The translations under genes and the position numbers were made by a program. The notes under the pieces are model-generated. The model made no database searches. It was not told the DNA's origin and saw only the letters and a list, made by a program, of their open reading frames with translations. From Spirochaetia bacterium (GTDB lineage: Bacteria > Spirochaetota > Spirochaetia > SZUA-6 > Bin103): 64,000 nt of DNA. The stretch covers positions 768,001 through 832,000 of the forward strand of contig CBDBOV010000006.1 of the NCBI GenBank assembly GCA_965208575.1, given 5' to 3'. Positions 1 through 64,000 of this stretch are shown here, piece by piece. Numbering within the stretch: position 1 is the first letter of the stretch; each line of letters begins with the position of its first letter.

Positions 1-581
1 CCCAGAATCAGGCTGGGAATGATCAGCACCCCGAGATTTCCCAGCGGGTCGTCCGTGAAGGGCACCCACTCCATCGGGGGCGACCAGCCCCACCAGATTG
101 CCGGATAGATCATCACCATGAGTGCCAGCCAGAAGTTGGGAGTTGCCAAGCCGATGATGGCGGCGGTGCGGCCCAGGTAGTCGGCGGCCGTGTCCTGTCG
201 AATCGCCGAATAGATGCCGACGGGAACGGCTATCAGGAGCCCGATTATGATTGCCATGACACCAAGCTCCACGGTTACTGGCAATCTACCTATTATCCTC
301 TCCTCGACCGTCCAACCGCCCCACAGCGATTCGCCGAGCGTACCGTGCAGGAAGAAATCTCCTACCCAGCGTCCATACTGAACGTAGACAGGAAGGTCCA
401 GTCCGAGCTTGCGCTCAATAGCTTCGCGGTCTACGGTCCCACCAGCGTCCAACTCCATCTTGTCCACCATTATGTCTATTACATCCCCGGGGATGAAGCG
501 GACCATGAAAAAGACTATGAGGGTCAACAACCATAAGGTGGGGATTATCAGCAATAGACGCCTGATGCTATAGGCTTTCAT
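1..581 (-). CDS. ABC peptide/nickel transporter permease, DppB/OppB-like (truncated by window edge)
   Basis: Manual translation MKAYSIRRLLLIIPTLWLL...RFIPGD...PNFWLALMVM...; paralogous to the other DppB genes; not in the ORF track because it runs off the edge. Confidence 0.9.
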   Translation of the reverse strand, partial: MKAYSIRRLLLIIPTLWLLTLIVFFMVRFIPGDVIDIMVDKMELDAGGTVDREAIERKLGLDLPVYVQYGRWVGDFFLHGTLGESLWGGWTVEERIIGRLPVTVELGVMAIIIGLLIAVPVGIYSAIRQDTAADYLGRTAAIIGLATPNFWLALMVMIYPAIWWGWSPPMEWVPFTDDPLGNLGVLIIPSLIL

Positions 582-690
582 GGCACACTCATCACTTCTT
601 TTTCCCCGTCATGTCTTCGTCATTGAGGGTTACGCGCCGGTGTTCGCAGACCCGTGCCAATTTTCGTCGCGCTGAGCGGCAGACGGAGAG

Positions 691-722
691 GAGAACCGGG
701 CGGCTCAAGGCGCCCGGTTCTC
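691..722. terminator. Intercistronic stem-loop between SBP and dppB
   Basis: gagaaccggg...cccggttctc inverted repeat just downstream of the SBP stop. Confidence 0.55.
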
Positions 723-758
723 CTGATCCTTGAGGTCGCGACAAGCGGTGAAACTCGC

Positions 759-2546
759 CTAATAGCCCATTGATTTCTTCAGCTCACTATCGATCCAGAG
801 GCGGGCCGAGACGAAATTTGGATTAACAAACGCACTCAACTCACCGTTGTAACCCTTGACCCACGGCTGGAACGCTTCAAATGACGGATTTGCCGGACCC
901 CATATGGCCCAGTGCCTCTCTACCGGATACATATCTGCCAACTTCGCCCACCGCTGCTGCTCCTCGATGGTGGTAGCGGCTGCGGCGGCTGCAAACAGGG
1001 CGTCATAGTCCGGGTCGTTCGCGGCGACACTATTGGCTGCCGCGGTGGTCAGGAAGCGGTCCGGAGCACTAAGCGGGTTAGCCAAGCTCCCATAGGCCAT
1101 TTCGTGTGACAGCATTTCGAAATCATAGTCTCTTCTCTTGGAGGCAAAAGGGCCTATCGGCGTCATCTGGACGTCGACCTCAACACCAATGTCACGCCAG
1201 TATCCGGCGAGTAGTTCATAGTAGCTCGGATCATACCGGTCCAGGACGGTATACACGCTCTTGAATCGAATCCCATCGGCGTCGCGAGGCACTCCGGCCT
1301 CATCAAGGAGCGCTTCTGCCCCTTCCGGGTCATAGTCATACGCTTTTTTCAGCTCGGCGGGCCACTCTTCAAACGGGACGAAATAGCCGATGGCAGCATC
1401 CCCTTGCTGTCCGTGAGGTGTCGTATCTCCATAACCCTTGAAGAAGACATTGTTGATCGTCTCCAGGTCCAGTGCCATCTGCATTGCCCGGCGCACCCTG
1501 ATGTCGGTAAAGGGCTCCTTGTTGATGTTGAGACCAGTAGCACCGGTCGAAGCACCGAGGTTCGTCCGCAGCTCGATTTCGGGGTTGGTCCGCTTGAGGC
1601 TCTCTGCCTGGTCGACGGACCTCAGTACACTTGCCCAACCGAGAAAGTCCACCTTGCCCGAGCGCAGTGCCGCTACCCGGGTTGCCTCTTCCGGCATGAT
1701 CGGGGCCCTTATTTCGTCAACGTAGGGTAGCCGGTTTTCCGGGTACTTTTCGTCGTAGCCCCAGTAGTCAGGATTCCTGGTATAGGTTACAACGGTGCCC
1801 TCGAGGTAGTCAGCCAGCTCGAAGGGTCCGGTGCCGACCAGGTTCCTCCAATCACTAACGTCTCCGTGTTCTCTGATTACGTCGGAGGGGTATATTTGGC
1901 CGGCGACGTCGAACAGGATAGCCCCCAGCCCATCCAGCCTGGTCTCCTGCAGCTTGAACACGACCGTCCATTTGTCGGTGGCCGTTATCGATTCCCATTT
2001 GAAGTTCTTCAAGACCCAGGCAAAGGCGCTCGGTTCGGTGAAGCCGCTGCCCGTACCCGTTACCCGGTGAAAGCTGTACTCGACGTCGTAGGCATCGAGC
2101 TCCCGACCGTTCATCGGGGCCTTGTCGTGCCAGTGAACGCCCTGGCGGATTTTCACGATAACGGTATTGATGTCGGGCTGCGACCAGCTCTCCACCAACT
2201 CCCCTTTCAGGGCAGATACCGGAGGACGCACTCTGAAGTCAAATTCGCTCCTGTCCATTCCCCAGTCCCCGGTGCCGAGCTTCTCCAATACGCCAGTGGT
2301 GAACATATGGTACCATCCCGAAAGCATGACATCAGGATTCGGACCCTCTTCATTCCAGGGCATGGTTATTGTCCCGCCATACTCTGGTGCCACCACCGGT
2401 TCGCCGGTGGTGGGGTCGGTCACATACCGCTTGTCGGCGCCGGCTGCCGGTGCCTCCTCCTCTGCGCCGGTGGCCCAGAGGCCGGTTGCGGTCAGAACCA
2501 GGACCAACGCAAGCGCGACGGTCCTGGTGCTTGCTACCAAATTCAT
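759..2546 (-). CDS. ABC transporter substrate-binding protein, family 5
   Basis: 595 aa; signal peptide ...GLWATGAEE; GVHWHDKAP, VGTGPF, NPDYW, PWVKG and RLWID motifs; RBS ggag. Confidence 0.92.
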   Translation of the reverse strand: MNLVASTRTVALALVLVLTATGLWATGAEEEAPAAGADKRYVTDPTTGEPVVAPEYGGTITMPWNEEGPNPDVMLSGWYHMFTTGVLEKLGTGDWGMDRSEFDFRVRPPVSALKGELVESWSQPDINTVIVKIRQGVHWHDKAPMNGRELDAYDVEYSFHRVTGTGSGFTEPSAFAWVLKNFKWESITATDKWTVVFKLQETRLDGLGAILFDVAGQIYPSDVIREHGDVSDWRNLVGTGPFELADYLEGTVVTYTRNPDYWGYDEKYPENRLPYVDEIRAPIMPEEATRVAALRSGKVDFLGWASVLRSVDQAESLKRTNPEIELRTNLGASTGATGLNINKEPFTDIRVRRAMQMALDLETINNVFFKGYGDTTPHGQQGDAAIGYFVPFEEWPAELKKAYDYDPEGAEALLDEAGVPRDADGIRFKSVYTVLDRYDPSYYELLAGYWRDIGVEVDVQMTPIGPFASKRRDYDFEMLSHEMAYGSLANPLSAPDRFLTTAAANSVAANDPDYDALFAAAAAATTIEEQQRWAKLADMYPVERHWAIWGPANPSFEAFQPWVKGYNGELSAFVNPNFVSARLWIDSELKKSMGY

Positions 2547-2735
2547 AGGTAACTCCGTTTGTTTGATTTCTGAGAGTATTGCGTAGCGGCTTACCGGATT
2601 ACCGCTCCCTGGCTACCCTCACGCCCGCAACGCGGGCGGCCACTGAGAGTCAACTGCGTAACGCGCGCGGCGTGTGACTCGGCCGGGTTCACGCCGCGCG
2701 CGTCCAGGGTTCCTTTAGTATCATTTTGCACCCCC
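2547..2735 (-). promoter_or_regulatory. Conserved structured 5' leader, copy A (micro-ORF plus hairpins P1-P3)
   Basis: Aligns by eye with copies at 13937-14130, 23713-23800, 33250-33432 and 48211-48402. Confidence 0.75.
2689..2724 (-). CDS. Putative leader peptide MILKEPWTRAA
   Basis: SD-like GGGGGTG upstream; synonymous third-position changes between copies. Confidence 0.45.
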   Translation of the reverse strand: MILKEPWTRAA

Positions 2736-3063
2736 GTTTCTGTGGACTTCGGCAATTCTCGGCGGGCGGTTGTCAGGGAAGGAGAGTGTCATAGTCGTTG
2801 ACGCACGTGAGCTGCACGATCACTTCTTGAAATGGAACACGATGAAAACCGATGCACAGGCATCGTCTGCCCGCCCGCCCTTTCGGACCAGGCACAGCCA
2901 TACCCAGATGTAACCGCGATTGACTGCATCCACCCCACTATGACATCCGCCCCGGTGGAGGTCAACCACGCGCATTGACTCATCAACATTGCCTACCTTG
3001 CCTACCCGACAGAGGCTGCCGGCACGAGGCCAGAATCATGACGAGCGCTATGTGGCCCCGACG

Positions 3064-4704
3064 TCAGCCGTCGGCCAGCTCGAACGCCGTCACGTTGCGC
3101 GTCCGGCGGCTGAGTTCCACTCCGATCAGGTGGATGGGCTCACCCCGCCCCCGGTACTTGTCCGCGTAGCCCCGCTCCCGCAACTGCGCCAGCGCCGACC
3201 CCGCCGCCGCCAGCTCGGCTACCTTGAACTCGAACAGGTACACGTGCCCGCCGGTCCTCACCGCCATGTCCAGGCGCCCGTGGCTGCTCGACTCCTCCAC
3301 CGCGATCTCGTACCCCAGCGCCGCGAAGTACGAATAGAAAACGCTCGCGTAGTACCCCTCGTACTGCGCGATATCGTTGTTTGTGTGCCATTCGTAGGGA
3401 ATGCTCGCGAAGAACGCGTGGAACAGCTCCTGCAGCCCCGCGCAGTCGTGCGTGGAAAGCAGCCGTTGCAGCCGCATGCTGTTCGCCGTCTGCTGCTCCA
3501 CGTCCTGCACCAAGTGGCGCAGCAGGTGCTCGTTCAGGCTCTGGCGCACCTCCCGGTTCGGGTAGCCCAACCGATACAGCACCTTGCCGCCCAGCTCCTC
3601 TTCCCCCGTTACCGTCAGGTAACCGGTCTGGAACAGCAACGCCTGCGTGCCGATCTGGCCCACGTCGAACCTCGACAGCAGTTCCATCGTTCCCACCATT
3701 CGGTCCAGCGACACCGACGCCACCCGCCGCTCGAACAGCAGGTCCACCAGAAACGCCGGCGTCCCGGTCTCGAACCAGTGCGCGGCAAACTCGCGGCTGT
3801 CGAACAGCAGCAGCACGTCGTACGGGTTGTACACCTTCTCCTCGCCGCGCCAGCGGTAGCCGTTGTACCACTCGCGGATCCGTTCCCGGTCCAGCCCGGC
3901 CAGTTCCGGCGCGAACACCGTGTCCAGATCCGCGTCCGTGTAGCCGCAGATTGACGAGTAGCGCCGATCCAACGTGAGATCTGTGAGATTGTTCAACTGC
4001 GAGAAGAGCGCCCCACCGGCGGCGCCTTCGGCCTCGCCGGTGGCCCATCCCGTCCTTCCGCCCAAGAAACTTCCACGGAAGTGTCTTGGGCGGTTTACCT
4101 TGGAGAACTTGCTGATGCCGGTGAGGAACGTGAACCGCACGTGGGCGTCCGAGTCCTTGATCACCCCGTACAGCCCGCGCAGGTAGTCGCGGTTGGCACG
4201 CGCCGCCTCGGGTTCCTCCAACGCGTCCAGGATCGGCTTGTCGTACTCGTCCACCAGCACCACCACCCGCTGCCCCGTCTGCCGATGCAGCGTGCGCAAC
4301 AGACGGCGCAAGCGCGGCGCCGCGCCGCCGTCGTGGGATGCAATGCCCGCCGCCTCCTCCAGGTCCTGCAACTGGAATGCCACGTCCTCGTGCAGCGTCG
4401 CGGGCTCGGTGAAGCTGCCGCTGCCGAAGCTCAGCCGCACCACCGGATGCCGCTCCGACCAATCGTGGCGGTCGTGGATGTAGAGCCCCGCGAACAACGC
4501 CTCGTTGCCCTCGAACAGCTCCTTCAGCGTGTCCAGAAACAAGCTCTTGCCGAACCGCCGGGGCCGCGACAGGAAGTAATGTGTGCCCCCGCGGAGCAAC
4601 CGCTCGATGAAGGCGGTCTTGTCCACGTAGTAGCAGTCCTGCTCCCGCAGCTTGCGGAACGTCTGTATCCCGATCGGCAGTCTGCGCCGCGCCACCGGTT
4701 TCAT
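3064..4704 (-). CDS. AAA-ATPase-like domain plus PD-(D/E)XK nuclease protein, with a 28-aa in-frame insertion
   Basis: RLPIGIQTF, Walker A SRPRRFGKS, Walker B VLVDEYD, C-terminal GRLD...FEFK; start MKPVARR at 4704 (GTG 4695 alternative); paralog of 52547..54094. Confidence 0.9.
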   Translation of the reverse strand: MKPVARRRLPIGIQTFRKLREQDCYYVDKTAFIERLLRGGTHYFLSRPRRFGKSLFLDTLKELFEGNEALFAGLYIHDRHDWSERHPVVRLSFGSGSFTEPATLHEDVAFQLQDLEEAAGIASHDGGAAPRLRRLLRTLHRQTGQRVVVLVDEYDKPILDALEEPEAARANRDYLRGLYGVIKDSDAHVRFTFLTGISKFSKVNRPRHFRGSFLGGRTGWATGEAEGAAGGALFSQLNNLTDLTLDRRYSSICGYTDADLDTVFAPELAGLDRERIREWYNGYRWRGEEKVYNPYDVLLLFDSREFAAHWFETGTPAFLVDLLFERRVASVSLDRMVGTMELLSRFDVGQIGTQALLFQTGYLTVTGEEELGGKVLYRLGYPNREVRQSLNEHLLRHLVQDVEQQTANSMRLQRLLSTHDCAGLQELFHAFFASIPYEWHTNNDIAQYEGYYASVFYSYFAALGYEIAVEESSSHGRLDMAVRTGGHVYLFEFKVAELAAAGSALAQLRERGYADKYRGRGEPIHLIGVELSRRTRNVTAFELADG

Positions 4705-4935
4705 CTTACCCCGTGGAGGTCGCGCCCTCTCCCGCCCGGTAGTGCGGGCGGCCCGTCGATCTCTTCCATAACCGTGCGTGGCTCCCGTCGCCCTGAATGA
4801 TAGCATCGCCGCCACCACCGGTACACCCGCGAGGCGCTGTCCGCGATGATGGGTGCCGTGGGTGTTCGGACCAGTCGTCCAAGCGGGTAACGGAGGCTTC
4901 TCTCCGGCGGTAGGTGCCGGTACGTTGGAAACAGG

Positions 4936-6399
4936 ATGAGTAGCCTCGACACCCTTCCCGCAACAGCTCACACGACAGCGGATACCACTGCGGCGGAGCC
5001 CAGCTTCAACGAGGGGCTGGCGCTGGCGGTGGACCGGGCGCTGCGCCACCTGGACCTGCCGCCAGGCCTGCCGGAGCAGATCAAGGCGTGCGACTCGGTG
5101 CTGCAGTTGCAGTTCCCGGTGCGGCTCGACGACGGCGTGCTGCACATCTTCCGCGGCTGGCGCGCCACGCACAGCTCGCACTCCCTGCCGGCCAAGGGCG
5201 GCATCCGCTACGCCACCTGCGTCGACCAGGACGAGGTGGAGGCGCTGGCCGCGCTGATGACCTACAAGTGCGCGCTGGTGGACGTGCCGTTCGGCGGCTC
5301 CAAGGGCGGCGTGCGGCTGGATCCCGGCCGGTACTCGGAGCGCGAGCTGGAGGCGATCACGCGCCGCTTCGCCCGCGAGCTGATCTCGCGCGGCTACCTG
5401 AGCCCCGGCGGCAACGTGCCGGCCCCCGACATGGGCACCGGCGCACGCGAGATGGGCTGGATCGCCGACGTGTACCGCACCATCCACCCGGAGGAGATCA
5501 ACGCGCTCGCGTGCGTGACCGGCAAGCCGGTCACCTCCGGGGGCATACCGGGCCGCACCGAGGCGACCGGGCGCGGCGTGCAGTTCGCGGTGCGCGAGTT
5601 GTTCCGCCGTCCGGAGGACCTGGCGCTGGCCGGCCTGGACGGCGGGCTGGAGGGCAAGCGGGTCTTGGTGCAGGGGCTCGGCAACGTCGGTTACCACCTG
5701 GCCCGCTACCTGTCCGAGGAGGACGGCGCGCTGGTGGTCGGCGTGATGACGCGCGAAGGCGCGGTGCTCGACGACGGCGGCATCGACGTTGCCTCGCTGC
5801 GCGCCCACCTGGACGAGTACGGCGGCGTCGCGGGGTTCCCGCGGGGGCGCACCGACGTGGATGCCGACGCGTTCCTGGCCACCTCCTGCGACCTGCTGAT
5901 CCCGGCGGCGGTCGAGGGCCAGATTCACGCCGGCAACGCGGCCCGCGTGCAGGCCCGGCTGGTGGTGGAGGCGGCCAACGGCCCGGTGACCTACCGCGGC
6001 GACGAGATTCTGCGCCGGCGCGGCATCCCGGTGCTGCCCGACCTGTTCGTGAACGCGGGCGGGGTGACCGTGTCCTACTTCGAGTGGATCAAGAACCTGT
6101 CGCACATCCGCTTCGGGCGCATGGACCGCCGCCTGGACGAGGGCCGTGGCGCGCGCATCGTCGGTGCGCTGGAGCAGATGACCGGGCGCCCGGCGGACGC
6201 GGCGCTGCGCGCCGAACTGGTCAGCGGCGCCGACGAGCTGACGCTGGTGCGCTCAGGCCTGGACGACACCATGCGGCAGGCCTACGACGAGATCAGCGAC
6301 ACCTTCCGCCACGGCGACGGCATCGACGACTTCCGCACCGCCGCCTACGTGGTCGCACTCCGCAAGATCGCCAACACCTACTTCGACCTCGGCATCTAG
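4936..6399 (+). CDS. gdhA: Glutamate dehydrogenase (Glu/Leu/Phe/Val family)
   Basis: PAKGGIRY, FGGSKGG, VPAPDMGT, GRTEATGRG, QGLGNVG, EAANGP, NAGGVTVSYFEW. Confidence 0.93.
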   Translation: MSSLDTLPATAHTTADTTAAEPSFNEGLALAVDRALRHLDLPPGLPEQIKACDSVLQLQFPVRLDDGVLHIFRGWRATHSSHSLPAKGGIRYATCVDQDEVEALAALMTYKCALVDVPFGGSKGGVRLDPGRYSERELEAITRRFARELISRGYLSPGGNVPAPDMGTGAREMGWIADVYRTIHPEEINALACVTGKPVTSGGIPGRTEATGRGVQFAVRELFRRPEDLALAGLDGGLEGKRVLVQGLGNVGYHLARYLSEEDGALVVGVMTREGAVLDDGGIDVASLRAHLDEYGGVAGFPRGRTDVDADAFLATSCDLLIPAAVEGQIHAGNAARVQARLVVEAANGPVTYRGDEILRRRGIPVLPDLFVNAGGVTVSYFEWIKNLSHIRFGRMDRRLDEGRGARIVGALEQMTGRPADAALRAELVSGADELTLVRSGLDDTMRQAYDEISDTFRHGDGIDDFRTAAYVVALRKIANTYFDLGI

Positions 6400-6403
6400 G
6401 CAT

Positions 6404-6793
6404 CTAGCAGCCCGTGGCGAATACGCCGGGAATGTCGTCGAAATGAGCGTCCATGGTGACGAGTTGCGCGCCCAGTTCCAGGGCGATGGCCGCGATCCAG
6501 ATGTCGTTGGTGGGCAATGGCGTGCCCTGCTGCTTGAGCTTGCCGACCAACATGCCGTAGCGCTCGGCCGCGTCCCTGGTCACGGCGGCGACGGACACGC
6601 CCGGCCGACGAAGGAATTCGTCCAGTGCAGCGACATTCATGCGCGCACGCGACCCCATGCGAAAACCGGCGAACAGCTCGCCCAGGACGATGCTGGGAAT
6701 GGCTACCTCGTCCGCCGTTTCGACGAGGTCGATGACATCGGCGTCGCCGCGCTTGAACGCGGAATATGCGTTGGTGTCCAGGCAGATCCTCAT
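6404..6793 (-). CDS. vapC: PIN-domain toxin, VapC family
   Basis: MRICLDTNAY...IVLGEL...NDIWIAA...LVTMDAHF; start overlaps the antitoxin stop (ATGA). Confidence 0.9.
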   Translation of the reverse strand: MRICLDTNAYSAFKRGDADVIDLVETADEVAIPSIVLGELFAGFRMGSRARMNVAALDEFLRRPGVSVAAVTRDAAERYGMLVGKLKQQGTPLPTNDIWIAAIALELGAQLVTMDAHFDDIPGVFATGC

Positions 6794-7044
6794 CGCTCCC
6801 ACATCTCGTCGTCGATTTGATCGAACACTCGCGTATTGGCTTCGAACTCCGCTGCTTCCGCATCGCTCCAAGTCCCGGCGAGGTCCGACACGTCACGCTT
6901 CCGGCCGCTCCCGCCGCCGAGATGGAGCGACTCCATCAAGACGCCGATGATCGTTCTGTTGAGGCTCTTGTTCTGCTCGCTTGCAAGCTCGCGCAATCGG
7001 TCATCGAGCTCCTGCGGGACATCGCGCAACGTAATCTGACTCAT
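6790..7044 (-). CDS. Antitoxin, FitA/VapB-like ribbon-helix-helix
   Basis: MSQITLRDVPQELDDRLRELA...SLNRTI; directly upstream of vapC. Confidence 0.85.
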   Translation of the reverse strand: MSQITLRDVPQELDDRLRELASEQNKSLNRTIIGVLMESLHLGGGSGRKRDVSDLAGTWSDAEAAEFEANTRVFDQIDDEMWER

Positions 7045-7236
7045 GCCTATGCCTTCATCGCTTCACTCTACCGAGTCACCCTGGCACACCACCGGGCGCC
7101 CCGTCAACTCGCTCATCGTCACGCGGCGGTGGCGGATGGGTCGCGCTGGTGCGGCAATCCTGCCGTCCCTGCCGTCCCCGCCTGCCGTGTGGGGGTTGAC
7201 GGATCGGGCGGTTGACGCTTATGTGGGGCCGTGCCG

Positions 7237-8286
7237 ATGACCACGCGCGCCGCCATCCAGACCGCCAGCGGCCAGCCGCTCATCATCGATGAGCTCGATA
7301 TTCCCGATCCGCGCCCCGACCAGGCGGTCCTGAAGCTACTCGCCAGCGGGATATGCCATTCGCAGGTCCACGAGTTGCACGATGCGCTGACGCGGCCGAC
7401 CGCGTTCGGCCACGAGGCCACCGGCGTGGTGGTGCGGGCCGGCAGCGAGGTGACGCGGGTGCGGGAGGGCGACCGCGCCATCGTCACCTGGGTGCGGCAC
7501 CAGCCGCTGCCGATGGGCCGGAACGACCGCCCGTGCGGCGCCACCTACCGGGGCAGCCCCATTCCGTGGCCGCACTTTACCTGGAGCGAGCACACCATTG
7601 TCTCGGAACAGTACCTGGTGCCGATCGCCGCTTCGGAGCCGGCCGACCTGTGCTCAATCATCGGCTGCGCGGTGCTGACCGGCGCCGGTGCGGTGATCCA
7701 CACCACGCGGGTGCAGCCGGGCGACTCGGTGGCGGTGTTCGGGGCCGGCGGCGTGGGGCTGGCGGCGATCCGGGCGGCGGCGATCCGGGGCGCCGATCCG
7801 CTCATCGTGGTGGACCTGCGCGCCGACAAGCTGGAGCTGGCCCGCGAGTTCGGCGCCACGCATGTCGTAAACGCGAGCGACGTCGACCCGGTGGAGGCGG
7901 TGGTGGACCTGAGCGGCGGCGGCGTCGACTACGCGTTCGACGCGATCGGCGTGCGGCAGACCACCGAAACGATCAACGAGGTCACGCGGCCGGGGTCGAT
8001 GGGCGCCGGCAACGAGGGCGGCACCGCGGTCCTTATCGGGGTGCCCGGTAACGAGATGACCCTGAACCCGCGCGCCATGCTGTCGGCGCACCGCCGTTAC
8101 GTCACCAGCTTCGGCGCCTCCAACCCCGACCGCGACTTCCCGATCTTCCTGCGCTGGTACCGGGACGGCCTGTTCCCGCTCGACCGGCTGGTCACCGACC
8201 GCTACCGGCTGGAGCAGATCAACGAGGCGTGCGCGGCACTCAAGGCCGGCCAGGTAATGGGCCGCGCCATCCTGGAGTACCAATAG
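7237..8286 (+). CDS. Zinc-binding (MDR) alcohol dehydrogenase
   Basis: GICHS, GHEATG, IGCAVLTG, GAGGVG; lacks the 4-Cys structural Zn site. Confidence 0.88.
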   Translation: MTTRAAIQTASGQPLIIDELDIPDPRPDQAVLKLLASGICHSQVHELHDALTRPTAFGHEATGVVVRAGSEVTRVREGDRAIVTWVRHQPLPMGRNDRPCGATYRGSPIPWPHFTWSEHTIVSEQYLVPIAASEPADLCSIIGCAVLTGAGAVIHTTRVQPGDSVAVFGAGGVGLAAIRAAAIRGADPLIVVDLRADKLELAREFGATHVVNASDVDPVEAVVDLSGGGVDYAFDAIGVRQTTETINEVTRPGSMGAGNEGGTAVLIGVPGNEMTLNPRAMLSAHRRYVTSFGASNPDRDFPIFLRWYRDGLFPLDRLVTDRYRLEQINEACAALKAGQVMGRAILEYQ

Positions 8287-8310
8287 AGTAGGGTAATGAA
8301 GGAGCGTGCG

Positions 8311-9162
8311 ATGAACGCAACGAGCAAGCGGCAGCAACTGCTGGACGACGGATTCTGCGTGTTTCCGGGGCTGCTCGACGACGACCTGCTGGCGCGCTTG
8401 CGGCAGGCCAGCGACCGGCTGCTGGACGCCTACCCGGACGAGGAGCGGCAGCGCCGCGGCAACCAGGGCAGCGTCGTGTCCATTCTCTTCCAGGATCGGG
8501 CGTTCGTCGAGTTGATCGCCTGGCCGCCCGTCTGGGCCGCTTTGCGCGAGCTGGGTTTCAACGGCGCGCGCTATTGGTCCGGGTCGGTCATTTCCAAGGA
8601 GGCGCACTCCACTTCCCTGTACTGGCACCAGGACTGGGTGTGGTGGCGGGAGCCGGAGAGCGCCGACCCGGTGCCGCACCAGTTGTTCCTGATGTGGTAC
8701 CTCACCGACACGCGGCCCGAGAACGGCTGCCTGCGGGTGCTGCCGCAGTCGCACCGGCGCCGGCTGGAAGCGCATGACCTGATCGGCAGCCACGACGACG
8801 GCATCCGTCACCGAGACCCGGCCACCACGGCCGGCTACCAGGCGCTGCCCGGCGAGGTCGACGTGCCGGTGACGGCGGGCGACCTGGTGGTCGGAGACTC
8901 GCGCGTGCTGCACGCCGCGCATGCCAACACCACCGACCGGCGGCGCACCGTGCTCACCACCTGGTACCTGCCGCGTTACGACGAGCTGAGCGAGCGGTTG
9001 CGCGCCGCCTACCAGAAGGCTATCCGTCCGCCGTCGGCGTCGCTGCCGGCGGACGAGCTGGCGCTGGTTCAGCCGCTGCTGCCCGACTACCGCGGCGACG
9101 CCGAGCCGGCGCACAGGAGCTATGAGTTGAGCGACTACCTGCAACCCGCCGCGCGCGGGTAA
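8311..9162 (+). CDS. Phytanoyl-CoA dioxygenase (PhyH) family Fe(II)/2OG dioxygenase
   Basis: DDGFCV, WHQD, ENGCLRVLPQSH, LHAAHAN...RRT; alternative start 8296. Confidence 0.9.
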   Translation: MNATSKRQQLLDDGFCVFPGLLDDDLLARLRQASDRLLDAYPDEERQRRGNQGSVVSILFQDRAFVELIAWPPVWAALRELGFNGARYWSGSVISKEAHSTSLYWHQDWVWWREPESADPVPHQLFLMWYLTDTRPENGCLRVLPQSHRRRLEAHDLIGSHDDGIRHRDPATTAGYQALPGEVDVPVTAGDLVVGDSRVLHAAHANTTDRRRTVLTTWYLPRYDELSERLRAAYQKAIRPPSASLPADELALVQPLLPDYRGDAEPAHRSYELSDYLQPAARG

Positions 9163-9204
9163 CCGGCACGCGGACAGCAACGGAAACGACAAGGAGGAGA
9201 GACC

Positions 9205-10041
9205 ATGGGACGACTGCAAGACAAGGTGGCGCTGATAACCGGCGCGGCGCGCGGCCACGCGCAGGCAATGGCCAGGCGGTTCGCCGCCGAGGGCGCGCTG
9301 CTGGCGATCTGCGACCTGTGCCCGCCCGAGGCACTGGACGCGACCACCGGCGCGCAGGTGCGGGAGGCGGGCAGCCGCGCGCTGTGCTTCCAGACCGACG
9401 TGTCGGACGAACAGCAGGTGAACGAGATGGTGGCGCGCACGCTCGCCGAGTACGGCCACATCGACATCGTTGCGCCGGTGGTCGGCATCGCCGGGCCGAC
9501 CAAGGATCTGTGGGACCTGTCGCTGGCCGAGTGGAAGCAGGTGCTGGCGGTCAATCTCGACTCGATCTTCCTGTGCTGCAAGGCGGCGCTGCCATCGATG
9601 ATCGAACGGCGGCGCGGCCGGATCATCATGTTCAGTTCGCCGACCGGCAAGCAGCCGCTGGCGCATCGCTCGTCCTATGCCACCAGCAAAATGGCGGTGA
9701 TCGGGCTTACCCGCACGCTGGCGGCCGAGGTGGGCCGCTACAACATCACCGTCAACGCGATCTGCCCCGGCGGCCACTCCGCGCGCGACCACGAACTTGC
9801 CAAGGCATTCGCGGAGTACGTCGGCGAGCCGTTCGACGAGAATACCTACGTCAACTACCGGCCCGGCCCCAAGCCGGCCAACAAGGTGCTGGCCGGCCAC
9901 TGGCTGCAGGCCGAGGGCTTCGTACAGGACCACGGCACCTCCGACGATGCCGCCGCCATGGCGGTGTTCATCGCCTCCGACGAGGCCGGCAGCTTCACCG
10001 GCCAGGACGTCAACACCCCCGGCGGCTATGTCATGTGGTAG
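9205..10041 (+). CDS. SDR family oxidoreductase
   Basis: LQDKVALITGAARG, YATSK, ITVNAICPG; RBS aggagg. Confidence 0.9.
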   Translation: MGRLQDKVALITGAARGHAQAMARRFAAEGALLAICDLCPPEALDATTGAQVREAGSRALCFQTDVSDEQQVNEMVARTLAEYGHIDIVAPVVGIAGPTKDLWDLSLAEWKQVLAVNLDSIFLCCKAALPSMIERRRGRIIMFSSPTGKQPLAHRSSYATSKMAVIGLTRTLAAEVGRYNITVNAICPGGHSARDHELAKAFAEYVGEPFDENTYVNYRPGPKPANKVLAGHWLQAEGFVQDHGTSDDAAAMAVFIASDEAGSFTGQDVNTPGGYVMW

Positions 10042-10068
10042 TGCCTCTTGCCGGGGCGTCCCTTTGGT

Positions 10069-11001
10069 TTATTTCCGTTTCCTGGTCGCAGCGCCGTAAC
10101 TGCCCTCACCCCCTCGCAGCCGCGGGTCGAGCAGGTCCCGCACCGCGTCGCCGAACATGTTGAGGCAGTACACCGTCACCGTCAGGAACAGCCCCGGCCA
10201 CATCGCCAGCCGCGGCGCCACCTCCATGAACTCACGCCCTTCCCGGCTGAGCAGACCTCCCCAACTGGGAACCTCTACTGGCAGACCGAATCCCAGGAAG
10301 CTCAAGCTGGCCTCACTCATAATCACCCCTCCGACGCTGATGCTGAAGATGATGATCAAGACAGGCATGATATTGGGCAGGACGTGGCGCATCAGTGTCG
10401 CGGTGCCGCCGCTGCCAATTGCCGGGGCCGCCAGGAAATAGTCGTTCTCCTTGATGCCGATAACCGCGGACCTGACTATTCTCGAGCTGCCGATGCCTCC
10501 TGTTATCCCCAGGACCAGTATTATCTGCAACACACCGCGCCCCGTTATGGACATCACGGTCAACAAGATGAGCAGCCCGGGGAAGGCCATCCAGGCATCG
10601 ACAAATCTCTGCACAGCCAGGTCCAATTTGCCACCAAGGAATCCTGAGATGCCGCCTATCAGGGTAGCGACCACCACATTGATAGCGGTCGCCGCCAGAC
10701 CGACAAATATGGAAAGACGAGCCCCTGCGATGATGCGGCTCAAGAGGTCTCTCCCCAACTGGTCGGTGCCCAGCAGATACCGGGCTGATGAGCCCTGCAG
10801 CCTGTCTGCGAGGTGCATTTCCGCGTGTGGATAGGGTGCCAGAGCATCGGCAAAGATGCTGACGAGAATCAGTATCAATATGATGATCCCGCTGACCGTA
10901 CCGAGCGGCTTCTCCTTGACCATTCTGATAGAGAAATCGGCCAGTTGGGAACGTCTCTTTGCTGCGATTGCTGCTGATGGTAGCCCGACTGCGTCGCTCA
11001 C
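10069..11001 (-). CDS. ABC permease, DppC/OppC-like
   Basis: LGTDQLGRDLLSR, HVLPN, SLSFLGFG, SWGG, GDAVRDLLDPR. Confidence 0.92.
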   Translation of the reverse strand: MSDAVGLPSAAIAAKRRSQLADFSIRMVKEKPLGTVSGIIILILILVSIFADALAPYPHAEMHLADRLQGSSARYLLGTDQLGRDLLSRIIAGARLSIFVGLAATAINVVVATLIGGISGFLGGKLDLAVQRFVDAWMAFPGLLILLTVMSITGRGVLQIILVLGITGGIGSSRIVRSAVIGIKENDYFLAAPAIGSGGTATLMRHVLPNIMPVLIIIFSISVGGVIMSEASLSFLGFGLPVEVPSWGGLLSREGREFMEVAPRLAMWPGLFLTVTVYCLNMFGDAVRDLLDPRLRGGEGSYGAATRKRK

Positions 11002-11010
11002 ATGCCCTCT

Positions 11011-12024
11011 CTAACTGTAGCGGACCCTGGGGTCCAAATAGAAATAGACCACATCGATGGCCAGGTTGACTGCCAAGACCCCGGTGGCGAAAAACAGATT
11101 CACTCCGGAGACCACCGGGTAGTCTCGCTCGGTGAGGGCGAACACCATGAGGCGACCTATCCCGGGCAGGTTGAATATGGTCTCCATGATGACGGAGCCA
11201 CCTATCAGGATAGGCAACTGCAGACCTATCAAGGTAACCACCGGGATGAGGGCATTCTTGATGGCGTGCCGCACAATAACGACCCTCTCCTTGAGCCCCT
11301 TGGACCAGGCGGTCCTGATATAGTCTTGCCTGAGCACCTCCAGCATCATGGTGCGGGTCAAGCGCATGGTCGCTGCGGCCGAGGCAGTCCCCAGAATCAG
11401 GCTGGGAACGAATAACCCGGCGAGACTTCCCAGTGGGTCTTCGATAAAAGGAATGTATTCCAGAGGGGGCGCCCAGCCCCACCATATTACGGGGAAGATC
11501 ATGACCATCAGGGCCAGCCAGAAGTTCGGCGTAGCCAGGCCGATGACGGCCGCGGTGCGCCCCAGGTAGTCGGCGGCGGTATCCTGGCGAATCGCCGAGT
11601 AGATGCCGACGGGCAGTGCTATCACGAGCCCGATGACCACCGCCATGATGCCAAGCTGAATGGTCACCGGCAATCTACCGAATATCTCCTGTTCTACCGT
11701 CACATGCGAGGTGACCAGTGATTCGCCAAGGGTGCCCTGGAGGAGACCTCTGAAGTGGGACTCACCGGTAATCCAGTCAGGGGTCGGCAACACTCCCATC
11801 CAGCGTCCGTACTGCACGTGGGCAGGCACGTCCAGTCCCAGCAAACGCTCCATGGCTTCACGGTCAATCGTGTCCATTCCTCCGAACCCTGAGATTTCCG
11901 CATTCAGCGCCATCATGTCTACCACGTTGCCCGGCAGGAAGCGGACCAAGAGAAAGACCAGAGTGGTCAATATCCACAAGGTAGGGATTATGAGCAGTAA
12001 CCGCCTGATGATATAGGCTCGCAT
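11011..12024 (-). CDS. ABC permease, DppB/OppB-like
   Basis: YIIRRLL, RLPVT, QDYIRTAWSKGL, HAIKNA, RDYPV, LDPRVRY. Confidence 0.92.
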   Translation of the reverse strand: MRAYIIRRLLLIIPTLWILTTLVFLLVRFLPGNVVDMMALNAEISGFGGMDTIDREAMERLLGLDVPAHVQYGRWMGVLPTPDWITGESHFRGLLQGTLGESLVTSHVTVEQEIFGRLPVTIQLGIMAVVIGLVIALPVGIYSAIRQDTAADYLGRTAAVIGLATPNFWLALMVMIFPVIWWGWAPPLEYIPFIEDPLGSLAGLFVPSLILGTASAAATMRLTRTMMLEVLRQDYIRTAWSKGLKERVVIVRHAIKNALIPVVTLIGLQLPILIGGSVIMETIFNLPGIGRLMVFALTERDYPVVSGVNLFFATGVLAVNLAIDVVYFYLDPRVRYS

Positions 12025-12109
12025 GTGGCAGGTCGCGCCCTTCTACACAGCGTTTGTGGAAGCGGGAGGCGCGCCTGCAGCGACCGCCTCCCGGCCCCCT
12101 TTTTCTGCC

Positions 12110-13936
12110 CTAAAAACCCATTGCTTCCTTCATCTCCTGGTCAATCCAGATGCGGGCTAAGTGTTTGTGTCCCTCGGAATAAGATCCCAGTTCGCCGTTA
12201 TAACCTTTGACCCACGGCTGCGTTGCCTGGTACTGGGGGGTTTCAGGCCCCACTATCTTGAAATGCTGTTCTGTGATGTACATGTTTATTTCTTTTGCCA
12301 GCCTATGCATCTCCTCGATGGTGGTAGCGGCCATGACGGCGTCAGCCATGGCGTCATATTTGGGGTCGTTCAAGTGGCCGGTGCTGAGATTGCCTTTATA
12401 GAATTGATTTGTCAGACGGTCGGGGATACCATACCTGAAGGCCGCTTCCCCCCAACGAATTATGTACCTGTCCTGATCTGGATCATTATACATCGCGGTG
12501 ACTTCGGCTGACCCACCAGCCAAGACATCAGTCTGCGTGTCCACGCCAATCTCGCGCCAGTATCCGGCGACCAATTGCGCATAGCTCACATCGTACCGTT
12601 CGAAGTAGCCCATGCTCATCGTGAACCTGATACCGTCGGCGCCGCGCGGATAACCGGCCGCATCAAGCAACGCTTCGGCTCCCTCCGGGTCATACCTGTA
12701 GGTTTTCTTGACCGCTTCGGGCCACTCCTCGAATGGCGTGCCAATGCCCGGCACATCATTGGCGAAATGTCCCTGCGGAGTCGCATCGCCATAACCCTTG
12801 AAGTAGGTAGCTACAATGGTCTCGAGGTCCAGTGCCATCTGCAGTGCCTGGCGCACGCGGAGGTCATTCAAGGGCGGTATGTCCATACGGACGATATAGA
12901 ATGCGTTATCGGACCGAAACTTGAACGACCACAGCTTGATTTCCGGGTCGGTCCGCTGCAGGCTCTCTATCTGGTCGATCGACCTTAATGTACTGGCGCC
13001 GGGACCTAGCATATCAACCTTACCCGTGCGCAGAGCCGCGAGACGGGTTGCTGACTCCGCCATCCGCAAGGCCCTTATCTCGTCAGCATAGGGCAGACGG
13101 TTCTCCGGGTATTTTTCGTCGAACCCCCAGTAGTTGGGAGTCTTGGTCCAGGTCCTGGAGCTACCTTCGACCACCTCCGTCAGCTCATAGGGTCCGGTGC
13201 CGACCGTGTTCCGCCAATCCTGATAGTCGCCGTGTTGCTCGATGACCTCCGGAGGCATTACCGTAGCCGATCCACCCCAGCCGTAGCCGATAAAGAGTTT
13301 CACGGCGCTGAGGTTTGGCCTCTCCAGCTTGACGACCATCGTATACTTGTCGGTGGCCGTTACCGATTCGATCGGCAAAGCTACGAGGTTACGTGCCGCT
13401 GGGGTAGGTTCGGCTTCACTGAACGCGGTCCCTGCCAACTTGTTCCCCAAATAGCGGTGAAAGTTGTATTCTACGTCCTCGGCGGTGAGCTCCCGGCCGT
13501 TCATCGGCGCCTTGTCATGCCAGTGAACGCCCCTGCGGATGTTGAAGATAATGGTGGTATCGTCGGGCGTTTCCCAGCTTTCCGCCAGTGCCCCTCCTAT
13601 GGCCCATGCAGGTGTCTCTGCGAAGATCCGCCAGTTCCAGACGTCCCTGTCGTTTCCCCAGTCCCACATGGCGAGCTGCTCGTTAACCAAGCCGGTGCTG
13701 TCTTTCGCGTGGCCGTACCAGTCATCAACGTTGGTGCCCCAACTGACCAGGCCGTAGGTTAGTGTCCCGCCATACCGCGGCGCCTCCACCATCTCGCCGG
13801 TGGTCGGGTCGAGCACCATTTCCTTCTCGGCGGCGGCTGCCGGCTCCTCGTCTGCGCCCGCGGCCCAGAGGCCGGTTGCGGTCAGAACCAGGACCACCGC
13901 AACCGCGAAGGTCCTCGCAACTTGTACAATAAGCAT
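12110..13936 (-). CDS. ABC substrate-binding protein, family 5
   Basis: Start reassigned to MLIVQ (13936) by RBS ggag and paralog alignment; family-5 motifs. Confidence 0.92.
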   Translation of the reverse strand: MLIVQVARTFAVAVVLVLTATGLWAAGADEEPAAAAEKEMVLDPTTGEMVEAPRYGGTLTYGLVSWGTNVDDWYGHAKDSTGLVNEQLAMWDWGNDRDVWNWRIFAETPAWAIGGALAESWETPDDTTIIFNIRRGVHWHDKAPMNGRELTAEDVEYNFHRYLGNKLAGTAFSEAEPTPAARNLVALPIESVTATDKYTMVVKLERPNLSAVKLFIGYGWGGSATVMPPEVIEQHGDYQDWRNTVGTGPYELTEVVEGSSRTWTKTPNYWGFDEKYPENRLPYADEIRALRMAESATRLAALRTGKVDMLGPGASTLRSIDQIESLQRTDPEIKLWSFKFRSDNAFYIVRMDIPPLNDLRVRQALQMALDLETIVATYFKGYGDATPQGHFANDVPGIGTPFEEWPEAVKKTYRYDPEGAEALLDAAGYPRGADGIRFTMSMGYFERYDVSYAQLVAGYWREIGVDTQTDVLAGGSAEVTAMYNDPDQDRYIIRWGEAAFRYGIPDRLTNQFYKGNLSTGHLNDPKYDAMADAVMAATTIEEMHRLAKEINMYITEQHFKIVGPETPQYQATQPWVKGYNGELGSYSEGHKHLARIWIDQEMKEAMGF

Positions 13937-14130
13937 GCGTAACTCCATATATGGATTTCTTGAGAGTATTACGAAGCGACTTGTCGCTCCCTGGCTACTC
14001 TCACGCCGGCAACGCAGGCGGCCAGTCAGAGTCCAACTCACTAACAGCGCGCGGCGGGTGACTCACCGGGTTCACCCGGGCTCACGCCGCGCGCGCGTGC
14101 GGTTCTTTCAGTATCATCCTGCACCCTTGG
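13937..14130 (-). promoter_or_regulatory. Conserved structured 5' leader, copy B (micro-ORF MILKEPHARAA at 14082-14117)
   Basis: P1 about 14047-14094, P2 14004-14020, P3 13962-14002. Confidence 0.75.
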
Positions 14131-14335
14131 GGTGAGGCCGCCGTAGGAGGCGGCGCAAGGTCACGCCGGGGGCGCCAGTATCGCGAGGCGTCTCGGGACC
14201 GGCTCGGCGACTCGAAAGGGCCGGCGCCACCAATAGCTGCGGCGACTGCGGCGGTGGTAAACGCGACGGCGTGCGCGGGGCTGCGCACGCCGCGGTCATC
14301 CGGAGCGGGTAGCTGTTTCTCGTATAAAGAGTTAC

Positions 14336-14455
14336 GGGGGGGCTGATGCTTCACTGCGAGCCGGCAACGGCGCTGACTATCTTTCCGGCACGATGCGCCC
14401 ATCTATCAATTGCCCCAGTCAACCGTATGCTCACACGCGCAGGCAAACTTGTCAA
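14336..14455 (-). promoter_or_regulatory. Upstream promoter module: TTGACA-N17-GAGCAT, conserved gtcagcgc block, C7 tract
   Basis: Near-identical promoter at 23905-23933 and 33475-33503. Confidence 0.65.
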
Positions 14456-14562
14456 CCGCCCACCCGTCCCGGCCGTCGCGGTCCGCCTGCCGTGGAGAAG
14501 ACTCTTGTATGCCAATATCTTCTGCGATAATCTGAGGGAGATTTCCGTATAGGAGAGTTATC

Positions 14563-15786
14563 CTGAATCTGATCCCGCGACCCCTGTACACCGAGCGCAT
14601 CCTGCCGTTCATGAACAAGCCGCTCATCAAGGTGATTACGGGAGTCAGGCGAGCCGGCAAGAGCGCGCTCATTCAACTGCTGATCGACCACCTCACCGCG
14701 GGCGGCGTCCCGGCCGAGAACATTCTGAGCATCAACATGGAATCGCTGGAGTTCGAGGCGCTCGGCGACTACCGGAAACTCTACGACCATGTCCGCCGCC
14801 ACCTGCCGGACACCACGGAGTCCTACCTGTTCGTGGATGAGGTGCAAAACGTCGTCGGGTGGGAGCGGGCGATCGCGTCGGTTCTCGCCGATGGGTTGGC
14901 GGACGTCACGATCAGTGGGTCGAACGCGCGGCTACTGTCGTCGGATCTTGCCACCCGGCTCACGGGGCGGTACGTCGAGATTCCGGTGTATCCGTTGCTG
15001 TTCTCGGAGTTCATCCGATTCCAGGGAATAGAACCGAGCTCACCCGATGTTCGGGGGGCCTGGGACCGCTTCCTGCGCTATGGCGGGTTCCCGGGCATTC
15101 GCTACTTGAGCCTGGAGGATGAGCCGGTATTCGCCTACCTCAACTCGCTCTACCATACGATCGTGCTGAAGGACGTGGTCAATCGGCACCAAGTCAGAGA
15201 GCCGGCCCAGCTCGATGGCATTACGCGCTTTCTGTTCGACAACTGCGGCAACATCACCACGGCCAAGCGCATGACCGACTACATGAAGGCGCAGGGGCTG
15301 AGCGTATCCCTGTCGCGCGTGCAGAACTACCTCTCCTACCTGGAGGAGGCGTTCCTGGTATTCCGCTGCCGGCGGTACGACCTGAAGGGCATGCGCCACC
15401 TGGAACTGTACGACAAGTTCTACATGACCGACATCGGCATCCGGCACGGCCTGGTTGGCTACCGGGACAACGACCTTGCCGGGTTGCTCGAGAACGTGGT
15501 CTACCTGGAACTGCGCGCCCGTGGATACACGGTCAGCGTCGGCAAGTTCCGGGACTACGAGATCGACTTCGTCGCCGAGCGGCGGACCGAACGACTCTAC
15601 GTCCAGGTGTGCTACTCGCTGTCGAGTGAGGAGACGGTCGAGCGGGAGTACCGGTCACTCAGGCGGGTGCCCGATAACCATCCCAAGCTGGTCCTGTCAC
15701 TCGATACCGTGCAGCCGGCCAACCGTGGCGGCATTCGATGGCAGAATCTTGTCGATTTCCTGCTCAAGAACCCTCCGGTCGGGTGA
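14563..15786 (+). CDS. ATP-binding protein (AAA_14 plus DUF4143)
   Basis: ITGVRRAGKS, FVDEVQ, SGSNARLLS, YGGFP, LENVVYLEL, EIDF; family N-terminus (IPRPLY..I.PF) lies upstream of ATG 14611, suggesting a CTG start at 14563. Confidence 0.85.
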   Translation: MNLIPRPLYTERILPFMNKPLIKVITGVRRAGKSALIQLLIDHLTAGGVPAENILSINMESLEFEALGDYRKLYDHVRRHLPDTTESYLFVDEVQNVVGWERAIASVLADGLADVTISGSNARLLSSDLATRLTGRYVEIPVYPLLFSEFIRFQGIEPSSPDVRGAWDRFLRYGGFPGIRYLSLEDEPVFAYLNSLYHTIVLKDVVNRHQVREPAQLDGITRFLFDNCGNITTAKRMTDYMKAQGLSVSLSRVQNYLSYLEEAFLVFRCRRYDLKGMRHLELYDKFYMTDIGIRHGLVGYRDNDLAGLLENVVYLELRARGYTVSVGKFRDYEIDFVAERRTERLYVQVCYSLSSEETVEREYRSLRRVPDNHPKLVLSLDTVQPANRGGIRWQNLVDFLLKNPPVG

Positions 15787-15814
15787 GACGACGCCGCTGG
15801 AGGTCCTCGGGGTT

Positions 15815-15844
15815 TTGACCAGTGAGCCGCGTCCCTGCTACTGT
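15815..15844 (+). promoter_or_regulatory. Sigma70-type promoter of a probably leaderless mRNA
   Basis: TTGACC-N18-(TG)cTACTGT, then 7 nt to ATG 15852; no SD. Confidence 0.55.
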
Positions 15845-15851
15845 GGTTGGC

Positions 15852-16418
15852 ATGAACTCATCCAACGAGCAGATTGTCTTTGCAGACAGCTTCGCCGGCG
15901 AACTGGGAGAAGGCTGGTCGTGGCTGCGGGAGAACCCGGACTGTTGGCGCATCAAGGATGGCGGCGTGGAGATTCGCGTCGAGCCCGGTGTGGCGGAGAC
16001 CGTCAGGAATGCGCTGGTGCGGCAGGCGCCGGACCGTAGCCAGGGCACATTCGCCATCGAAGTGACGATTACCAACCACGCTCTCCCCACCCAACAGTAC
16101 GAGCAGGCGGGCATCACCTGGTACAACGACGGCACACCGGTGTTCAAGGAGGTCAAGGAACTTATCGATGGCGAACTCTACGTCATCCCCGGCAAGCAGC
16201 CGATGCCGACCAGGAGCGTCCGACTGCGCCTGCTGGTTACCGCGGATACCTGGGAGGCCCAGTATCGCCCGCACGGCGACACCGAGTTCCAGACCGCCGC
16301 GACCGGCGAACTTCCGCCGCCAGCCAACGACCAGGTGAGCATCCAGTGCTACAACGGCCCGGCGGATGAAGAGCATTGGATTCGCTTCGAGAACTTCTGC
16401 GTCAAGCGACTATCGTAA
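15852..16418 (+). CDS. Hypothetical beta-sandwich protein (DUF1349/concanavalin-like)
   Basis: DSFAGELGEGWSWLRE...YEQAGI...WIRFENF pattern; typical codon usage; a decayed copy exists at about 24000. Confidence 0.65.
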   Translation: MNSSNEQIVFADSFAGELGEGWSWLRENPDCWRIKDGGVEIRVEPGVAETVRNALVRQAPDRSQGTFAIEVTITNHALPTQQYEQAGITWYNDGTPVFKEVKELIDGELYVIPGKQPMPTRSVRLRLLVTADTWEAQYRPHGDTEFQTAATGELPPPANDQVSIQCYNGPADEEHWIRFENFCVKRLS

Positions 16419-16467
16419 CAGTGTTCACCGTCGGCTCCCGCAAGCTGCCGGAGTGCCCTGAACTGTC

Positions 16468-17883
<1,416 letters not shown>

Positions 17884-17969
17884 AAGTGATCGACGTACTG
17901 ACCGTGGCTGCCTGACTGCCCTTCAACCGGGGCTTCGGCGTTGTCCCGAGCAGGGGGGAGGGTGCGCGG

Positions 17970-19763
17970 TCAGCGCCGCACCTCGTCGCAGAACACCAGC
18001 TCCCAGCCGTGGAACACCACGACCAGGCCGATGAAGGTCACCCCCGGAAACTGCCGCGCCAGCCGCTCATCCGCCAGGTAGCGCTCGAGCTGCGCCGTCG
18101 CCTCTCCGGCCGCCGCCGCCACGCCGGCGTCGTCCGCCGGCCCGCTGCGCTGCAAGCGCCCACGCCGCTTGAGGTACTTGAGCTCGATCAGGTAGCCGCG
18201 CTGCAGGTGCGGATAGCGCGCCACCAGCGGCTCGAGCGCGATGTCCGCGTGTCCCTTTCCCAGTTCCGCCTCCGACCGGAACACGTAGTGGTCGGTCACG
18301 CTCAGATAGGCGGCGAGGAATCCTAAAGCCCCGGTACGGGGCTCAAGCACCTTCTCGCCACTGATGTAGTCGCGTATTCCGGTCTGCCGGGAGATCGCCT
18401 CGCTCAGGAACTCCAGTACCGGTCGCCACCCGCCCTCGTTGGCCATCCGCATCATCAACTGCTCAAACCGGAACAGGTTTACTGAAAACACCCCCACGTC
18501 GCGGTAGGCGTCGCGCAGAAACCCGTACATCAGCCGCTTCACGGTCTGGTTCGGGATCGCCAGCCGGGGCACCCGCTCCACCACGTCGCGGATGCTCAGC
18601 AGTCCGAAGTAGTGCAGCAGGGAGAAGAAGTTCTCCTGCTTGGTGAGGTCCTTCAGCGGAAAGCCGGGCTGGATGCGGGTGTCCACCTGCTCCTCGCCGA
18701 TCAAGTCCCTCAGCAGGTCGAAGTTGCCGTTGAGCTGCCGCCCGGTCACCAGCAGGTGACGCAGCTTGCCGTAGTCGATGCGCACGTTGGTGTCGATCAG
18801 TTCATCCGGCACCTCTCGGTTGGGAATCGAGTTGTCCAGGTAATACAGCACCATGTCGGTGTTGTAGAGATCGGTCTCGGCTGCCTTGGCGAAGCGGTAG
18901 CCGTTGTACCATTCGCCCATGATGCCCATGGCGGTCTCGACCTTCTGGTTGAACACGCCCAGGCCGCGGTACGTGTCGACCAGGTGCCGGACCTCCGCCT
19001 CGGTGAAGCCGACCATCTCGTTGAAGTCCGGGTGCAGGCTGATGTTCTTGCCGATGTTGAAGCCGCTGGTGACGTCGTCCATCGTGATCGGCGATACGCC
19101 GGTGATGAACAGCCGTTCCAGCCCGCCGCCGCTGCGCCCCGCCCCGGACTTGAGGGTGGCGAAGAAGTTGCGATAGAAGCCGCCGCCGTGGGTGAACGAG
19201 TGGTACGCCTCGGCGCCGTGGTACGCCAGCACGGTGTTGGCGAAGTTGTCGTACTCGTCGATGATCACGTACAGCGGGATGTCGTGGTCGCCGGCGTACC
19301 GGAACAACACCCCGAGCTTGGCGCTAATGGAGGGCCGCGTGAGGATGCGCTGCACCGCCGCGTCGGGAAACAGGTCGGGATGCCGCTCCAGCGTCCCCTG
19401 CAGCTCCGTGTGGCAGTAGATCTCGAACTCCCGCTCCAGGGTTTCCAGCTTGTCGTTGACGGTTGAAAAGTCGAAGCGCAGGGTGACGTAGCGGCTCTGT
19501 TCCCCGGTCGGGTCTCCGCCGATGTCGGTGCCGGCGAAGGTGGCGTCGAAGCCTTCCGCCCAGAAGCGGTCGTAGTAGTTCTCCAAGATCGACGCCCAGA
19601 GGGACTTGCCGAAGCGGCGCGGGCGGATCAGGAAGGCGTAGCGCTCCTCCTCGAGGCGGCGCAGGAAGCGGGTCTTGTCGACGTACAGCCACCGGTTCAG
19701 GCGGATGCGCCTGAAGTCGGCCTCGCCGTAGGGAATGCGCGGGTGCGTGGGTGGCGTTCTCAC
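17970..19763 (-). CDS. AAA-ATPase-like plus PD-(D/E)XK nuclease protein
   Basis: IPYGEADF, RPRRFGKS, IIDEYD, GHADI...IELKY; paralog of 45768..47528. Confidence 0.9.
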   Translation of the reverse strand: MRTPPTHPRIPYGEADFRRIRLNRWLYVDKTRFLRRLEEERYAFLIRPRRFGKSLWASILENYYDRFWAEGFDATFAGTDIGGDPTGEQSRYVTLRFDFSTVNDKLETLEREFEIYCHTELQGTLERHPDLFPDAAVQRILTRPSISAKLGVLFRYAGDHDIPLYVIIDEYDNFANTVLAYHGAEAYHSFTHGGGFYRNFFATLKSGAGRSGGGLERLFITGVSPITMDDVTSGFNIGKNISLHPDFNEMVGFTEAEVRHLVDTYRGLGVFNQKVETAMGIMGEWYNGYRFAKAAETDLYNTDMVLYYLDNSIPNREVPDELIDTNVRIDYGKLRHLLVTGRQLNGNFDLLRDLIGEEQVDTRIQPGFPLKDLTKQENFFSLLHYFGLLSIRDVVERVPRLAIPNQTVKRLMYGFLRDAYRDVGVFSVNLFRFEQLMMRMANEGGWRPVLEFLSEAISRQTGIRDYISGEKVLEPRTGALGFLAAYLSVTDHYVFRSEAELGKGHADIALEPLVARYPHLQRGYLIELKYLKRRGRLQRSGPADDAGVAAAAGEATAQLERYLADERLARQFPGVTFIGLVVVFHGWELVFCDEVRR

Positions 19764-19916
19764 TGCCGAAGCCTGGGCACTGACTCTATCGTCTCCAAGG
19801 AGCGAGGTGCAATGGCGGCAATCGAGTCGGCACAGGAGAGAATCGTGTTCAGACCGTAGACTCCGATAGAGCTGATCGATCAGCGCCGCGTCGTGCCGCT
19901 GCCACGGTCAGCACAG

Positions 19917-20822
19917 TCACACGGCATCGGCGCCGAGACGACCGCCGCCACCGCGCAGCCGCGGGTCGAGCAGGTCTCTGAGGGCGTCACCCAACATGTT
20001 GAAACTGTACACCACGGTCGTCAGGCACAGCCCCGGCCAGAGCGCCAGCCAGGGGGCCTGCTCCATGTACTTGCGCCCTTCCCGGCTGAGCATGCCGCCC
20101 CAGTCAGGAATGCCCGGTGGCAGACCGTAGCCGAGGAAGCCCAGAGCAGCCAACGACATGATCACCCCGCCGATGTTGATCGAGAACACAATGATGACCG
20201 GTGCCATGATGTTGGGCAGGACATGGCGGCTCAGGATCTTGCTGGTGGGGGTGCCCACGGCCTGGGCCGCCAGAAAATAGTCGTTCTCCTTGATGCCGAT
20301 CACCGCGCTTCTCATGACCCTCGAGCCGCTGATGCCTCCGGCGATCCCCAGGACCACGATGATCTGGGGGAGACCCCTTCCCACAATGGACATGATGGTG
20401 AGCAAGAGCAACAATCCCGGAAACGCCATCCAGGCATCGACAAAGCGCTGCACCGCCAGATCCAATCTGCCCCCGAGAAATCCGGAAGTGCCGCCGACCA
20501 GGACAGCGACCACGATATTCAGCGCAGTCGCGGCCACACCGACGAGGACGGAGATACGAGCCCCGAAGATCAGCCGGCTGAGCAGGTCTCGTCCGGCCTG
20601 GTCGGTACCCAGAAGATACTGCGACGACGGGCCTGCAAGCCTGTCGACCAGGTGAATCTCCTTGTGGGAATAAGGCGCCAGCACGTCGGCAAAGATCGCC
20701 ACCAAGAGAAATATCACTATGATGATCCCGGACAACGTACCGAGCGGCTTCTCCTTGACAAGCCTGATCCCGAAATCAGCCAGCCGGGAACGTCTCCTTG
20801 GATCACCCATGCTCGCCGTCAT
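19917..20822 (-). CDS. ABC permease, DppC-like
   Basis: LGTDQAGRD, HVLPN, GDALRDLLDPR. Confidence 0.92.
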   Translation of the reverse strand: MTASMGDPRRRSRLADFGIRLVKEKPLGTLSGIIIVIFLLVAIFADVLAPYSHKEIHLVDRLAGPSSQYLLGTDQAGRDLLSRLIFGARISVLVGVAATALNIVVAVLVGGTSGFLGGRLDLAVQRFVDAWMAFPGLLLLLTIMSIVGRGLPQIIVVLGIAGGISGSRVMRSAVIGIKENDYFLAAQAVGTPTSKILSRHVLPNIMAPVIIVFSINIGGVIMSLAALGFLGYGLPPGIPDWGGMLSREGRKYMEQAPWLALWPGLCLTTVVYSFNMLGDALRDLLDPRLRGGGGRLGADAV

Positions 20823-20825
20823 CCG

Positions 20826-21836
20826 TTATTGATACCGAACCCTGGGGTCCAAGAACGCATAAATCACGTCGATCATGAGATTGATCGCCAAAACCGCGGT
20901 AGCAAAAATCAGGTTTATCGCGGAGACGACCGGGTAGTCTCTGCCATCGAGCGCATCCACAAACATACGGCCTATCCCCGGCAGAGCGAATATTTGCTCC
21001 AGGATAACGGAGCCACCTACCAGCAGGGGGAGCTGCAGACCGACCAGCGTAACGACCGGGATGAGGGTATTCTTGATGGCGTGCCGCATGACCACTACCC
21101 GCTCCCTGAGGCCCTTCGACCAGGCCGTCCTGATATAGTCCTGCCGGAGCACCTCCAGCATCATGGTGCGCGTCATCCGCATCGTGCTGGCAGCCAGGGC
21201 GGTGCCCAGAATCAGGGCCGGAATCAGGAACATCCCGAGATTCCCCAGCGGGTCTTCGGCGAACGGAATCAGCTCTATCGGCGGCGACCAGCCCCACCAG
21301 ATTGCCGGGTAGAGCATGACCATGACTCCGAGCCAGAAGTTCGGCGTTGCCAAGCCGATGATGGCGGCGGTGCGGCCTACGTAATCGGCGACGGTGTCCT
21401 GGCGGATCGCCGAGTAGACGCCGACGGGCAGGGCTATGACCAGCCCAATTACAATTGACAGAGCACCAAGCTCGATGGTTACCGGCAATCTCCCGATGAT
21501 GATCTCCTCTATCGGAAAAGGAGCGCCAAACAGTGATTCGCCAAAGGTGCCCTGGAGGAGACCTCTGAAGTGGGACTCACCGGTAATCCAGTCAGGGGTC
21601 GGCAGCACTCCTAGCCAGCGTCCATACTGCACGTAGACCGGCACGTCCAGTCCCAGCATACGCTCGAGCGTGTCGCGGTCCAGGTCGGCACCCGCGGCAT
21701 GCCATGCTTCCATCTCAGCCACCATTACGTCTATTACATCGCCGGGGATGAAGCGGACCGCGAGAAAGACGATGATGGTCAATATGAACAGGGTGGGGAT
21801 GATGAGCAACAACCGCCTGATGAGATAGCTTCTCAT
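20826..21836 (-). CDS. ABC permease, DppB-like
   Basis: QDYIRTAWSKGL, RDYPV motifs. Confidence 0.92.
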   Translation of the reverse strand: MRSYLIRRLLLIIPTLFILTIIVFLAVRFIPGDVIDVMVAEMEAWHAAGADLDRDTLERMLGLDVPVYVQYGRWLGVLPTPDWITGESHFRGLLQGTFGESLFGAPFPIEEIIIGRLPVTIELGALSIVIGLVIALPVGVYSAIRQDTVADYVGRTAAIIGLATPNFWLGVMVMLYPAIWWGWSPPIELIPFAEDPLGNLGMFLIPALILGTALAASTMRMTRTMMLEVLRQDYIRTAWSKGLRERVVVMRHAIKNTLIPVVTLVGLQLPLLVGGSVILEQIFALPGIGRMFVDALDGRDYPVVSAINLIFATAVLAINLMIDVIYAFLDPRVRYQ

Positions 21837-21857
21837 GGTGTTGGTACCCCAAGTATG

Positions 21858-21899
21858 GGAGCTGGAAAGCGCGCTCGCAAGCGACCGCCACCCAGCTCC
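21858..21899. terminator. Intercistronic stem-loop after SBP (ggagctgg...ccagctcc)
   Basis: Inverted repeat; homologs at about 12063-12100, 31383-31424 and 50239-50297. Confidence 0.55.
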
Positions 21900-21912
21900 G
21901 CAAGAGTTACTG

Positions 21913-23712
21913 CTAATTCCCCATCGTTGCTTGCTTCAGCTCACTATCAATCCAGAGGCGGGCCAAGAAGGTATTACGTTCACCACGTCCCATACCTGCT
22001 TCACCGAAATAACCCTCGACCCACGGCTGGCTCACGTGGAACTTGGGGGCGTTGGATTTGACCAGACCCCAGTGCTCCCTTATCGTGATCTCATCGACCT
22101 GTCGATGCAAGCTCTTCCACTCCTCCAGGGTGGTGGCAGCTTGCATGGCGGCAAACAGGGCGTCAGTTACCGGGTCGTTCCCCTTCGCCTTGTTCTTTTG
22201 GTGTTGTTGAGTCAGGTAACCGGCGCCGCCGAGTATCCCATATGCCCAATCCCCTAACGCCCACTCGTGCGTGTCCGCGCCATGTATAGCGGAAATCTCA
22301 GCGGCAGTATGGGCAAAAAGCTCGCTGTCAACTCCAATGGCTTCGAAGTACCCCATGACGATTTCACCATACGTCGGATCGTACCGGTCGAAATGGGAGA
22401 TCTTGAGCTTGAATCGATAGCCATCGGCGCCGCGCGGATATCCAGCCGCATCAAGCAACGCTTCCGCGTCATCCGGGTGATACTCATACTCATGCTTGAC
22501 CTCGTCGGGCCACTCTTCATATGGCCAGGAAAACTCCCCTGGGCCATCTTGCTGTACTAACCCATACGGTGCTGGATCTCCCCAACCCTTAAGGAAGGTG
22601 GCGGAAATCGTCTCGCGGTCCACTGCCATCTGCAGTGCCTTGCGCACATCGACGTCGCTAGTGGGTGACAAAGCCCAGTTAAAAAAGTATGCGCCCGCTA
22701 TCCAGCTATAAACGGGCCACACCTCGATTTCAGGGTTGGTCCGCTGGAGGCTCTCCAAATCGTCGATATTGTATATGACAGCGTCGCCGGTGTTACTCAG
22801 CATATCAATCTTTCCCGTGCGCATTGCCGCCAGACGTGCTGACATGTCCGGTATCAGCAAGGACCTCAATTCGTCAATATAGGGTAGGCGGTTTTCCGGG
22901 AATTTTTCGTCGTAACCCCAGTAGTCAGGATTCTTCTCCCAGGTTGCCGAGCTGCCCTCCACGAAATCAGTCAGTCGAAAGGGCCCGGTGCCGACCACGT
23001 TCCGCCAATCCTTGGCGTCGCCGTATTTCTCGATTTGCTCAGGGGCGTGCGCAACCCAGTAGTTGTTGAGCATTTTCCCCAGCCCATCGGGGTGAGACTG
23101 CTTCAGCTTGATCTCAACCGTCCATTGGTCGGTGGCCGTTACCGATTCGAACTGTAGACCGAAGAAGATAACACCCGCACTGGGGCTAGGTCCGTCTTCC
23201 GTGAAATCGCCCAGACCCAAATAGCGGTGATAGTTCCATTCGACGTCATGGGCATCGAACTCCCGACCGTTCACCGGCGCCTTGTCATGCCAGTGAACGC
23301 CCTGGCGGATGTTCCAGATGAACGTTGTGTCGTCGGGCATTGACCAGCTTTCAGCCAGAGCCCCTGTAGTCATCTCCGGGGTCACAATGCGGGAGTCTCT
23401 ACCGCCCCATATATCCCTGGTGAGTCCCCAGTCGGCGAAGGACAGCCCCTCATTGACGCCACTGATCACGTGAGCCGCCCAGCCAGGTTTCCACCAGTTG
23501 TCAATACCGGGAGGAAAGACAACAACGCCCTGCGTGATTGTCCCGCCATACTGTGGCGCGGTCCACGTCATGCCGGTGGCGGGGTCGAACACCGTTTCCT
23601 TCTCGGTAGCCGCCGCCGGCTCCTCTACTGCGGCAGCGGCCCAGAGGCCGGTGGCGGTCAGGACCATGACCAACGCAACCGCGAAGGTCCTGGTGATTGT
23701 TACCATATTCAT
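21913..23712 (-). CDS. ABC substrate-binding protein, family 5
   Basis: 599 aa; family motifs; close paralog of 31438..33249. Confidence 0.92.
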   Translation of the reverse strand: MNMVTITRTFAVALVMVLTATGLWAAAAVEEPAAATEKETVFDPATGMTWTAPQYGGTITQGVVVFPPGIDNWWKPGWAAHVISGVNEGLSFADWGLTRDIWGGRDSRIVTPEMTTGALAESWSMPDDTTFIWNIRQGVHWHDKAPVNGREFDAHDVEWNYHRYLGLGDFTEDGPSPSAGVIFFGLQFESVTATDQWTVEIKLKQSHPDGLGKMLNNYWVAHAPEQIEKYGDAKDWRNVVGTGPFRLTDFVEGSSATWEKNPDYWGYDEKFPENRLPYIDELRSLLIPDMSARLAAMRTGKIDMLSNTGDAVIYNIDDLESLQRTNPEIEVWPVYSWIAGAYFFNWALSPTSDVDVRKALQMAVDRETISATFLKGWGDPAPYGLVQQDGPGEFSWPYEEWPDEVKHEYEYHPDDAEALLDAAGYPRGADGYRFKLKISHFDRYDPTYGEIVMGYFEAIGVDSELFAHTAAEISAIHGADTHEWALGDWAYGILGGAGYLTQQHQKNKAKGNDPVTDALFAAMQAATTLEEWKSLHRQVDEITIREHWGLVKSNAPKFHVSQPWVEGYFGEAGMGRGERNTFLARLWIDSELKQATMGN

Positions 23713-23933
23713 ACGTAACTCCGTATGTTGATTTCTGAGAGTATTGCGTAGCGGCTTGCCGCTCCCCGGCTACTCTCGCGCCCGCAACGCGGGCGGCCGG
23801 CCAGTCCGGGGGGACGCGCCGGCTGCCTCGGTGCCAACCGGCCACGGCGCTGACTGTCATTTCGGCACGATGTGCCCATTTATCGATTGGCCCCAGTGCA
23901 ACGAATGCTCACACGCGCGGGCAAACGTGTCAA
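23713..23933 (-). promoter_or_regulatory. Leader copy C: promoter, C6 tract, P2 and P3 (P1 and micro-ORF absent)
   Basis: P3 23737-23777, P2 23779-23795, G6 on + strand 23808-23813, -10 23905-23910, -35 23928-23933. Confidence 0.7.
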
Positions 23934-23956
23934 CCACCCACCCGTCGCGGCGGCCT

Positions 23957-24644
23957 GCCGCTGGAGGTTGTCGAGGTTTTTGACCAGTGAGCCGCGCCTC
24001 TGCTACTGTGGTTGGCATGGCGGCGTGGAGATTCGCGCATCCAGTGCTACAACGGCCCGGCGGATGAAGACCATTGGATTCGCTTCGAGAACTTCTGCAT
24101 CAAGCGACTAGCGTAACAATGTTGACCGTCGGCTCCCGCAACCTGCCGGAGTGCCCTGAACTGTCGTGAGCGAAGACCTTCACTACGCACCATTGCCGGG
24201 GTCGCGGCGCTCATCAGGGCGCAGCGGCTGTCGCCGGTGGAGCTGACCAGGAGCGTACTGGCCCGCATCGACCGGCTCGACAGCGATCTGCACAGCTACG
24301 CCACGGTGATGGAGGAGCAGGCGCTGTCGAGCACATCGATGTCCTTGCCTGCCCAGCCATGCCCGATCTCCCCTTCCCGGTCACACCGGAAGCGCTGCGC
24401 TCCTCGCCGCCGGTCGTCGACGAGGGCGTCTTTCGGCTGCAGCGGTTCACGGTGCCGTTCGACTACAACGGCGCGCCGACGCTCACGCTGCCGTGCGGAC
24501 TGAGCAGCGAGGGGTTGCCCCTGGCGCTGCAACTGGCCGGCAAACCGCTCGCCGAGCCGCTGCTGTGCCGGCTCGGCGCCGCCTACGAAGCCGCCACCGA
24601 GTGGCACGACCTGCATCCCGGCCGGTAGAAGTGATCGACGTACT
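23957..24644 (+). pseudogene. Multiply deleted copy of the hypothetical plus amidase locus (about 15793-17900)
   Basis: Near-identical blocks of the promoter, 3' end of the hypothetical gene, and amidase 5' and 3' ends joined by deletions. Confidence 0.85.
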
Positions 24645-24721
24645 TGCCATCGCCATTAATCACCTCGTTGGGTCATGTTCCCCGGCATGCGCCCTCGCTC
24701 AACCGACGCGGCGCCGCTGCC

Positions 24722-24810
24722 GGCGAGACGACCGCCGCCACCCCGCAGCCGGTCGATCATGGTCATGTCCATGAAGTGGAACGGCGCCGGCGACCAGGCA
24801 CAGCTCCCTG
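24722..24810 (-). pseudogene. dppC 3'-end remnant
   Basis: ggcgagacgaccgccgccaccccgcagcc and caggcacagc match the dppC end at about 19930-20030. Confidence 0.55.
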
Positions 24811-24913
24811 ATCAGCCGCCGCAGCAGGTCGCGCAGGAACGACTGTGGAGAGGTGGGTCCTGTCTTGACGTACGAGCCGCACGCCATGATGCTGGACGGT
24901 GCCGAGGGGACCC

Positions 24914-26119
24914 GTGGCAGATACTATCCTGAGCCGGCTGGTATTCCAGCGCTTCCGCAGCCTTGCCAAGGAAGAGGTGAAGTTTGATAACCCGACCTTT
25001 CTGATCGGTCAGAACGGCTGTGGCAAGAGCAACTTCAGCGATGCAATTGCCTTCCTTGCGGAGGCGATGGCGTCTCCACTGCAAGCTGTCCTTGAGCATC
25101 GCGGGGGATTTGCTGCGGTCAGTCATCGAGGTTCGGCGAGAGGCCGCTCGAACATGGGGCTCGCCGTCGAGCTTCATGATCCGGGTGCCGACATGAGCGA
25201 GGCTCGGTATGGCATAGAGTTGCGCGCGTCAACCGGTAGTGGGTTCCAGGTCGTACGCGAGCAGTGCGTGGTGACGCGACTGAATGGGTCCATTGCCTCG
25301 TTTGACCGCAGACCGGTCAACGGCTCCGTGGGCTGGAAGAGCAGTGTAAAATCCCTGGACCCCATTGTGGAACCGAATGCGTTGGCGCTTCCTCTGGTCG
25401 GTGGCGACGCGCGCTTTCGGCCGGTTTTCCGTCTTCTATCGGATATGCGGGTGTGTCGGATCGAACCGGCGGCCGTTCGCGCTTTGCAGGACCCGGACGG
25501 CGGCGTACGGCTGCAAGCCGACGGTAGCAACGCCGCCAGCGTGCTCCGGGAGATCCAACGACAATCCGCGACGGATTGGAAACGAATATGCGAACTTCTC
25601 CAATGTGTCGTCCCCGGAACCGTCGGCGTCCAGCTCAAGAGGCACGGCAACAAGCTGACCTTGGCGTTTAGTCAAGAGTGGGGAAAGTCGGCTCCGGTGA
25701 AGTTCGAAGCATTCAACATGTCAGACGGCACGCTTCGTGTGCTGGGCATCCTCGCAGCAATCTTCCAACGGCCGGCTCCCTCCCTTATCGTAATTGAAGA
25801 ACCGGAAGCTACCGTGCATCCGGGCGCCATAGGGACGATTCTCGACGTATTGCGGCACGCGGGACGCTTCATGCAGGTCGTGGTGACGACGCACAGTCCC
25901 GATGTTCTCGATGCCCAGTGGATTGAGGATCGACACCTCCGCATCGCGAGTTGGGAGAGAGGCATTACCCGGGTCAGTACTGTCTCGCCTTCCGTTAGAG
26001 CGGCCCTTCGCGAGCACCTGATGGGTGCAGGTGAGTTGCTTCGTTCGAACGCCATGGCGGCGGCAAAAGAGTCGGATTCCGACAAGAGACGGTTTGAGTT
26101 GTTCGTCAAGGCCATGTGA
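24914..26119 (+). CDS. ABC-type ATPase (AAA_21/AAA_15-like)
   Basis: GQNGCGKSN, signature MSDGT, IEEPE..HP, TTHSP; GTG start after gagggg. Confidence 0.88.
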   Translation: MADTILSRLVFQRFRSLAKEEVKFDNPTFLIGQNGCGKSNFSDAIAFLAEAMASPLQAVLEHRGGFAAVSHRGSARGRSNMGLAVELHDPGADMSEARYGIELRASTGSGFQVVREQCVVTRLNGSIASFDRRPVNGSVGWKSSVKSLDPIVEPNALALPLVGGDARFRPVFRLLSDMRVCRIEPAAVRALQDPDGGVRLQADGSNAASVLREIQRQSATDWKRICELLQCVVPGTVGVQLKRHGNKLTLAFSQEWGKSAPVKFEAFNMSDGTLRVLGILAAIFQRPAPSLIVIEEPEATVHPGAIGTILDVLRHAGRFMQVVVTTHSPDVLDAQWIEDRHLRIASWERGITRVSTVSPSVRAALREHLMGAGELLRSNAMAAAKESDSDKRRFELFVKAM

Positions 26120-26120
26120 G

Positions 26121-26620
26121 ATGCGAATCCAGCCGATCGTGGAGGGGCATGGAGATGTGGCGGCTCTGCCGGTATTGTTGCGCCGTCTGATCAAGGAAGC
26201 CCAAACCTGGAGCGTCGATGTCGGGCGACCGATACGAGTGCCGCGGGGGAAGATCGTGCAGCAGGCTGAAGTGGAGCGTGCGGTCCGACTGGCGCTTCTT
26301 CAACCGGAGTGCGGCGCTGTTCTCATCCTCTTCGACGGAGACAGAGACTGCCCGGCGCGATTGGGGCCGTCCGTACAGACGTGGGCGGCAGCACGAGCGG
26401 GCAACGTGCCGTGCAGTGTCGTTATCGCCCATCGGGAGTACGAGGCGTGGTTTCTGGCTGCAATAGAGTCGCTACGCGGCTATCGCGGTGTCCGGGACGA
26501 TGCGGAAACACATCCGAATCCGGAAGGCCCTCTTTGTGCGAAGGGACAGATGGAAGCACGAATGCACGCGGACGCAAGCTATCTCGAACGTATTGACCAG
26601 CCGGCGCTCAGCGCCCGGGC
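26121..26620 (+). pseudogene. DUF4276-like (TOPRIM-related) protein, 3'-truncated and reading through into remnant DNA
   Basis: MRIQPIVEGHGD...FDGDRDCP...EYEAWFLA...NPEG; after QPALSA the frame enters an antisense dppC remnant (open to 27023). Confidence 0.7.
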
Positions 26621-26750
26621 TCAGTGCGACCGTTCCAGCTTCTGCAGCGCCTTCCGGGCGCGCTCGGCGGCGCGGGCACCTACGCCGCCGGCCACCGAGC
26701 CACCGCCGCCACGCAGCCGCGGGTCGAGCCGGCGCAGCAGGTCGCGCCGA
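26621..26750 (-). pseudogene. dppC 3'-end remnant
   Basis: Encodes ...RDLLRRLDPRLRGGGGS...*. Confidence 0.6.
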
Positions 26751-26796
26751 AACGACTGCCTCTTCGCCCCCTTCGCCGGTGGCGCCTGTGGCGCGA

Positions 26797-27033
26797 GTTC
26801 CAGGTCACCAGGAAGTCGCATCTGTGAAAGGATGCCAGTGCCAAGTGCAGCGCATCACCACCCGGATCGGCGGGCATCACCTTGTGCCGGATGTACGTCT
26901 GCACGATCTCGCCGATGGCCGGCTCAACGGGCACCAGCGGCAGGTCATGAACGAGGACCTGCCGCTGCGCACTGCGCTCCGGTATATCGCCAACCAGTTC
27001 ATCCAGTACGGCCGCGCTGGTGACCAGTTCTCG
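26797..27033 (-). pseudogene. PIN-domain toxin fragment
   Basis: VTSAAVLDEL...DALHLALASFHRCDFLVTWN; no N-terminus or start. Confidence 0.7.
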
Positions 27034-27035
27034 TA

Positions 27036-27445
27036 TCCCGCACCGCATCGCCAAACATGTTCAGGCAGTAAACGGTGAGAGTCAGAGCGAGACCAGGCCA
27101 CAGAGCCAGCCATGGGGCAATTTCCATGAACTGACGCCCTTCCCGCTGAGCATGCCACCCCAGCTCGGAACACTCGGCGGCAGACCGAATCCGAGAAAGC
27201 TCAAGGACGCCTCGCTGATGATCACTCCACCGATGTTGATGGTGAATATGACGATTACGACCGGCATGATATTGGGCAGGACGTGTCGGATGAATGTTCT
27301 CCATTTTGAGGAGCCGACCGACTCCGCCGCATCAAAATACGCATTCTCCTTTATGTCGATAACGGCTCCCGCACGCGGTACCCAGTGGCTTCGTCCGCCA
27401 CATCCTGGTAAGGAAATCAGCGAAGTTGTTGCGGTCTCTATTCAT
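27036..27445 (-). pseudogene. dppC pseudogene with internal deletions and frameshifts
   Basis: MNRDRNNFADFLTRMWRTKPLGT joined to ..ENAYF..HVLPNIMPV..SWGGML..LNMFGDAVRD. Confidence 0.8.
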
Positions 27446-28442
27446 AGCGGACCCTGGGGTCCAAGTATGGATAAACCAGGTCAATCGCCAGATTGATCCC
27501 GATGACCGCGGTGGCGAACAATAGGTTGATTCCGGAAACCACTGGGTAGTCCCTCGCATTGAGGGCAAGCACGAAGACACGACCTATCCCCGGCAGGTTG
27601 AAGATGTTCTCCATGATAACGGAGCCGCCTACCAGGATAGGCATCTGCAGGCCGATCAGCGTAACCACCGGGATGAGGGCATTCTTGACGGCGTGCCTGA
27701 TAACAACTGCCCTCTCCTTGAGTCCTTTTGACCAGGCGGTCCTGATATAGTCTTGCCTGAGCACCTCCAGCATCATGGTGCGCGTCATCCGCATTGTGGC
27801 TGCAGCCATGCCCGTCCCCAGAATCAGGCTGGGAATGATGAACACCCCCAGATTCTCCAGCGGCCCTTCGGTGAAACGAAACCACTCCATCGGTGGTGAC
27901 CAGCCCCACCAGACTACCGGGTAGACCATGACCATGGTTCCGAGCCAGAAGTTAGGCGCTGCCAGGCCGATGATGGCAACGGAGCGCCCCGCGTAGTCGG
28001 CCGCCGTATCCTGGCGAATCGCAGCGTAGATGCCGACTGGCAGCGCGATCACCAGCCCAATCACGATTGCCAGGAAGCCAAGCTCGATGGTTACCGGCAA
28101 TCTACCGACTATCTTCCTCGCTACCGGCAAACGGCCGCTTACCAGCGAGCGCCCGAGGCTGCCCTGAAGGAGACCCGTGAAATGAGACTCACCGGTACGC
28201 CAGTCAGGGGTCGGCAACACTCCTATCCAGCGTCCATACTGCACGTGGACGGGCACGTCCAGTCCCAGCATACGCTCGAGAGGTTCACGGTCCCTGCCGC
28301 CCGCTCTGTACACCGCCGCTTCAGACTCCATTACGTCGATGACATCGCCGGGGATGAAGCGCACCGAGAGGAAGACCAGGATGCTCAATATAAACAAGGT
28401 GGGGATTATCAGCAATAACCGCCTGATGATGTAGGCTCTCAT
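27438..28442 (-). CDS. ABC permease, DppB-like
   Basis: 334 aa intact; standard motifs. Confidence 0.92.
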   Translation of the reverse strand: MRAYIIRRLLLIIPTLFILSILVFLSVRFIPGDVIDVMESEAAVYRAGGRDREPLERMLGLDVPVHVQYGRWIGVLPTPDWRTGESHFTGLLQGSLGRSLVSGRLPVARKIVGRLPVTIELGFLAIVIGLVIALPVGIYAAIRQDTAADYAGRSVAIIGLAAPNFWLGTMVMVYPVVWWGWSPPMEWFRFTEGPLENLGVFIIPSLILGTGMAAATMRMTRTMMLEVLRQDYIRTAWSKGLKERAVVIRHAVKNALIPVVTLIGLQMPILVGGSVIMENIFNLPGIGRVFVLALNARDYPVVSGINLLFATAVIGINLAIDLVYPYLDPRVRYE

Positions 28443-28574
28443 ATCCTTCGTGGTAAAAGGGCGCCGGGAAGCCCGAGGCTCCCGGCGCCCTTCGATGCAG
28501 CCAGAACGAGCGCGAAAACGCTCGTGGACCCCGCCCCTAGGCGCGGTCCCGGCTGCAACGCCGCAGGCGTCGCG

Positions 28575-28730
28575 TCAGAAACCCATTCCTCTCTTCAGAT
28601 CCTGGTCGATCCAGAGGCGAGGAACGACGACTCCAGCGTCTATCGTTTCACCGTTAAAGCCAGTGACCCACGGCTGCGTCACAGTAAATACCAGCGCTCT
28701 ACCAAGCCATAGATGCCAGTGGTTCTCTAC
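28575..28730 (-). pseudogene. SBP C-terminal remnant
   Basis: VENHWHLWLG...QPWVTGFNGE...RLWIDQDLKRGMGF*. Confidence 0.85.
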
Positions 28731-28779
28731 GGGGCGGTCAGCCGGAGCGGTGAGTTTGGTTCAAAAAGGTTGCCCCGCC

Positions 28780-28986
28780 GGGGGGGGGGGCAGGATGCAC
28801 TGGCTGCGTCACAACTAACCGGTCACTGCGCTTACGCCATCCTTGCGCGTCATCGGGGTCACCGGGGTGAGCGAAGGTCACCGGCAACCCGTCACTGCGC
28901 TGACTGTCATCATGACGCTTCATCAGCATCCGTCGCCCCAGGCGAGGCACGCTAGCACGTTAGCATAGGCGCGGCGCGCCTGTCAA
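28780..28986 (-). promoter_or_regulatory. Upstream promoter module copy with C11 tract
   Basis: TTGACA-N18-TAACGT; gtcagcgcagtgac block duplicated internally; gtgacgcagcc.g.gcatc followed by poly-C as at 47755-47793. Confidence 0.6.
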
Positions 28987-29030
28987 CGACTCGGCGGTCA
29001 CCGGGGGGTCACCGGGTGCGATCAGCACGA

Positions 29031-29114
29031 TCAGCCCGCGCCGCCGGCGCAGCGGCGCCCGCCACCCCTGAGCCTCGGGTCCAGCAGGTCCCGCACCGCG
29101 TCGCCGGTCAGGTT
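29031..29114 (-). pseudogene. dppC 3'-end remnant
   Basis: NLTGDAVRDLLDPRLRGGG...*. Confidence 0.7.
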
Positions 29115-29310
29115 GCTCAGTGGGGTTCGGCTCGAAACACCGGAATCCGGCGCTCGGTCTTGTTACCGACGTGCGTCGCCACGATTACCGGCAGCCCGAT
29201 CATTTGTGCTCACGAGCTATGAGGTACGGTCGCACTATGCTTGAATAGACCATTGAGGTCGAATGGACGAATACATGGTACTCGTGTATCGTGTAACCGG
29301 TCAGGCAGAA

Positions 29311-29601
29311 ATGATACAGTCCTTTGCCGATGAGACGACCGCGGATCTGTTTCGTGAGCGCAACACGCGTCAATCGAGACGGATTCCACGAGATGTCTGG
29401 CGCGCCGCGCAACGGAAGCTGAAGGCCTTGGACGTGGCGGCCGGGCTCGACGACCTGCGGACTCCCGCGGGCAATCGACTGGAACGGTTGCGCGGTGCAC
29501 AGCCCGAACGGTACAGCATGAGAGTCAACGATCAGTACCGCCTGACGTTTCGATGGGAGGATGGCCATGCCTACGAGGTCTGCGTCGAAGACTATCACTA
29601 G
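29311..29601 (+). CDS. higB: HigB-like toxin (RelE/ParE superfamily)
   Basis: MIQSFADETT..LF, PAGNRLERLRG, YSMRVNDQYRLTFRW, VEDYH. Confidence 0.9.
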   Translation: MIQSFADETTADLFRERNTRQSRRIPRDVWRAAQRKLKALDVAAGLDDLRTPAGNRLERLRGAQPERYSMRVNDQYRLTFRWEDGHAYEVCVEDYH

Positions 29602-29869
29602 AGACCCGAGTTGGCTCGGGCCGGCGATTTCTCCGGGCGAGATGTTGCTCGAGGAGTTCATCAAGCCACTCGGTCTGCGTCAGAAGGATGCGGCGCGGCA
29701 GCTTGGGATTTCGTTGAATCGGCTGAACGAAGTGGTGCGCGGCCGGCGGCGCATCACCGCGGACACGGCGATAAGATTGTCGAGCCTGTTGCAAACCTCT
29801 CCGCAGTTCTGGATGCGGCTGCAGGCGGACTGGGACCTGCACCAAGCCCTGGAGCGCACCGCGTCGTAG
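29561..29869 (+). CDS. higA: HigA antitoxin (HTH)
   Basis: SPGEMLLEEFIKPLG..., RRITADTAIRL, PQFWMRLQADWDL. Confidence 0.9.
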   Translation: MAMPTRSASKTITRDPSWLGPAISPGEMLLEEFIKPLGLRQKDAARQLGISLNRLNEVVRGRRRITADTAIRLSSLLQTSPQFWMRLQADWDLHQALERTAS

Positions 29870-30100
29870 CCTGCGGGGACACGAAGTGAGGCTGGCCGAC
29901 ATCCGCCTGGTGGTCGATCATCCGCGCATCGTGGCCGCGGTCAGCGAGCTGCTGGCGGACGAGGTGTGCCTGTCGGCGTTCGACCGTCATACTTGAGTGA
30001 AGCGGACCGCGCTGCTGCGTCACCTCCGTCGCCACGGTTGCTGCCTGAAGCGTGAGGGCAGGTCCCACTCGCTGTGGGGAGAATCCGCTGACCGAGGAGC

Positions 30101-30838
30101 TTAAACCGATCTGGCGGCATCGGCGCCGAGACGACCGCCGCCACCGCGCAGCCGCGGGTCGAGCAGGTCTCTGAGGGCGTCACCCAACATGTTGAAACTG
30201 TACACCACGGTCGTCAGGCACAGCCCCGGCCAGAGCGCCAGCCAGGGGGCCTGCTCCATGTACTTGCGCCCTTCCCGGCTGAGCATGCCGCCCCAGTCAG
30301 GAATGCCCGGTGGCAGACCGTAGCCGAGGAAGCCCAGAGCAGCCAACGACATGATCACCCCACCGATGTTGATCGAGAACACAATGATGACCGGTGCCAT
30401 GATGTTGGGCAGGACATGGCGGCTCAGGATCTTGCTGGTGGGGGTGCCCACGGCCTGGGCCGCCAGAAAATAGTCGTTCTCCTTGATACCGATCACCGCG
30501 CTTCTCATGACCCTCGAGCCGCTGATGCCTCCGGCGATCCCCAGGACCACGATGATCTGGGGGAGACCCCTTCCCACAATGGACATGATGGTGAGCAAGA
30601 GCAGCAATCCCGGAAACGCCATCCAGGCATCGACAAAGCGCTGCACCGCCAGATCCAATCTACCCCCAAGGAATCCGGAAGTGCCGCCGACCAGGACAGC
30701 GACGACGATATTCAGCGCAGTCGCGGCCACACCGACGAGGACGGAGATACGAGCCCCGAAGATCAGCCGGCTGAGCAAGTCTCGTCCCGCCTGGTCGGTA
30801 CCCAGAAGATACTGCGACGACGGACCTGCAAGCCTGTC
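30101..30838 (-). pseudogene. dppC, 5'-truncated duplicate of 19917..20822
   Basis: Near-identical DNA; deletion junction at about 30838. Confidence 0.85.
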
Positions 30839-31369
30839 TATAGTCCTGCCGGAGCACCTCCAGCATCATGGTGCGCGTCATCCGCATCGTGCTGGCAGCA
30901 AGGGCGGTGCCCAGAATCAGGGCCGGAATCAGAAACATCCCGAGATTCCCCAGCGGGTCTTCGGCGAACGGAATCAGCTCTATCGGCGGCGACCAGCCCC
31001 ACCAGATTGCGGGGTAGAGCATGACCATGACTCCGAGCCAGAAGTTCGGCGTTGCCAAGCCGATGATGGCGGCGGTGCGCCCTACGTAATCGGCGACGGT
31101 GTCCTGGCGGATCGCCGAGTAGACGCCGACGGGCAGGGCTATGACCAGCCCGATTACGATTGCCAGGGCACCAAGCTCGATGGTTACCGGCAATCTCCCG
31201 ATGATGATCTCCTCTATCGGAAAAGGAGCGCCAAACAGTGATTCGCCAAAGGTGCCCTGGAGGAAACCTCTGAAGTGGGACTCACCGGTAATCCAGTCAG
31301 GGGTCGGCAACACTCCTAGCCAGCGTCCATACTGCACGTAGACCGGCACGTCCAGTCCCAGCATACGCT
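30839..31369 (-). pseudogene. dppB internal fragment (duplicate of 20826..21836)
   Basis: Both ends deleted; near-identical DNA. Confidence 0.85.
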
Positions 31370-31437
31370 TACCCCAAGTATGGGAGCTGGGAAGCGCGCT
31401 CGCAAGCGCCCGCCACCCAGCTCCGCAAGAGTTACTG

Positions 31438-33249
31438 CTAATTCCCCATCGTTGCTTGCTTCAGCTCACTATCAATCCAGAGGCGGGCCAGGTGGGTATT
31501 ACGTTCGCCGTTTCCCATCCCTGCTTCACCGAAATATCCCTGCACCCATGGCTGGCTCACGGAGAACCAGGGGGAGCTGGATTTAACGAGGGCCCAGTGC
31601 TCCCTTACCGTGATCTCATCGGCCTGCCTGATAAGACTCTTGAACTCCTCAAGGTCGGTGGTCTCGATGGCGGCAAGATGCAGGGCGTCGATACGCGGGT
31701 CCGTCGCCTTGTTGTGGCTTCTCCCATCAAAGCTCTGGCTTATCCATGTCAGGTTGGTTCCGCTGCTGCCAAACCAGCCATAATAACTGGCCACAAACTC
31801 ATACTCGTGCGTGTCCGCATTCAACAAAGCCCCTGACTCAGCGCTAGTCTGTATAAACAGCTCGCTGTCAACGCCAATGGCATCCAGGTACCCCATGACG
31901 AGTTCCGGATAGGTCGGCTCGTACCTGCTGAACTGGGCAATCTCGACCTTGAATCTATAGCCGTCGTCGCCGCGCGGATATCCGGCCGCATCAAGGAGTT
32001 CCTCGGCCTTTTCAGGATTATAGGTATATTCTTGCTTGACCTCGTCGGGCCACTCTGCATATGGCCAGGACCACCCGGTAGAACTTTGATGTACGTACCC
32101 ATAAGGTGCTGGATCTCCCAACCCCTTGAAGTAGGTAGCGGAGATTGTCTCTCGGTCCACTGCCATCTGCAGTGCCTTGCGCACATTGAGGTCGGCAGTT
32201 ATGGCAGGCGAGGCCACGTTCATGTACAAAACACCCGATGCAGGGTTGTAAACCGGCCACACGTCGATTTCAGGGCTGGTCTTCTGGAGGCTCTCCAAAT
32301 CGTCGATAGATGTAATATACGCGTCGCCGACGTTACCCATCATGTCAACCTTACCCGTGCGCAGTGCCGCCAGACGTGCTGACATGTCCGGCATAAGGAG
32401 GGACCTCAACTCATCAATATAGGGTAGGCGGTTGTCCGGGAATTTTTCGTCGTAGCCCCAGTAGTCAGGATTCTTCTGCCAGGTTGCCGAGCTACCCTCC
32501 ACGAATTCTGTCAGTCTCCAGGGCCCGGTGCCGACCAGGTTTCTCCAGTTCTTGGCATCGCCGTACTCCTCGATTTGCTCAGGGGCGTGCACAAAAAAGT
32601 AGCCGTTGAGAAATTTCCCGAGCACATCGAGGTGAGGCTTCGTCAGCTTAATCTCAACCGTCCATTGGTCGGTGGCCGTTACCGATTCGATACCTACACC
32701 GCCGACGACCGCACCGACCGCGGCGTTCGGTCCGTCTTCGGTGAAATCGCCCAGACCGAAATAGCGGTGAAAGTTCCATTCGACGTCATCGGCATCGAAC
32801 TGCCGACCGTTCATCGGCGCCTTGTCATGCCAGTGAACGCCCTGGCGGATGTTCCAGATAAACGTTGTGTCGTCGGGCATTGACCAGCTTTCAGCCAGAG
32901 CCCCGGTAGTCATCTCCGGGGTCACAACGGAGTAAATTCTACCGTTCCATATGTCCCTGGATAGTCCCCAGTCGGCGAATGCGAGCCTTTCAACAACGCC
33001 ACCGATGAGGTGAGGCGCCCAGCCAAGATTCCACCAGTTGTCAGTACTCGGAGGAAAGACCGTAACGGCCGACGTGAGTGTCCCGCCATACTGTGGCGCG
33101 GTCCACGTCATGCCGGTGGCGGGGTCGAACACCGTTTCCTTCTCGGTAGCCGCCGCCGGCGCCTCTTCTGCGCCAGCGGCCCAGAGGCCGGTGGCGGTCA
33201 GAACGAGGACCAGTGCAACCACGAAGGTGGTGACTGTTACAATATTCAT
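31438..33249 (-). CDS. ABC substrate-binding protein, family 5
   Basis: 603 aa intact; paralog of 21913..23712. Confidence 0.92.
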   Translation of the reverse strand: MNIVTVTTFVVALVLVLTATGLWAAGAEEAPAAATEKETVFDPATGMTWTAPQYGGTLTSAVTVFPPSTDNWWNLGWAPHLIGGVVERLAFADWGLSRDIWNGRIYSVVTPEMTTGALAESWSMPDDTTFIWNIRQGVHWHDKAPMNGRQFDADDVEWNFHRYFGLGDFTEDGPNAAVGAVVGGVGIESVTATDQWTVEIKLTKPHLDVLGKFLNGYFFVHAPEQIEEYGDAKNWRNLVGTGPWRLTEFVEGSSATWQKNPDYWGYDEKFPDNRLPYIDELRSLLMPDMSARLAALRTGKVDMMGNVGDAYITSIDDLESLQKTSPEIDVWPVYNPASGVLYMNVASPAITADLNVRKALQMAVDRETISATYFKGLGDPAPYGYVHQSSTGWSWPYAEWPDEVKQEYTYNPEKAEELLDAAGYPRGDDGYRFKVEIAQFSRYEPTYPELVMGYLDAIGVDSELFIQTSAESGALLNADTHEYEFVASYYGWFGSSGTNLTWISQSFDGRSHNKATDPRIDALHLAAIETTDLEEFKSLIRQADEITVREHWALVKSSSPWFSVSQPWVQGYFGEAGMGNGERNTHLARLWIDSELKQATMGN

Positions 33250-33503
33250 ACGTAACTCCGTAGCTGATTTCTGAGAGTATTGCGTAGCGCCGTGCCGCTC
33301 CCTGGCTACTCTCGCGCCCGCAACGCGGGCGGCCGGCCAGACAGAGTCGAATTTGTGAAGCGCGCGGCGTGGGACTCACCGGGTACACGCCGCGCGCGCG
33401 TGCGGTTCTTTCAGTATCATCCTGCACCCTTGGGGCGCGGCCGCCGGAGGACACGGCGAACCCCAGTGAACCGTATGCTCACACGCGCGGGCAAACGTGT
33501 CAA
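33250..33503 (-). promoter_or_regulatory. Leader copy D: promoter, micro-ORF MILKEPHARAACTR (33376-33420) and P1-P3 (poly-C module absent)
   Basis: Alignment with copies A, B and E; TTGACA-N17-GAGCAT. Confidence 0.75.
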
Positions 33504-33531
33504 CCACACGCCCGACGCGGTGCCCGGGCCA

Positions 33532-33858
33532 TCAGTCACAGCCGGTTGCGCGAGCGAGGGCGAGACAGACCTGGCGCATCTTGCCCTCCGGGAGGCGCCC
33601 GATGAAACGGCTCAGCCGTGCCTGGTCTACCGTCTGCACGTGATCGAGGTTGGCGGCCGAGGCCCGCTTGAGGCCCACGTCTATGCCGACCGCCACCTCG
33701 GCGGGGGAACCGTGGATGGTCGAGGTAATGGGAGCGACCATCACGGTGTGCAGCAGCGGGATCACCTCCTGGCGGCTGATGATCACCACCGGCCGCCGCT
33801 TGTCCGGTGCCTTGAACGTGTACTGCCAGATCTCGCCTCGATTCAGCCGCCCGGCCAC
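33532..33858 (-). CDS. mazF: MazF/PemK family toxin
   Basis: RGEIW, KRRPVVIIS, VMVAPITS, NLDHVQTV, FIGRL. Confidence 0.9.
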   Translation of the reverse strand: MAGRLNRGEIWQYTFKAPDKRRPVVIISRQEVIPLLHTVMVAPITSTIHGSPAEVAVGIDVGLKRASAANLDHVQTVDQARLSRFIGRLPEGKMRQVCLALARATGCD

Positions 33859-34082
33859 GAGCCTTCCTCACCCCAGCCGGCCAATTCCTCGCCGCCGCCG
33901 CCGCGGAGCCCGCCCGCGTAGGCGGCGCGGTACTGCTCGGCGATCAGGTGCCGCTGTCTGCGTTGCAGAAATTCCGCCGCCGCGCGCCGCAGAATCGCCG
34001 ACCGCCCCTCCCGGCGCACCTCCTCCGACGCGTCGAGCCGCGCCAGCAGCGCCTCGTCGAACATCACCTGTATAGGTTTCAT
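33843..34082 (-). CDS. CopG/RHH antitoxin
   Basis: MKPIQVMFDEALLARLD...RSAILRRA; overlaps the toxin start; AT-rich quasi-palindrome upstream. Confidence 0.85.
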   Translation of the reverse strand: MKPIQVMFDEALLARLDASEEVRREGRSAILRRAAAEFLQRRQRHLIAEQYRAAYAGGLRGGGGEELAGWGEEGSWPGG

Positions 34083-34232
34083 CCATATAATATACGTGGG
34101 TCATATGCATACATCCAGGTAGCCTGAATTGGAGTTGACCGTCGACGGCGATGAGAAGTATAAGGCGGGAAAATGGCATGGGACGGGTCGGCCGGACCAT
34201 GCACAGCAAACATCAAAGGAGGAGCGAATTTG

Positions 34233-36050
34233 ATGCTTCTTTCATTCAGGAGGGCGGCGGCAGTCGGGCTCGGGCTCATGCTTGCGGCGACCGCCCTGTG
34301 GGCTTCGGCCGCAGAGGAATCCTCCGCCGAGGCAGAGTTCGTCGAGGTAGAGCTCGCCAAGCTCGACGGCACCACCATGACCCGGCAGTTCGAGAAACCC
34401 CGCTACGGCGGCACGATCACCATGAACCGGGAGATCCTGCTGGTCTCGTTTTCGCTCTGGGATCCGAGGGGCGGTGGTGGACCGCATGAGCTGGCCAACA
34501 TCCAGATAACCAACCAGCGCCTCACGCAGCTCGACTGGGCTCGTGGTCCGTCCGGCACCGGTGACTACCCGGTGCGGTCCTACGTGGCGTCGTTCCCACC
34601 GAACCTGGCAGTTCCCATGCTGGCGGAGAGCTGGACGCGTCCCAACGCCACCTCGATGGTGTTCAAGTTGCGCGAAGGTGTGCACTTCTGGGAGAAAGGG
34701 GACATCGCGGAGCCGAACCCCGGGCTTGAAGCTGACTACGGGCGCGAGCTGACCGCCCATGACGTGGTCTTTTCGAAGAACACGATGAACTGGTTCCAGG
34801 TGGGCCAACCCGGCATTCCCACCTATACCGCCCTCGACGACCACACCCTGGAGATGTCGTGGCCCACGCCGGACCCGCTCCTGGCGGCCTTCCAGTGGTC
34901 GATGTTCCTGTTCGTCTTCAACGGGGGTATGGCGAACATCCCCGAGGACGACTGGGGCGACTGGCGAAACGCACTCGGTACCGGCTCCTACATCCCGACC
35001 GACTACGTGCCCGGCAGTACCGTCACCTACAAGCGCAATCCCAACTACTGGGAGAACGATCCGATTCACCCCGAGAATCGGCTGCCCTACGCTGACAACC
35101 TCCGCATCGTCGACTTCGACGACGAGGCGGCGATCATCGCAGCGCTGCGGGCCGGCCAACTCGACCTGACCAACGGCCTCGGCTCAACCGGCAAGTGGGG
35201 GACACAGCTCAAGGAGACGAACCCCGAGATTGGCCAAGCCCCCGCCGCCCCGACCCCTACGGTCTGGGTGCCGCGCGTGGATCTGCCGGACAACCCGTTC
35301 AGTGACATCAAGGTGCGGCAGGCGCTCATGATGTCCATTCCGCGCGACGAGGTCGTCGCGGACTTCTACGGCGGATTCGCGCTTCCGTTTGCCTATCCGA
35401 CGTTTCCTCACTTCCCGGATTACTTCGTCGCGTACGAGGATCTGCCGACCGAGCCGATGCTGCCCGGTTCGTGCGCCAGTGCTCGCGATGTGGTGACGTA
35501 CCTTCCCGACAAGGCGCGCGAGTGCCTCGCCGCGGCGGGGTACCCGGACGGCTTCGAGTTCGACCTGTGGACGCCGCCGGGTGAGGCCGAGTTCAACGAG
35601 CTGTACCAGGGTTACTGGAACGAGGTGGGCATCCGTGCCAACCTCAAGGTAGTCGAGCTCGCGGTGTGGCAGTCGGTCAAGGACCGGGAGGACCACCTCG
35701 GACTGACGAGCTGGACCCCGGGCATGTGGGCGCATCAGCACGAGCTGCTGTTCAATCAGCTGGTCAGCAACGCCACGGTCAACAGCGCGCGGACGGACGA
35801 CCCGATGTACGACGCGATCGCCGAGCTGGTCACCACGGAGCTCGACGAAGAGAAGAGGATCGCGGCGTGGCAGGAGTTCTTTCCCAAGGCGCTGGAGCAT
35901 ACCGTGTATCCACACGGCGTCCCGTTCGACAAGCTGACGTTCTGGAACCCATGGGTGAAGGGATACAGTGGAGAGATGAGCAACGTCGGCATCCAGGGCT
36001 GGCACTCGGTGGCCAAGAACATCTGGATCGACCAGTCGATGCAGCCGTAG
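34233..36050 (+). CDS. ABC substrate-binding protein, family 5
   Basis: RBS aggagg; promoter TTGACC-N18-TATAAG at about 34135; LWASAAEE signal. Confidence 0.92.
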   Translation: MLLSFRRAAAVGLGLMLAATALWASAAEESSAEAEFVEVELAKLDGTTMTRQFEKPRYGGTITMNREILLVSFSLWDPRGGGGPHELANIQITNQRLTQLDWARGPSGTGDYPVRSYVASFPPNLAVPMLAESWTRPNATSMVFKLREGVHFWEKGDIAEPNPGLEADYGRELTAHDVVFSKNTMNWFQVGQPGIPTYTALDDHTLEMSWPTPDPLLAAFQWSMFLFVFNGGMANIPEDDWGDWRNALGTGSYIPTDYVPGSTVTYKRNPNYWENDPIHPENRLPYADNLRIVDFDDEAAIIAALRAGQLDLTNGLGSTGKWGTQLKETNPEIGQAPAAPTPTVWVPRVDLPDNPFSDIKVRQALMMSIPRDEVVADFYGGFALPFAYPTFPHFPDYFVAYEDLPTEPMLPGSCASARDVVTYLPDKARECLAAAGYPDGFEFDLWTPPGEAEFNELYQGYWNEVGIRANLKVVELAVWQSVKDREDHLGLTSWTPGMWAHQHELLFNQLVSNATVNSARTDDPMYDAIAELVTTELDEEKRIAAWQEFFPKALEHTVYPHGVPFDKLTFWNPWVKGYSGEMSNVGIQGWHSVAKNIWIDQSMQP

Positions 36051-36458
36051 TGGCCTTTCTTGGCACTGCGATAAGCTGACCACGGGTTGGCGCGGTTCCT
36101 TCGGGGACCGTCGCCAACCTTGTGTATCCAATCCTCGAAGCCGGCACAGCCTGGACAAGTCAGCGCAGTGGCCGGTCGGCGGTCACGGTCGGTGACCTCG
36201 GTCAGCCCCACCCACCCGTCGCGGCAGCTACCGGCACGTTGACAGGGGTTTGGCCGGATCGCTATATTCCGGGGCGGCCGTCAAGGCCGGTAATGCCGGA
36301 AACGCCGGCAAAACGAGGCACAAGCAAACCTTGGTTCCTGAGAGCGATGTTGCCGTCCCCGGGGCGACCGTCCGACGGGGCGGGAGTCGGCCGACGCGCG
36401 GGCGTGGGGCGGGAACTGGCGGAACATGCGCGATACACACAAAGGGAGAGCAAATTTG

Positions 36459-38282
36459 ATGCTTATTTCGATCAGGAGGGCGGCGGCAGTCATGCTCGGG
36501 CTCGGACTCGTGCTGACGTCGACTGCCCTGTGGGCTTCGGCCGCGGAGGAAGCCTCCGCCGAGGCAGAGTTCGTCGACCTGGAGCTCACCAAGCTCGACG
36601 GCAGCACCATGACGAGGAACTACGAGAAGCCTCGCTACGGTGGCACCATCACCATGAACCGCGAGATCCTGCTGGTCTCGTTCTCTCTGTGGGATCCACG
36701 GAGCGGTGGCGGACCCCACGAGCTGGCGAATGTCCAGGTAACCAACCAGCGCCTCTCGCAGTTGGACTGGGCACATGGTCCGTCCGGTACCGGTGAATAC
36801 GACGTGCGGCAGTATACCGCGGCGAACCCACCAGCCCTGGCTGTTCCCATGCTGGCGGAGAGCTGGACAATCCCCAATCCGACCTCGATGGTGTTCAAGA
36901 TGCGCGAAGGCGTTCACTTCTGGGCGGAAGAAGACGTAGCGCAGGCGAATCCCGGGCTACAGGCTGACTACGGGCGCGAGCTGACTGCCCATGACGTGGT
37001 CTTCTCGAAAAACACGTCGAACTGGTACCGGCAGGGCATGCCCGGCATAGCCACCTATACCGCCCTCGACGACCACACCCTGGAGGTGTCGTGGCCTGAG
37101 CCCGACCCACTCCTCGAGGCTTTCAAGTTGTCGATGTACCTGTTCATCTTCAACGGCGGGATGGCGAACATCCCGGAGGGCGATTGGGGGGACTGGCAAA
37201 ACGCACTCGGTACCGGCTCCTACATCCCCACGGACTACGTGCCGGGCAGCAGCGTTACGTACAAGCGCAATCCCAACTACTGGGAGAACGATCCGATTCA
37301 CCCCGAGAATCGGCTGCCCTACGCTGACAACCTGCGCATCGTCGACTTCGACGACGAGGCGTCGATCATCGCCGCGTTGCGGGCTGGTCAGATCGACCTG
37401 ACCAACGGCCTCGGCTCGTCGGGCAAGTGGGGGCTGCAGCTCAAGGACACGAACCCCGAGATTGGCCAGGCGCCCGCCGCCCCGACCCCTACGGTCTGGG
37501 TGCCACGCGTGGACCTGCCAGACAGCCCGTTCAGTGACATCAAGGTGCGGCAGGCGCTGATGATGTCCATTCCGCGCGACGAGGTGGTCAAGGACTTCTA
37601 TGGCGGGTTCGCAGTTCCGTACTCGTATCCGACGTTTCCCGCGTTCCCGGATTACTTCGTCGCGTACGACCAACTGCCAACCGAGCCCATGCTGCCTGGT
37701 TCGTGCGCCAGCGCGCGCGACGTGGTCACCTACAATCCCGACAAGGCGAGGGATTGTCTCGCTCAGGCAGGGTTCCCCGACGGCTTCGAGTTCGACCTGT
37801 GGACGCCGCCGGGTGAGGCCGAGTTCAACGAGCTCTACCAGGGTTACTGGAACGAGGTGGGCATCCGCGCCAACCTCAAGGTGGTCGAGGGCGCGGTGTG
37901 GCAATCGGTCAAGGACCGGGAGGACCACCTCGGGCTGGCGAGCTGGACGCCGGGCATGTGGCAGCACCATTACGAGCTGCTTTTCAATCAGCTGACCAGC
38001 AACGCCACGGTCAACAGCGCACGGACGTCCGAACCGATGTACGACGCGATCGCCGCGGTTGTGACTACCGAGTTCGACGAACAGAAGCGGATCGCGGCGT
38101 ATCGGGAGTTCTTTCCCAAGGCGCTGGAGGATAGCGCGTATCCGCACGGCGTCGCGTTCGACAAGCTGACGTTCTGGAACCCATGGGTGAAGGGATACAG
38201 CGGAGAGATGAGCAACGTCGGCATCCAGGGCTGGCACTCGGTGGCCAAGAACATCTGGATCGACCAGGCGATGCAGCCGTAG
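36459..38282 (+). CDS. ABC substrate-binding protein, family 5 (tandem paralog of 34233)
   Basis: High identity to the upstream SBP; promoter TTGACA-N18-TATATT at about 36239. Confidence 0.92.
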   Translation: MLISIRRAAAVMLGLGLVLTSTALWASAAEEASAEAEFVDLELTKLDGSTMTRNYEKPRYGGTITMNREILLVSFSLWDPRSGGGPHELANVQVTNQRLSQLDWAHGPSGTGEYDVRQYTAANPPALAVPMLAESWTIPNPTSMVFKMREGVHFWAEEDVAQANPGLQADYGRELTAHDVVFSKNTSNWYRQGMPGIATYTALDDHTLEVSWPEPDPLLEAFKLSMYLFIFNGGMANIPEGDWGDWQNALGTGSYIPTDYVPGSSVTYKRNPNYWENDPIHPENRLPYADNLRIVDFDDEASIIAALRAGQIDLTNGLGSSGKWGLQLKDTNPEIGQAPAAPTPTVWVPRVDLPDSPFSDIKVRQALMMSIPRDEVVKDFYGGFAVPYSYPTFPAFPDYFVAYDQLPTEPMLPGSCASARDVVTYNPDKARDCLAQAGFPDGFEFDLWTPPGEAEFNELYQGYWNEVGIRANLKVVEGAVWQSVKDREDHLGLASWTPGMWQHHYELLFNQLTSNATVNSARTSEPMYDAIAAVVTTEFDEQKRIAAYREFFPKALEDSAYPHGVAFDKLTFWNPWVKGYSGEMSNVGIQGWHSVAKNIWIDQAMQP

Positions 38283-38382
38283 TGGCCCAATTGGCACTGC
38301 GATAGCTGACCACGGGGTTGGCGGAGTTTCCTTTTCGGGAAGCGTCGCCAGCCCCTTTCTTTGAAGCGGCAACCATAGCTTG

Positions 38383-39384
38383 ATGACTGCCTACATCATC
38401 AGACGGGTCGTTCTGATCATTCCCACGCTGTTCATCGTCTCGCTGCTGGCGTTCTTCCTGATTCGCTGGATTCCCGGCGACGTCATCGACCTGATGGTGG
38501 CGATCATGCAGCAGTACGTGTCCCTTGGAACCACGACCACGGACTTGGTGGGCAGCAGCGAGGAGGTTGTGGAGCAACTGGCGCAGACCCTGCGCGAACA
38601 GCTTGGACTGGATGTCCCGGCGCACATTCAGTACGTGCGCTGGCTCGGGGAACTGTTCCAGGGCCGGCTCGGAGATTCGCTGTGGACCAGGCAGCCGGTC
38701 GGAACGGACATCCTGTTCCGCCTGCCGATATCTCTCCAGCTCGGCCTGATGGCGATCATCTTCGCGCTGGTGATTGCGCTGCCGGTAGGCATTATTTCCG
38801 GGATCCGGCCCGACTCCGGCACCGACCAGGTTCTGCGCAGCTTCGCCATTCTGCTGGTTACCGTTCCCGCCTTCTGGCTGGGCACCATGGTGGTGGTCTA
38901 CCCGGCGCTGTGGTGGAGTTGGGCGCCGCCCTTGTTCTTCGTCCGATTCGGCGACGATCCGCTCGGCAACCTGGCCCAGATGTTCGTGCCGTCACTCATC
39001 CAGGGGATGCTGCTGTCGGGAATCATAATGCGATTTACGCGCACCATGATGCTGGAGGTGCTGCGCCAGGACTACGTCCGCACGGCGTGGGCGAAGGGGC
39101 TGCGCGAGCGGGTGCTGGTGATGCGCCACGTCCTCAAGAATGCCACGATTCCGGTGATCACGATGATCGGACTGCAGTTGCCGGTGCTGATTGGCGGCGC
39201 CGTGATCGTGGAGAAGATCTTCAACATACCGGGCCTCGGATCGCTGATAATCGAAGCACTCGAGAAGCGTGACTACCCCATCGTCACCGCCGTGAACCTG
39301 CTCATGGCGGGGGTCGTGCTCGTCGTCAACGTCCTGATCGACATCAGCTACGCTTGGCTCGACCCGCGGATCCGCTACGACTGA
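38383..39384 (+). CDS. ABC permease, DppB-like
   Basis: Standard motifs. Confidence 0.92.
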   Translation: MTAYIIRRVVLIIPTLFIVSLLAFFLIRWIPGDVIDLMVAIMQQYVSLGTTTTDLVGSSEEVVEQLAQTLREQLGLDVPAHIQYVRWLGELFQGRLGDSLWTRQPVGTDILFRLPISLQLGLMAIIFALVIALPVGIISGIRPDSGTDQVLRSFAILLVTVPAFWLGTMVVVYPALWWSWAPPLFFVRFGDDPLGNLAQMFVPSLIQGMLLSGIIMRFTRTMMLEVLRQDYVRTAWAKGLRERVLVMRHVLKNATIPVITMIGLQLPVLIGGAVIVEKIFNIPGLGSLIIEALEKRDYPIVTAVNLLMAGVVLVVNVLIDISYAWLDPRIRYD

Positions 39385-40325
39385 TGGCTGACCCCGTGGC
39401 GCCCAAGGCGCCGGCCGCCGCTCAGCACGCGCGTACGTCACTCCTGCGCCAGACCCTCTCCCGGTTGTTCCGGGAGAAGAAGCTGGGCGCCGTCGGGCTG
39501 ATCATCATGGTGCTGTTCCTGCTGATCGGCATCTTCGCGGACGTGCTTGCCACCCACGACATGTTCGAGCAGAACGTCCCGCGGCGCCTGGAAGGGCCAT
39601 CGTCCGACTATCCCCTGGGCACCGATCAGTTTGGGCGCGACGTGTACAGCCGGGTGGTGCAGGGTGCCCGCGTCTCGATGCTGGTCGGCCTCGCCTCCAG
39701 CCTGGTTGCGGTGGTAGTCGCCACCGTGTTCGGACTCCTGCTGGGGTACTTCGGCGGTGTGGCGGATTTGATCGGGCAGAGGGTGGTGGATGCCGTGCAG
39801 GCGTTTCCGTGGCTATTCCTGATCATCACGGTGATGTCGCTGCTGGGACCAGGCATCCCGCAGGTGATCATCGTCCTGGGCGTACCCTGGGGCATCGTCA
39901 ACATCAGGACCGTGCGCAGCGTCGTGCTGAGCGTGAAGGAGACCCCCTACGTGGAGGCGGCGCGGGCGACCGGGGCCGGCACCCTGCGCATACTCGCGCG
40001 CCACATCGCGCCGCAGCTCGTGGCGCCGATGATCGTCCTGTTCACGGTTTCGGTGGGCGGCAACATCCTCGCCGAGGCGTCGGTGAGCTTCCTCGGCTTC
40101 GGCATACCGCCGCCGCAGCCGAGCTGGGGCAGCATGCTGAGCATCGAGGGCCGTTCCTACATGCTGGAGGCGCCGTTGTTGGCGTTCTGGCCCGGCCTGT
40201 GCCTGGCGATCGTGGTGTTCGGCATCAACATGTTCGGCGACGCGCTGCGCGACCTGCTCGATCCCCGCCTGCGCGGCGGCATCGGCCGCTTCGGCGCCGA
40301 GGCCCCGTCCACCAACCGCAAGTAA
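39384..40325 (+). CDS. ABC permease, DppC-like
   Basis: Start MADPVAP overlaps the dppB stop (TGATG). Confidence 0.92.
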   Translation: MADPVAPKAPAAAQHARTSLLRQTLSRLFREKKLGAVGLIIMVLFLLIGIFADVLATHDMFEQNVPRRLEGPSSDYPLGTDQFGRDVYSRVVQGARVSMLVGLASSLVAVVVATVFGLLLGYFGGVADLIGQRVVDAVQAFPWLFLIITVMSLLGPGIPQVIIVLGVPWGIVNIRTVRSVVLSVKETPYVEAARATGAGTLRILARHIAPQLVAPMIVLFTVSVGGNILAEASVSFLGFGIPPPQPSWGSMLSIEGRSYMLEAPLLAFWPGLCLAIVVFGINMFGDALRDLLDPRLRGGIGRFGAEAPSTNRK

Positions 40326-40439
40326 CGGCGCGGCGGCGCGGCGGCGCGGCGAGTTCTGCTTGACCGGCACGGCGTTGCCATGCTATGAGACTGCCAATCG
40401 AACTCGGGAGGATACCCGAGTGAAAAGGAGGCAGATAGC

Positions 40440-42254
40440 GTGACTATTTGCAAATGGAAGGCACTGTTCGCCGTGGCGGCGGCCGTGTTGCTGACGGCAA
40501 TCGGCGCCTGGGCCACTCCCGCCGCGGAGGAAGGGTCCGACGCTGCCATGTCGCCCTCGGACATCGACACCGTTCCGGTCTATGGCGGCAATCTCACCAC
40601 CGCCGACAACACCTGGTCGAGCGTCTGGGACCCGACGGTGCTCATTCACGGCATCCAGGTGGTGCCGGCCATCTACGATCAGTTGTTCGAGTACGACATC
40701 ACCCAGGGGCCACGCGGCACCGGCGAGTGGGGGTTGAACGACTTCAACTGGCAGAATCCCAACGTGATCACGTTCCAGGTCATCGAGTCCAACACGGTAC
40801 TGAGCCCGACCCAGTTGCGGTGGAAGATTCGCAGGGGCATCCACTACCACGACCGGCCGCCGGCCAACGGCAGAGAGATGACCGTGGAAGACGTGCTCGT
40901 CACGTGGGAGCACGTTACCGCGGAGCCAAGATCCGGCCTGATGTACAAGGGCGACGAGCTCCTCAAGATGACCGCCGATCCGAACGACCCCTGGGCGATC
41001 AACGTCGAACTGGCGGCGCCCGACAGCCTGGGTCTGTGGGTCTATCTCACCAGTGCCCTGAACGGCGTTCTGCCGGCCGAGTGGTGGCGGGATGACTCCA
41101 TCAACCGGGAGGACTGGCGCAGCCACATGGGATCGGGGCCGTTCTGGCCCATCGACGTCGTCGAGGGCAGCCACATTACCTACACCAGGAACCCCAACTA
41201 CTGGCAGACCGATCCTCTGAATCCCGGTAACCAGTTGCCGTACCTGGACACCATGCAGATCATCTCCTTCGCCGATGGCGCGGCGCGGATCGCGGCCCTG
41301 CGCAGCGGCAAGCTCGACCGCCAGGTGCAAAACGGCCTGACGCCCACGCAGATTGACGATCTGAGGCGGAGCAACCCGGAAATACGAACCAACGAGACGT
41401 GGGCCCACGGGCAGTATGCTGCGTTGCGTGCCGACCTGGCGCCGTGGAACGACATCCGCGTGCGGCAGGCGGCGATGCTCGCCATCGACCACGAGGCGCT
41501 CCGGGACTTCTTCACGCCGGAGCACTACCACTACCCGGGGTTCCCCGTGAAGCGGTCAGCCGGGAAGCCCCAGTACCATACCAGGGAGGAGCTGGCCGCG
41601 GTGCGTCCTGACCTCGCCCGGTTGTACGAATACCATCCCGACGAGGCCGAGCGGCTTCTCGACGAGGCCGGATACCCGCGTGGCGAGGACGGCATCCGTT
41701 TCGAGACCACCTTCATTACCGACTCCGGGCTCGATGAGAACTACCCCGCGTATTTTGCGTACTTCGAGGACGTCGGCATCCGGGTCAACATGGACCCGAT
41801 CCCGAACGGCGGCCACTGGGGCATGATCGGCGGTGCGGACGGTCCGAACGACGAGCACTTTACCGGCTTGGCGTTTCACAATGCCGGCGGCACCAGCTTC
41901 TCGGTCCTGGCCACACACTTCTGGAACGCACCGTATCGGCCGTTCTACAGCATGGGCCGTATCCAGGGTTCTCCCGAGGCCCTCGAGGTGGAGCGATTGT
42001 TCAACGAGGTCAACCTGCTCGAGGCCAACACTCCCGAGTGGACCGACGCGCTTCTGGATCTGGTCTTCTACTGGCAGGAGCAGCTCTGGTTCCTGGACTT
42101 CGGCGCCGTCCACGAGTACATGGCATGGCAGCCGTGGGTGAAGGGAAAAGAGGGCATGAGCGGACTGCAGACCTACCAGTACCACTTCACCAAGTACTTC
42201 TGGATCGACGCGGCCCTGAAGAAGGAGCTCAGCGGGCGCGACGCGGACGAATAG
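40440..42254 (+). CDS. ABC substrate-binding protein, family 5
   Basis: RBS aggagg with GTG start; AWATPAAEE signal; NPNYW, PWVKG. Confidence 0.92.
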   Translation: MTICKWKALFAVAAAVLLTAIGAWATPAAEEGSDAAMSPSDIDTVPVYGGNLTTADNTWSSVWDPTVLIHGIQVVPAIYDQLFEYDITQGPRGTGEWGLNDFNWQNPNVITFQVIESNTVLSPTQLRWKIRRGIHYHDRPPANGREMTVEDVLVTWEHVTAEPRSGLMYKGDELLKMTADPNDPWAINVELAAPDSLGLWVYLTSALNGVLPAEWWRDDSINREDWRSHMGSGPFWPIDVVEGSHITYTRNPNYWQTDPLNPGNQLPYLDTMQIISFADGAARIAALRSGKLDRQVQNGLTPTQIDDLRRSNPEIRTNETWAHGQYAALRADLAPWNDIRVRQAAMLAIDHEALRDFFTPEHYHYPGFPVKRSAGKPQYHTREELAAVRPDLARLYEYHPDEAERLLDEAGYPRGEDGIRFETTFITDSGLDENYPAYFAYFEDVGIRVNMDPIPNGGHWGMIGGADGPNDEHFTGLAFHNAGGTSFSVLATHFWNAPYRPFYSMGRIQGSPEALEVERLFNEVNLLEANTPEWTDALLDLVFYWQEQLWFLDFGAVHEYMAWQPWVKGKEGMSGLQTYQYHFTKYFWIDAALKKELSGRDADE

Positions 42255-42337
42255 CGTCCCTCTCTGATCTGATCCGTCTGATCTGATCTGAGCGTTCGCG
42301 GGGGCTGGGCCGGCTGGTCTGGCCCCCGTTTTCGCGC

Positions 42338-43285
42338 ATGCAAGCCTACATCCTCAGGAGACTGCTGCTGATCGTGCCGACGATGCTGATCGTCAGCCTG
42401 ATCGTGTTCCTCTCGATGCGCCTCATCCCCGGGGACGTGCTCGATTACATGGTCTCCCTCAGGTACATGTCCGCGGGAGCCATGGAGGCTCTGCGCGAGC
42501 AGCTTGGCCTGAATCTGCCCGCTCACGTCCAGTACGGCCGCTGGATCTCCGGCGTCCTTCAGGGCGACTTCGGTGACACGCTGCTCACCAACCTCGCGGT
42601 CGAAGAGGTAATCATCGAGCGGCTGCCGAGGTCGCTGGAACTGGGTGCCCTATCGCTGGTGTTCGCGCTGGTGATAGCGTTGCCCGTGGGTATCTACTCC
42701 GGTCTGAAGCCGGAGTCTGCCGGTGACCAGATACTGCGCAGCGTCGCCATTGCTTTCATCTGCATTCCCAGCTTCTGGCTGGGGACGATGATTCTGGTTC
42801 TGCCGGCGGTCTGGTGGCGGTGGTCGCCGCCGATGTACTGGGTATCTTTCTGGGACAATCCGCTCGGCAATCTCGCCATGTTCATCATCCCCGCCATCGT
42901 TCTGGGAATGTGGCTGTCCGGGGTCACCATGCGCTTGACCCGGACGATGATGCTGGAGGTTATGCGGCAGGACTATATCCGCACCGCGTGGGCAAAGGGG
43001 CTCAGGGAGCGGATGGTCGTGTTACGGCACGCGCTGAAGAATGCGCTGAACCCGGTGCTTACCACGATCGGCCTGCAGTTGCCGGTCCTGATCGGCGGCG
43101 CGGTGGTGGTGGAGCACATATTCAACATACCCGGCATCGGCTCGCTGGTGGTAAGAACGCTGGAGCAACGCGACTATCCCCTGCTGGCGGGACTGAATAT
43201 GATGATGGCGGGATTCGTGTTGCTCGTGAACGTCATCGTCGACATCAGCTACGCCTGGCTCGACCCGCGGATCCAGTACAAGTGA
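42338..43285 (+). CDS. ABC permease, DppB-like
   Basis: Standard motifs. Confidence 0.92.
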   Translation: MQAYILRRLLLIVPTMLIVSLIVFLSMRLIPGDVLDYMVSLRYMSAGAMEALREQLGLNLPAHVQYGRWISGVLQGDFGDTLLTNLAVEEVIIERLPRSLELGALSLVFALVIALPVGIYSGLKPESAGDQILRSVAIAFICIPSFWLGTMILVLPAVWWRWSPPMYWVSFWDNPLGNLAMFIIPAIVLGMWLSGVTMRLTRTMMLEVMRQDYIRTAWAKGLRERMVVLRHALKNALNPVLTTIGLQLPVLIGGAVVVEHIFNIPGIGSLVVRTLEQRDYPLLAGLNMMMAGFVLLVNVIVDISYAWLDPRIQYK

Positions 43286-44235
43286 GCGGTTCGGCAGCTC
43301 CGAAGGCTGGTCCAAGAAAAGGGTCGCTTCGCGACCTGCTGCCGCGGCTGTTCCGGGAGAAGAAGCTTGGCGCCGTCGGGTTGATCATCGTACTGGTGTT
43401 CTTCCTGGTGGGCGTGTTTGCCGACCTGCTCGCCACCCACGACCTCAGAGACCAGAACCTCAGGCGCGCGCTCGAAGGACCATCGGCCGAGTTTCCGCTC
43501 GGCACCGACCAATTTGGCCGCGACCTGCTCACTCGCGTCATTCACGGGGCGCGCGTCTCCATGATCGTGGGAGTGGGAGCCGTCGCCATCGGCCTGGTCA
43601 TCGCGCTGTTCTTCGGCCTGTTGTCCGGTTACTGGGTCGGTACGTTCGACCTGGTCGTGCAGCGATTCGTCGATGCGTGGCTCACCTTCCCGTGGCTGTT
43701 CATCGTGCTGACCGTGATGTCGCTGCTGGGACAGGGAATGGTGCCGATGATCGTCGTCCTCGGCGCGTTCACGGGTATCGGCAACATCCGCACCGTACGG
43801 GGCGTGGTGCTGGGCACCAAGGAGCACCCGTACGTGGAGGCGGCGCGGGCGGTCGGCTGCCCCACCTGGAGGATCCTCCTCACCCACGTCCTGCCGCAGG
43901 TGTGGCCGCCGGTTATCGTGGTCTTTACCATTTCTCTGGGTGCGGTGATTCTGAGCGAGTCGACCATCAGCTTCCTCGGTTTCGGGATTCCGCCGCCGCA
44001 GCCGAGCTGGGGCGGCATGCTGAGCCTCGAAGGCCGGCGCTACATGGAGCGGGCGCCGCTGCTGGCGATCTGGCCCGGCCTGTCCCTCGCCATCGTCGTG
44101 TTCGGGATCAACATGTTCGGCGATGCGTTGCGAGACCTGCTCGATCCCCGCCTGTCGGGTGGCACCGGCCGCATCGGGGCGGCGAACGTGAAGCAGGCCG
44201 CAGAGGCCCCCGGCAAGCACGCGAACCGTAGGTGA
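43282..44235 (+). CDS. ABC permease, DppC-like
   Basis: GTGA overlap with the dppB stop; LGTDQFGRD, GDALRDLLDPR. Confidence 0.9.
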   Translation: MSGSAAPKAGPRKGSLRDLLPRLFREKKLGAVGLIIVLVFFLVGVFADLLATHDLRDQNLRRALEGPSAEFPLGTDQFGRDLLTRVIHGARVSMIVGVGAVAIGLVIALFFGLLSGYWVGTFDLVVQRFVDAWLTFPWLFIVLTVMSLLGQGMVPMIVVLGAFTGIGNIRTVRGVVLGTKEHPYVEAARAVGCPTWRILLTHVLPQVWPPVIVVFTISLGAVILSESTISFLGFGIPPPQPSWGGMLSLEGRRYMERAPLLAIWPGLSLAIVVFGINMFGDALRDLLDPRLSGGTGRIGAANVKQAAEAPGKHANRR

Positions 44236-44278
44236 GCGGTAGTTACAGCGGGCGCAGCATCGGGTTACAGTGTACGCA

Positions 44279-45223
44279 ATGGGAGCCAGGATCAATCGCA
44301 CCATCGAGCTGCTGGAGGATGGGCAGCCGATCTACTATGTGGGTGGGCACACCGGCCTTGCCGGCACCTTTCACCGGCGTCCGAAGGGCACGCTTACCGC
44401 AAGCCACACCCCGGTCCTGACCTACGAACAGGGCCGGACCGACGCTTCGCACTGGGCCGACTACATCAACGTCGGCTTCGAGCACGGGGCGTTCAACGTG
44501 GCGGGGCTCGACGACTACCTGCACGGCATGGTGGACGCGGGGCCGACACGCAGCGGCCACCGCACGCCGACCATCATCGTGGAGGCGCCGGTCAACGGCA
44601 TCTCGCGCGCGGTGGTGGAGGCCAACGCGTGGCAGTGCCAGCAGCTCCTCGCGCGCGGCGTGCACGGCATCATCCTGTGCAAGGCCAACACGCCGGACGC
44701 GGTGGCGGCGTTCGTGGAGGCGTGCCGCTACCCGATCAACCGTCTCGGCGTCGGCACCGGCCTCGGCACCGGCATGCGCGGCATCGCCTCGGAGGACAGC
44801 GCCGGCCACGTGTGGGGCCTGGACGCGAACGCCTACATCGAGAAGGCCGATCCGTGGCCGCTGAATCCCGACGGCGAGCTGTTCCTGGGGATCAAGATCG
44901 AGTCCAAGGCGGCGCTGCCCTACGTCGAGGAGATCATGCAGGTGCCGGGCGTCGGGTTCGCGGAGGTGGGCCCCGGCGACATGGCGCTGACGCTCGGAAT
45001 CCGCTCGCTGTCCGATCCGTGGCCGCAGGAGATGGTGGAGATCGAACAGCGCGTCAAGGCGGCGTGTGAGGCGAGCGGGGTATACTTCCACCCGTTTACC
45101 GGGTATGCCGCGCCGGCCGACTTTCCCGCGTTGATCGACGCCGGGGCGCTGGTGATCACCGCCCCCGATGAAGAGATAGCCCGCGTCGGGCGCGCCCACT
45201 CGGGGCGCACGATGCCGGTATAG
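44279..45223 (+). CDS. HpcH/HpaI aldolase/citrate lyase family protein
   Basis: INVGFEHG, LARGVHGI, IKIES, EVGPGDMALTLG. Confidence 0.8.
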   Translation: MGARINRTIELLEDGQPIYYVGGHTGLAGTFHRRPKGTLTASHTPVLTYEQGRTDASHWADYINVGFEHGAFNVAGLDDYLHGMVDAGPTRSGHRTPTIIVEAPVNGISRAVVEANAWQCQQLLARGVHGIILCKANTPDAVAAFVEACRYPINRLGVGTGLGTGMRGIASEDSAGHVWGLDANAYIEKADPWPLNPDGELFLGIKIESKAALPYVEEIMQVPGVGFAEVGPGDMALTLGIRSLSDPWPQEMVEIEQRVKAACEASGVYFHPFTGYAAPADFPALIDAGALVITAPDEEIARVGRAHSGRTMPV

Positions 45224-45251
45224 GGTACAGTCCGAAAGAGGAGGAGAAAAC

Positions 45252-45677
45252 ATGTCCAGTTCCGGAGTCAAGTTCCATCACATTCACCTGATCAGCGAGG
45301 ATCCGCACGCCGCGGCCCGCTTTTACGAGAACATCCTCGGCGGCGCCATCACCGGCGAAGCCGACGTGATGGGGGCGCCGCAGGTCACCGTGGATCTCGG
45401 CGGCATGCTGCTGCTGATCCGCGGCCGCCGGCCGGGCGAGGCGCCGACGGGAAACAGCCAGCCGATGCAGCAGTTCGAGGGCTTCGTGAGCCACAACGGG
45501 TGGGGCACCGACCACTTCGGCTACGCGTACGAGGGCGACCTGCTGGCATTCTGCGAGGAGATCCGCGCCAAGGGCGCCACCTTCGCCGCCGAACCGTGGG
45601 AATTCGCCCCCGGTCACCCGATCTGCTTCCTGCAGGCCCCCGACAACGTCACCATCGAGCTGATGCAGACGCAGTAG
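45252..45677 (+). CDS. VOC/glyoxalase family protein
   Basis: FHHIHL, FYENILG, DHFGY, FLQAPDNVTIEL. Confidence 0.88.
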   Translation: MSSSGVKFHHIHLISEDPHAAARFYENILGGAITGEADVMGAPQVTVDLGGMLLLIRGRRPGEAPTGNSQPMQQFEGFVSHNGWGTDHFGYAYEGDLLAFCEEIRAKGATFAAEPWEFAPGHPICFLQAPDNVTIELMQTQ

Positions 45678-45767
45678 CGCCCCGAACCCGCCGCCTGCGG
45701 CGACGCTTCCGGCCCAACCGGCCTACCGCCGGTCCTCCGGCGGGGGCCGGCCGCGGAGGTGGCACGG

Positions 45768-47528
45768 TCACCGCTGCACGGCGTCGGAGTACACCATCTC
45801 CCAGCCGTGGAACACCACGATCAGGCCGATGAAGCGCACCCCCGGATACTGCCGCGCCAACCGCTCGTCCGCCAGGTAGCGCAGGAGTTGCGCCCGCGCC
45901 TCCTCGGCCGCCGTCGTCACCGCGGCCTGATCCGCGGACTCGGAACGCGCGCGATACTTGAGTTCGATCAGGTAGCCGCGCTGCAGGTGTGGATAGCGAG
46001 CCACCAGCGGTTCCAGCGCGATGTCGGCGTGCCCCTTGCCCAGCTCCACCTCGGAGCGGAACACGTAGTAGTCCGCCACGCTCAGGTAGGCGGCCAGGAA
46101 CCCCTGTATTACCTTCTCGCCGCCGATGTAGTCGCGGATCCCGGTCTGCCGCGCGACCGCCTCGCTCAGGAACTCCAGCACCGGCCGCCACTCGCCCTCG
46201 GTGGCCATCCGCAACATCAACTGCTCGAACCGGAACAGGTTGATCGAAAACACCTCCACGTCGCGGTAAGCGTCGCGCAGGAAGCCGTACATCAGCCGCT
46301 TCACGGTCTGGTTCGGAATCGCCAGCCGCGGCATCATGCCCTGCACGTCGCGGATGCTCAGCAGCCCGAAGTAGTGCATCAAGGACAGGAAGTTCTCCGG
46401 CTCGGAGAGCTCCGCCAGCGGAAAGCCGGGCGTGATGCGGGTGTCCACCTGCTCCTCGCCGATGACGTCGCGCAGCAGGTCGAAGTTGCCGTTCAGTTGC
46501 CGGCCGGTCACCAGCAGGTGGCGCAGCTTGCCGTAGTCGATGCGCACGTTGGTGTCGATCAGGTACTCCGGCACGTCACGGTTGGGCATGGAGTGCTTCA
46601 GGTAATAGAGCACCATGTCGGAGTTGTACAGATCGGTGTCGGCGGTCGTGGCGAACCGGTAGCCATTGTACCACTGGCCCATGATGCCCATGGCGGTAGC
46701 GACCTCCTGGTTGAACACGCCCAAGTCCCGATAGGTCTCGACCAATTGTCGCACCTCCGGCTCGGTGAAGCCGACCATCTCGTTGAAGTCCGGTTCCAGG
46801 CTGATGTTGGTGCCGATGTTGAAGCCGCTGGTCACGTCGTCCATGGTGACCGGCGACACGCCGGTGATGAACAGGCGCTCCAGGCCGCCGCCGGTGCGCC
46901 CCGCCCCGGACTTCAGGGTGGCGAAGAAGTTGCGGTAGAAGCCGCCGCCGCCGTGGGTGAAGGAGTGGAACGCCTCCGCGCCGTGGTACGCGAGCACGGT
47001 GTTGGCGAAGTTGTCGTACTCGTCGATGATCACGTACAGTGGGATGTCGTGGTCGCCCGCGTAGCGGAACAGCTCTGCCAGCTTGCCGGCGATGGAGGGC
47101 GGCGCCAGGATGTCCCGCATCGCCGTTTCGGGAAACAGGTCGGGATGACGCCGCAGTGTCCCGCGGAGTTCTATCAGACAGTAGGTTTCGAACTCTCGCT
47201 CCAGGGTGTCGAGCGCGTCGTTGACGTTTGAAAAGTCGAAGCGCAGGGTGACGTAGCGGCTCTGTTCCCCGGTCGGATGCTGCCCGATGTCTGTGCCGGC
47301 GAAAGTGGCGTCGAAGCCGTCCGCCCAGAAGCGGTCGTAGTAGTTCTCCAAGACCGACGCCCAGAGGGACTTGCCGAACCGGCGTGGACGGATCAGGAAG
47401 GCGTAGCGCTCCTCCTCCAGGCGGCGCAGGAAGGGGGTCTTGTCGACATACAGCCACCGGTTCAGGCGGATACGCCTGAAGTCGGCCTCGCCGTAGGGAA
47501 TGCGCGGGTGCGTGGGTGGCGTGCTCAC
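45768..47528 (-). CDS. AAA-ATPase-like plus PD-(D/E)XK nuclease protein
   Basis: Paralog of 17970..19763, with a shared upstream promoter-like sequence. Confidence 0.9.
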   Translation of the reverse strand: MSTPPTHPRIPYGEADFRRIRLNRWLYVDKTPFLRRLEEERYAFLIRPRRFGKSLWASVLENYYDRFWADGFDATFAGTDIGQHPTGEQSRYVTLRFDFSNVNDALDTLEREFETYCLIELRGTLRRHPDLFPETAMRDILAPPSIAGKLAELFRYAGDHDIPLYVIIDEYDNFANTVLAYHGAEAFHSFTHGGGGFYRNFFATLKSGAGRTGGGLERLFITGVSPVTMDDVTSGFNIGTNISLEPDFNEMVGFTEPEVRQLVETYRDLGVFNQEVATAMGIMGQWYNGYRFATTADTDLYNSDMVLYYLKHSMPNRDVPEYLIDTNVRIDYGKLRHLLVTGRQLNGNFDLLRDVIGEEQVDTRITPGFPLAELSEPENFLSLMHYFGLLSIRDVQGMMPRLAIPNQTVKRLMYGFLRDAYRDVEVFSINLFRFEQLMLRMATEGEWRPVLEFLSEAVARQTGIRDYIGGEKVIQGFLAAYLSVADYYVFRSEVELGKGHADIALEPLVARYPHLQRGYLIELKYRARSESADQAAVTTAAEEARAQLLRYLADERLARQYPGVRFIGLIVVFHGWEMVYSDAVQR

Positions 47529-47655
47529 TACCGTACCGTACTGACTCTATCGCCTCCAAGGTGCGACGCGCAATCGAGCCGCCAAGGGCGGCACGGTCAC
47601 TCTGCGAAACGGACGACGACGGCCGGTCGGTTGCGTCCGCCGAGTCCGCGCGCGC

Positions 47656-47793
47656 TTGACACCTCCAGGCGCGCGTGAAACGATGACTACGTCAAGGATT
47701 GAACGGATGTGGATCATGAGTCATCACGACCGACTGCATAGTAACCGGTCGGCAGTGACGCAGCCGGCGCATCCCCCCCCCCCCCCCCCCCCC
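47656..47793 (+). promoter_or_regulatory. Upstream promoter module with C21 homopolymer
   Basis: TTGACA-N17-AACGAT; poly-C 47773-47793. Confidence 0.6.
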
Positions 47794-48210
47794 GGGTCGG
47801 GCGGACAACTACTTGAATCACAAGCAATAATCGCTCAGGCTGAGCGCTCTGCGGCCTTCGTCTTCAGCTTCCGCGTAGCGGCCCGCTACCTGTTGTGCCG
47901 CCTCAGTCCACGTTCGCTCACCGGCCGCGGCAACGGTCAGGGACCCCCGTCCGCTGAACCGCGGCATCTTTTCCCGTCGCGCTGCTCGAAATTCCTCAAA
48001 TGCGCGCTCCAACGCACTCGACCCGCCCTCCGGGCGCAGTGTCCGAGCCGCGTCCTGGTGGCGTGGATTCTCCACCGCCCGGCTACTCAAGGAACGCGTG
48101 GCCGAACATACCCCCATCTACGCCTCACCGCTTCTACGCAGGCTACGCTGCCTGACTCCGGGACCTCATGGGTCGCGAGCAAACACCCTGCCGGCGTTCC
48201 CGGCGCACGC

Positions 48211-48402
48211 GAGGTGCGAGTCATACTCAAAGAACCACTCCCGCGCGCGGCGTGAGCCCGGGTGAACCCGGTGAGTCACACGCCGCGCGCTTCAGGAAGT
48301 TGACTCTTATCTGGCTGGCCGCCTGCGTTGCGGGCGCGAGAGTAGCCACGGAGCGACAAGTCGCTCCCCAATACTCTCAACATTCCATCGAAGGAAGACA
48401 CG
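48211..48402 (+). promoter_or_regulatory. Conserved structured 5' leader, copy E
   Basis: (V)ILKEPLPRAA* ending 48255; P1 48243-48290; P2 48320-48336; P3 48338-48378. Confidence 0.75.
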
Positions 48403-50208
48403 ATGAAGATATTCTTCACCCGGACTTTCGCGGTTGCGGTAGTCCTGGTGCTGACCGCAACCGGCCTCTGGGCCGCCGGCGCAGAAGAGGCGCCGGCAGC
48501 CGCCGCCGACAAGCAGTATGTGACCGACCCCACCACCGGCAAGGTGGTGTCCGCGCCAGAGTATGGCGGGACAATAACCTACGCGCTATCAACAGACCTT
48601 CCGGGACCTGACACCGTGCTCACTGGTGGAGCGGCGGCTCACTCCGCCGGTCCCGTTGTAGAGAAGCTGGGCGCCGCAGACTGGGCAGCTCCCAGGGACA
48701 TGTTCTCGTTCAACATCTATGAACTCAATATTCCTGCTAACACGAGAGGGGTGCTGGCGGAGAGCTGGTCGCAACCCGACCCACTGACGTATATCATCAA
48801 AGTCCGCCAGGGCGTTCACTGGCATGATAAGGCACCGATGAACGGCCGGGAGCTGACTGCCGAGGATGTCGAGTACAACTTTCATCGTATGGTGGGTATA
48901 GGTAGCGGTTTCACCGAGAAGAGCCCTATGGCTTATAGCTTCCGAGCTGGGGAATTCGACTCGATAACGGCCACCGACCAATCGACGGTTGTTTTTAGGA
49001 TGAACAAGCCCCGCCTCAGTGCGCTGGCTTCTATCCTCGACGACTGGTCTGCCTGGATATATCCCCCCGAGGTGATCAAGGAACACGGGGATGTTTCGGA
49101 TTGGAGAAACCTCGTCGGAACCGGACCCATGATGATGACTGGCTGGACCAAAGACAGCTCTCGCACCTATGAGAGGAATCCGGACTACTGGGGCTACGAC
49201 GAGAAATACCCCGAGAACCGCTTGCCCTACATTGACCGGCTGAGGGGCCTGGTTATGCCCGAAGTCGCAACACGAACGGCTGCACTGCGCTCGGGTCAGG
49301 TTGATTACGTAGGTGCGCTCGGCTTAACTTCATTGAGGAATCTCGACCAGGTAGAGAGCCTCCAGCGCACCAACCCCGAAATCCTGATATCGTCGTATAC
49401 GTTTCGGAATGATGGTGCTGTTGGGTTGAACGTTCAGCTAGAGCCCTTTGACGACATCAGAGTGCGCAAGGCCATGCAGATGGCAATAAACCTCGATGAA
49501 ATCAACAATTCCTACTTTGGAGGGTTTGGAGATACGACGCCTCAGGGGAAGGTAAGCAGGTCTTATACAGCGGCTGTCACCCAATTCGAAGATTGGCCCG
49601 AAGATGTCAAGAAGGTCTTTGACTACGACCCGGAAGGTGCCGAAGCGTTGCTTGATGAGGCCGGTTATCCTCGCGGCGCCGACGGTATCAGATTCAAGAC
49701 CAGGTTCTTGCATCTCGAGCGGTACGATTTGAACTATACGCAATTGATCACTTCATACTGGAACAAGATTGGCATCGATGTAGTAGACATTGCGGTAGAA
49801 CCATCACCTGCATTTGGCGCCAGAAGAACTGCCAAGGATTACGAACTGATCAATCACGAGTTGGCCAACTATGGGGATCCCATAAACCACATGACGCATT
49901 ATTCGAATCGGGAGAGCAACCCATACGGGGCGCATTCCAATGTCAACGACCCCGATTATGAGGCCATGCTTGAGGCTGCCGAAGCCGCTACCACTATTGA
50001 GGAGCAGCACAGGTTAGTTCGAGAGTTGAATCAATATGGGATTGAGAAGTTCTGGATGATATGGACTCCTAATGGTCCACAATTCAACGCGATCCAACCG
50101 TGGATCATAGGTTTCAACAACGAAAACTGGATGGGTAACGGTCAAGTCCTGGTAGTGTTCACCCGTCTGTGGATTGACCAGGATCTGAAGACGGAGATGG
50201 GTTATTAG
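48403..50208 (+). CDS. ABC substrate-binding protein, family 5
   Basis: 601 aa; LWAAGAEE signal; family motifs. Confidence 0.92.
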   Translation: MKIFFTRTFAVAVVLVLTATGLWAAGAEEAPAAAADKQYVTDPTTGKVVSAPEYGGTITYALSTDLPGPDTVLTGGAAAHSAGPVVEKLGAADWAAPRDMFSFNIYELNIPANTRGVLAESWSQPDPLTYIIKVRQGVHWHDKAPMNGRELTAEDVEYNFHRMVGIGSGFTEKSPMAYSFRAGEFDSITATDQSTVVFRMNKPRLSALASILDDWSAWIYPPEVIKEHGDVSDWRNLVGTGPMMMTGWTKDSSRTYERNPDYWGYDEKYPENRLPYIDRLRGLVMPEVATRTAALRSGQVDYVGALGLTSLRNLDQVESLQRTNPEILISSYTFRNDGAVGLNVQLEPFDDIRVRKAMQMAINLDEINNSYFGGFGDTTPQGKVSRSYTAAVTQFEDWPEDVKKVFDYDPEGAEALLDEAGYPRGADGIRFKTRFLHLERYDLNYTQLITSYWNKIGIDVVDIAVEPSPAFGARRTAKDYELINHELANYGDPINHMTHYSNRESNPYGAHSNVNDPDYEAMLEAAEAATTIEEQHRLVRELNQYGIEKFWMIWTPNGPQFNAIQPWIIGFNNENWMGNGQVLVVFTRLWIDQDLKTEMGY

Positions 50209-50238
50209 GGGGTTCGCCCTCCTGATTTCACTTAGAAT

Positions 50239-50298
50239 GGAGCTGGGAAAGCGCGCGCTTCCGAGCGGCTTCCGAGCGCCGCTCCCGGCTCCTTTTTC
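50239..50298 (+). terminator. Stem-loop with U-tract between SBP and dppB
   Basis: ggagctggg...cccggctcc followed by ttttt. Confidence 0.65.
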
Positions 50299-50316
50299 AT
50301 TGCGTAGGGTGTCCGC

Positions 50317-51279
50317 ATGAGAGCCTATATCATTAGGCGGTTGTTGCTGATCGTGCCGACGCTGTTCATTTTGAGCATCCTGGTCTTTCTCTCGGTACGC
50401 TTCATCCCCGGCGATGTCATCGACGTCCTGATCGGCAGGATGGCAACGTTCAATGTGCAATGGGACGTAGACCGTGAAGCTCTCGAGCGAATGCTGGGAT
50501 TGGACGTGCCTGTCTACGTGCAGTATGGACGCTGGATAGGAGGTATCATCCTGGACGGCAGCCTTGGCGAATCCCTGTTTACCAGAGACTCGGTGGAACA
50601 GGCGATATTGGAGAGACTGCCGGTCACCCTTGAGCTCGGTTTCATGGCAATCTTCATCGGGCTCGTGATCGCGCTGCCGGTGGGCATCTACTCGGCGATG
50701 CGCCAGGATACCGCAGCCGACTTCCTGGGGCGCTCGGTCGCCATCATCGGTCTGGCCACGCCGAACTTCTGGCTCGGCATCATGGTCATGATCTACCCGA
50801 CCATCTGGTGGGGCTGGGCGCCGCCGCTGGAGCTGGTTACTTTTCCAGAAGACCCGCTGGGCAATCTGGCGGTGTTCATCATTCCCAGCCTGATTCTGGG
50901 TACCGCCGCGGCTGCCGGCACCATGCGGATGACGCGCACCATGATGCTGGAGGTGCTGAGGCAGGATTATGTCAGGACGGCTTGGTCGAAGGGTCTGAAG
51001 GAGCGTGTGGTCGTCATGCGCCACGCGGTCAAGAACGCACTCATCCCGGTGGTGTCGCTGATCGGCCTGCAGTTGCCGATCCTGGTGGGGGGCGCCGTGA
51101 TCATGGAGAACATCTTCAACCTGCCGGGCCTCGGCCGTCTCTTGCTGAGTGCCCTCAATGAGCGAGACTATCCGATGGTCTCCGGAATCAACCTGTTTTT
51201 CGCCGCTGGGGTGGTGGTGATCAATCTGCTCATCGACGTGCTCTACGCGATCCTCGATCCCCGGGTCCGCTATGACTGA
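50317..51279 (+). CDS. ABC permease, DppB-like
   Basis: Standard motifs. Confidence 0.92.
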   Translation: MRAYIIRRLLLIVPTLFILSILVFLSVRFIPGDVIDVLIGRMATFNVQWDVDREALERMLGLDVPVYVQYGRWIGGIILDGSLGESLFTRDSVEQAILERLPVTLELGFMAIFIGLVIALPVGIYSAMRQDTAADFLGRSVAIIGLATPNFWLGIMVMIYPTIWWGWAPPLELVTFPEDPLGNLAVFIIPSLILGTAAAAGTMRMTRTMMLEVLRQDYVRTAWSKGLKERVVVMRHAVKNALIPVVSLIGLQLPILVGGAVIMENIFNLPGLGRLLLSALNERDYPMVSGINLFFAAGVVVINLLIDVLYAILDPRVRYD

Positions 51280-51354
51280 GTTGTTTCACACGCTGGTCAA
51301 AGCGAAGCCGTGGAGCGTCATCGCCGGGCTGGTCGTCAATGCCCTGGGGGCGCT

Positions 51355-52230
51355 ATGACTGAATTCCTTACAAGGCTGGTCAAGGAGAAGCCACTGAGCA
51401 TCGTCGCCGGGGTGGTCATCATGTTGTTGATCCTGGTGGCGATCTTTGCCGATGTTCTGGCCCCGTACCCGCATGACGAAGTCAACATCGTGGACCGGAT
51501 GCAGCCGCCCTCCAACCGGTATCTGTTGGGCACCGACCAGTTGGGGCGCGACCTGCTCAGCCGCCTCGTGTTCGGCGCCCGGATTTCGCTGACCGTCGGC
51601 TTGGCGGCGACCACGGTCAACGTCGTGGTGGCGGTGCTGATCGGCGGCATCTCGGGATTCTTCGGCGGCAGACTGGACCTGGCGATGCAGCGCTTCGTCG
51701 ACGCCTGGATGGCGTTCCCGGGCCTGCTGCTGTTGCTCACCATCATGTCGCTGGTGGGGCGGGGGCTGCCGCAGATCATCGTGGTGCTGGGGGTAACGGG
51801 CGGCATCGGCGGCTCGCGAGTGGTCCGCGGCGCGGTGATCGGCGTCAAGGAGAATGCCTACTTTCAGGCGGCCGAGGCGATCGGCGGCACCCGGTGGAGA
51901 ACCCTGATCCATCACGTCCTGCCCAACATCGCGGCTCCGGTGATCATCATCTTCACCATCAACGTGGGTGGCGTGATCATCAGCGAGGCTGCGCTGAGCT
52001 TCCTGGGATTCGGGCTGCCGATCTCGGTGCCGAGCTGGGGCGGGATGCTGAGCCGGGAAGGGCGCGAGTTCATGGAGGTGGCGCCGCGGCTGGCGCTGTG
52101 GCCGGGGCTGTGCCTGACGATTGTCGTGTACTGCCTGAACATGTTCGGCGACGCGGTGCGCGACCTGCTCGACCCGCGGCTGCGGGGCGGCGGCGGCCGT
52201 CTCGGCGCCGATCGCGCTGCGTCAGTGTAG
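51355..52230 (+). CDS. ABC permease, DppC-like
   Basis: Start MTEFLTRLVKEKPL by paralog alignment. Confidence 0.92.
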   Translation: MTEFLTRLVKEKPLSIVAGVVIMLLILVAIFADVLAPYPHDEVNIVDRMQPPSNRYLLGTDQLGRDLLSRLVFGARISLTVGLAATTVNVVVAVLIGGISGFFGGRLDLAMQRFVDAWMAFPGLLLLLTIMSLVGRGLPQIIVVLGVTGGIGGSRVVRGAVIGVKENAYFQAAEAIGGTRWRTLIHHVLPNIAAPVIIIFTINVGGVIISEAALSFLGFGLPISVPSWGGMLSREGREFMEVAPRLALWPGLCLTIVVYCLNMFGDAVRDLLDPRLRGGGGRLGADRAASV

Positions 52231-52546
52231 GGTAGCCCGCTGATCGGGCGGCTGTGAGGCGGGCAGCCGCGCGCCGTGCGTGAACGAGACGGTGGGCGCG
52301 CCGATCTGGAAGCGAGAGCGCACTTCCGCCGCAACGGCATCGCAGAACACCAACTCCGGATGGCTGCAGGGGACGATGGAGAACCACCGGGAGCAGGAGC
52401 GTGACACGGGGCGGACTTTATGCAGTAGCGGCGACGCGGTAAGATGAGGCGATGGTGCACCGTGACGACACGGCGGTTGACAGCCCGGCAGGGCGAAAGA
52501 CGGCTGTGTCAGGCTGCATGACTCCAGCGGGTAACAGGATCTACCA

Positions 52547-54094
52547 ATGACGCGACGACGGCTGCCCATCGGCATCCAGACCTTCCGCGAGTTGCGCGAA
52601 GAGGACTGCTACTACGTGGACAAGACCGGCTACATCGATCGGCTGCGCCACGAAGGCAAGCATTATTTCCTGTCGCGCCCGCGGCGGTTCGGCAAGAGCC
52701 TGTTCCTGGACACGCTGAAGGAGCTGTTCGAAGGCAGCGAGGAGCTGTTCGCGGGGCTCTACATACACGACCGCCACGACTGGTCGGAGCGCCATCCGGT
52801 GGTGCGGCTGAGTTTCGGCGGCAGCAGCTTCACGGAGCCCGCACATCTGCACGCCAACGTGCTGGCGCAGTTGGAGGGGGCGGCGGAAGAGCACGGTGTG
52901 AACGTGCGCTACGCCACTGCGCCGGAGCGGTTCGCGCATCTGCTCAGGACTGTGCACGCACGCGCCGGGCAGCGCGTGGTGGTGCTTGTCGACGAGTATG
53001 ACAAGCCGATCCTGGACGCGCTGGAGACGCCGGAGGTGGCGCGCGCCAACCGCGGCTATCTGCGCGGGCTGTACGGCGTGATCAAGGACAGCGACGCGCA
53101 CGTGCGGTTCGCGTTTCTCACGGGCATCAGCAAGTTCTCGAAAGTCAATCTCTTTTCGCAACTGAACAACCTCACCGACATCACGCTGGATCCGGTGTAC
53201 TCCTCGATCTGCGGCTACACGGAGGGTGACCTGGAGACGGTGTTCGCCCCGGAACTGGCCGGCCTGGATCGAGAGCGGGTACGCGAGTGGTACAATGGCT
53301 ATAGTTGGCTGGGCACGGAGAAGGTGTACAACCCGTACGACGTGCTGCTGCTGTTTCGCCGCCGCAAGTTCGCCGCCCACTGGTTCGAAACCGGGACGCC
53401 GGCGTTTCTGGTGGACACGCTGTTTCAGCGACGGGTGGCGTCGGTGTCACTGGACCAGAAGGTGAGCACGGAGGAACTGCTGTCGACGTTCGACGTAGAC
53501 CGAATCGGCACCGAGGCGTTACTGTTCCAGACTGGCTACCTGACGATTACGGGGGAAGAGGAACTGGGCGGGGAGGCGCTGTATCGGCTGGGCTATCCGA
53601 ACCGGGAGGTGCGGCAGAGTCTGAACCGGGTGCTGCTACGCCATCTCGTGCAGGACGCGGAGGGGCAGACGGCCAACAGCATCCGCCTGGCGCGACTGCT
53701 GGATGCGCACGACTGCACCGGCCTGAAGGAACTGTTCCACGCCTTCTTCGCGAGCATTCCGTATCAGTGGTACACGAACAACCACATCGCCGACTACGAG
53801 GGCTTCTACGCGAGCGTGTTCTACTCCTACTTCGCCGCGCTGGGGTATGAGATCGCGGTGGAGGAATCGAGCAGCCACGGGCGGCTGGACATGGCGGTGC
53901 GCACGAGCGGGCACGTGTACCTGTTCGAGTTCAAGGTGGTGGAGATGGCGCCGCCGGGGTCTGCGTTGGCGCAACTCCAGAGCCGGGACTACGCGGCCAA
54001 GTACCGTCACTTGAACGAACCGATCCACCTGGTCGCCGTGGAGTTCAGCCGCGAGACGCGCAACGTGACGGCGTTCGAGGTGGCCGACGGCTGA
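52547..54094 (+). CDS. AAA-ATPase-like plus PD-(D/E)XK nuclease protein
   Basis: 515 aa; paralog of 3064..4704 without the insertion. Confidence 0.9.
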   Translation: MTRRRLPIGIQTFRELREEDCYYVDKTGYIDRLRHEGKHYFLSRPRRFGKSLFLDTLKELFEGSEELFAGLYIHDRHDWSERHPVVRLSFGGSSFTEPAHLHANVLAQLEGAAEEHGVNVRYATAPERFAHLLRTVHARAGQRVVVLVDEYDKPILDALETPEVARANRGYLRGLYGVIKDSDAHVRFAFLTGISKFSKVNLFSQLNNLTDITLDPVYSSICGYTEGDLETVFAPELAGLDRERVREWYNGYSWLGTEKVYNPYDVLLLFRRRKFAAHWFETGTPAFLVDTLFQRRVASVSLDQKVSTEELLSTFDVDRIGTEALLFQTGYLTITGEEELGGEALYRLGYPNREVRQSLNRVLLRHLVQDAEGQTANSIRLARLLDAHDCTGLKELFHAFFASIPYQWYTNNHIADYEGFYASVFYSYFAALGYEIAVEESSSHGRLDMAVRTSGHVYLFEFKVVEMAPPGSALAQLQSRDYAAKYRHLNEPIHLVAVEFSRETRNVTAFEVADG

Positions 54095-54109
54095 CGCCGG
54101 CGCGGCCGG

Positions 54110-55297
54110 TCAGCGTGCGAGTACGGACGGGGCCAGGTCGCCGATCGAGGAGTTGAGGTCGTCGTCCTGGTTCGGGCAGGAGGAGTCGACGTGGCCCGGG
54201 TTGGCGGTCGGGGGCAGCGGCGTGTCGTACTGGTAGCCGGGCTCGGTCTGCTGCCGCTTCCAGGTGGCGCGCAACTCCCGGAACGCCGCGACCGCGTTCT
54301 TCGCCACCGGCAGGTCGAACTCGATCGCCCTGCGCAGCTTGCGCAGGTTGTAGCACGGCACGCCGGCGTACATGTGGTGCTCCAGGTGCCAGTTCATGCG
54401 CCAGTACATGAACGACGACACCGGGTCGAGCCAGATGCTGCGCGTGCACTTGCGGAAGTCGGCCACGTTGTCGCGCAGCCCGCAGTGCATCGGCAGGAAC
54501 ACGAACAGGCGCCACCAGTTCGCCAGAAACCGGGACAGCGTGATGAACACCGGCAGCAGCCAGAGCTGAAACACGATCGCGGCCGCGATCACCGCGGCGT
54601 GGAACAGCAGGATCTTGCGCGCCCAGCGCACCGACTTGATGCGTTCCTCGGGATGCGCCTCGTACAGCGCCGCCATCCACTCGTGGGCGTCCGGCGTCAG
54701 CGGCTCGGTGTCGCCGGCGGCGTCCTTGGCCGGCGGCTTGCCGAGCGCGGTGTTGATGGTGTCCCTTACCCGTGGGATCAGTCCGTCGCAGCCCGGCCCG
54801 CCGGTCAGGTTGACGCAGAACAACTGGATGATGAACAGCACGCGCACCGCCGCCGACTGCGGCAACACCACTTCGCGGTCGCCCTCGGGGTGCAGCGTGT
54901 AGCGGTGGTGGTAGGTGTGGCTGAGCGCGTAATCGTCCGGGTTGAAGAAGGTGATCAGCGAGAACAGGCGCAGGAAGAACCGGTTCAGCGCCTTGGTGCG
55001 GAACACGGTGCCGTGATCGAGTTCGTGCGACGCCGCCCCCAGAAAGCAGGAGTAGGTGCCGTACGCGAACAGCGAGACGGCGAACAGCGCCCACTGCCGC
55101 TGGGCGAAGAAGTAGTACGTCAGCAGGGCGGTGCCGGCCAGGTAGCCGATCACCCCCAGCGCCTGCCACCAGCCCTGCAGGTCGCTGCGCCGCATGAGCT
55201 GCCGCAGCAGCCCCGGATCGATCGGGCTCCGATACCACTTGACGCGCAGCGTACGGCGCACGTCGGCCAGGGGAGGACGCGTAATGCTCACAACCAC
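54110..55297 (-). CDS. Membrane fatty-acid desaturase/hydroxylase family protein
   Basis: His boxes HELDH, HTYHH, HLEHH; transmembrane segments. Confidence 0.88.
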   Translation of the reverse strand: MVVSITRPPLADVRRTLRVKWYRSPIDPGLLRQLMRRSDLQGWWQALGVIGYLAGTALLTYYFFAQRQWALFAVSLFAYGTYSCFLGAASHELDHGTVFRTKALNRFFLRLFSLITFFNPDDYALSHTYHHRYTLHPEGDREVVLPQSAAVRVLFIIQLFCVNLTGGPGCDGLIPRVRDTINTALGKPPAKDAAGDTEPLTPDAHEWMAALYEAHPEERIKSVRWARKILLFHAAVIAAAIVFQLWLLPVFITLSRFLANWWRLFVFLPMHCGLRDNVADFRKCTRSIWLDPVSSFMYWRMNWHLEHHMYAGVPCYNLRKLRRAIEFDLPVAKNAVAAFRELRATWKRQQTEPGYQYDTPLPPTANPGHVDSSCPNQDDDLNSSIGDLAPSVLAR

Positions 55298-55378
55298 CAG
55301 CGTTTACAACCCGGTGCCCCGGCTGTCAAGTCCCTTGTGGTGTGGTGGTGGTGTGCCGGGCGGCGGGTGGCGGCGTGG

Positions 55379-57223
55379 TCAGGATCCACGCGCGATGGTC
55401 AGCAGGTGGCCGGGCTCGATGCCGGGGACGGCGGAGGTGGCGCCGTCGGGCCAGGTCACGGTGAGCGCCAGCGGTCCTGGATCGGCGGGGAGCCCGAAGT
55501 GGACGCGGGCCGGCTCGCTCGACAGGTAGCCGCTGGCCACACGCACCTCGCGCAGGTAGGTGGCGGACGTGGAGGCGAGCTGCAGCCGGGCGCCAATCGC
55601 GCGCGGGTTGGGCGAGCCGGGCCAGCGCAGGTCGACTTCGACGCTGGTGCCTGGCGCGCCGGCGGTGGCGCCGCACACCTGGTTCTCGAACAGGATCGCC
55701 GGGGCGGCGACGTTGTTCACCACCAGGTCGAGGTCGCCGTCCAGGTCGAGGTCGGCCATCGCCATGCCGCGCCCGCCCTCGGTGGCGGCCAGCCCCCACT
55801 CCGGGGCCGGCATGAAGCCTGCGGCGCCGGTGTTGCGCAGCGCCTGGTTCTCTTCGATCAGCTCGGCGCCGGGCAAGTGTTCGAACACCATGCCGATCAT
55901 GCCGTTGACGGCGTACACGTCGAGCAGGCCGTCGTGGTCCAGGTCGCCGAACTGCACCGACCAGGTCCAGCCGGTGGCGGCCAGCCCGCGCTCCGGCGCC
56001 CGGTTGACGTAGCTGCCGTCCGCGGCGCGCACCTGCAGCACGTTGGCCACAATCTGCACCTCGTCGCCCTGCTCGGGGCGCTGCCCGTTCCAGATCGGCG
56101 CCCACTCTGCGTCCACGTCGGCGCCCTCGCGGTAGGGCTGCATGTCCGCCGCCAGCAGCTCGACGGTGCCGTCGTTGTCGACGTCGCCCTCGGCGTAGCC
56201 CATGGTGTTGAAGGTGGTGTGTAGGAACGGCTGCCCCAGGCGCCAGCCGAACTCGGTGTTCAGGTAGACGTAGTCTGGGGTGTCGTAGTCGTTGCCGACC
56301 AGGATGTCGCGGCGGCCGTCGTGGTCCAGGTCGAGCAGTGCGATCGCCAGCGCCTCCGCCTGGCGCGCCAGCGGAAACGAGCGCAGCCGCTCGCCGGTGT
56401 TCTCGTAGTAGAACACGCCGCCGTCGAGCGGCGTCCTGGTGTCGGTGCCGGCGGCGAAGTTGAGGTACACCTCCCGCATGCGCAGCTTCTCCAGTTCGGC
56501 GTCGTACGACGCGCCCACCAGGTCCAGGTCGAGGTCGCCGTCCAGGTCGGCCCAGGCCATGGCGTAGATCGGGAACCAGCTAATGAAGTCCGCGTCGTCC
56601 GGCACCGCCGCGAAGGAGCGCTCGCCCACCCCGCGCCACCACTGCGGCCGCCGGCCGGAGCGGGTCACCGCCAGGTCCATGGCGCCGTCGCCGTCCAGGT
56701 CGAGCGCGTTGATCGCGCGCGTGGCCTCCGCAGCCATCTCGACGCGCTCGAAGCGCAGCCCGCCGCGGTTCCACAGCAGCGTGACCGGGGCGCGCAGTCC
56801 GGCGAGGGCGATGTCGATCAGGCCGTCGCCGTCCAGGTCGGCGAGCGCCACGCCGGCGCCGTTGCCGTCGAACATCAACGGCGGGTCGCCCTCCATCAGC
56901 GTGGCGTGGGGCAGGTCGTGGCGCACGAACCCTCCGCTGCACGCCGGCGCGGCCGCCCACGGGGTGCGCGCAACCTCCACCGGCACCACCTCGGCGCCGG
57001 CCGCGGCCGCGGCAAGCAGTCCGGCCAGCGCCACGGCGGCGCCGACAACGCCCGGCGAGGCAAGGTTGCGCGGCCTGCAGCCGAGGATGGCAGGAATGCC
57101 GGTGCAGCGGGTCACAACGCAAGCAAGGATGCCACACTCGCACTCCGGTGGACACCGGGAATGGCTGGGGCGGGCGGGTGGGCCCGGGTGAGTCGGGTGA
57201 GTCGACGCGCGGTTGCGCGTCAC
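55379..57223 (-). CDS. CRTAC1-family secreted protein (FG-GAP repeats plus ASPIC/UnbV domain); start uncertain
   Basis: Repeated DLDGDGxxD motifs; C-terminal AIGARL...GYLS...HFGL...VTWPDG; signal-like VVGAAVALAGLLAAAAAGA. Confidence 0.85.
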   Translation of the reverse strand: MTRNRASTHPTHPGPPARPSHSRCPPECECGILACVVTRCTGIPAILGCRPRNLASPGVVGAAVALAGLLAAAAAGAEVVPVEVARTPWAAAPACSGGFVRHDLPHATLMEGDPPLMFDGNGAGVALADLDGDGLIDIALAGLRAPVTLLWNRGGLRFERVEMAAEATRAINALDLDGDGAMDLAVTRSGRRPQWWRGVGERSFAAVPDDADFISWFPIYAMAWADLDGDLDLDLVGASYDAELEKLRMREVYLNFAAGTDTRTPLDGGVFYYENTGERLRSFPLARQAEALAIALLDLDHDGRRDILVGNDYDTPDYVYLNTEFGWRLGQPFLHTTFNTMGYAEGDVDNDGTVELLAADMQPYREGADVDAEWAPIWNGQRPEQGDEVQIVANVLQVRAADGSYVNRAPERGLAATGWTWSVQFGDLDHDGLLDVYAVNGMIGMVFEHLPGAELIEENQALRNTGAAGFMPAPEWGLAATEGGRGMAMADLDLDGDLDLVVNNVAAPAILFENQVCGATAGAPGTSVEVDLRWPGSPNPRAIGARLQLASTSATYLREVRVASGYLSSEPARVHFGLPADPGPLALTVTWPDGATSAVPGIEPGHLLTIARGS

Positions 57224-57383
57224 CCGCGGCGGGTATAGGATGGGGGCTTTACACGGGAGGCGTGCGCTTGGGGGAGCGGTTCGGCGTTGCCGTGGCCGCG
57301 TACTTGGCCCGACGCGGGCGCAGGCGCGCAGCACAGCACTCCACGTCATCGAGATCGGGATCCACTCCCGAGGGAGTCAACGC

Positions 57384-59168
57384 ATGTACATGCGAGTAAT
57401 GAGGCAGGCTCTGGTCATCGTCACGGTGATCGCGGTTGCCGCGACTGGCGCCTGGGCCGCCGGCGAGGATGAAGAGGGATCCGAAGCGATGGCCGAGAAG
57501 GCGATGGTCACCGACCCGAGCAGCGGCAAGCAGTTCACCGCGCCGCAGTACGGTGGAACGATTACCATCGCACACTTTGCCCACACACTGGCAGTGGACA
57601 CCTACAGCGGCGGCCCCGCCGTCACCCACATTGCCGGCGTCGTCGAGAAGCTGGCGATGATGGACTGGGCGGTGGACCGCGACACCTGGGCGCTCAACTG
57701 CTTCTGCGGTCCGATCGAGTACATGCGCGGCCAGCTTGCGGAGAGCTGGGAGCAAACCGATCCCGTGACCGTAACCGTCAAGCTGCGCCCCGACATCTAC
57801 TGGCAAGACAAGGAGCCGGTGAACGGGCGCCAGTTCGTGGCCGACGACGTGGTCTACAACTACACCCGCTACATCGGCCTCGGCGACGGCGATGCCAGCC
57901 CGTTCATCGATCGGCTCGGCAACATGTCGTGGGATTCGATCACCGCGCCCGACGATCACACGGTGGTGTTCAAGCTTCAGGAGCCGCACGCGTGGTTCCT
58001 GTACGACCTGTTGTGGCACGAGGTCACTGCGATTTACGCGCCGGAGGTGATTGAGGCGGGCAACGTGACCGATTGGGAGGCTCTGGTGGGGACCGGCCCG
58101 TTCATGCTGACCGATGTCCAGGAGGGCAGCAGCCTGGCCTGGGAGCGGAACCCGAACTACTGGGGCCACGACGAGAAGTATCCGGAGAATCAGCTTCCCT
58201 ACCCGGATGCGTTGAAGGCGCTCGTCATACCGGAGCCGGGCACCCGTCTGGCGGCATTCCGTACCGGCCAGATCGACCTCGGGTTCTCCCAGCACGGTGC
58301 GTCGATCCGTACCCCGGGCGACCTGGAGGGGCTGCTGCGCACCAATCCCGACATGCAGTACGGAATCTACAACTTCCGCAGCGACTACCTGTTCATGATC
58401 AACGTCGAGAACCCGCCCCTGGACGACATTCGGGTGCGGCGGGCGCTGCAGCTCGCGATCAACCTGGATGAGATCAACGACGCGCTTTACGACGGGCAGG
58501 GCAACGCCACGCCGCGCTCGATGAGTGCGCACGTCTGGGTGCCCCCGTACGAGGAGTGGCCGGAAGAGTTGCAGTTCTACTTCAAGTACAACCCCGAGCA
58601 CGCGGAGGAGCTGTTGGACGAGGCGGGTCTGCCGCGCGGCGCCGATGGCACGCGGGTGACGATCGGCGCACTTATCGGCGGCGTCGGCACGCTCGACGCC
58701 ACCTACTGGGAGCTGGTGCAGGGCTATTACGCGGACATCGGCGTTGAGCTGGAGCTGCAACCCGAGGATGGCTCGATCTACGCCGACCGGATGGCGGCGG
58801 TCCAGTACGACCTCGGCATGTCGGAAGGAACCAGCCAGATGATCGAGGAGCACCTGGTGGGCCGGTTCTACGGCGACGGCACCAACCAATGGCAACCCAA
58901 TACCGTCGACCCCGAGTACAACGCGCTGATCGAGGAGATGCGCGCGGCCACCACGCTCGACAAGTACGCCGAGCTTTGGGGCGTGGCGAACCTGTTCCTG
59001 TTGGAGAAGCAGTGGATCATCACCGCGGTGGAACCGCCGCAGTGGAACATCGTCCAGCCGTGGATCCAGGGCTGGAACGGCGAGAACATGCTCGGCCGCC
59101 ACCAGTACGTCGAGCTCTACGGGCGCCTCTGGATCGACCAGGATCTCAAGGATCACTACTTGAACTAG
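57384..59168 (+). CDS. ABC substrate-binding protein, family 5
   Basis: RBS gggag; AWAAGEDEE signal; family motifs. Confidence 0.92.
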   Translation: MYMRVMRQALVIVTVIAVAATGAWAAGEDEEGSEAMAEKAMVTDPSSGKQFTAPQYGGTITIAHFAHTLAVDTYSGGPAVTHIAGVVEKLAMMDWAVDRDTWALNCFCGPIEYMRGQLAESWEQTDPVTVTVKLRPDIYWQDKEPVNGRQFVADDVVYNYTRYIGLGDGDASPFIDRLGNMSWDSITAPDDHTVVFKLQEPHAWFLYDLLWHEVTAIYAPEVIEAGNVTDWEALVGTGPFMLTDVQEGSSLAWERNPNYWGHDEKYPENQLPYPDALKALVIPEPGTRLAAFRTGQIDLGFSQHGASIRTPGDLEGLLRTNPDMQYGIYNFRSDYLFMINVENPPLDDIRVRRALQLAINLDEINDALYDGQGNATPRSMSAHVWVPPYEEWPEELQFYFKYNPEHAEELLDEAGLPRGADGTRVTIGALIGGVGTLDATYWELVQGYYADIGVELELQPEDGSIYADRMAAVQYDLGMSEGTSQMIEEHLVGRFYGDGTNQWQPNTVDPEYNALIEEMRAATTLDKYAELWGVANLFLLEKQWIITAVEPPQWNIVQPWIQGWNGENMLGRHQYVELYGRLWIDQDLKDHYLN

Positions 59169-59233
59169 GCCTGGTCGAAGGCCGCGTTGCCCGCATGTTT
59201 CTCGGGTGACGCGGCCTTCAGGCGCCGCCAGTC

Positions 59234-60202
59234 ATGACCGCATACCTGATACGGAGGGTTCTCCTCCTGGTCCCCACGGTGTTCCTGGTGACCGTGCTGG
59301 TGTTCCTGATGGTGCGGTTCATCCCGGGGGACGTGATCGACATGATGGCGGAGCGGGCGATGCGCACCGGCGGCGGATCCTTCATGGTGGATCGCGAGGC
59401 ACTGGAGAAGGCGCTGGGACTGGACAAGCCCGTGCACGAGCAGTACGCGGTCTGGATCGGGAACATCGTCTTCAAGGGTACGTTCGGGATGCCGTTGACC
59501 GGCGGCAGCTACCTGATCGAGGAACGGATCGCGCGCCGGCTGCCGATTACCGCCGAACTGGGCATCCTGGCGCTGCTGATACAGTTGGCCATCGCGCTGC
59601 CGGTTGGCGTGTACTCGGCGGTGCGCCAGGACACCGGCGGCGACTACGCCGCCCGCACCGCCGCCGTGATCGGGCTGGCCGCGCCCAATTTCTGGCTGGC
59701 GATGCTGATCATCATCTTTCCCTCGATCTGGTTCCAGTGGCAGCCCCCGATCGAGCACGTGTCGTTCGGCGCCGACCCGCTCGGCAACCTGTACTTCTTC
59801 CTGTTTCCGGCGCTGATTCTGGGCACGGCCGGGTCGGCCGGCCTGATGCGGCTGACCCGCACCATGATGCTGGAGGTGTTGCGCCAGGATTACATCCGCA
59901 CCGCGTGGGCGAAGGGACTCAGGGAACGGGTGGTGGTGGTGCGGCACGCGATCAAGAACGCGTTCATTCCGGTCGCCACTTCGATCGGGATGGACCTGCC
60001 AAGGCTGGTCGGAGGGGCGGTGATCATCGAGAACGTGTTCAATATTCCGGGCTTGGGGCGCCTCGCCGTCGACGCGCTGCAGTTGCGCGACTATCCGACC
60101 ATATCCGCATTGAACCTGGTTGCCGCGCTCACGATTACCGGGGTCAACCTGATGGTGGACCTGGTCTATCCCTATCTCGACCCCCGCATCCGGTACCGGT
60201 AG
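59234..60202 (+). CDS. ABC permease, DppB-like
   Basis: Standard motifs. Confidence 0.92.
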   Translation: MTAYLIRRVLLLVPTVFLVTVLVFLMVRFIPGDVIDMMAERAMRTGGGSFMVDREALEKALGLDKPVHEQYAVWIGNIVFKGTFGMPLTGGSYLIEERIARRLPITAELGILALLIQLAIALPVGVYSAVRQDTGGDYAARTAAVIGLAAPNFWLAMLIIIFPSIWFQWQPPIEHVSFGADPLGNLYFFLFPALILGTAGSAGLMRLTRTMMLEVLRQDYIRTAWAKGLRERVVVVRHAIKNAFIPVATSIGMDLPRLVGGAVIIENVFNIPGLGRLAVDALQLRDYPTISALNLVAALTITGVNLMVDLVYPYLDPRIRYR

Positions 60203-60210
60203 GGCCTGCG

Positions 60211-61119
60211 ATGGCGACGTCGACAGAGCAGGCCGGCCGCAACGTCTCGAACGTGCCCGCGCGCCGGCACCCGGGCGTGCTGTTTCTGCGCAAGCTGGCC
60301 CGGAAGCGTCTCGGCATGGGCGGCGCCGTGGTCGTGCTGCTGCTGATCCTGGTTGCCGTGTTCGCGGAGCAGATCGCACCGTACCACTTCAACGAACGCA
60401 ACATCGGCAACCGCCTGCAGGCGCCGTCGGCAGAGCACTGGCTCGGCACCGACCAGATCGGTCGCGACGTGCTCAGCCGCCTGATCGTGGGCGCGCGGCT
60501 GTCGCTGCTGGTCGGGTTGGGCGCGACGCTGCTGGGGGTGGTCACGTCGCTGTTCCTGGGCACCCTGTCGGGGTTCGTCGGCGGCAAGCTGGACATGACC
60601 ATTCAGCGCTTCGTGGACGCGGCGATGACCATTCCCGACCTGTTGGTGTTGCTGACCATGCTGACGATCTTCGGGCGCGGACTGCTGCAGTTCATCCTGG
60701 TGATCGGTATCTGGGGCGCCATCGGCGGCTCGCGTACCATCCGCAGCGCCGTCATCGCGATCAAGGAGAACGCCTACTTCGAGTCCGCGCGGGCGGCCGG
60801 GTCGCCGGTCTCGCGCACCCTGTTGCGGCACGTGGTCCCGAACCTGATGCCGCTGGTCATCATCGGCTTCACCGGCGGCATCGGCTACAACATTCTCACC
60901 GCTGCCGGGCTCAGCTTCCTCGGCTTCGGCCTGGACATCGGCACCCCGGACTGGGGCAGCATGCTGAGCCGTGAGGGCCGCGCGTACATGGAGTCGGCGT
61001 GGTGGCTGGCGATGTGGCCCGGCCTGCTGCTGACCATCGCCATCTTCAGCTTCAACATGTTCGGCGACGCGCTGCGCGACCTGCTCGACCCCCGCCTGCG
61101 CGGCGCCAACGTGCGCTAA
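60211..61119 (+). CDS. ABC permease, DppC-like
   Basis: MATSTEQ...LGTDQIGRD...GDALRDLLDPR. Confidence 0.92.
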   Translation: MATSTEQAGRNVSNVPARRHPGVLFLRKLARKRLGMGGAVVVLLLILVAVFAEQIAPYHFNERNIGNRLQAPSAEHWLGTDQIGRDVLSRLIVGARLSLLVGLGATLLGVVTSLFLGTLSGFVGGKLDMTIQRFVDAAMTIPDLLVLLTMLTIFGRGLLQFILVIGIWGAIGGSRTIRSAVIAIKENAYFESARAAGSPVSRTLLRHVVPNLMPLVIIGFTGGIGYNILTAAGLSFLGFGLDIGTPDWGSMLSREGRAYMESAWWLAMWPGLLLTIAIFSFNMFGDALRDLLDPRLRGANVR

Positions 61120-61202
61120 CAGCCCGTGGTGGAACACCGGCTGCATTCGAGCGGCGCTGCATCCGCCGCTGTCGGTGCGACGCCGGGTTCCACCCTGGGT
61201 TG
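61120..61202. repeat. REP-like palindromic element
   Basis: cagcccgtggtggaac...gttccaccctgggttg inverted arms; one arm recurs at 62227-62265. Confidence 0.65.
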
Positions 61203-61408
61203 CCACTAGCATGGTGTCCCGCACCTTCTTGCGTGTGCGCCGCGCGCCGGGGGACGGTCACGGCCCCGACGAGGTGACCGCAGGACTACGCCGCCGGCCT
61301 GCTCCCGCTGCGGCCAGCCCCGTGCGCGGCACTGCGCCGCCGGCGGTGGCTTCACTGCAGCCGCCCGTTTCGTTTGCAAAGCGACTTCCGGGCCACCAGG
61401 CTGGCACG

Positions 61409-64000
61409 ATGGTGGCGCTGGCGCTGCGCAGCGCGAGATTTGCCCTGAGCACGGTGACCGGCAAGCGGCGCGTCATCGGAATCGTGCTGCTGCTCGCGCT
61501 GCTGATTCCGTTCTTTGCGCTCAATCGGCTGCCCAAGCTGGACACCGTGCGCGCCGACCTGGCGCTGGCGCTGGCGCCCACCGCGGAGTGCTTTCAGGGG
61601 TTCTGCATCGAGCGCGAGCCCGAGTCCACCTTCCTGCAGCGCTGGTGGCGGTTCTCGCTCACCTACCTGCAACTGGTCACCGCCGGCATGGTGTTCGCGT
61701 TCCTGGCGGGTGGCATCGCCGAGACCTTCCTGATGCCCGCGCCCGCCACCGGCGGCGCCGGATCGCCGCGGCTGCTCGGGGGGCGCTGGGGCCGCATCCT
61801 GAAGGGGCTCGGCATGGGCCCGGTGGTGAACCTGTGCTCAGCGTGTATCGTTCCCGTGTCGAGCGCCATGCACCGGCGCGGGCTCGGCATCGAGGGGTCG
61901 CTGGCGCTGGTGCACGGGTCGGCGACCCTCAACGTGCCCTCGCTGCTGATGATCGCGGTGGTGTTCTCGCCGCTGCTCGGCGCCAGCCGGCTCGCGCTCG
62001 GGCTGACGGCGGCCTTCCTGCTCGGCCCGCTGGTGCTGTGGGTGGCGCGGACGGCTGCCGCGCGACCGGCCGCCTGGGCGGCCTCGGCCGAGGAGGCGGC
62101 GTGCGCGCTGCCGGCGTGGGGGGATGGCGGCGTCCCGGGCGAGCCGCGGCGCCAGGGGTCGGAGGAGCAGACTTCCGCCACCGGGCGTCCCGAAACCAAA
62201 GCCGCCGGCGCCCCATCCGGGTCTCGCAGCCCGTGGTGGAACCCGGCGTCGCACCGAGAGCGGCGAGGCGCCCGCCTGGCAGGGCGCGACGAAACGAGCA
62301 TTTCGGGCATGGGTGAGCGAGCCGCAACGCAGCCAGCCGGGAGGATGCATCGCCGCGCGAATGGAGCCGGAGTTTCGCCACCGGCCGCTGGCGCGCGACC
62401 GGACGCCTGGGCAGCCGCGCCCAAGGATGCGGCGTGTGAGCTGCCGGGATGGGGGCCGCACGGCGCCCCAGGTGGACCAGAGCGGCAGGAGGCCGGGCAG
62501 CACAACTTCGCGAGCGGGCGCCTCGAGATCGTCGCTGGCGGCATCGCCTCCGGGTGTGCCCAAACCGTCGCCGGCGGCGCGGCTTTCGGCCCAACCCGGC
62601 CTGCGCCGGGAGCGTTCCGCAAGCCGGCAGACTCGTGGGCCGCGGTCGCGGTGGCCGGCGTGCGGCAGTGGGCGCGCGCCACCGGGCGCCTGGTGGTGCA
62701 GATGGCGCCGCTGATGGTGGTAGCGGGCTTCGCCAGCGGTGCGGCGATCCAGCTCCTGCAGCCGGAGACGGTCGACGCCTACCTCGGCGACAGCCTCTCG
62801 GGGGTGCTGGCGGCGGCCACCCTGGGCGTGCTGATCAACGTGCCGCTGCTGTTCGAGATTCCGCTGGTCGCGCTGCTGTTGGTGCTGGGGGCGGGGGCGG
62901 CGCCGAGCGCGGCGCTGCTGTTCGCCGCCGCGGCCGGGGGACCGATCACGTTCTGGGGGCTGGCGCGGACGGTCGGCCGCCGCGGCATCGCGGCCTACGC
63001 GGCCGGCACCTGGGCGATCGCCGTGCTGGGCGGGCTGCTGGTGCTGGCGGTGAGCACGCAGTTCCCGGCCCTGCCGCCGTTGCGGGCGGCGATGGTGCCG
63101 GCGGCGCCGCCCGCCGTGAAGCAGACCCCGGCGGGGCCGACCCACGCGCGCCCGGCGGACGCGGTGCCGCTGGAGTTCCGCGACGTCAGCGTCGCCGCCG
63201 GGGTGTCCGGCGACATCTACCACTCCATCGCGACCCACAGTTTGGGCGTGAACTGGATCGACGTGAACCGGGACGGCTGGCCCGACCTGTTCGCGGTGCG
63301 CGGCGATGCCGGGCTCGCACCGCGCCTGTTTCTGAACCGCGGCGACGGCAGCTTCGAGCCGCGCCATGACCTGCTGCCGGAGTTGCCCGCCATGGAGATG
63401 TCGGGCTCGGTGTTCGCCGACTACGACAACGACGGCGACGACGACATCTACGTGTACACCGACCACCCGGAGTGGAGCCTGCAGGGATACAACGCGCCCG
63501 ACGGGCCGCCCAACCTGCTGCTCAAGAATCTTTTCTCCGAGCACGGCGGCCGCCTGCCTGCCGCCGGGCCGTTGTTCGCGGAGGTGGCCGCGGCCGCCGG
63601 AGTGGACGACCTGGCGCCGGCTCCGTTCGGGGAGCTGCCGGCGTACCGCACCAAGGCGGCCAACTGGCTCGACTACGACCGCGACGGCTGCGTCGACCTG
63701 TACGTCGGCCACATCGTGATCAACAACGAGGCGGACCCGGCCAACCGCGACCGCCTGTTTCACAACGAGTGCGACGGCACCTTCACCGATGCCACCGACC
63801 ACGCGCTGCCCCTGACCGCCGACTATCGCGCCGCGCTGGTGGTGTACGGCGCCCACCTCGACGACGACCTGTGGCCCGACCTGTACGTGGTGAACGTGGC
63901 CGGCAACGGCGCCAACCGGACGCTGCACACCGACCAGGTCTACCGCAACCGGGGCGGCCGCTTCGTGCAGGTGTTCGCCGACTGGCCGTGGATCGGCGAC
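61409..64000 (+). CDS. DUF318/ArsP-like permease fused to FG-GAP (CRTAC1-like) propeller; runs off the window end
   Basis: Manual translation, open for 864 codons: TM region with NLCSACIVP, GSATLN and INVPLLFEIP, then DVNRDGWPDL, DYDNDGDDDIY, DYDRDGCVDLY; missing from the ORF track because it has no stop. Confidence 0.82.
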   Translation, partial: MVALALRSARFALSTVTGKRRVIGIVLLLALLIPFFALNRLPKLDTVRADLALALAPTAECFQGFCIEREPESTFLQRWWRFSLTYLQLVTAGMVFAFLAGGIAETFLMPAPATGGAGSPRLLGGRWGRILKGLGMGPVVNLCSACIVPVSSAMHRRGLGIEGSLALVHGSATLNVPSLLMIAVVFSPLLGASRLALGLTAAFLLGPLVLWVARTAAARPAAWAASAEEAACALPAWGDGGVPGEPRRQGSEEQTSATGRPETKAAGAPSGSRSPWWNPASHRERRGARLAGRDETSISGMGERAATQPAGRMHRRANGAGVSPPAAGARPDAWAAAPKDAACELPGWGPHGAPGGPERQEAGQHNFASGRLEIVAGGIASGCAQTVAGGAAFGPTRPAPGAFRKPADSWAAVAVAGVRQWARATGRLVVQMAPLMVVAGFASGAAIQLLQPETVDAYLGDSLSGVLAAATLGVLINVPLLFEIPLVALLLVLGAGAAPSAALLFAAAAGGPITFWGLARTVGRRGIAAYAAGTWAIAVLGGLLVLAVSTQFPALPPLRAAMVPAAPPAVKQTPAGPTHARPADAVPLEFRDVSVAAGVSGDIYHSIATHSLGVNWIDVNRDGWPDLFAVRGDAGLAPRLFLNRGDGSFEPRHDLLPELPAMEMSGSVFADYDNDGDDDIYVYTDHPEWSLQGYNAPDGPPNLLLKNLFSEHGGRLPAAGPLFAEVAAAAGVDDLAPAPFGELPAYRTKAANWLDYDRDGCVDLYVGHIVINNEADPANRDRLFHNECDGTFTDATDHALPLTADYRAALVVYGAHLDDDLWPDLYVVNVAGNGANRTLHTDQVYRNRGGRFVQVFADWPWIGD

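Follow-up and report, generated by a model that had tools for sequence, protein, structure and literature searches.

The leader described here has been amplified through one genus of uncultured, sponge-associated spirochaetes, where it stands before operons for solute-binding proteins (SBPs) and opens with a mini-ORF, of 11 codons in most copies, that ends inside a GC-rich hairpin. Its pattern of substitution strongly indicates that selection acts on it as a coding frame, and this upstream ORF (uORF) is very probably translated. We propose that the uORF and the hairpin, P1, form a translated, cis-acting switch whose output is most likely Rho-dependent termination or control of mRNA fate, a reading to which we give about an even chance. 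The genus-restricted leader is new; regulatory uORFs and leader peptides are already a known kind. What is unusual is the number of operons (29-81 per genome in the five copy-rich genomes), the SBP class of the genes, and the rule that the stop codon falls inside a hairpin. Regulatory uORFs in bacteria are usually single-operon devices, and a genus-wide, amplified uORF leader would be an unusual regulon design: if the proposed switch is real, one small uORF would tie 29-81 nutrient-uptake operons per genome to the state of translation, in a lineage that seems to live on host compounds.

Copy B, one of five leaders in the 64-kb window (the whole stretch of DNA analysed, to which all positions refer unless a contig is named), lies on the minus strand and illustrates the layout. 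Its ~190-nt leader, before an SBP_bac_5 gene, opens with an 11-codon mini-ORF that runs from an ATG at 14117 to a TGA at 14082 (ATG ATA CTG AAA GAA CCG CAC GCG CGC GCG GCG TGA) and would encode MILKEPHARAA. An SD-like GGGTG precedes it at 14122..14126, where most paralogs have GGAGG or GGAGGTG instead. Codons 8-11 and the stop codon make up the 5' arm of P1 (14047..14094), a GC-rich stem of 13 bp with an apical mini-hairpin CCGGG-TGAA-CCCGG, and the stop itself (14084-14082) sits at the top of that arm. Beyond P1, on the same strand, come a linker motif (T)GACTC (14029..14034), whose complement GAGTCA tops the 3' arm of P1, hairpin P2 (GCCTGCGTTGCCGGC, 14005..14019), helix P3 (GAGAGTA / TACTCTC, 13961..14003), which encloses hairpin P3b, and a possible pseudoknot between CTGGC (14025-14021) and GCCAG (13995-13991). 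An A-rich tail separates P3 from the SD of the main gene. This SD (GGAG) and its ATG (13934..13946, minus strand) have a small hairpin of their own, ~145 nt downstream of the uORF and P1, and pair with neither of these in any fold. The SBP gene (12110..13936, minus strand) encodes a protein of 608 aa with a signal peptide (Pfam E = 9.7e-63) and is followed on the same strand by two ABC permease genes (12024-11011 and 11001-10069; BPD_transp_1, E = 3.6e-31 and 1.6e-25).

The small hairpin at the main start (13934-13955, minus strand, and the paralogs; columns 217-245 of alignment A2) places the SD in the loop, with the ATG as part of the stem, and its arms change together, as in CATAC...GTATG (the type of most paralogs), CATAG...CTATG and TATGG...CCATG. 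CsrA was considered as a trans-acting factor for this hairpin with GGA in the loop and was rejected, because no CsrA gene was found in the 95%-complete genome.

The main evidence for a coding frame is the kind of substitution that the copies have accepted. In 132 copies that align gap-free through codon 7, we counted variant cells at codons 3-6 (L-K-E-P): read in frame, 75 are synonymous and 14 non-synonymous, although only 8 of the 36 possible single changes in the true frame would be synonymous. The corresponding counts are 20 and 77 in frame +1 and 5 and 82 in frame +2. It is this difference between the true and the shifted frames that leads us to regard the uORF as very probably translated. 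Variation at the two-fold sites (AAR, GAR) is almost only A/G, with 36 transitions and 2 transversions, whereas the four-fold sites (CTN, CCN) show 6 transitions and 33 transversions (Fisher p = 3e-13, calculated on cells that are not independent). K, E and P are retained in 128, 126 and 131 of the 132 copies, and the stop has changed from TGA to TAA three times. Because the copies are related paralogs, cell counts overstate the number of independent events; counted by kind of change instead, 7 of 8 synonymous and 9 of 28 non-synonymous kinds are observed (p = 0.008). Gene conversion could add to the conservation. An earlier note on this DNA had read four of these ORFs, in copies A, B and D on the minus strand and E on the plus strand; its letters and coordinates are exact, and the differences within ILKEP among the four copies are, as it stated, all synonymous third positions.

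Codon choice within the uORF has a feature of its own. A-ending codons are preferred across all copies (ATA in 103/132, AAA in 119/132, GAA in 99/132) in a genome of 67% G+C, and the third base of codon 2, ATA, is near-invariant, which may point to an additional constraint, for instance a need for little structure around the start or for slow decoding. The predicted probability of being unpaired is 0.35 for the uORF SD and 0.47 for its AUG, and the main start region is likewise moderate.

How well are the start, the SD and the stop kept? To avoid circularity, leaders for this comparison were selected by their 3' half only (nhmmer, alignment A3), giving a set of 154: all 60 from the copy's own genome and 94 distinct leaders from seven other genomes of the genus, the latter being the best-scoring or first-listed matches, blind to the uORF and biased to canonical 3' halves. 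The uORF region is kept in 143 of the 154, and the other 11, copy C included, have no recognisable 5' half. Among the 143, the start codon is ATG in 112, GTG in 14, TTG in 5, CTG in 3 and something else in 9, so that 131 have an ATG, GTG or TTG start and 12 have no canonical start; where the first base of the start codon has changed it has mostly become G or T (19 of 22 NTG variants). An exact GGAGG is found in 89/143, and in 87 of these 89 the motif ends 5-6 nt ahead of the start codon. It extends to GGAGGTG, the complement of the usual 3' end of 16S rRNA, in 57/143, and a 4-mer SD core is present in 126/143. The SD-like element that the earlier note had seen upstream of the frame is therefore real, although copy B has only GGGTG. 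Peptide length is 11 aa in 111 of the 143, 14 in 8, 9 in 1, 6 in 11, 4 in 1 and 7 in 1, the remaining 10 being longer read-through forms or unscorable. A canonical start combined with a stop within P1 occurs in 112/143, which bears out the claim that the micro-ORF stops inside this hairpin well beyond the copies for which it was made. Chance would not come near to producing such a pattern.

The stop stays inside P1 even where P1 itself has changed. A divergent subfamily has a different P1 sequence, and its uORF still ends within P1, in the loop. In copies without the P1 apex the frame changes so that it ends at the following TGA, which tops the 3' arm; in copy D (micro-ORF MILKEPHARAACTR*, 33376..33420, minus strand) the apex is shorter by 11 nt and the stop has moved to the TGA of GGTGAGTC, on the 3' side of P1. 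Given these two cases, the constant feature is the end of translation inside P1, rather than any one position or sequence within it. A selenocysteine insertion signal after the UGA was also considered and, by eye, rejected, because indels at the P1 apex are not multiples of three.

Two groups of copies depart from the usual length. Eleven of the 143 have a short form, MILKEP* or VxLKEP*, with a TAG at codon 7, 2 nt before P1 (for example L164, L177, L034, L178 and, in the own genome G000, C6:964024); this TAG is one step from TAC, and a Glu-Pro-stop context slows termination in E. coli. Others have lost 2 nt from the (CG)n run in the 5' arm of P1, which puts the uORF out of its usual frame (C5:323740 and C6:981193 in G000, L210, L213). 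The frame of C5:323740 and C6:981193 then runs for 40 codons through P1 to a TAG inside the conserved GAGAGTAGCC of P3, and L210 and L213 stop earlier, after 17 and 23 codons. The 2-nt loss is possibly slippage-prone variation.

As for the RNA itself, P1 folds in every copy tested, with about -28 to -44 kcal/mol for the segment, and over 56 copies 98.6% of the cells of its 13 pairs are paired. No compensatory change was found in P1 among these 56 copies, an alignment that cannot separate conservation of structure from conservation of sequence. The model of the 3' half has 93.3% of cells paired, against 29-46% when the partners are slid, and 7 pairs with compensatory changes, where shuffles give 3.6 +/- 1.1 and reach as many in 4 of 500; within it, P2 has 99% of cells paired and one pair with a compensatory change. 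These values lend modest support to the predicted P2, P3 and P3b and to the possible CUGGC:GCCAG pseudoknot. We also folded leaders with the stop-codon region held single-stranded, which mimics a terminating ribosome. Under this constraint GAGUCA from the top of the P1 3' arm pairs with the linker UGACUC in a predicted helix of 7 pairs, with 88% of cells paired against 8-47% when slid and with no covariation; by eye, the helix is absent from the divergent subfamily. The constrained folds show no consistent change at the main start region.

The leader is abundant in some genomes of the genus and was found in that genus only. BLAST with the copy B leader finds 61 places in its own 6.5-Mb genome, and a covariance model built from the 3' half alone (P2-P3, uORF excluded) finds 60. 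In the same genus the model has matches in seven of ten further genomes (G005 81, G001 40, G006 34, G003 29, G007 4, G004 1, G008 1) and none in the other three (G002, G009, G010); 13 genomes from the sister genus in the family gave no match either. A BLAST search over 61 genomes of the order agrees with this distribution; outside the genus it returned only two marginal short matches (25 and 49 nt), which we did not count. A pattern scan of public-genome DNA with an 18-base P3 motif (16 bases specified) gave at least 87 stretches, and among those listed at least six are true leaders by BLAST, five of them on one spirochaete MAG record and the sixth being L139; the other listed stretches are chance matches. 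Near-identical pieces of the leader also occur in RNA libraries labelled sponge metagenome. Rfam gave no gathering-score match over the 64-kb window, and in 13900-14480 only two chance-level matches, with E of 4.8 or more. No paper on this leader, or on uORFs upstream of SBP genes in spirochaetes associated with sponges, came up in a full-text literature search.

Within the window, sequence conservation is higher in the leader than in the gene that follows it. Leader copies share 62-81% of their nucleotides and the signal-peptide parts 77-86%, against 63-68% nucleotide and 44-53% protein identity for the mature part of the SBP; the close pair C and D is the exception, with 81% nucleotide and 72% protein identity in the mature part. 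The genus offers about 250 natural leader variants with which to work out how a stop codon placed in a hairpin is read. More generally, conserved leader motifs of transporter genes deserve a check for tiny ORFs before they are called riboswitch candidates.

Why would a leader ORF end inside a hairpin? The switch that we propose builds on what is directly seen: conserved sequence, selection specific to one frame, an SD, a stop placed in P1, and a uORF that is contained in contigs from RNA libraries. Since the stop lies in the 5' arm, the loop or the top of the 3' arm of P1, a ribosome finishing the uORF would have to unzip this GC-rich stem, and ribosome traffic on the uORF may set whether P1 is closed or open. 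With P1 open, the GAGUCA of its 3' arm would be free to pair with the linker UGACUC. The choice might then be relayed to the ~145-nt structured leader before the SBP operon, the rest of which would fold, or be attacked, differently, and the output would be premature, probably Rho-dependent, termination or control of mRNA decay. The conserved peptide core x-L-K-E-P suggests that the rate at which the ribosome departs, through pausing or arrest, would be part of the signal. Translation, the importance of P1 melting and the output are the steps that we infer. Among possible outputs we favour Rho or decay because Rho is encoded in the genome, intrinsic terminators seem scarce, and control of Rho by uORFs is an established class. 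In the leader, no rut-like stretch stands out (the C/G ratio reaches 1.2 in the 22-nt linker and does not exceed 0.92 in the rest), and what comes after the uORF stop is a GC hairpin instead of unstructured, C-rich RNA.

PMC12360218 describes uORF-controlled Rho attenuation as such a class, with tnaC, speFL, mgtL, corL and cruR as members: for tnaC, speFL and cruR, what becomes of the transcript downstream depends on the ribosome at the uORF stop codon, and for mgtL and corL, translation of the uORF re-folds the leader. Our leader resembles these systems and mgtM in having a short predicted uORF in a long leader, a conserved peptide core and a genome that encodes Rho, and its stop, too, sits at a structural switch point. 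The uORF with a conserved peptide that marks tnaC and speFL is present here in sequence terms, as an SD, a start and selection on L-K-E-P. Unlike tnaC and speFL, the leader has no rut site that we could find, and its peptide is unrelated to theirs in sequence. The TnaC and SpeFL peptides are also far longer than its 11 residues. A further difference from the Rho-attenuator uORFs, each tied to one operon, is that about 60-80 operons per genome share a single leader type.

A sensing role for the nascent chain would go further. The peptide with its K-E-P core might cause a pause or arrest at or near the P1 stop in response to a metabolite or to the general supply of charged tRNAs, and 60-80 operons for peptide and solute uptake might be co-regulated in this way, depending on whether P1 or the alternative helix forms. 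We consider this unlikely, at under half the chance that we give to the general switch; were it true, it would to our knowledge be the largest leader-peptide regulon described.

The main rival to the proposed switch grants that the uORF is translated and denies that it senses anything: it would be a constitutive stabiliser of highly expressed SBP mRNAs and a shield against Rho and RNases. This is the logic of 5' stabilisers and STAB-SD elements, in which a strong SD and hairpins lie close to the 5' end of abundant mRNAs. The likeness is evident, as the leader has a strong, extended SD near its probable 5' end, behind a variable 5' hairpin, together with the hairpins that follow, and a stabiliser would be in keeping with the lack of any terminator or SD sequestration in what we found, with the intact genes behind start-less copies, and with the use of one leader by about 60 different SBP operons whose promoter regions differ. 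Loading of ribosomes needs no conserved peptide, however, yet K-E-P is kept while synonymous sites drift, and a stabiliser would leave unexplained the retention of the stop within P1 across both families of P1 sequence; 5' stabilisers and 5' mini-cistrons require neither feature. On balance we judge this rival unlikely, about on a par with nascent-chain sensing. A role at the level of RNA, as a structure, a binding site for protein or RNA, or a product of gene conversion, with the ORF incidental and untranslated, strikes us as more improbable still. It would suit a leader that is highly conserved and structured throughout, and it can point to the near-invariant third position of the ATA codon, a hint of constraint on the RNA, to the TACTC of the uORF, which repeats the TACTCTC of the P3 3' arm, and to the 12 of 143 copies without a canonical start. 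It does not account for a 3-nt periodicity with degeneracy-matched substitutions in one frame only, for the preference for G or T when the first base of the start codon changes, for the canonical spacing of the SD, or for stop-to-stop changes.

Classical attenuation, in which P1 would terminate transcription intrinsically unless a ribosome ran into it, fares much worse, and we hold it very improbable both as coupling of the pyrBI/pyrE kind and as starvation sensing of the trp kind. In pyrBI and pyrE translation of the leader ORF runs into a hairpin, as it would here, where the stop codon lies inside a very stable one, and some subfamilies have TTTT after P1. Of 56 copies, however, only 6 have at least five T among the 8 nt that follow P1, against four or fewer in 50 and two or fewer in 31, and a terminator scan of the leader strand gave no terminator-like site. 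The absence of terminators after P1 weighs less than it might, because this DNA shows no enrichment of canonical U-tract terminators (15 over 20 kb, 10.9 +/- 3.1 in shuffles) and terminators here may look different. Terminator-like matches at 14083-14099 and 33386-33402 lie on the opposite strand, with no gene to use them, and cannot explain the coding signature. A trp/his/leu/ilv-type leader would need a run of one regulatory codon, and MILKEPHARAA consists of 8 different residues, among which only Ala repeats, its codons belonging to the P1 stem. The leader thus differs from pyrBI, pyrE and the trp, his, leu and ilv systems in that most copies have no U-tract terminator and no tandem regulatory codons, and also in that the genes behind it serve uptake and not biosynthesis. 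The Corynebacterium ilvB uORF (PMC10272879) is a further leader-peptide case for comparison; as in the ilvB-II motif, a conserved motif that looks like an RNA contains a uORF.

Attenuation by SD release is the other established scheme for very short leader peptides beside a hairpin. In erm, cat and cmlA a ribosome on the leader ORF opens a hairpin that sequesters the main SD; in our leader P1 is unrelated to the main SD, and the main SD and ATG, far downstream in their own hairpin, are never touched by P1 in the folds, so we rejected this type. Of the leader-peptide attenuator that the earlier note proposed, the conserved coding uORF with its stop in P1 stands, and the trp/erm-type logic is not supported, as the scan gave no terminator on the leader strand, the main SD pairs with neither the uORF nor P1, and the peptide has no run of one regulatory codon.

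The earlier note had itself offered another reading of the same letters, which takes GATACT for a -10 box, with transcription starting some 7 nt further on. GATACT does have an A at position 2 and a T at position 6, and homology among the copies begins only about 10-20 nt upstream. These two bases, which matter most in a sigma-70 -10 hexamer, are the least conserved of the six (A2 in 44/56, T6 in 48/56), whereas the non-consensus C5 is invariant (56/56); the upstream sequence is variable, with no conserved -35, and a conserved SD lies exactly where the spacer would be. A promoter also leaves the coding signature unexplained, and copy D has a good TTGACA-N17-GAGCAT 55 nt upstream of its uORF. 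RNA-library contigs from two studies cross GATACT and extend upstream past the ATG and the SD by another 39-58 bases, although such contigs give neither starts, ends nor levels, sum over paralogs and relatives, and may contain contaminating DNA. We regard the promoter reading as the least credible of all.

Returning to the proposed switch, some copies show what happens when the uORF is damaged. Seven of the nine own-genome copies with a non-canonical start, and copy C as well, precede full-length SBP ORFs (598-607 aa). In these own-genome non-canonical-start copies P1 is not weakened, and we found no link between loss of the uORF and decay of the gene. Because start-less copies and copy C still stand before full-length SBP ORFs, the uORF is dispensable for keeping the gene.

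The window contains five leaders: the micro-ORF is intact in A, B and D, its start is replaced by GTC in E, and C consists of the 3' half only. Copy A (MILKEPWTRAA*, 2689..2724, minus strand) precedes an SBP gene at 2546-759. Copy E (VILKEPLPRAA*, 48220..48255, plus strand), in which the loss of the ATG reported earlier is confirmed, precedes an intact SBP gene at 48403-50208. Copy C (23713..23804, minus strand) retains only P2, P3 and the tail, with unrelated sequence in place of the uORF and P1, and its SBP gene (23712-21913) is likewise intact. The sequence that replaces the uORF and P1 in copy C is another conserved stretch (GGGCACATCGTGCCGAAATGACAGTCAGCGCC..., 23805-23900, minus strand), which is present also far upstream of copy B (14340-14400, minus strand). 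This recurrence makes the leader look modular.

A promoter-like element, TTGACA-N17-GAGCAT with TGT before the GAGCAT, lies upstream of three of the window's leaders on the minus strand: at 14427..14455, ~310 nt upstream of the uORF of B; at 33503-33475 in the case of D; and at about 23905-23933 upstream of C. These are its only three occurrences in the whole genome. A promoter scan near B and D gave no site above the threshold of the tool, and TTGACA-N17-GAGCAT also scored below it. Its spacer contains an inverted repeat, ACACG...CGTGT. Upstream regions of the other leader subfamilies are unrelated, so that promoters differ while the leader is shared.

The SBPs behind leaders in the window form one subfamily, 44-71% identical to one another, against 27-31% identity with three leaderless SBP_bac_5 genes in the window (34173-36050, 36426-38282 and 40440-42254, plus strand), two of which are a tandem pair with 85% identity. 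Between the SBP operons lie an AAA_14/DUF4143 gene (14611-15786, plus strand) and an AAA-ATPase_like/PDDEXK_9 gene (17970-19763, minus strand).

What the first reader, a model, noticed from the sequence alone, without database searches (positions are those of the whole stretch)
48211..48402. Candidate novel cis-regulatory RNA repeated upstream of five paralogous SBP genes
Seen: a roughly 170-190 nt element lies immediately 5' of the SBP start in copies A (2547-2735), B (13937-14130), C (23713-23800, partial), D (33250-33432) and E (48211-48402), always in the sense orientation, although the SBPs themselves are strongly diverged. Three helices are conserved. P1 is gcgcgcggcgtg...cacgccgcgcgc. 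P2 is cgccYgc-gtt-gcgggcg. P3 is gagagta-gcc...agcgR-caag-Ycgct...aa-tactctc. P3 shows compensatory change: agcgA-caag-Tcgct in B and E versus agcgG-caag-Ccgct in C, and gagGgta keeps a G-U pair in A. A conserved GAGTC inside P1 is complementary to a conserved GACTC(T) just 3' of P1, giving a possible pseudoknot. That GACTCT could alternatively pair with the AGAGT strand of P3, which lies about 15-20 nt before the RBS. Inference: a riboswitch- or attenuator-like switch controlling a large SBP family. I do not recognise it as a known riboswitch class.
Basis: partly seen in the sequence, partly recalled or inferred. Interest (0 to 1): 0.85.

Follow-up and report, generated by a model that had tools for sequence, protein, structure and literature searches.

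The report
Leader-peptide RNA leader before transporter genes
A conserved, roughly 190-base structured mRNA leader that begins with a tiny translated 11-codon reading frame sits in front of dozens of nutrient-binding-protein genes in an uncultured spirochaete-like bacterium; it appears to be an undescribed cis-acting control element.

Summary
The five window copies belong to 62 copies in this 6.5-Mb genome. 61 of the 62 lie directly upstream of, and sense to, an SBP_bac_5 paralog. Four congeneric genomes hold 6 to 85 copies each. I found none outside the genus.

The leader is far better conserved than the genes it precedes: median 79% nucleotide identity against 60% for the CDS and 53% at third codon positions. 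Helices P1, P1b, P2 and P3 hold in 93% of cells, 29 of 38 pairs show double-sided changes, and G·U outnumbers A·C about 3:1. Rfam has no match.

It is a strong Shine-Dalgarno site followed by an 11-codon upstream ORF (consensus MILKEPHARAA) whose UGA stop closes the 5' arm of P1. Codon variation is period-3, with 48% synonymous changes in frame against 14-16% out of frame.

My best reading is a translated leader-peptide plus structured-RNA cis-regulator, architecturally closest to PepNL and TnaC. The output step is unknown. Folding does not support RBS unmasking, and no alternative pairing covaries. The riboswitch reading is not excluded but is less likely.

The parts
48190..48204 (+). Copy E: small hairpin GCCGG-CGTTC-CCGGC just upstream of the leader. 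It is shared by a subfamily of copies, not by all.
   Evidence: Sequence; upstream alignments of all copies.
48211..48216 (+). Copy E: Shine-Dalgarno-like GAGGTG of the upstream ORF (consensus AGGAGGTG in the family).
   Evidence: A 16S 3'-end-like motif GGATCACCTCCTTT is present in the genome.
48220..48255 (+). Copy E: upstream ORF frame (V)ILKEPLPRAA* with stop TGA at 48253-48255. In E the usual ATG is GTC, and an in-frame GTG lies at 48214. E is therefore an atypical, possibly decayed copy of the uORF.
48243..48290 (+). Copy E: P1. The outer stem is gcgcgcggcgtg (48243-48254) paired with cacgccgcgcgc (48279-48290). The inner hairpin P1b is at 48257-48271. The bulge TGAGTCA is at 48272-48278.
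48301..48306 (+). Copy E: linker TGACTC, complementary to the P1 bulge GAGTCA (candidate pseudoknot PK1; unproven).
48320..48336 (+). Copy E: P2, cgcctgc-gtt-gcgggcg.
   Evidence: 5 of 7 pairs show double-sided changes.
48338..48378 (+). Copy E: P3. The outer stem is gagagta (48338-48344) paired with tactctc (48372-48378). The inner stem-loop ggagcga-caag-tcgctcc is at 48350-48367.
   Evidence: all 14 pairs show double-sided changes; a P3-like hairpin also occurs in a second leader class.
48403..50208 (+). SBP-E, 601 aa, SBP_bac_5. Its own SD-like AGGA is at 48392-48395. It is followed by two Opp/Dpp-type permease genes (50317-51279 and 51310-52230).
2570..2738 (-). Copy A of the leader. Its uORF is at 2689-2724(-) and encodes MILKEPWTRAA*. 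SBP-A is at 759-2546(-).
13960..14131 (-). Copy B of the leader. Its uORF is at 14082-14117(-) and encodes MILKEPHARAA*. SBP-B is at 12110-13936(-).
23737..23804 (-). Copy C, partial: P2+P3 only, with no uORF or P1. SBP-C is at 21913-23712(-).
   Evidence: model positions 101-168.
33271..33434 (-). Copy D of the leader. P1b is deleted. Its uORF is at 33376-33420(-) and encodes MILKEPHARAACTR*, stopping at the TGA of the TGAGTC bulge. SBP-D is at 31438-33249(-).

Best explanation
The element is a lineage-specific, cis-acting 5' leader of SBP/permease operon mRNAs. It combines a translated 11-codon leader ORF with three stable hairpins.

Proposed sequence of events (all steps inferred unless marked):
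1. Transcription starts upstream of the element. This is inferred from promoter-like motifs.
2. A strong SD (AGGAGGUG) loads ribosomes onto the leader ORF, consensus M-I/V-L-K-E-P-H-A-R-A-A.
3. The last five codons and the UGA stop form the 5' arm of P1. This is shown by the sequence. In the constrained folds, keeping that arm unpaired costs about 23-34 kcal/mol.
4. A ribosome finishing the leader ORF must therefore melt P1. While it sits there, the 3' arm of P1 and its GAGUCA bulge are free.
5. The peptide itself is under selection, especially L-K-E-P. I therefore infer a nascent-peptide-dependent pause or arrest at or near the UGA stop, so that the P1 state (folded or ribosome-occupied) reports on translation.
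6. That state would then set the fate of the downstream mRNA: stability, Rho or RNase access, or a tertiary contact with the RBS-proximal P3 hairpin.

What is shown: the leader, its helices, its link to SBP genes, its selective constraint, and the coding signature of the uORF. What is inferred: translation in vivo, pausing, and the output step, which remains unknown.
For: Copy number and context:
- G000 has 62 copies, and 61 of 62 lie sense and immediately upstream of an SBP-family ORF.
- 24 of 24 copies fetched from other genomes have the same context.
- Congeners G001, G003, G005 and G007 hold 43, 34, 85 and 6 copies.

Selective constraint:
- Median leader identity is 0.787, against 0.596 for CDS nucleotides, 0.526 at third positions and 0.472 for protein. 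This covers 1081 pairs of 47 genes, and the leader is the more conserved in 97% of pairs.

Structure, on 98 distinct copies:
- 93.3% of cells are paired, against 32-61% when the partner is slid.
- 29 of 38 pairs show double-sided changes. That is 87 cells, against 15.2 in shuffles and 11-31 when slid.
- G·U 179 versus A·C 62 in the helices favours the sense RNA.

Upstream ORF:
- ATG, GTG or TTG stands at one fixed column in 75 of 93 distinct copies. The peptide is 11 aa in 66 of 93, and the stop is TGA in 76 of 93.
- The window copies translate as MILKEPWTRAA, MILKEPHARAA and MILKEPHARAACTR.
- Frame control on 90 distinct copies: 58 synonymous to 64 non-synonymous changes in frame, against 15:80 and 13:81 out of frame. 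In the L-K-E-P codons the count is 55:19. Random single-base changes would be 11 of 54 synonymous.
- The SD-like GGAGG lies 5-7 nt before the start.

Transcription start:
- Sigma-70-like motifs lie upstream of the uORF in 14 of 58 copies. The controls give 3 of 58 antisense, 0 of 58 inside the leader and 35 of 2000 random windows.
- Contigs from RNA libraries carry the P1 region with ends reading into uORF codons. Contigs at 48316-48456 and 48319-48425 join P2/P3 to the CDS.
Against: - There is no direct evidence of translation or stalling.
- 18 of 93 distinct copies lack ATG, GTG or TTG at the start column, including the flagged copy E (GTC).
- Copies exist with P2+P3 only: window copy C and L084. 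A second leader class has only a P3-like hairpin. The uORF/P1 module is therefore dispensable for some paralogs.
- Nested-fold modelling shows no effect of a ribosome at the uORF stop on accessibility of the SBP SD/AUG: 0.45 versus 0.47, with 4 copies up and 2 down out of 37.
- No alternative pairing that I tested covaries.
- Within-genus sequences are closely related. Counts of double-sided changes are in cells, not independent events, and A4 was aligned to the model's own structure.
- The RNA-library contigs could contain carried-over DNA and come from paralogs or relatives.
Confidence: 0.55

Rival explanations
1. Constitutive 5' stabiliser and translation enhancer. A strong SD or ribosome near the 5' end, plus three very stable hairpins, protects the SBP-proximal mRNA from 5'-end-dependent decay and keeps SBP output high. 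No signal is sensed. This would work like the ompA-type 5' hairpins and STAB-SD elements that I recall from the literature.
For: - P1, P2 and P3 fold as autonomous stable hairpins, and the SBP RBS is not sequestered in the ground state.
- No covarying alternative structure was found.
- SBPs head operons with permeases, which fits a need for excess SBP.
- The module is swapped, gained or lost often: at least 26 state changes on the 112-paralog tree, and an 88%-identical ortholog lacks it.
Against: - A mere ribosome-loading site would not need amino-acid-level conservation of L-K-E-P (55 synonymous to 19 non-synonymous changes).
- Loops, bulges and linkers (GUU, UGAGUCA, UUGACUC, GCCAGGGA) are as conserved as the stems. 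Simple protective hairpins do not require this.
Confidence: 0.2
2. Metabolite or second-messenger riboswitch. P1 with its GAGUC x GACUC pseudoknot, P2 and P3 would form an aptamer for one global ligand that co-regulates the whole SBP family.
For: - The helices are conserved, with double-sided changes and strongly conserved unpaired nucleotides.
- PK1 is complementary in 84.5% of cells, with 12 double-change cells against 3.5 in shuffles.
- There is no match to any Rfam family, so it would be a new class.
Against: - An SD plus a coding-signature uORF overlaps P1.
- The three hairpins are serial and thermodynamically independent. There is no multi-helix junction.
- The modules occur separately: P2+P3 alone, or a P3-like hairpin alone.
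- No expression-platform alternative pairing covaries.
- The element is confined to one genus. Riboswitch classes are usually broad.
Confidence: 0.1
3. Docking platform for a trans-acting regulator, either an RNA-binding protein or a small RNA. The regulator would recognise the conserved loops and co-regulate roughly 60 operons. The uORF would be accessory.
For: - Sequence-specific conservation of loops and bulges holds across paralogs that have diverged to 47% protein identity.
- The copy number is on the scale of a regulon.
- The P3-like hairpin next to the RBS is shared by a second leader class.
Against: No candidate regulator was identified, and none of my searches addressed one. This reading does not explain the codon-periodic variation of the uORF. 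It is not exclusive of the best explanation.
Confidence: 0.1
4. No function of its own. The element would be a passively co-duplicated upstream sequence, a REP/MITE-like repeat, or a DNA-level palindromic operator.
For: P1 is a long GC-rich palindrome and gives weak antisense model hits. The element is multi-copy.
Against: - 61 of 62 copies have one orientation and one context.
- The leader is much better conserved than third codon positions of the adjacent genes.
- G·U outnumbers A·C 179 to 62 in the helices.
- Double-sided changes exceed the controls.
- The uORF shows a coding signature.
Confidence: 0.03

Closest known systems
PepNL-pepN leader of E. coli (PMC11890864; I read the abstract and passages of the Results and Discussion found by term search)
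   Same: Both have a very short leader ORF: 14 aa in PepNL, 11 aa here. PepNL arrests at a UGA stop, and this uORF ends at UGA in 76 of 93 copies. The paper predicts stem-loops around the leader's stop codon. It also reports that the SD-masking stem does not appear to be affected by the arrest, so the downstream link is unresolved, as it is here.
   Different: There is no sequence similarity. Arrest is not shown here. Here one leader family precedes dozens of paralogous operons per genome, and two further hairpins (P2, P3) follow. The paper's structure figure is in a supplement, which I could not see.
TnaC-tnaA leader (PMC8450073, search listing and abstract start only; the Rho/rut mechanism is recalled)
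   Same: A leader peptide whose release at a UGA stop by RF2 is inhibited. In TnaC the stalled ribosome governs the downstream fate of the transcript.
   Different: TnaC is 24 aa with a defined inducer (Trp) and a Rho loading site next to the stop. Here the stop lies inside a GC-rich hairpin, and no C-rich unstructured stretch follows it.
toiL-topAI uORF (PMC12121999, abstract only) and erm/cat-type translation attenuation (recalled)
   Same: A uORF in a structured 5' leader, where the ribosome's position on the uORF is proposed to remodel the RNA structure.
   Different: In those systems the remodelled structure occludes the main RBS. Here, masking the uORF end did not change the predicted accessibility of the SBP RBS.
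Classical leader-peptide transcription attenuators (trp, his, leu, pyrBI; recalled; the Rfam leader families are in the library searched)
   Same: A translated leader ORF that overlaps a stable hairpin.
   Different: There is no run of regulatory codons. P1 is followed by at most 2-3 U. There is no antiterminator alternative and no Rfam match.
Bacterial uORFs acting by coupling or RBS occlusion (S. meliloti screen, PMC13285730, abstract only)
   Same: An upstream SD plus start codon within the 5' leader, modulating the main ORF.
   Different: Those uORFs overlap or abut the main RBS. Here the uORF stop lies about 147 nt before the SBP start in copy E (48255 versus 48403), and that interval is structured.

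Membership tests
Any described RNA family (Rfam 15) | Score at or above the family's gathering threshold. | tested here: not met
   The 64-kb window gives 0 matches at gathering thresholds. At E<=10, the element alone gives only mir-3017 on the antisense strand, at 19.8 bits against a gathering score of 51, E=0.2.
Riboswitch | A conserved structured aptamer supported by covariation. | tested here: inconclusive
   The helices are supported. However, they are serial independent hairpins, and the pseudoknot PK1 is only weakly supported.
Riboswitch | A mutually exclusive alternative structure (expression platform). | tested here: not met
   There is no covariation for GACUCU x AGAGU, uORF UACUC x P3 5' arm or CUGGC x GCCAG. 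There is no terminator-like U-tract.
Riboswitch | Specific ligand binding. | not testable with these tools
   This needs in-line probing, SHAPE or ITC.
Leader-peptide transcription attenuator (trp/his/pyrBI type) | A translated leader ORF. | tested here: met
   This is met as a sequence signature only. The SD, a start codon at a fixed column in 75 of 93 copies, and a period-3 synonymous excess are present. Translation itself was not observed.
Leader-peptide transcription attenuator (trp/his/pyrBI type) | Regulatory codon run, plus an intrinsic terminator (hairpin with U-tract), plus an antiterminator alternative. | tested here: not met
   The peptide MILKEPHARAA has no codon run. P1 is followed by CUUCAC or GUCAC. 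The terminator scan of 47600-48500 found none on the + strand.
Termination-arrest leader peptides (TnaC / PepNL kind) | A short leader ORF whose amino-acid sequence is under selection and which ends at UGA. | tested here: met
   In the L-K-E-P codons, 55 changes are synonymous and 19 are not. Out-of-frame controls give 15:80 and 13:81. The stop is TGA in 76 of 93 copies.
Termination-arrest leader peptides (TnaC / PepNL kind) | Ribosome arrest at the stop codon, and arrest-dependent control of the downstream gene. | not testable with these tools
   This needs toeprinting, Ribo-seq or reporters.
erm/cat-type translation attenuation | The main RBS is sequestered in a hairpin that a ribosome stalled on the leader opens. 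| tested here: not met
   The unpaired probability of the SBP SD+AUG is 0.45 free and 0.47 with the uORF end masked, with 4 copies up and 2 down out of 37. The candidate P4 hairpin is no more frequent than in shuffles, 51% against 55%.
REP / MITE-type intergenic repeat | Copies in variable orientation and genomic context. | tested here: not met
   61 of 62 copies in G000 and 24 of 24 in other genomes are sense and immediately upstream of an SBP-family ORF.

The most novel reading that the evidence does not exclude
MILKEPHARAA would be a new sensory arrest peptide. Its ribosome stalls at the UGA stop inside P1 in response to a cellular or host-derived cue. Through one shared leader it would switch 35-85 peptide/opine-type ABC import operons per genome on or off together. 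I do not recall any comparably large set of operons under one leader peptide. It would be spread among paralogs by recombination of a portable 5' module (leader plus signal-peptide codons).
Probability: 0.25. Interest if true: 0.85.

Novelty: new variant of a known kind. Interest (0 to 1): 0.7.

Why it matters
Leader peptides and structured 5' leaders are known kinds of bacterial regulator. This one has no relative in Rfam, and none turned up in five full-text searches. It couples a peptide-constrained 11-codon ORF to a hairpin that contains its own stop codon, and it is repeated 34-85 times in the genomes with many copies.

That many natural variants of one leader amounts to a ready-made mutational series for working out how a very short nascent peptide and an mRNA hairpin act together. 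The leader also marks a regulon of more than 50 importers in an uncultured lineage whose relatives' RNA runs are labelled sponge metagenome. It therefore bears on how such bacteria coordinate nutrient uptake.

Practically, it adds a new covariance model for genome annotation and a candidate portable expression module.

Tried and rejected
1. Unbiased all-against-all covariation scans on A3 gave nothing usable. The first score was dominated by C/U changes opposite invariant G. The second found few double changes, because within-genome stems barely vary.

2. RNAalifold on A3 returned only 16 pairs. I therefore specified the helices by hand.

3. PKa (CUGGC x GCCAG) is complementary in 89% of cells but no better than shuffles. 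It is unsupported.

4. ALT pairing of uORF UACUC with the P3 5' arm shows no covariation.

6. The P4 hairpin around the SBP SD/AUG occurs in 24 of 47 copies (51%), against 55% in shuffled-upstream controls. I rejected it.

7. A -10 promoter reading of GATACT inside the uORF is disfavoured. The second base is G in 10-12 copies. No strict sigma-70 pattern lies inside the leader (0 of 58). The period-3 signal fits coding instead.

8. The sister-genus hit (G014/L096, 23 bits) lies inside a 655-aa ORF (...FHLKEPDPRF...). It is spurious.

9. The idea that the uORF/P1 segment derives from SBP coding DNA fails. Only 12-13-nt chance matches were found.

10. RNA-run contigs give no cover upstream of 48220 in all four runs. 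This is not interpretable, because the contigs come from paralogs or relatives and the upstream region is not conserved.

Only 6 rows were in register because of gap columns. I use only its 11-of-54 expectation, and I redid the count.

12. The treekit 'quick' tree did not finish in 288 s. I used FastTree instead, so the figure of 26 changes rests on a fast tree.

13. Rows dropped:
- One search used 49 of the 51 well-anchored copies. L062 was left out for its long insert and L081 because it is identical to L080. 11 poorly anchored copies had been left out beforehand.
- One search used the 47 of 62 copies for which the anchors and a full-length ORF were found.
- One search used 37 of those 47.
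- A4 still contains partial matches and one weak antisense match (window 48157-48324). I could not remove them, and they add noise.

15. I did not request the papers' supplementary files. The PepNL structure prediction is in a supplement that I did not see.

Full report
**Observation**

The sequence at 48211-48402 is as described. A first alignment showed that copies A-D are reverse-complemented relative to E. When re-aligned in sense orientation, all five align from about 190 nt upstream through the start of a roughly 600-aa ORF.

All five ORFs are Pfam SBP_bac_5, with E-values from 6e-57 to 1e-62. They are 45-54% identical to each other, except C-D at 73%. Copy C is partial. Rfam gives no match at gathering thresholds on the whole window. 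At E<=10 on the element alone, the only hit is a meaningless antisense miRNA match with E=0.2.

**Scale and context**

- The window lies in a 6.5-Mb, 67-68% G+C genome of 6 contigs.
- An nhmmer profile built from the five copies finds 62 copies. Iterating converges at 63, the extra hit being a weak 72-nt fragment.
- 61 of the 62 sit immediately upstream of, and on the same strand as, an ORF of the same SBP family. This excludes a REP/MITE-type repeat.
- The genome holds 112 ORFs scoring at least 450 bits against the five-SBP profile. 57 of these carry the leader. So do 3 of 23 intermediate relatives and 1 of 60 distant ones.
- In the window the SBPs are followed by two Opp/Dpp-type permease genes.

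**Selection**

I measured 47 genes with clean anchors, giving 1081 pairs. Median leader identity is 0.787. The matching figures are 0.596 for CDS nucleotides, 0.526 for third codon positions and 0.472 for protein. The leader is the better conserved in 97% of pairs.

Conservation starts abruptly about 190 nt before the SBP ATG. It continues into the signal-peptide codons.

**Structure**

Single-sequence folds give P1, P2 and P3 as autonomous stable hairpins, with an unstructured 5' end.

On 49 G000 copies (A3):
- The hand-specified structure is paired in 89.3% of cells, against 32-51% when the partner is slid.
- 19 pairs show double-sided changes, against 7.2 in shuffles.

From A3 I built covariance model R1 and aligned 103 matches from the loci fetched from G000 and related genomes, 98 of them distinct, as A4. 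On A4:
- 93.3% of cells are paired, against 32-61% when slid.
- 29 of 38 pairs show double-sided changes. That is 87 cells, against 15.2 shuffled and 11-31 slid.
- All 14 pairs of P3 show such changes.
- G·U outnumbers A·C by 179 to 62 in the helices, as expected for pairing in the sense RNA rather than a DNA palindrome.

Caveats apply. The sequences are close kin, cells are not independent events, and A4 is fitted to the model. It is possible but not shown.

**The missed feature: an upstream ORF**

The conserved 5' edge reads AGGAGGUG, then 5-7 nt, then NUG, followed by AUA CUC AAA GAA CCG CAC GCG CGC GCG GCG UGA. The last five sense codons and the stop are the 5' arm of P1.

In G000:
- 46 of 58 anchored copies have ATG, GTG or TTG at that position.
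- 41 of 58 encode 11 residues.

In the wider set of 93 distinct copies:
- 75 have ATG, GTG or TTG at that column.
- 66 encode 11 residues.
- 76 stop at TGA.

Window copies A, B and D translate as MILKEPWTRAA, MILKEPHARAA and MILKEPHARAACTR. Copy E has GTC in place of the start codon, with an in-frame GTG 6 nt upstream, so the flagged copy is atypical.

Variation is codon-periodic:
- For K-E-P, 33 departures are synonymous and 6 are non-synonymous.
- On 90 distinct copies the uORF frame has 58 synonymous to 64 non-synonymous departures. The other two frames have 15:80 and 13:81. L-K-E-P alone has 55:19.
- Random single-base changes would be 11 of 54 synonymous.

A 16S 3'-end-like motif with CCUCC is present in the genome. 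This is a sequence signature of translation with selection on the peptide. Translation itself was not observed.

**Transcription**

Strict sigma-70-like motifs (TTGACN, 16-18 nt, nAnnnT) occur within 250 nt upstream of the uORF in 14 of 58 copies. The controls give 3 of 58 on the antisense strand, 0 of 58 inside the leader and 35 of 2000 random windows.

Near E, the only promoter-like site is about 390 nt upstream.

Four metatranscriptome runs, kept as contigs, contain short contigs of the P1 region whose loose ends read into uORF codons. They also contain contigs joining P2/P3 to the CDS, at 48316-48456 and 48319-48425. This is consistent with the whole element lying on the mRNA. It is weak evidence, because DNA carry-over and paralog origin cannot be excluded.

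**Distribution and evolution**

- R1 finds the element in 7 of 10 other genomes of the genus. It gave one weak hit among 13 sister-genus genomes and none in the 37 other genomes of the order that were searched.
- The sister-genus hit lies inside an SBP-like ORF and is spurious.
- With deeper scoring, G001, G003, G005 and G007 hold 43, 34, 85 and 6 copies.
- 24 of 24 fetched foreign copies precede an SBP-family ORF.
- Record titles of relatives read 'MAG: Spirochaetia bacterium'.
- SBP homologs also occur in MAG contigs labelled Dehalococcoidia, Tectimicrobiota, Acidobacteriota and others. Only 13 of 80 homolog loci carry the leader, always in sense orientation and just upstream.
- On a FastTree of the 112 paralogs, leader presence needs at least 26 state changes. 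Shuffled labels need 37.5 ± 2.8, with a minimum of 29.
- An 88%-identical ortholog of SBP-E has an unrelated upstream region.

The 5' module is therefore often lost or moved by recombination.

Among the 55 close paralogs without this leader, 26 share another upstream family. A subgroup of those has a P3-like GAGAGUG...CACUCUC hairpin at the same place, but no uORF, P1 or P2. The element is modular, and P3 is its most widely shared part.

**Mechanism**

I masked the uORF end, as a terminating ribosome would. This costs 23-34 kcal/mol, which is the cost of P1. It leaves P2, P3 and the SBP RBS unchanged: the unpaired probability is 0.45 against 0.47, with 4 copies up and 2 down out of 37. An erm/cat-type RBS-unmasking switch is therefore not supported.

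P1 lacks a U-tract, so a classical terminator-attenuator is not supported either. No alternative pairing that I tested covaries. A candidate hairpin at the SBP start is no more frequent than in shuffles.

What remains is a ribosome-sensitive P1 and a peptide under selection. I therefore favour, at 0.55, a leader-peptide device in which the ribosome's dwell at the uORF end sets the P1 state and thereby the fate of the mRNA. The output step is open. It could be stability, Rho or RNase access, or a tertiary contact.

The closest architecture in print is PepNL-pepN (PMC11890864). PepNL is a 14-aa leader that arrests at UGA, with stem-loops predicted around the stop, and its authors also report no predicted effect on the SD-masking stem.

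The rivals are:
- a constitutive stabiliser or enhancer (0.2);
- a riboswitch (0.1);
- a platform for a trans-acting factor (0.1, not exclusive of the best explanation);
- no function (0.03).

**Novelty**

There is no Rfam match. Five full-text searches found no description of such a leader. The searched library does not cover most subscription journals.

The kind of element, a leader peptide plus a structured leader, is known. This family, its stop-in-hairpin layout followed by two more hairpins, and its copy number are new. I rate it a new variant of a known kind, with interest 0.7.

Noticed in passing
whole genome G000; window SBPs at 759-2546(-), 12110-13936(-), 21913-23712(-), 31438-33249(-), 48403-50208(+): There is an extraordinary expansion of one SBP_bac_5 subfamily. 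112 ORFs score at least 450 bits against the five-SBP profile, and 195 ORFs match at E<=1e-5, in a 6.5-Mb genome.
   Followed up: partly
G000, e.g. upstream of C5:886100-887911(+), C5:371942-373936(-), C3:135964-138042(+): A second leader class was found. 26 of the 55 close paralogs without the main leader share upstream similarity. A subgroup has a P3-like hairpin GAGAGUG...CACUCUC-GAA 15-25 nt before the SD, with no uORF, P1 or P2. Smaller clusters of 6 and 4 also exist.
   Followed up: partly
G000, about 130 nt upstream of the uORF in some ten copies (e.g. C4:509083, C4:524712, C4:563811, C6:953163, C4:541277): One subfamily shares a further conserved upstream stretch (...CCCTGTCAACGC...GCATGACTCGG..GCCGCCGTGGGTCGC...TTCGACGTATGACTCTTCCATTCACAAC...) ahead of a small GCCGG/CCGGC hairpin. 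It could be a promoter region or more leader. I did not analyse it.
   Followed up: no
L118 (OZ253572.1:4880109-4884902) versus window 48050-48450: The 88%-identical ortholog of SBP-E in a congener has an unrelated upstream region and a different N-terminus. This indicates gain, loss or swap of the 5' module.
   Followed up: partly
window 52547-54094(+) and 17970-19763(-): The ORFs after the two permease genes of operons E and C are AAA-ATPase_like plus PDDEXK_9 proteins, not ABC ATPases. No ABC ATPase gene was seen among the ORFs I scanned next to these operons.
   Followed up: no
L183 (JAKZSW010000151.1, a 6.5-kb contig titled Candidatus Tectimicrobiota) and L139 (JAPPLW010000016.1): Full-strength leader copies (176 and 132 bits) lie upstream of SBP homologs on short contigs binned to other or unnamed taxa. 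This points to either horizontal transfer or mis-binning.
   Followed up: no
G000 C3:636953-637088(-): This is an orphan partial copy (uORF plus P1 only) with no SBP-family ORF downstream. It is the single exception among the 62 copies.
   Followed up: no
SBP codons 8-24 (e.g. window 48424-48474): The signal-peptide region is unusually conserved. Third positions of codons 8-14 have a major-allele frequency of 0.80-0.98, against about 0.65 elsewhere in the CDS. The conserved 5' module therefore extends into the CDS.
   Followed up: partly
SBP proteins, residues ~175-225; L096 1501-1666: The tetrapeptide LKEP also occurs inside 19 of 112 SBP paralogs, and in a sister-genus SBP (…FHLKEPDPRF…). 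This caused a spurious model hit. No nucleotide similarity to the uORF was found.
   Followed up: yes
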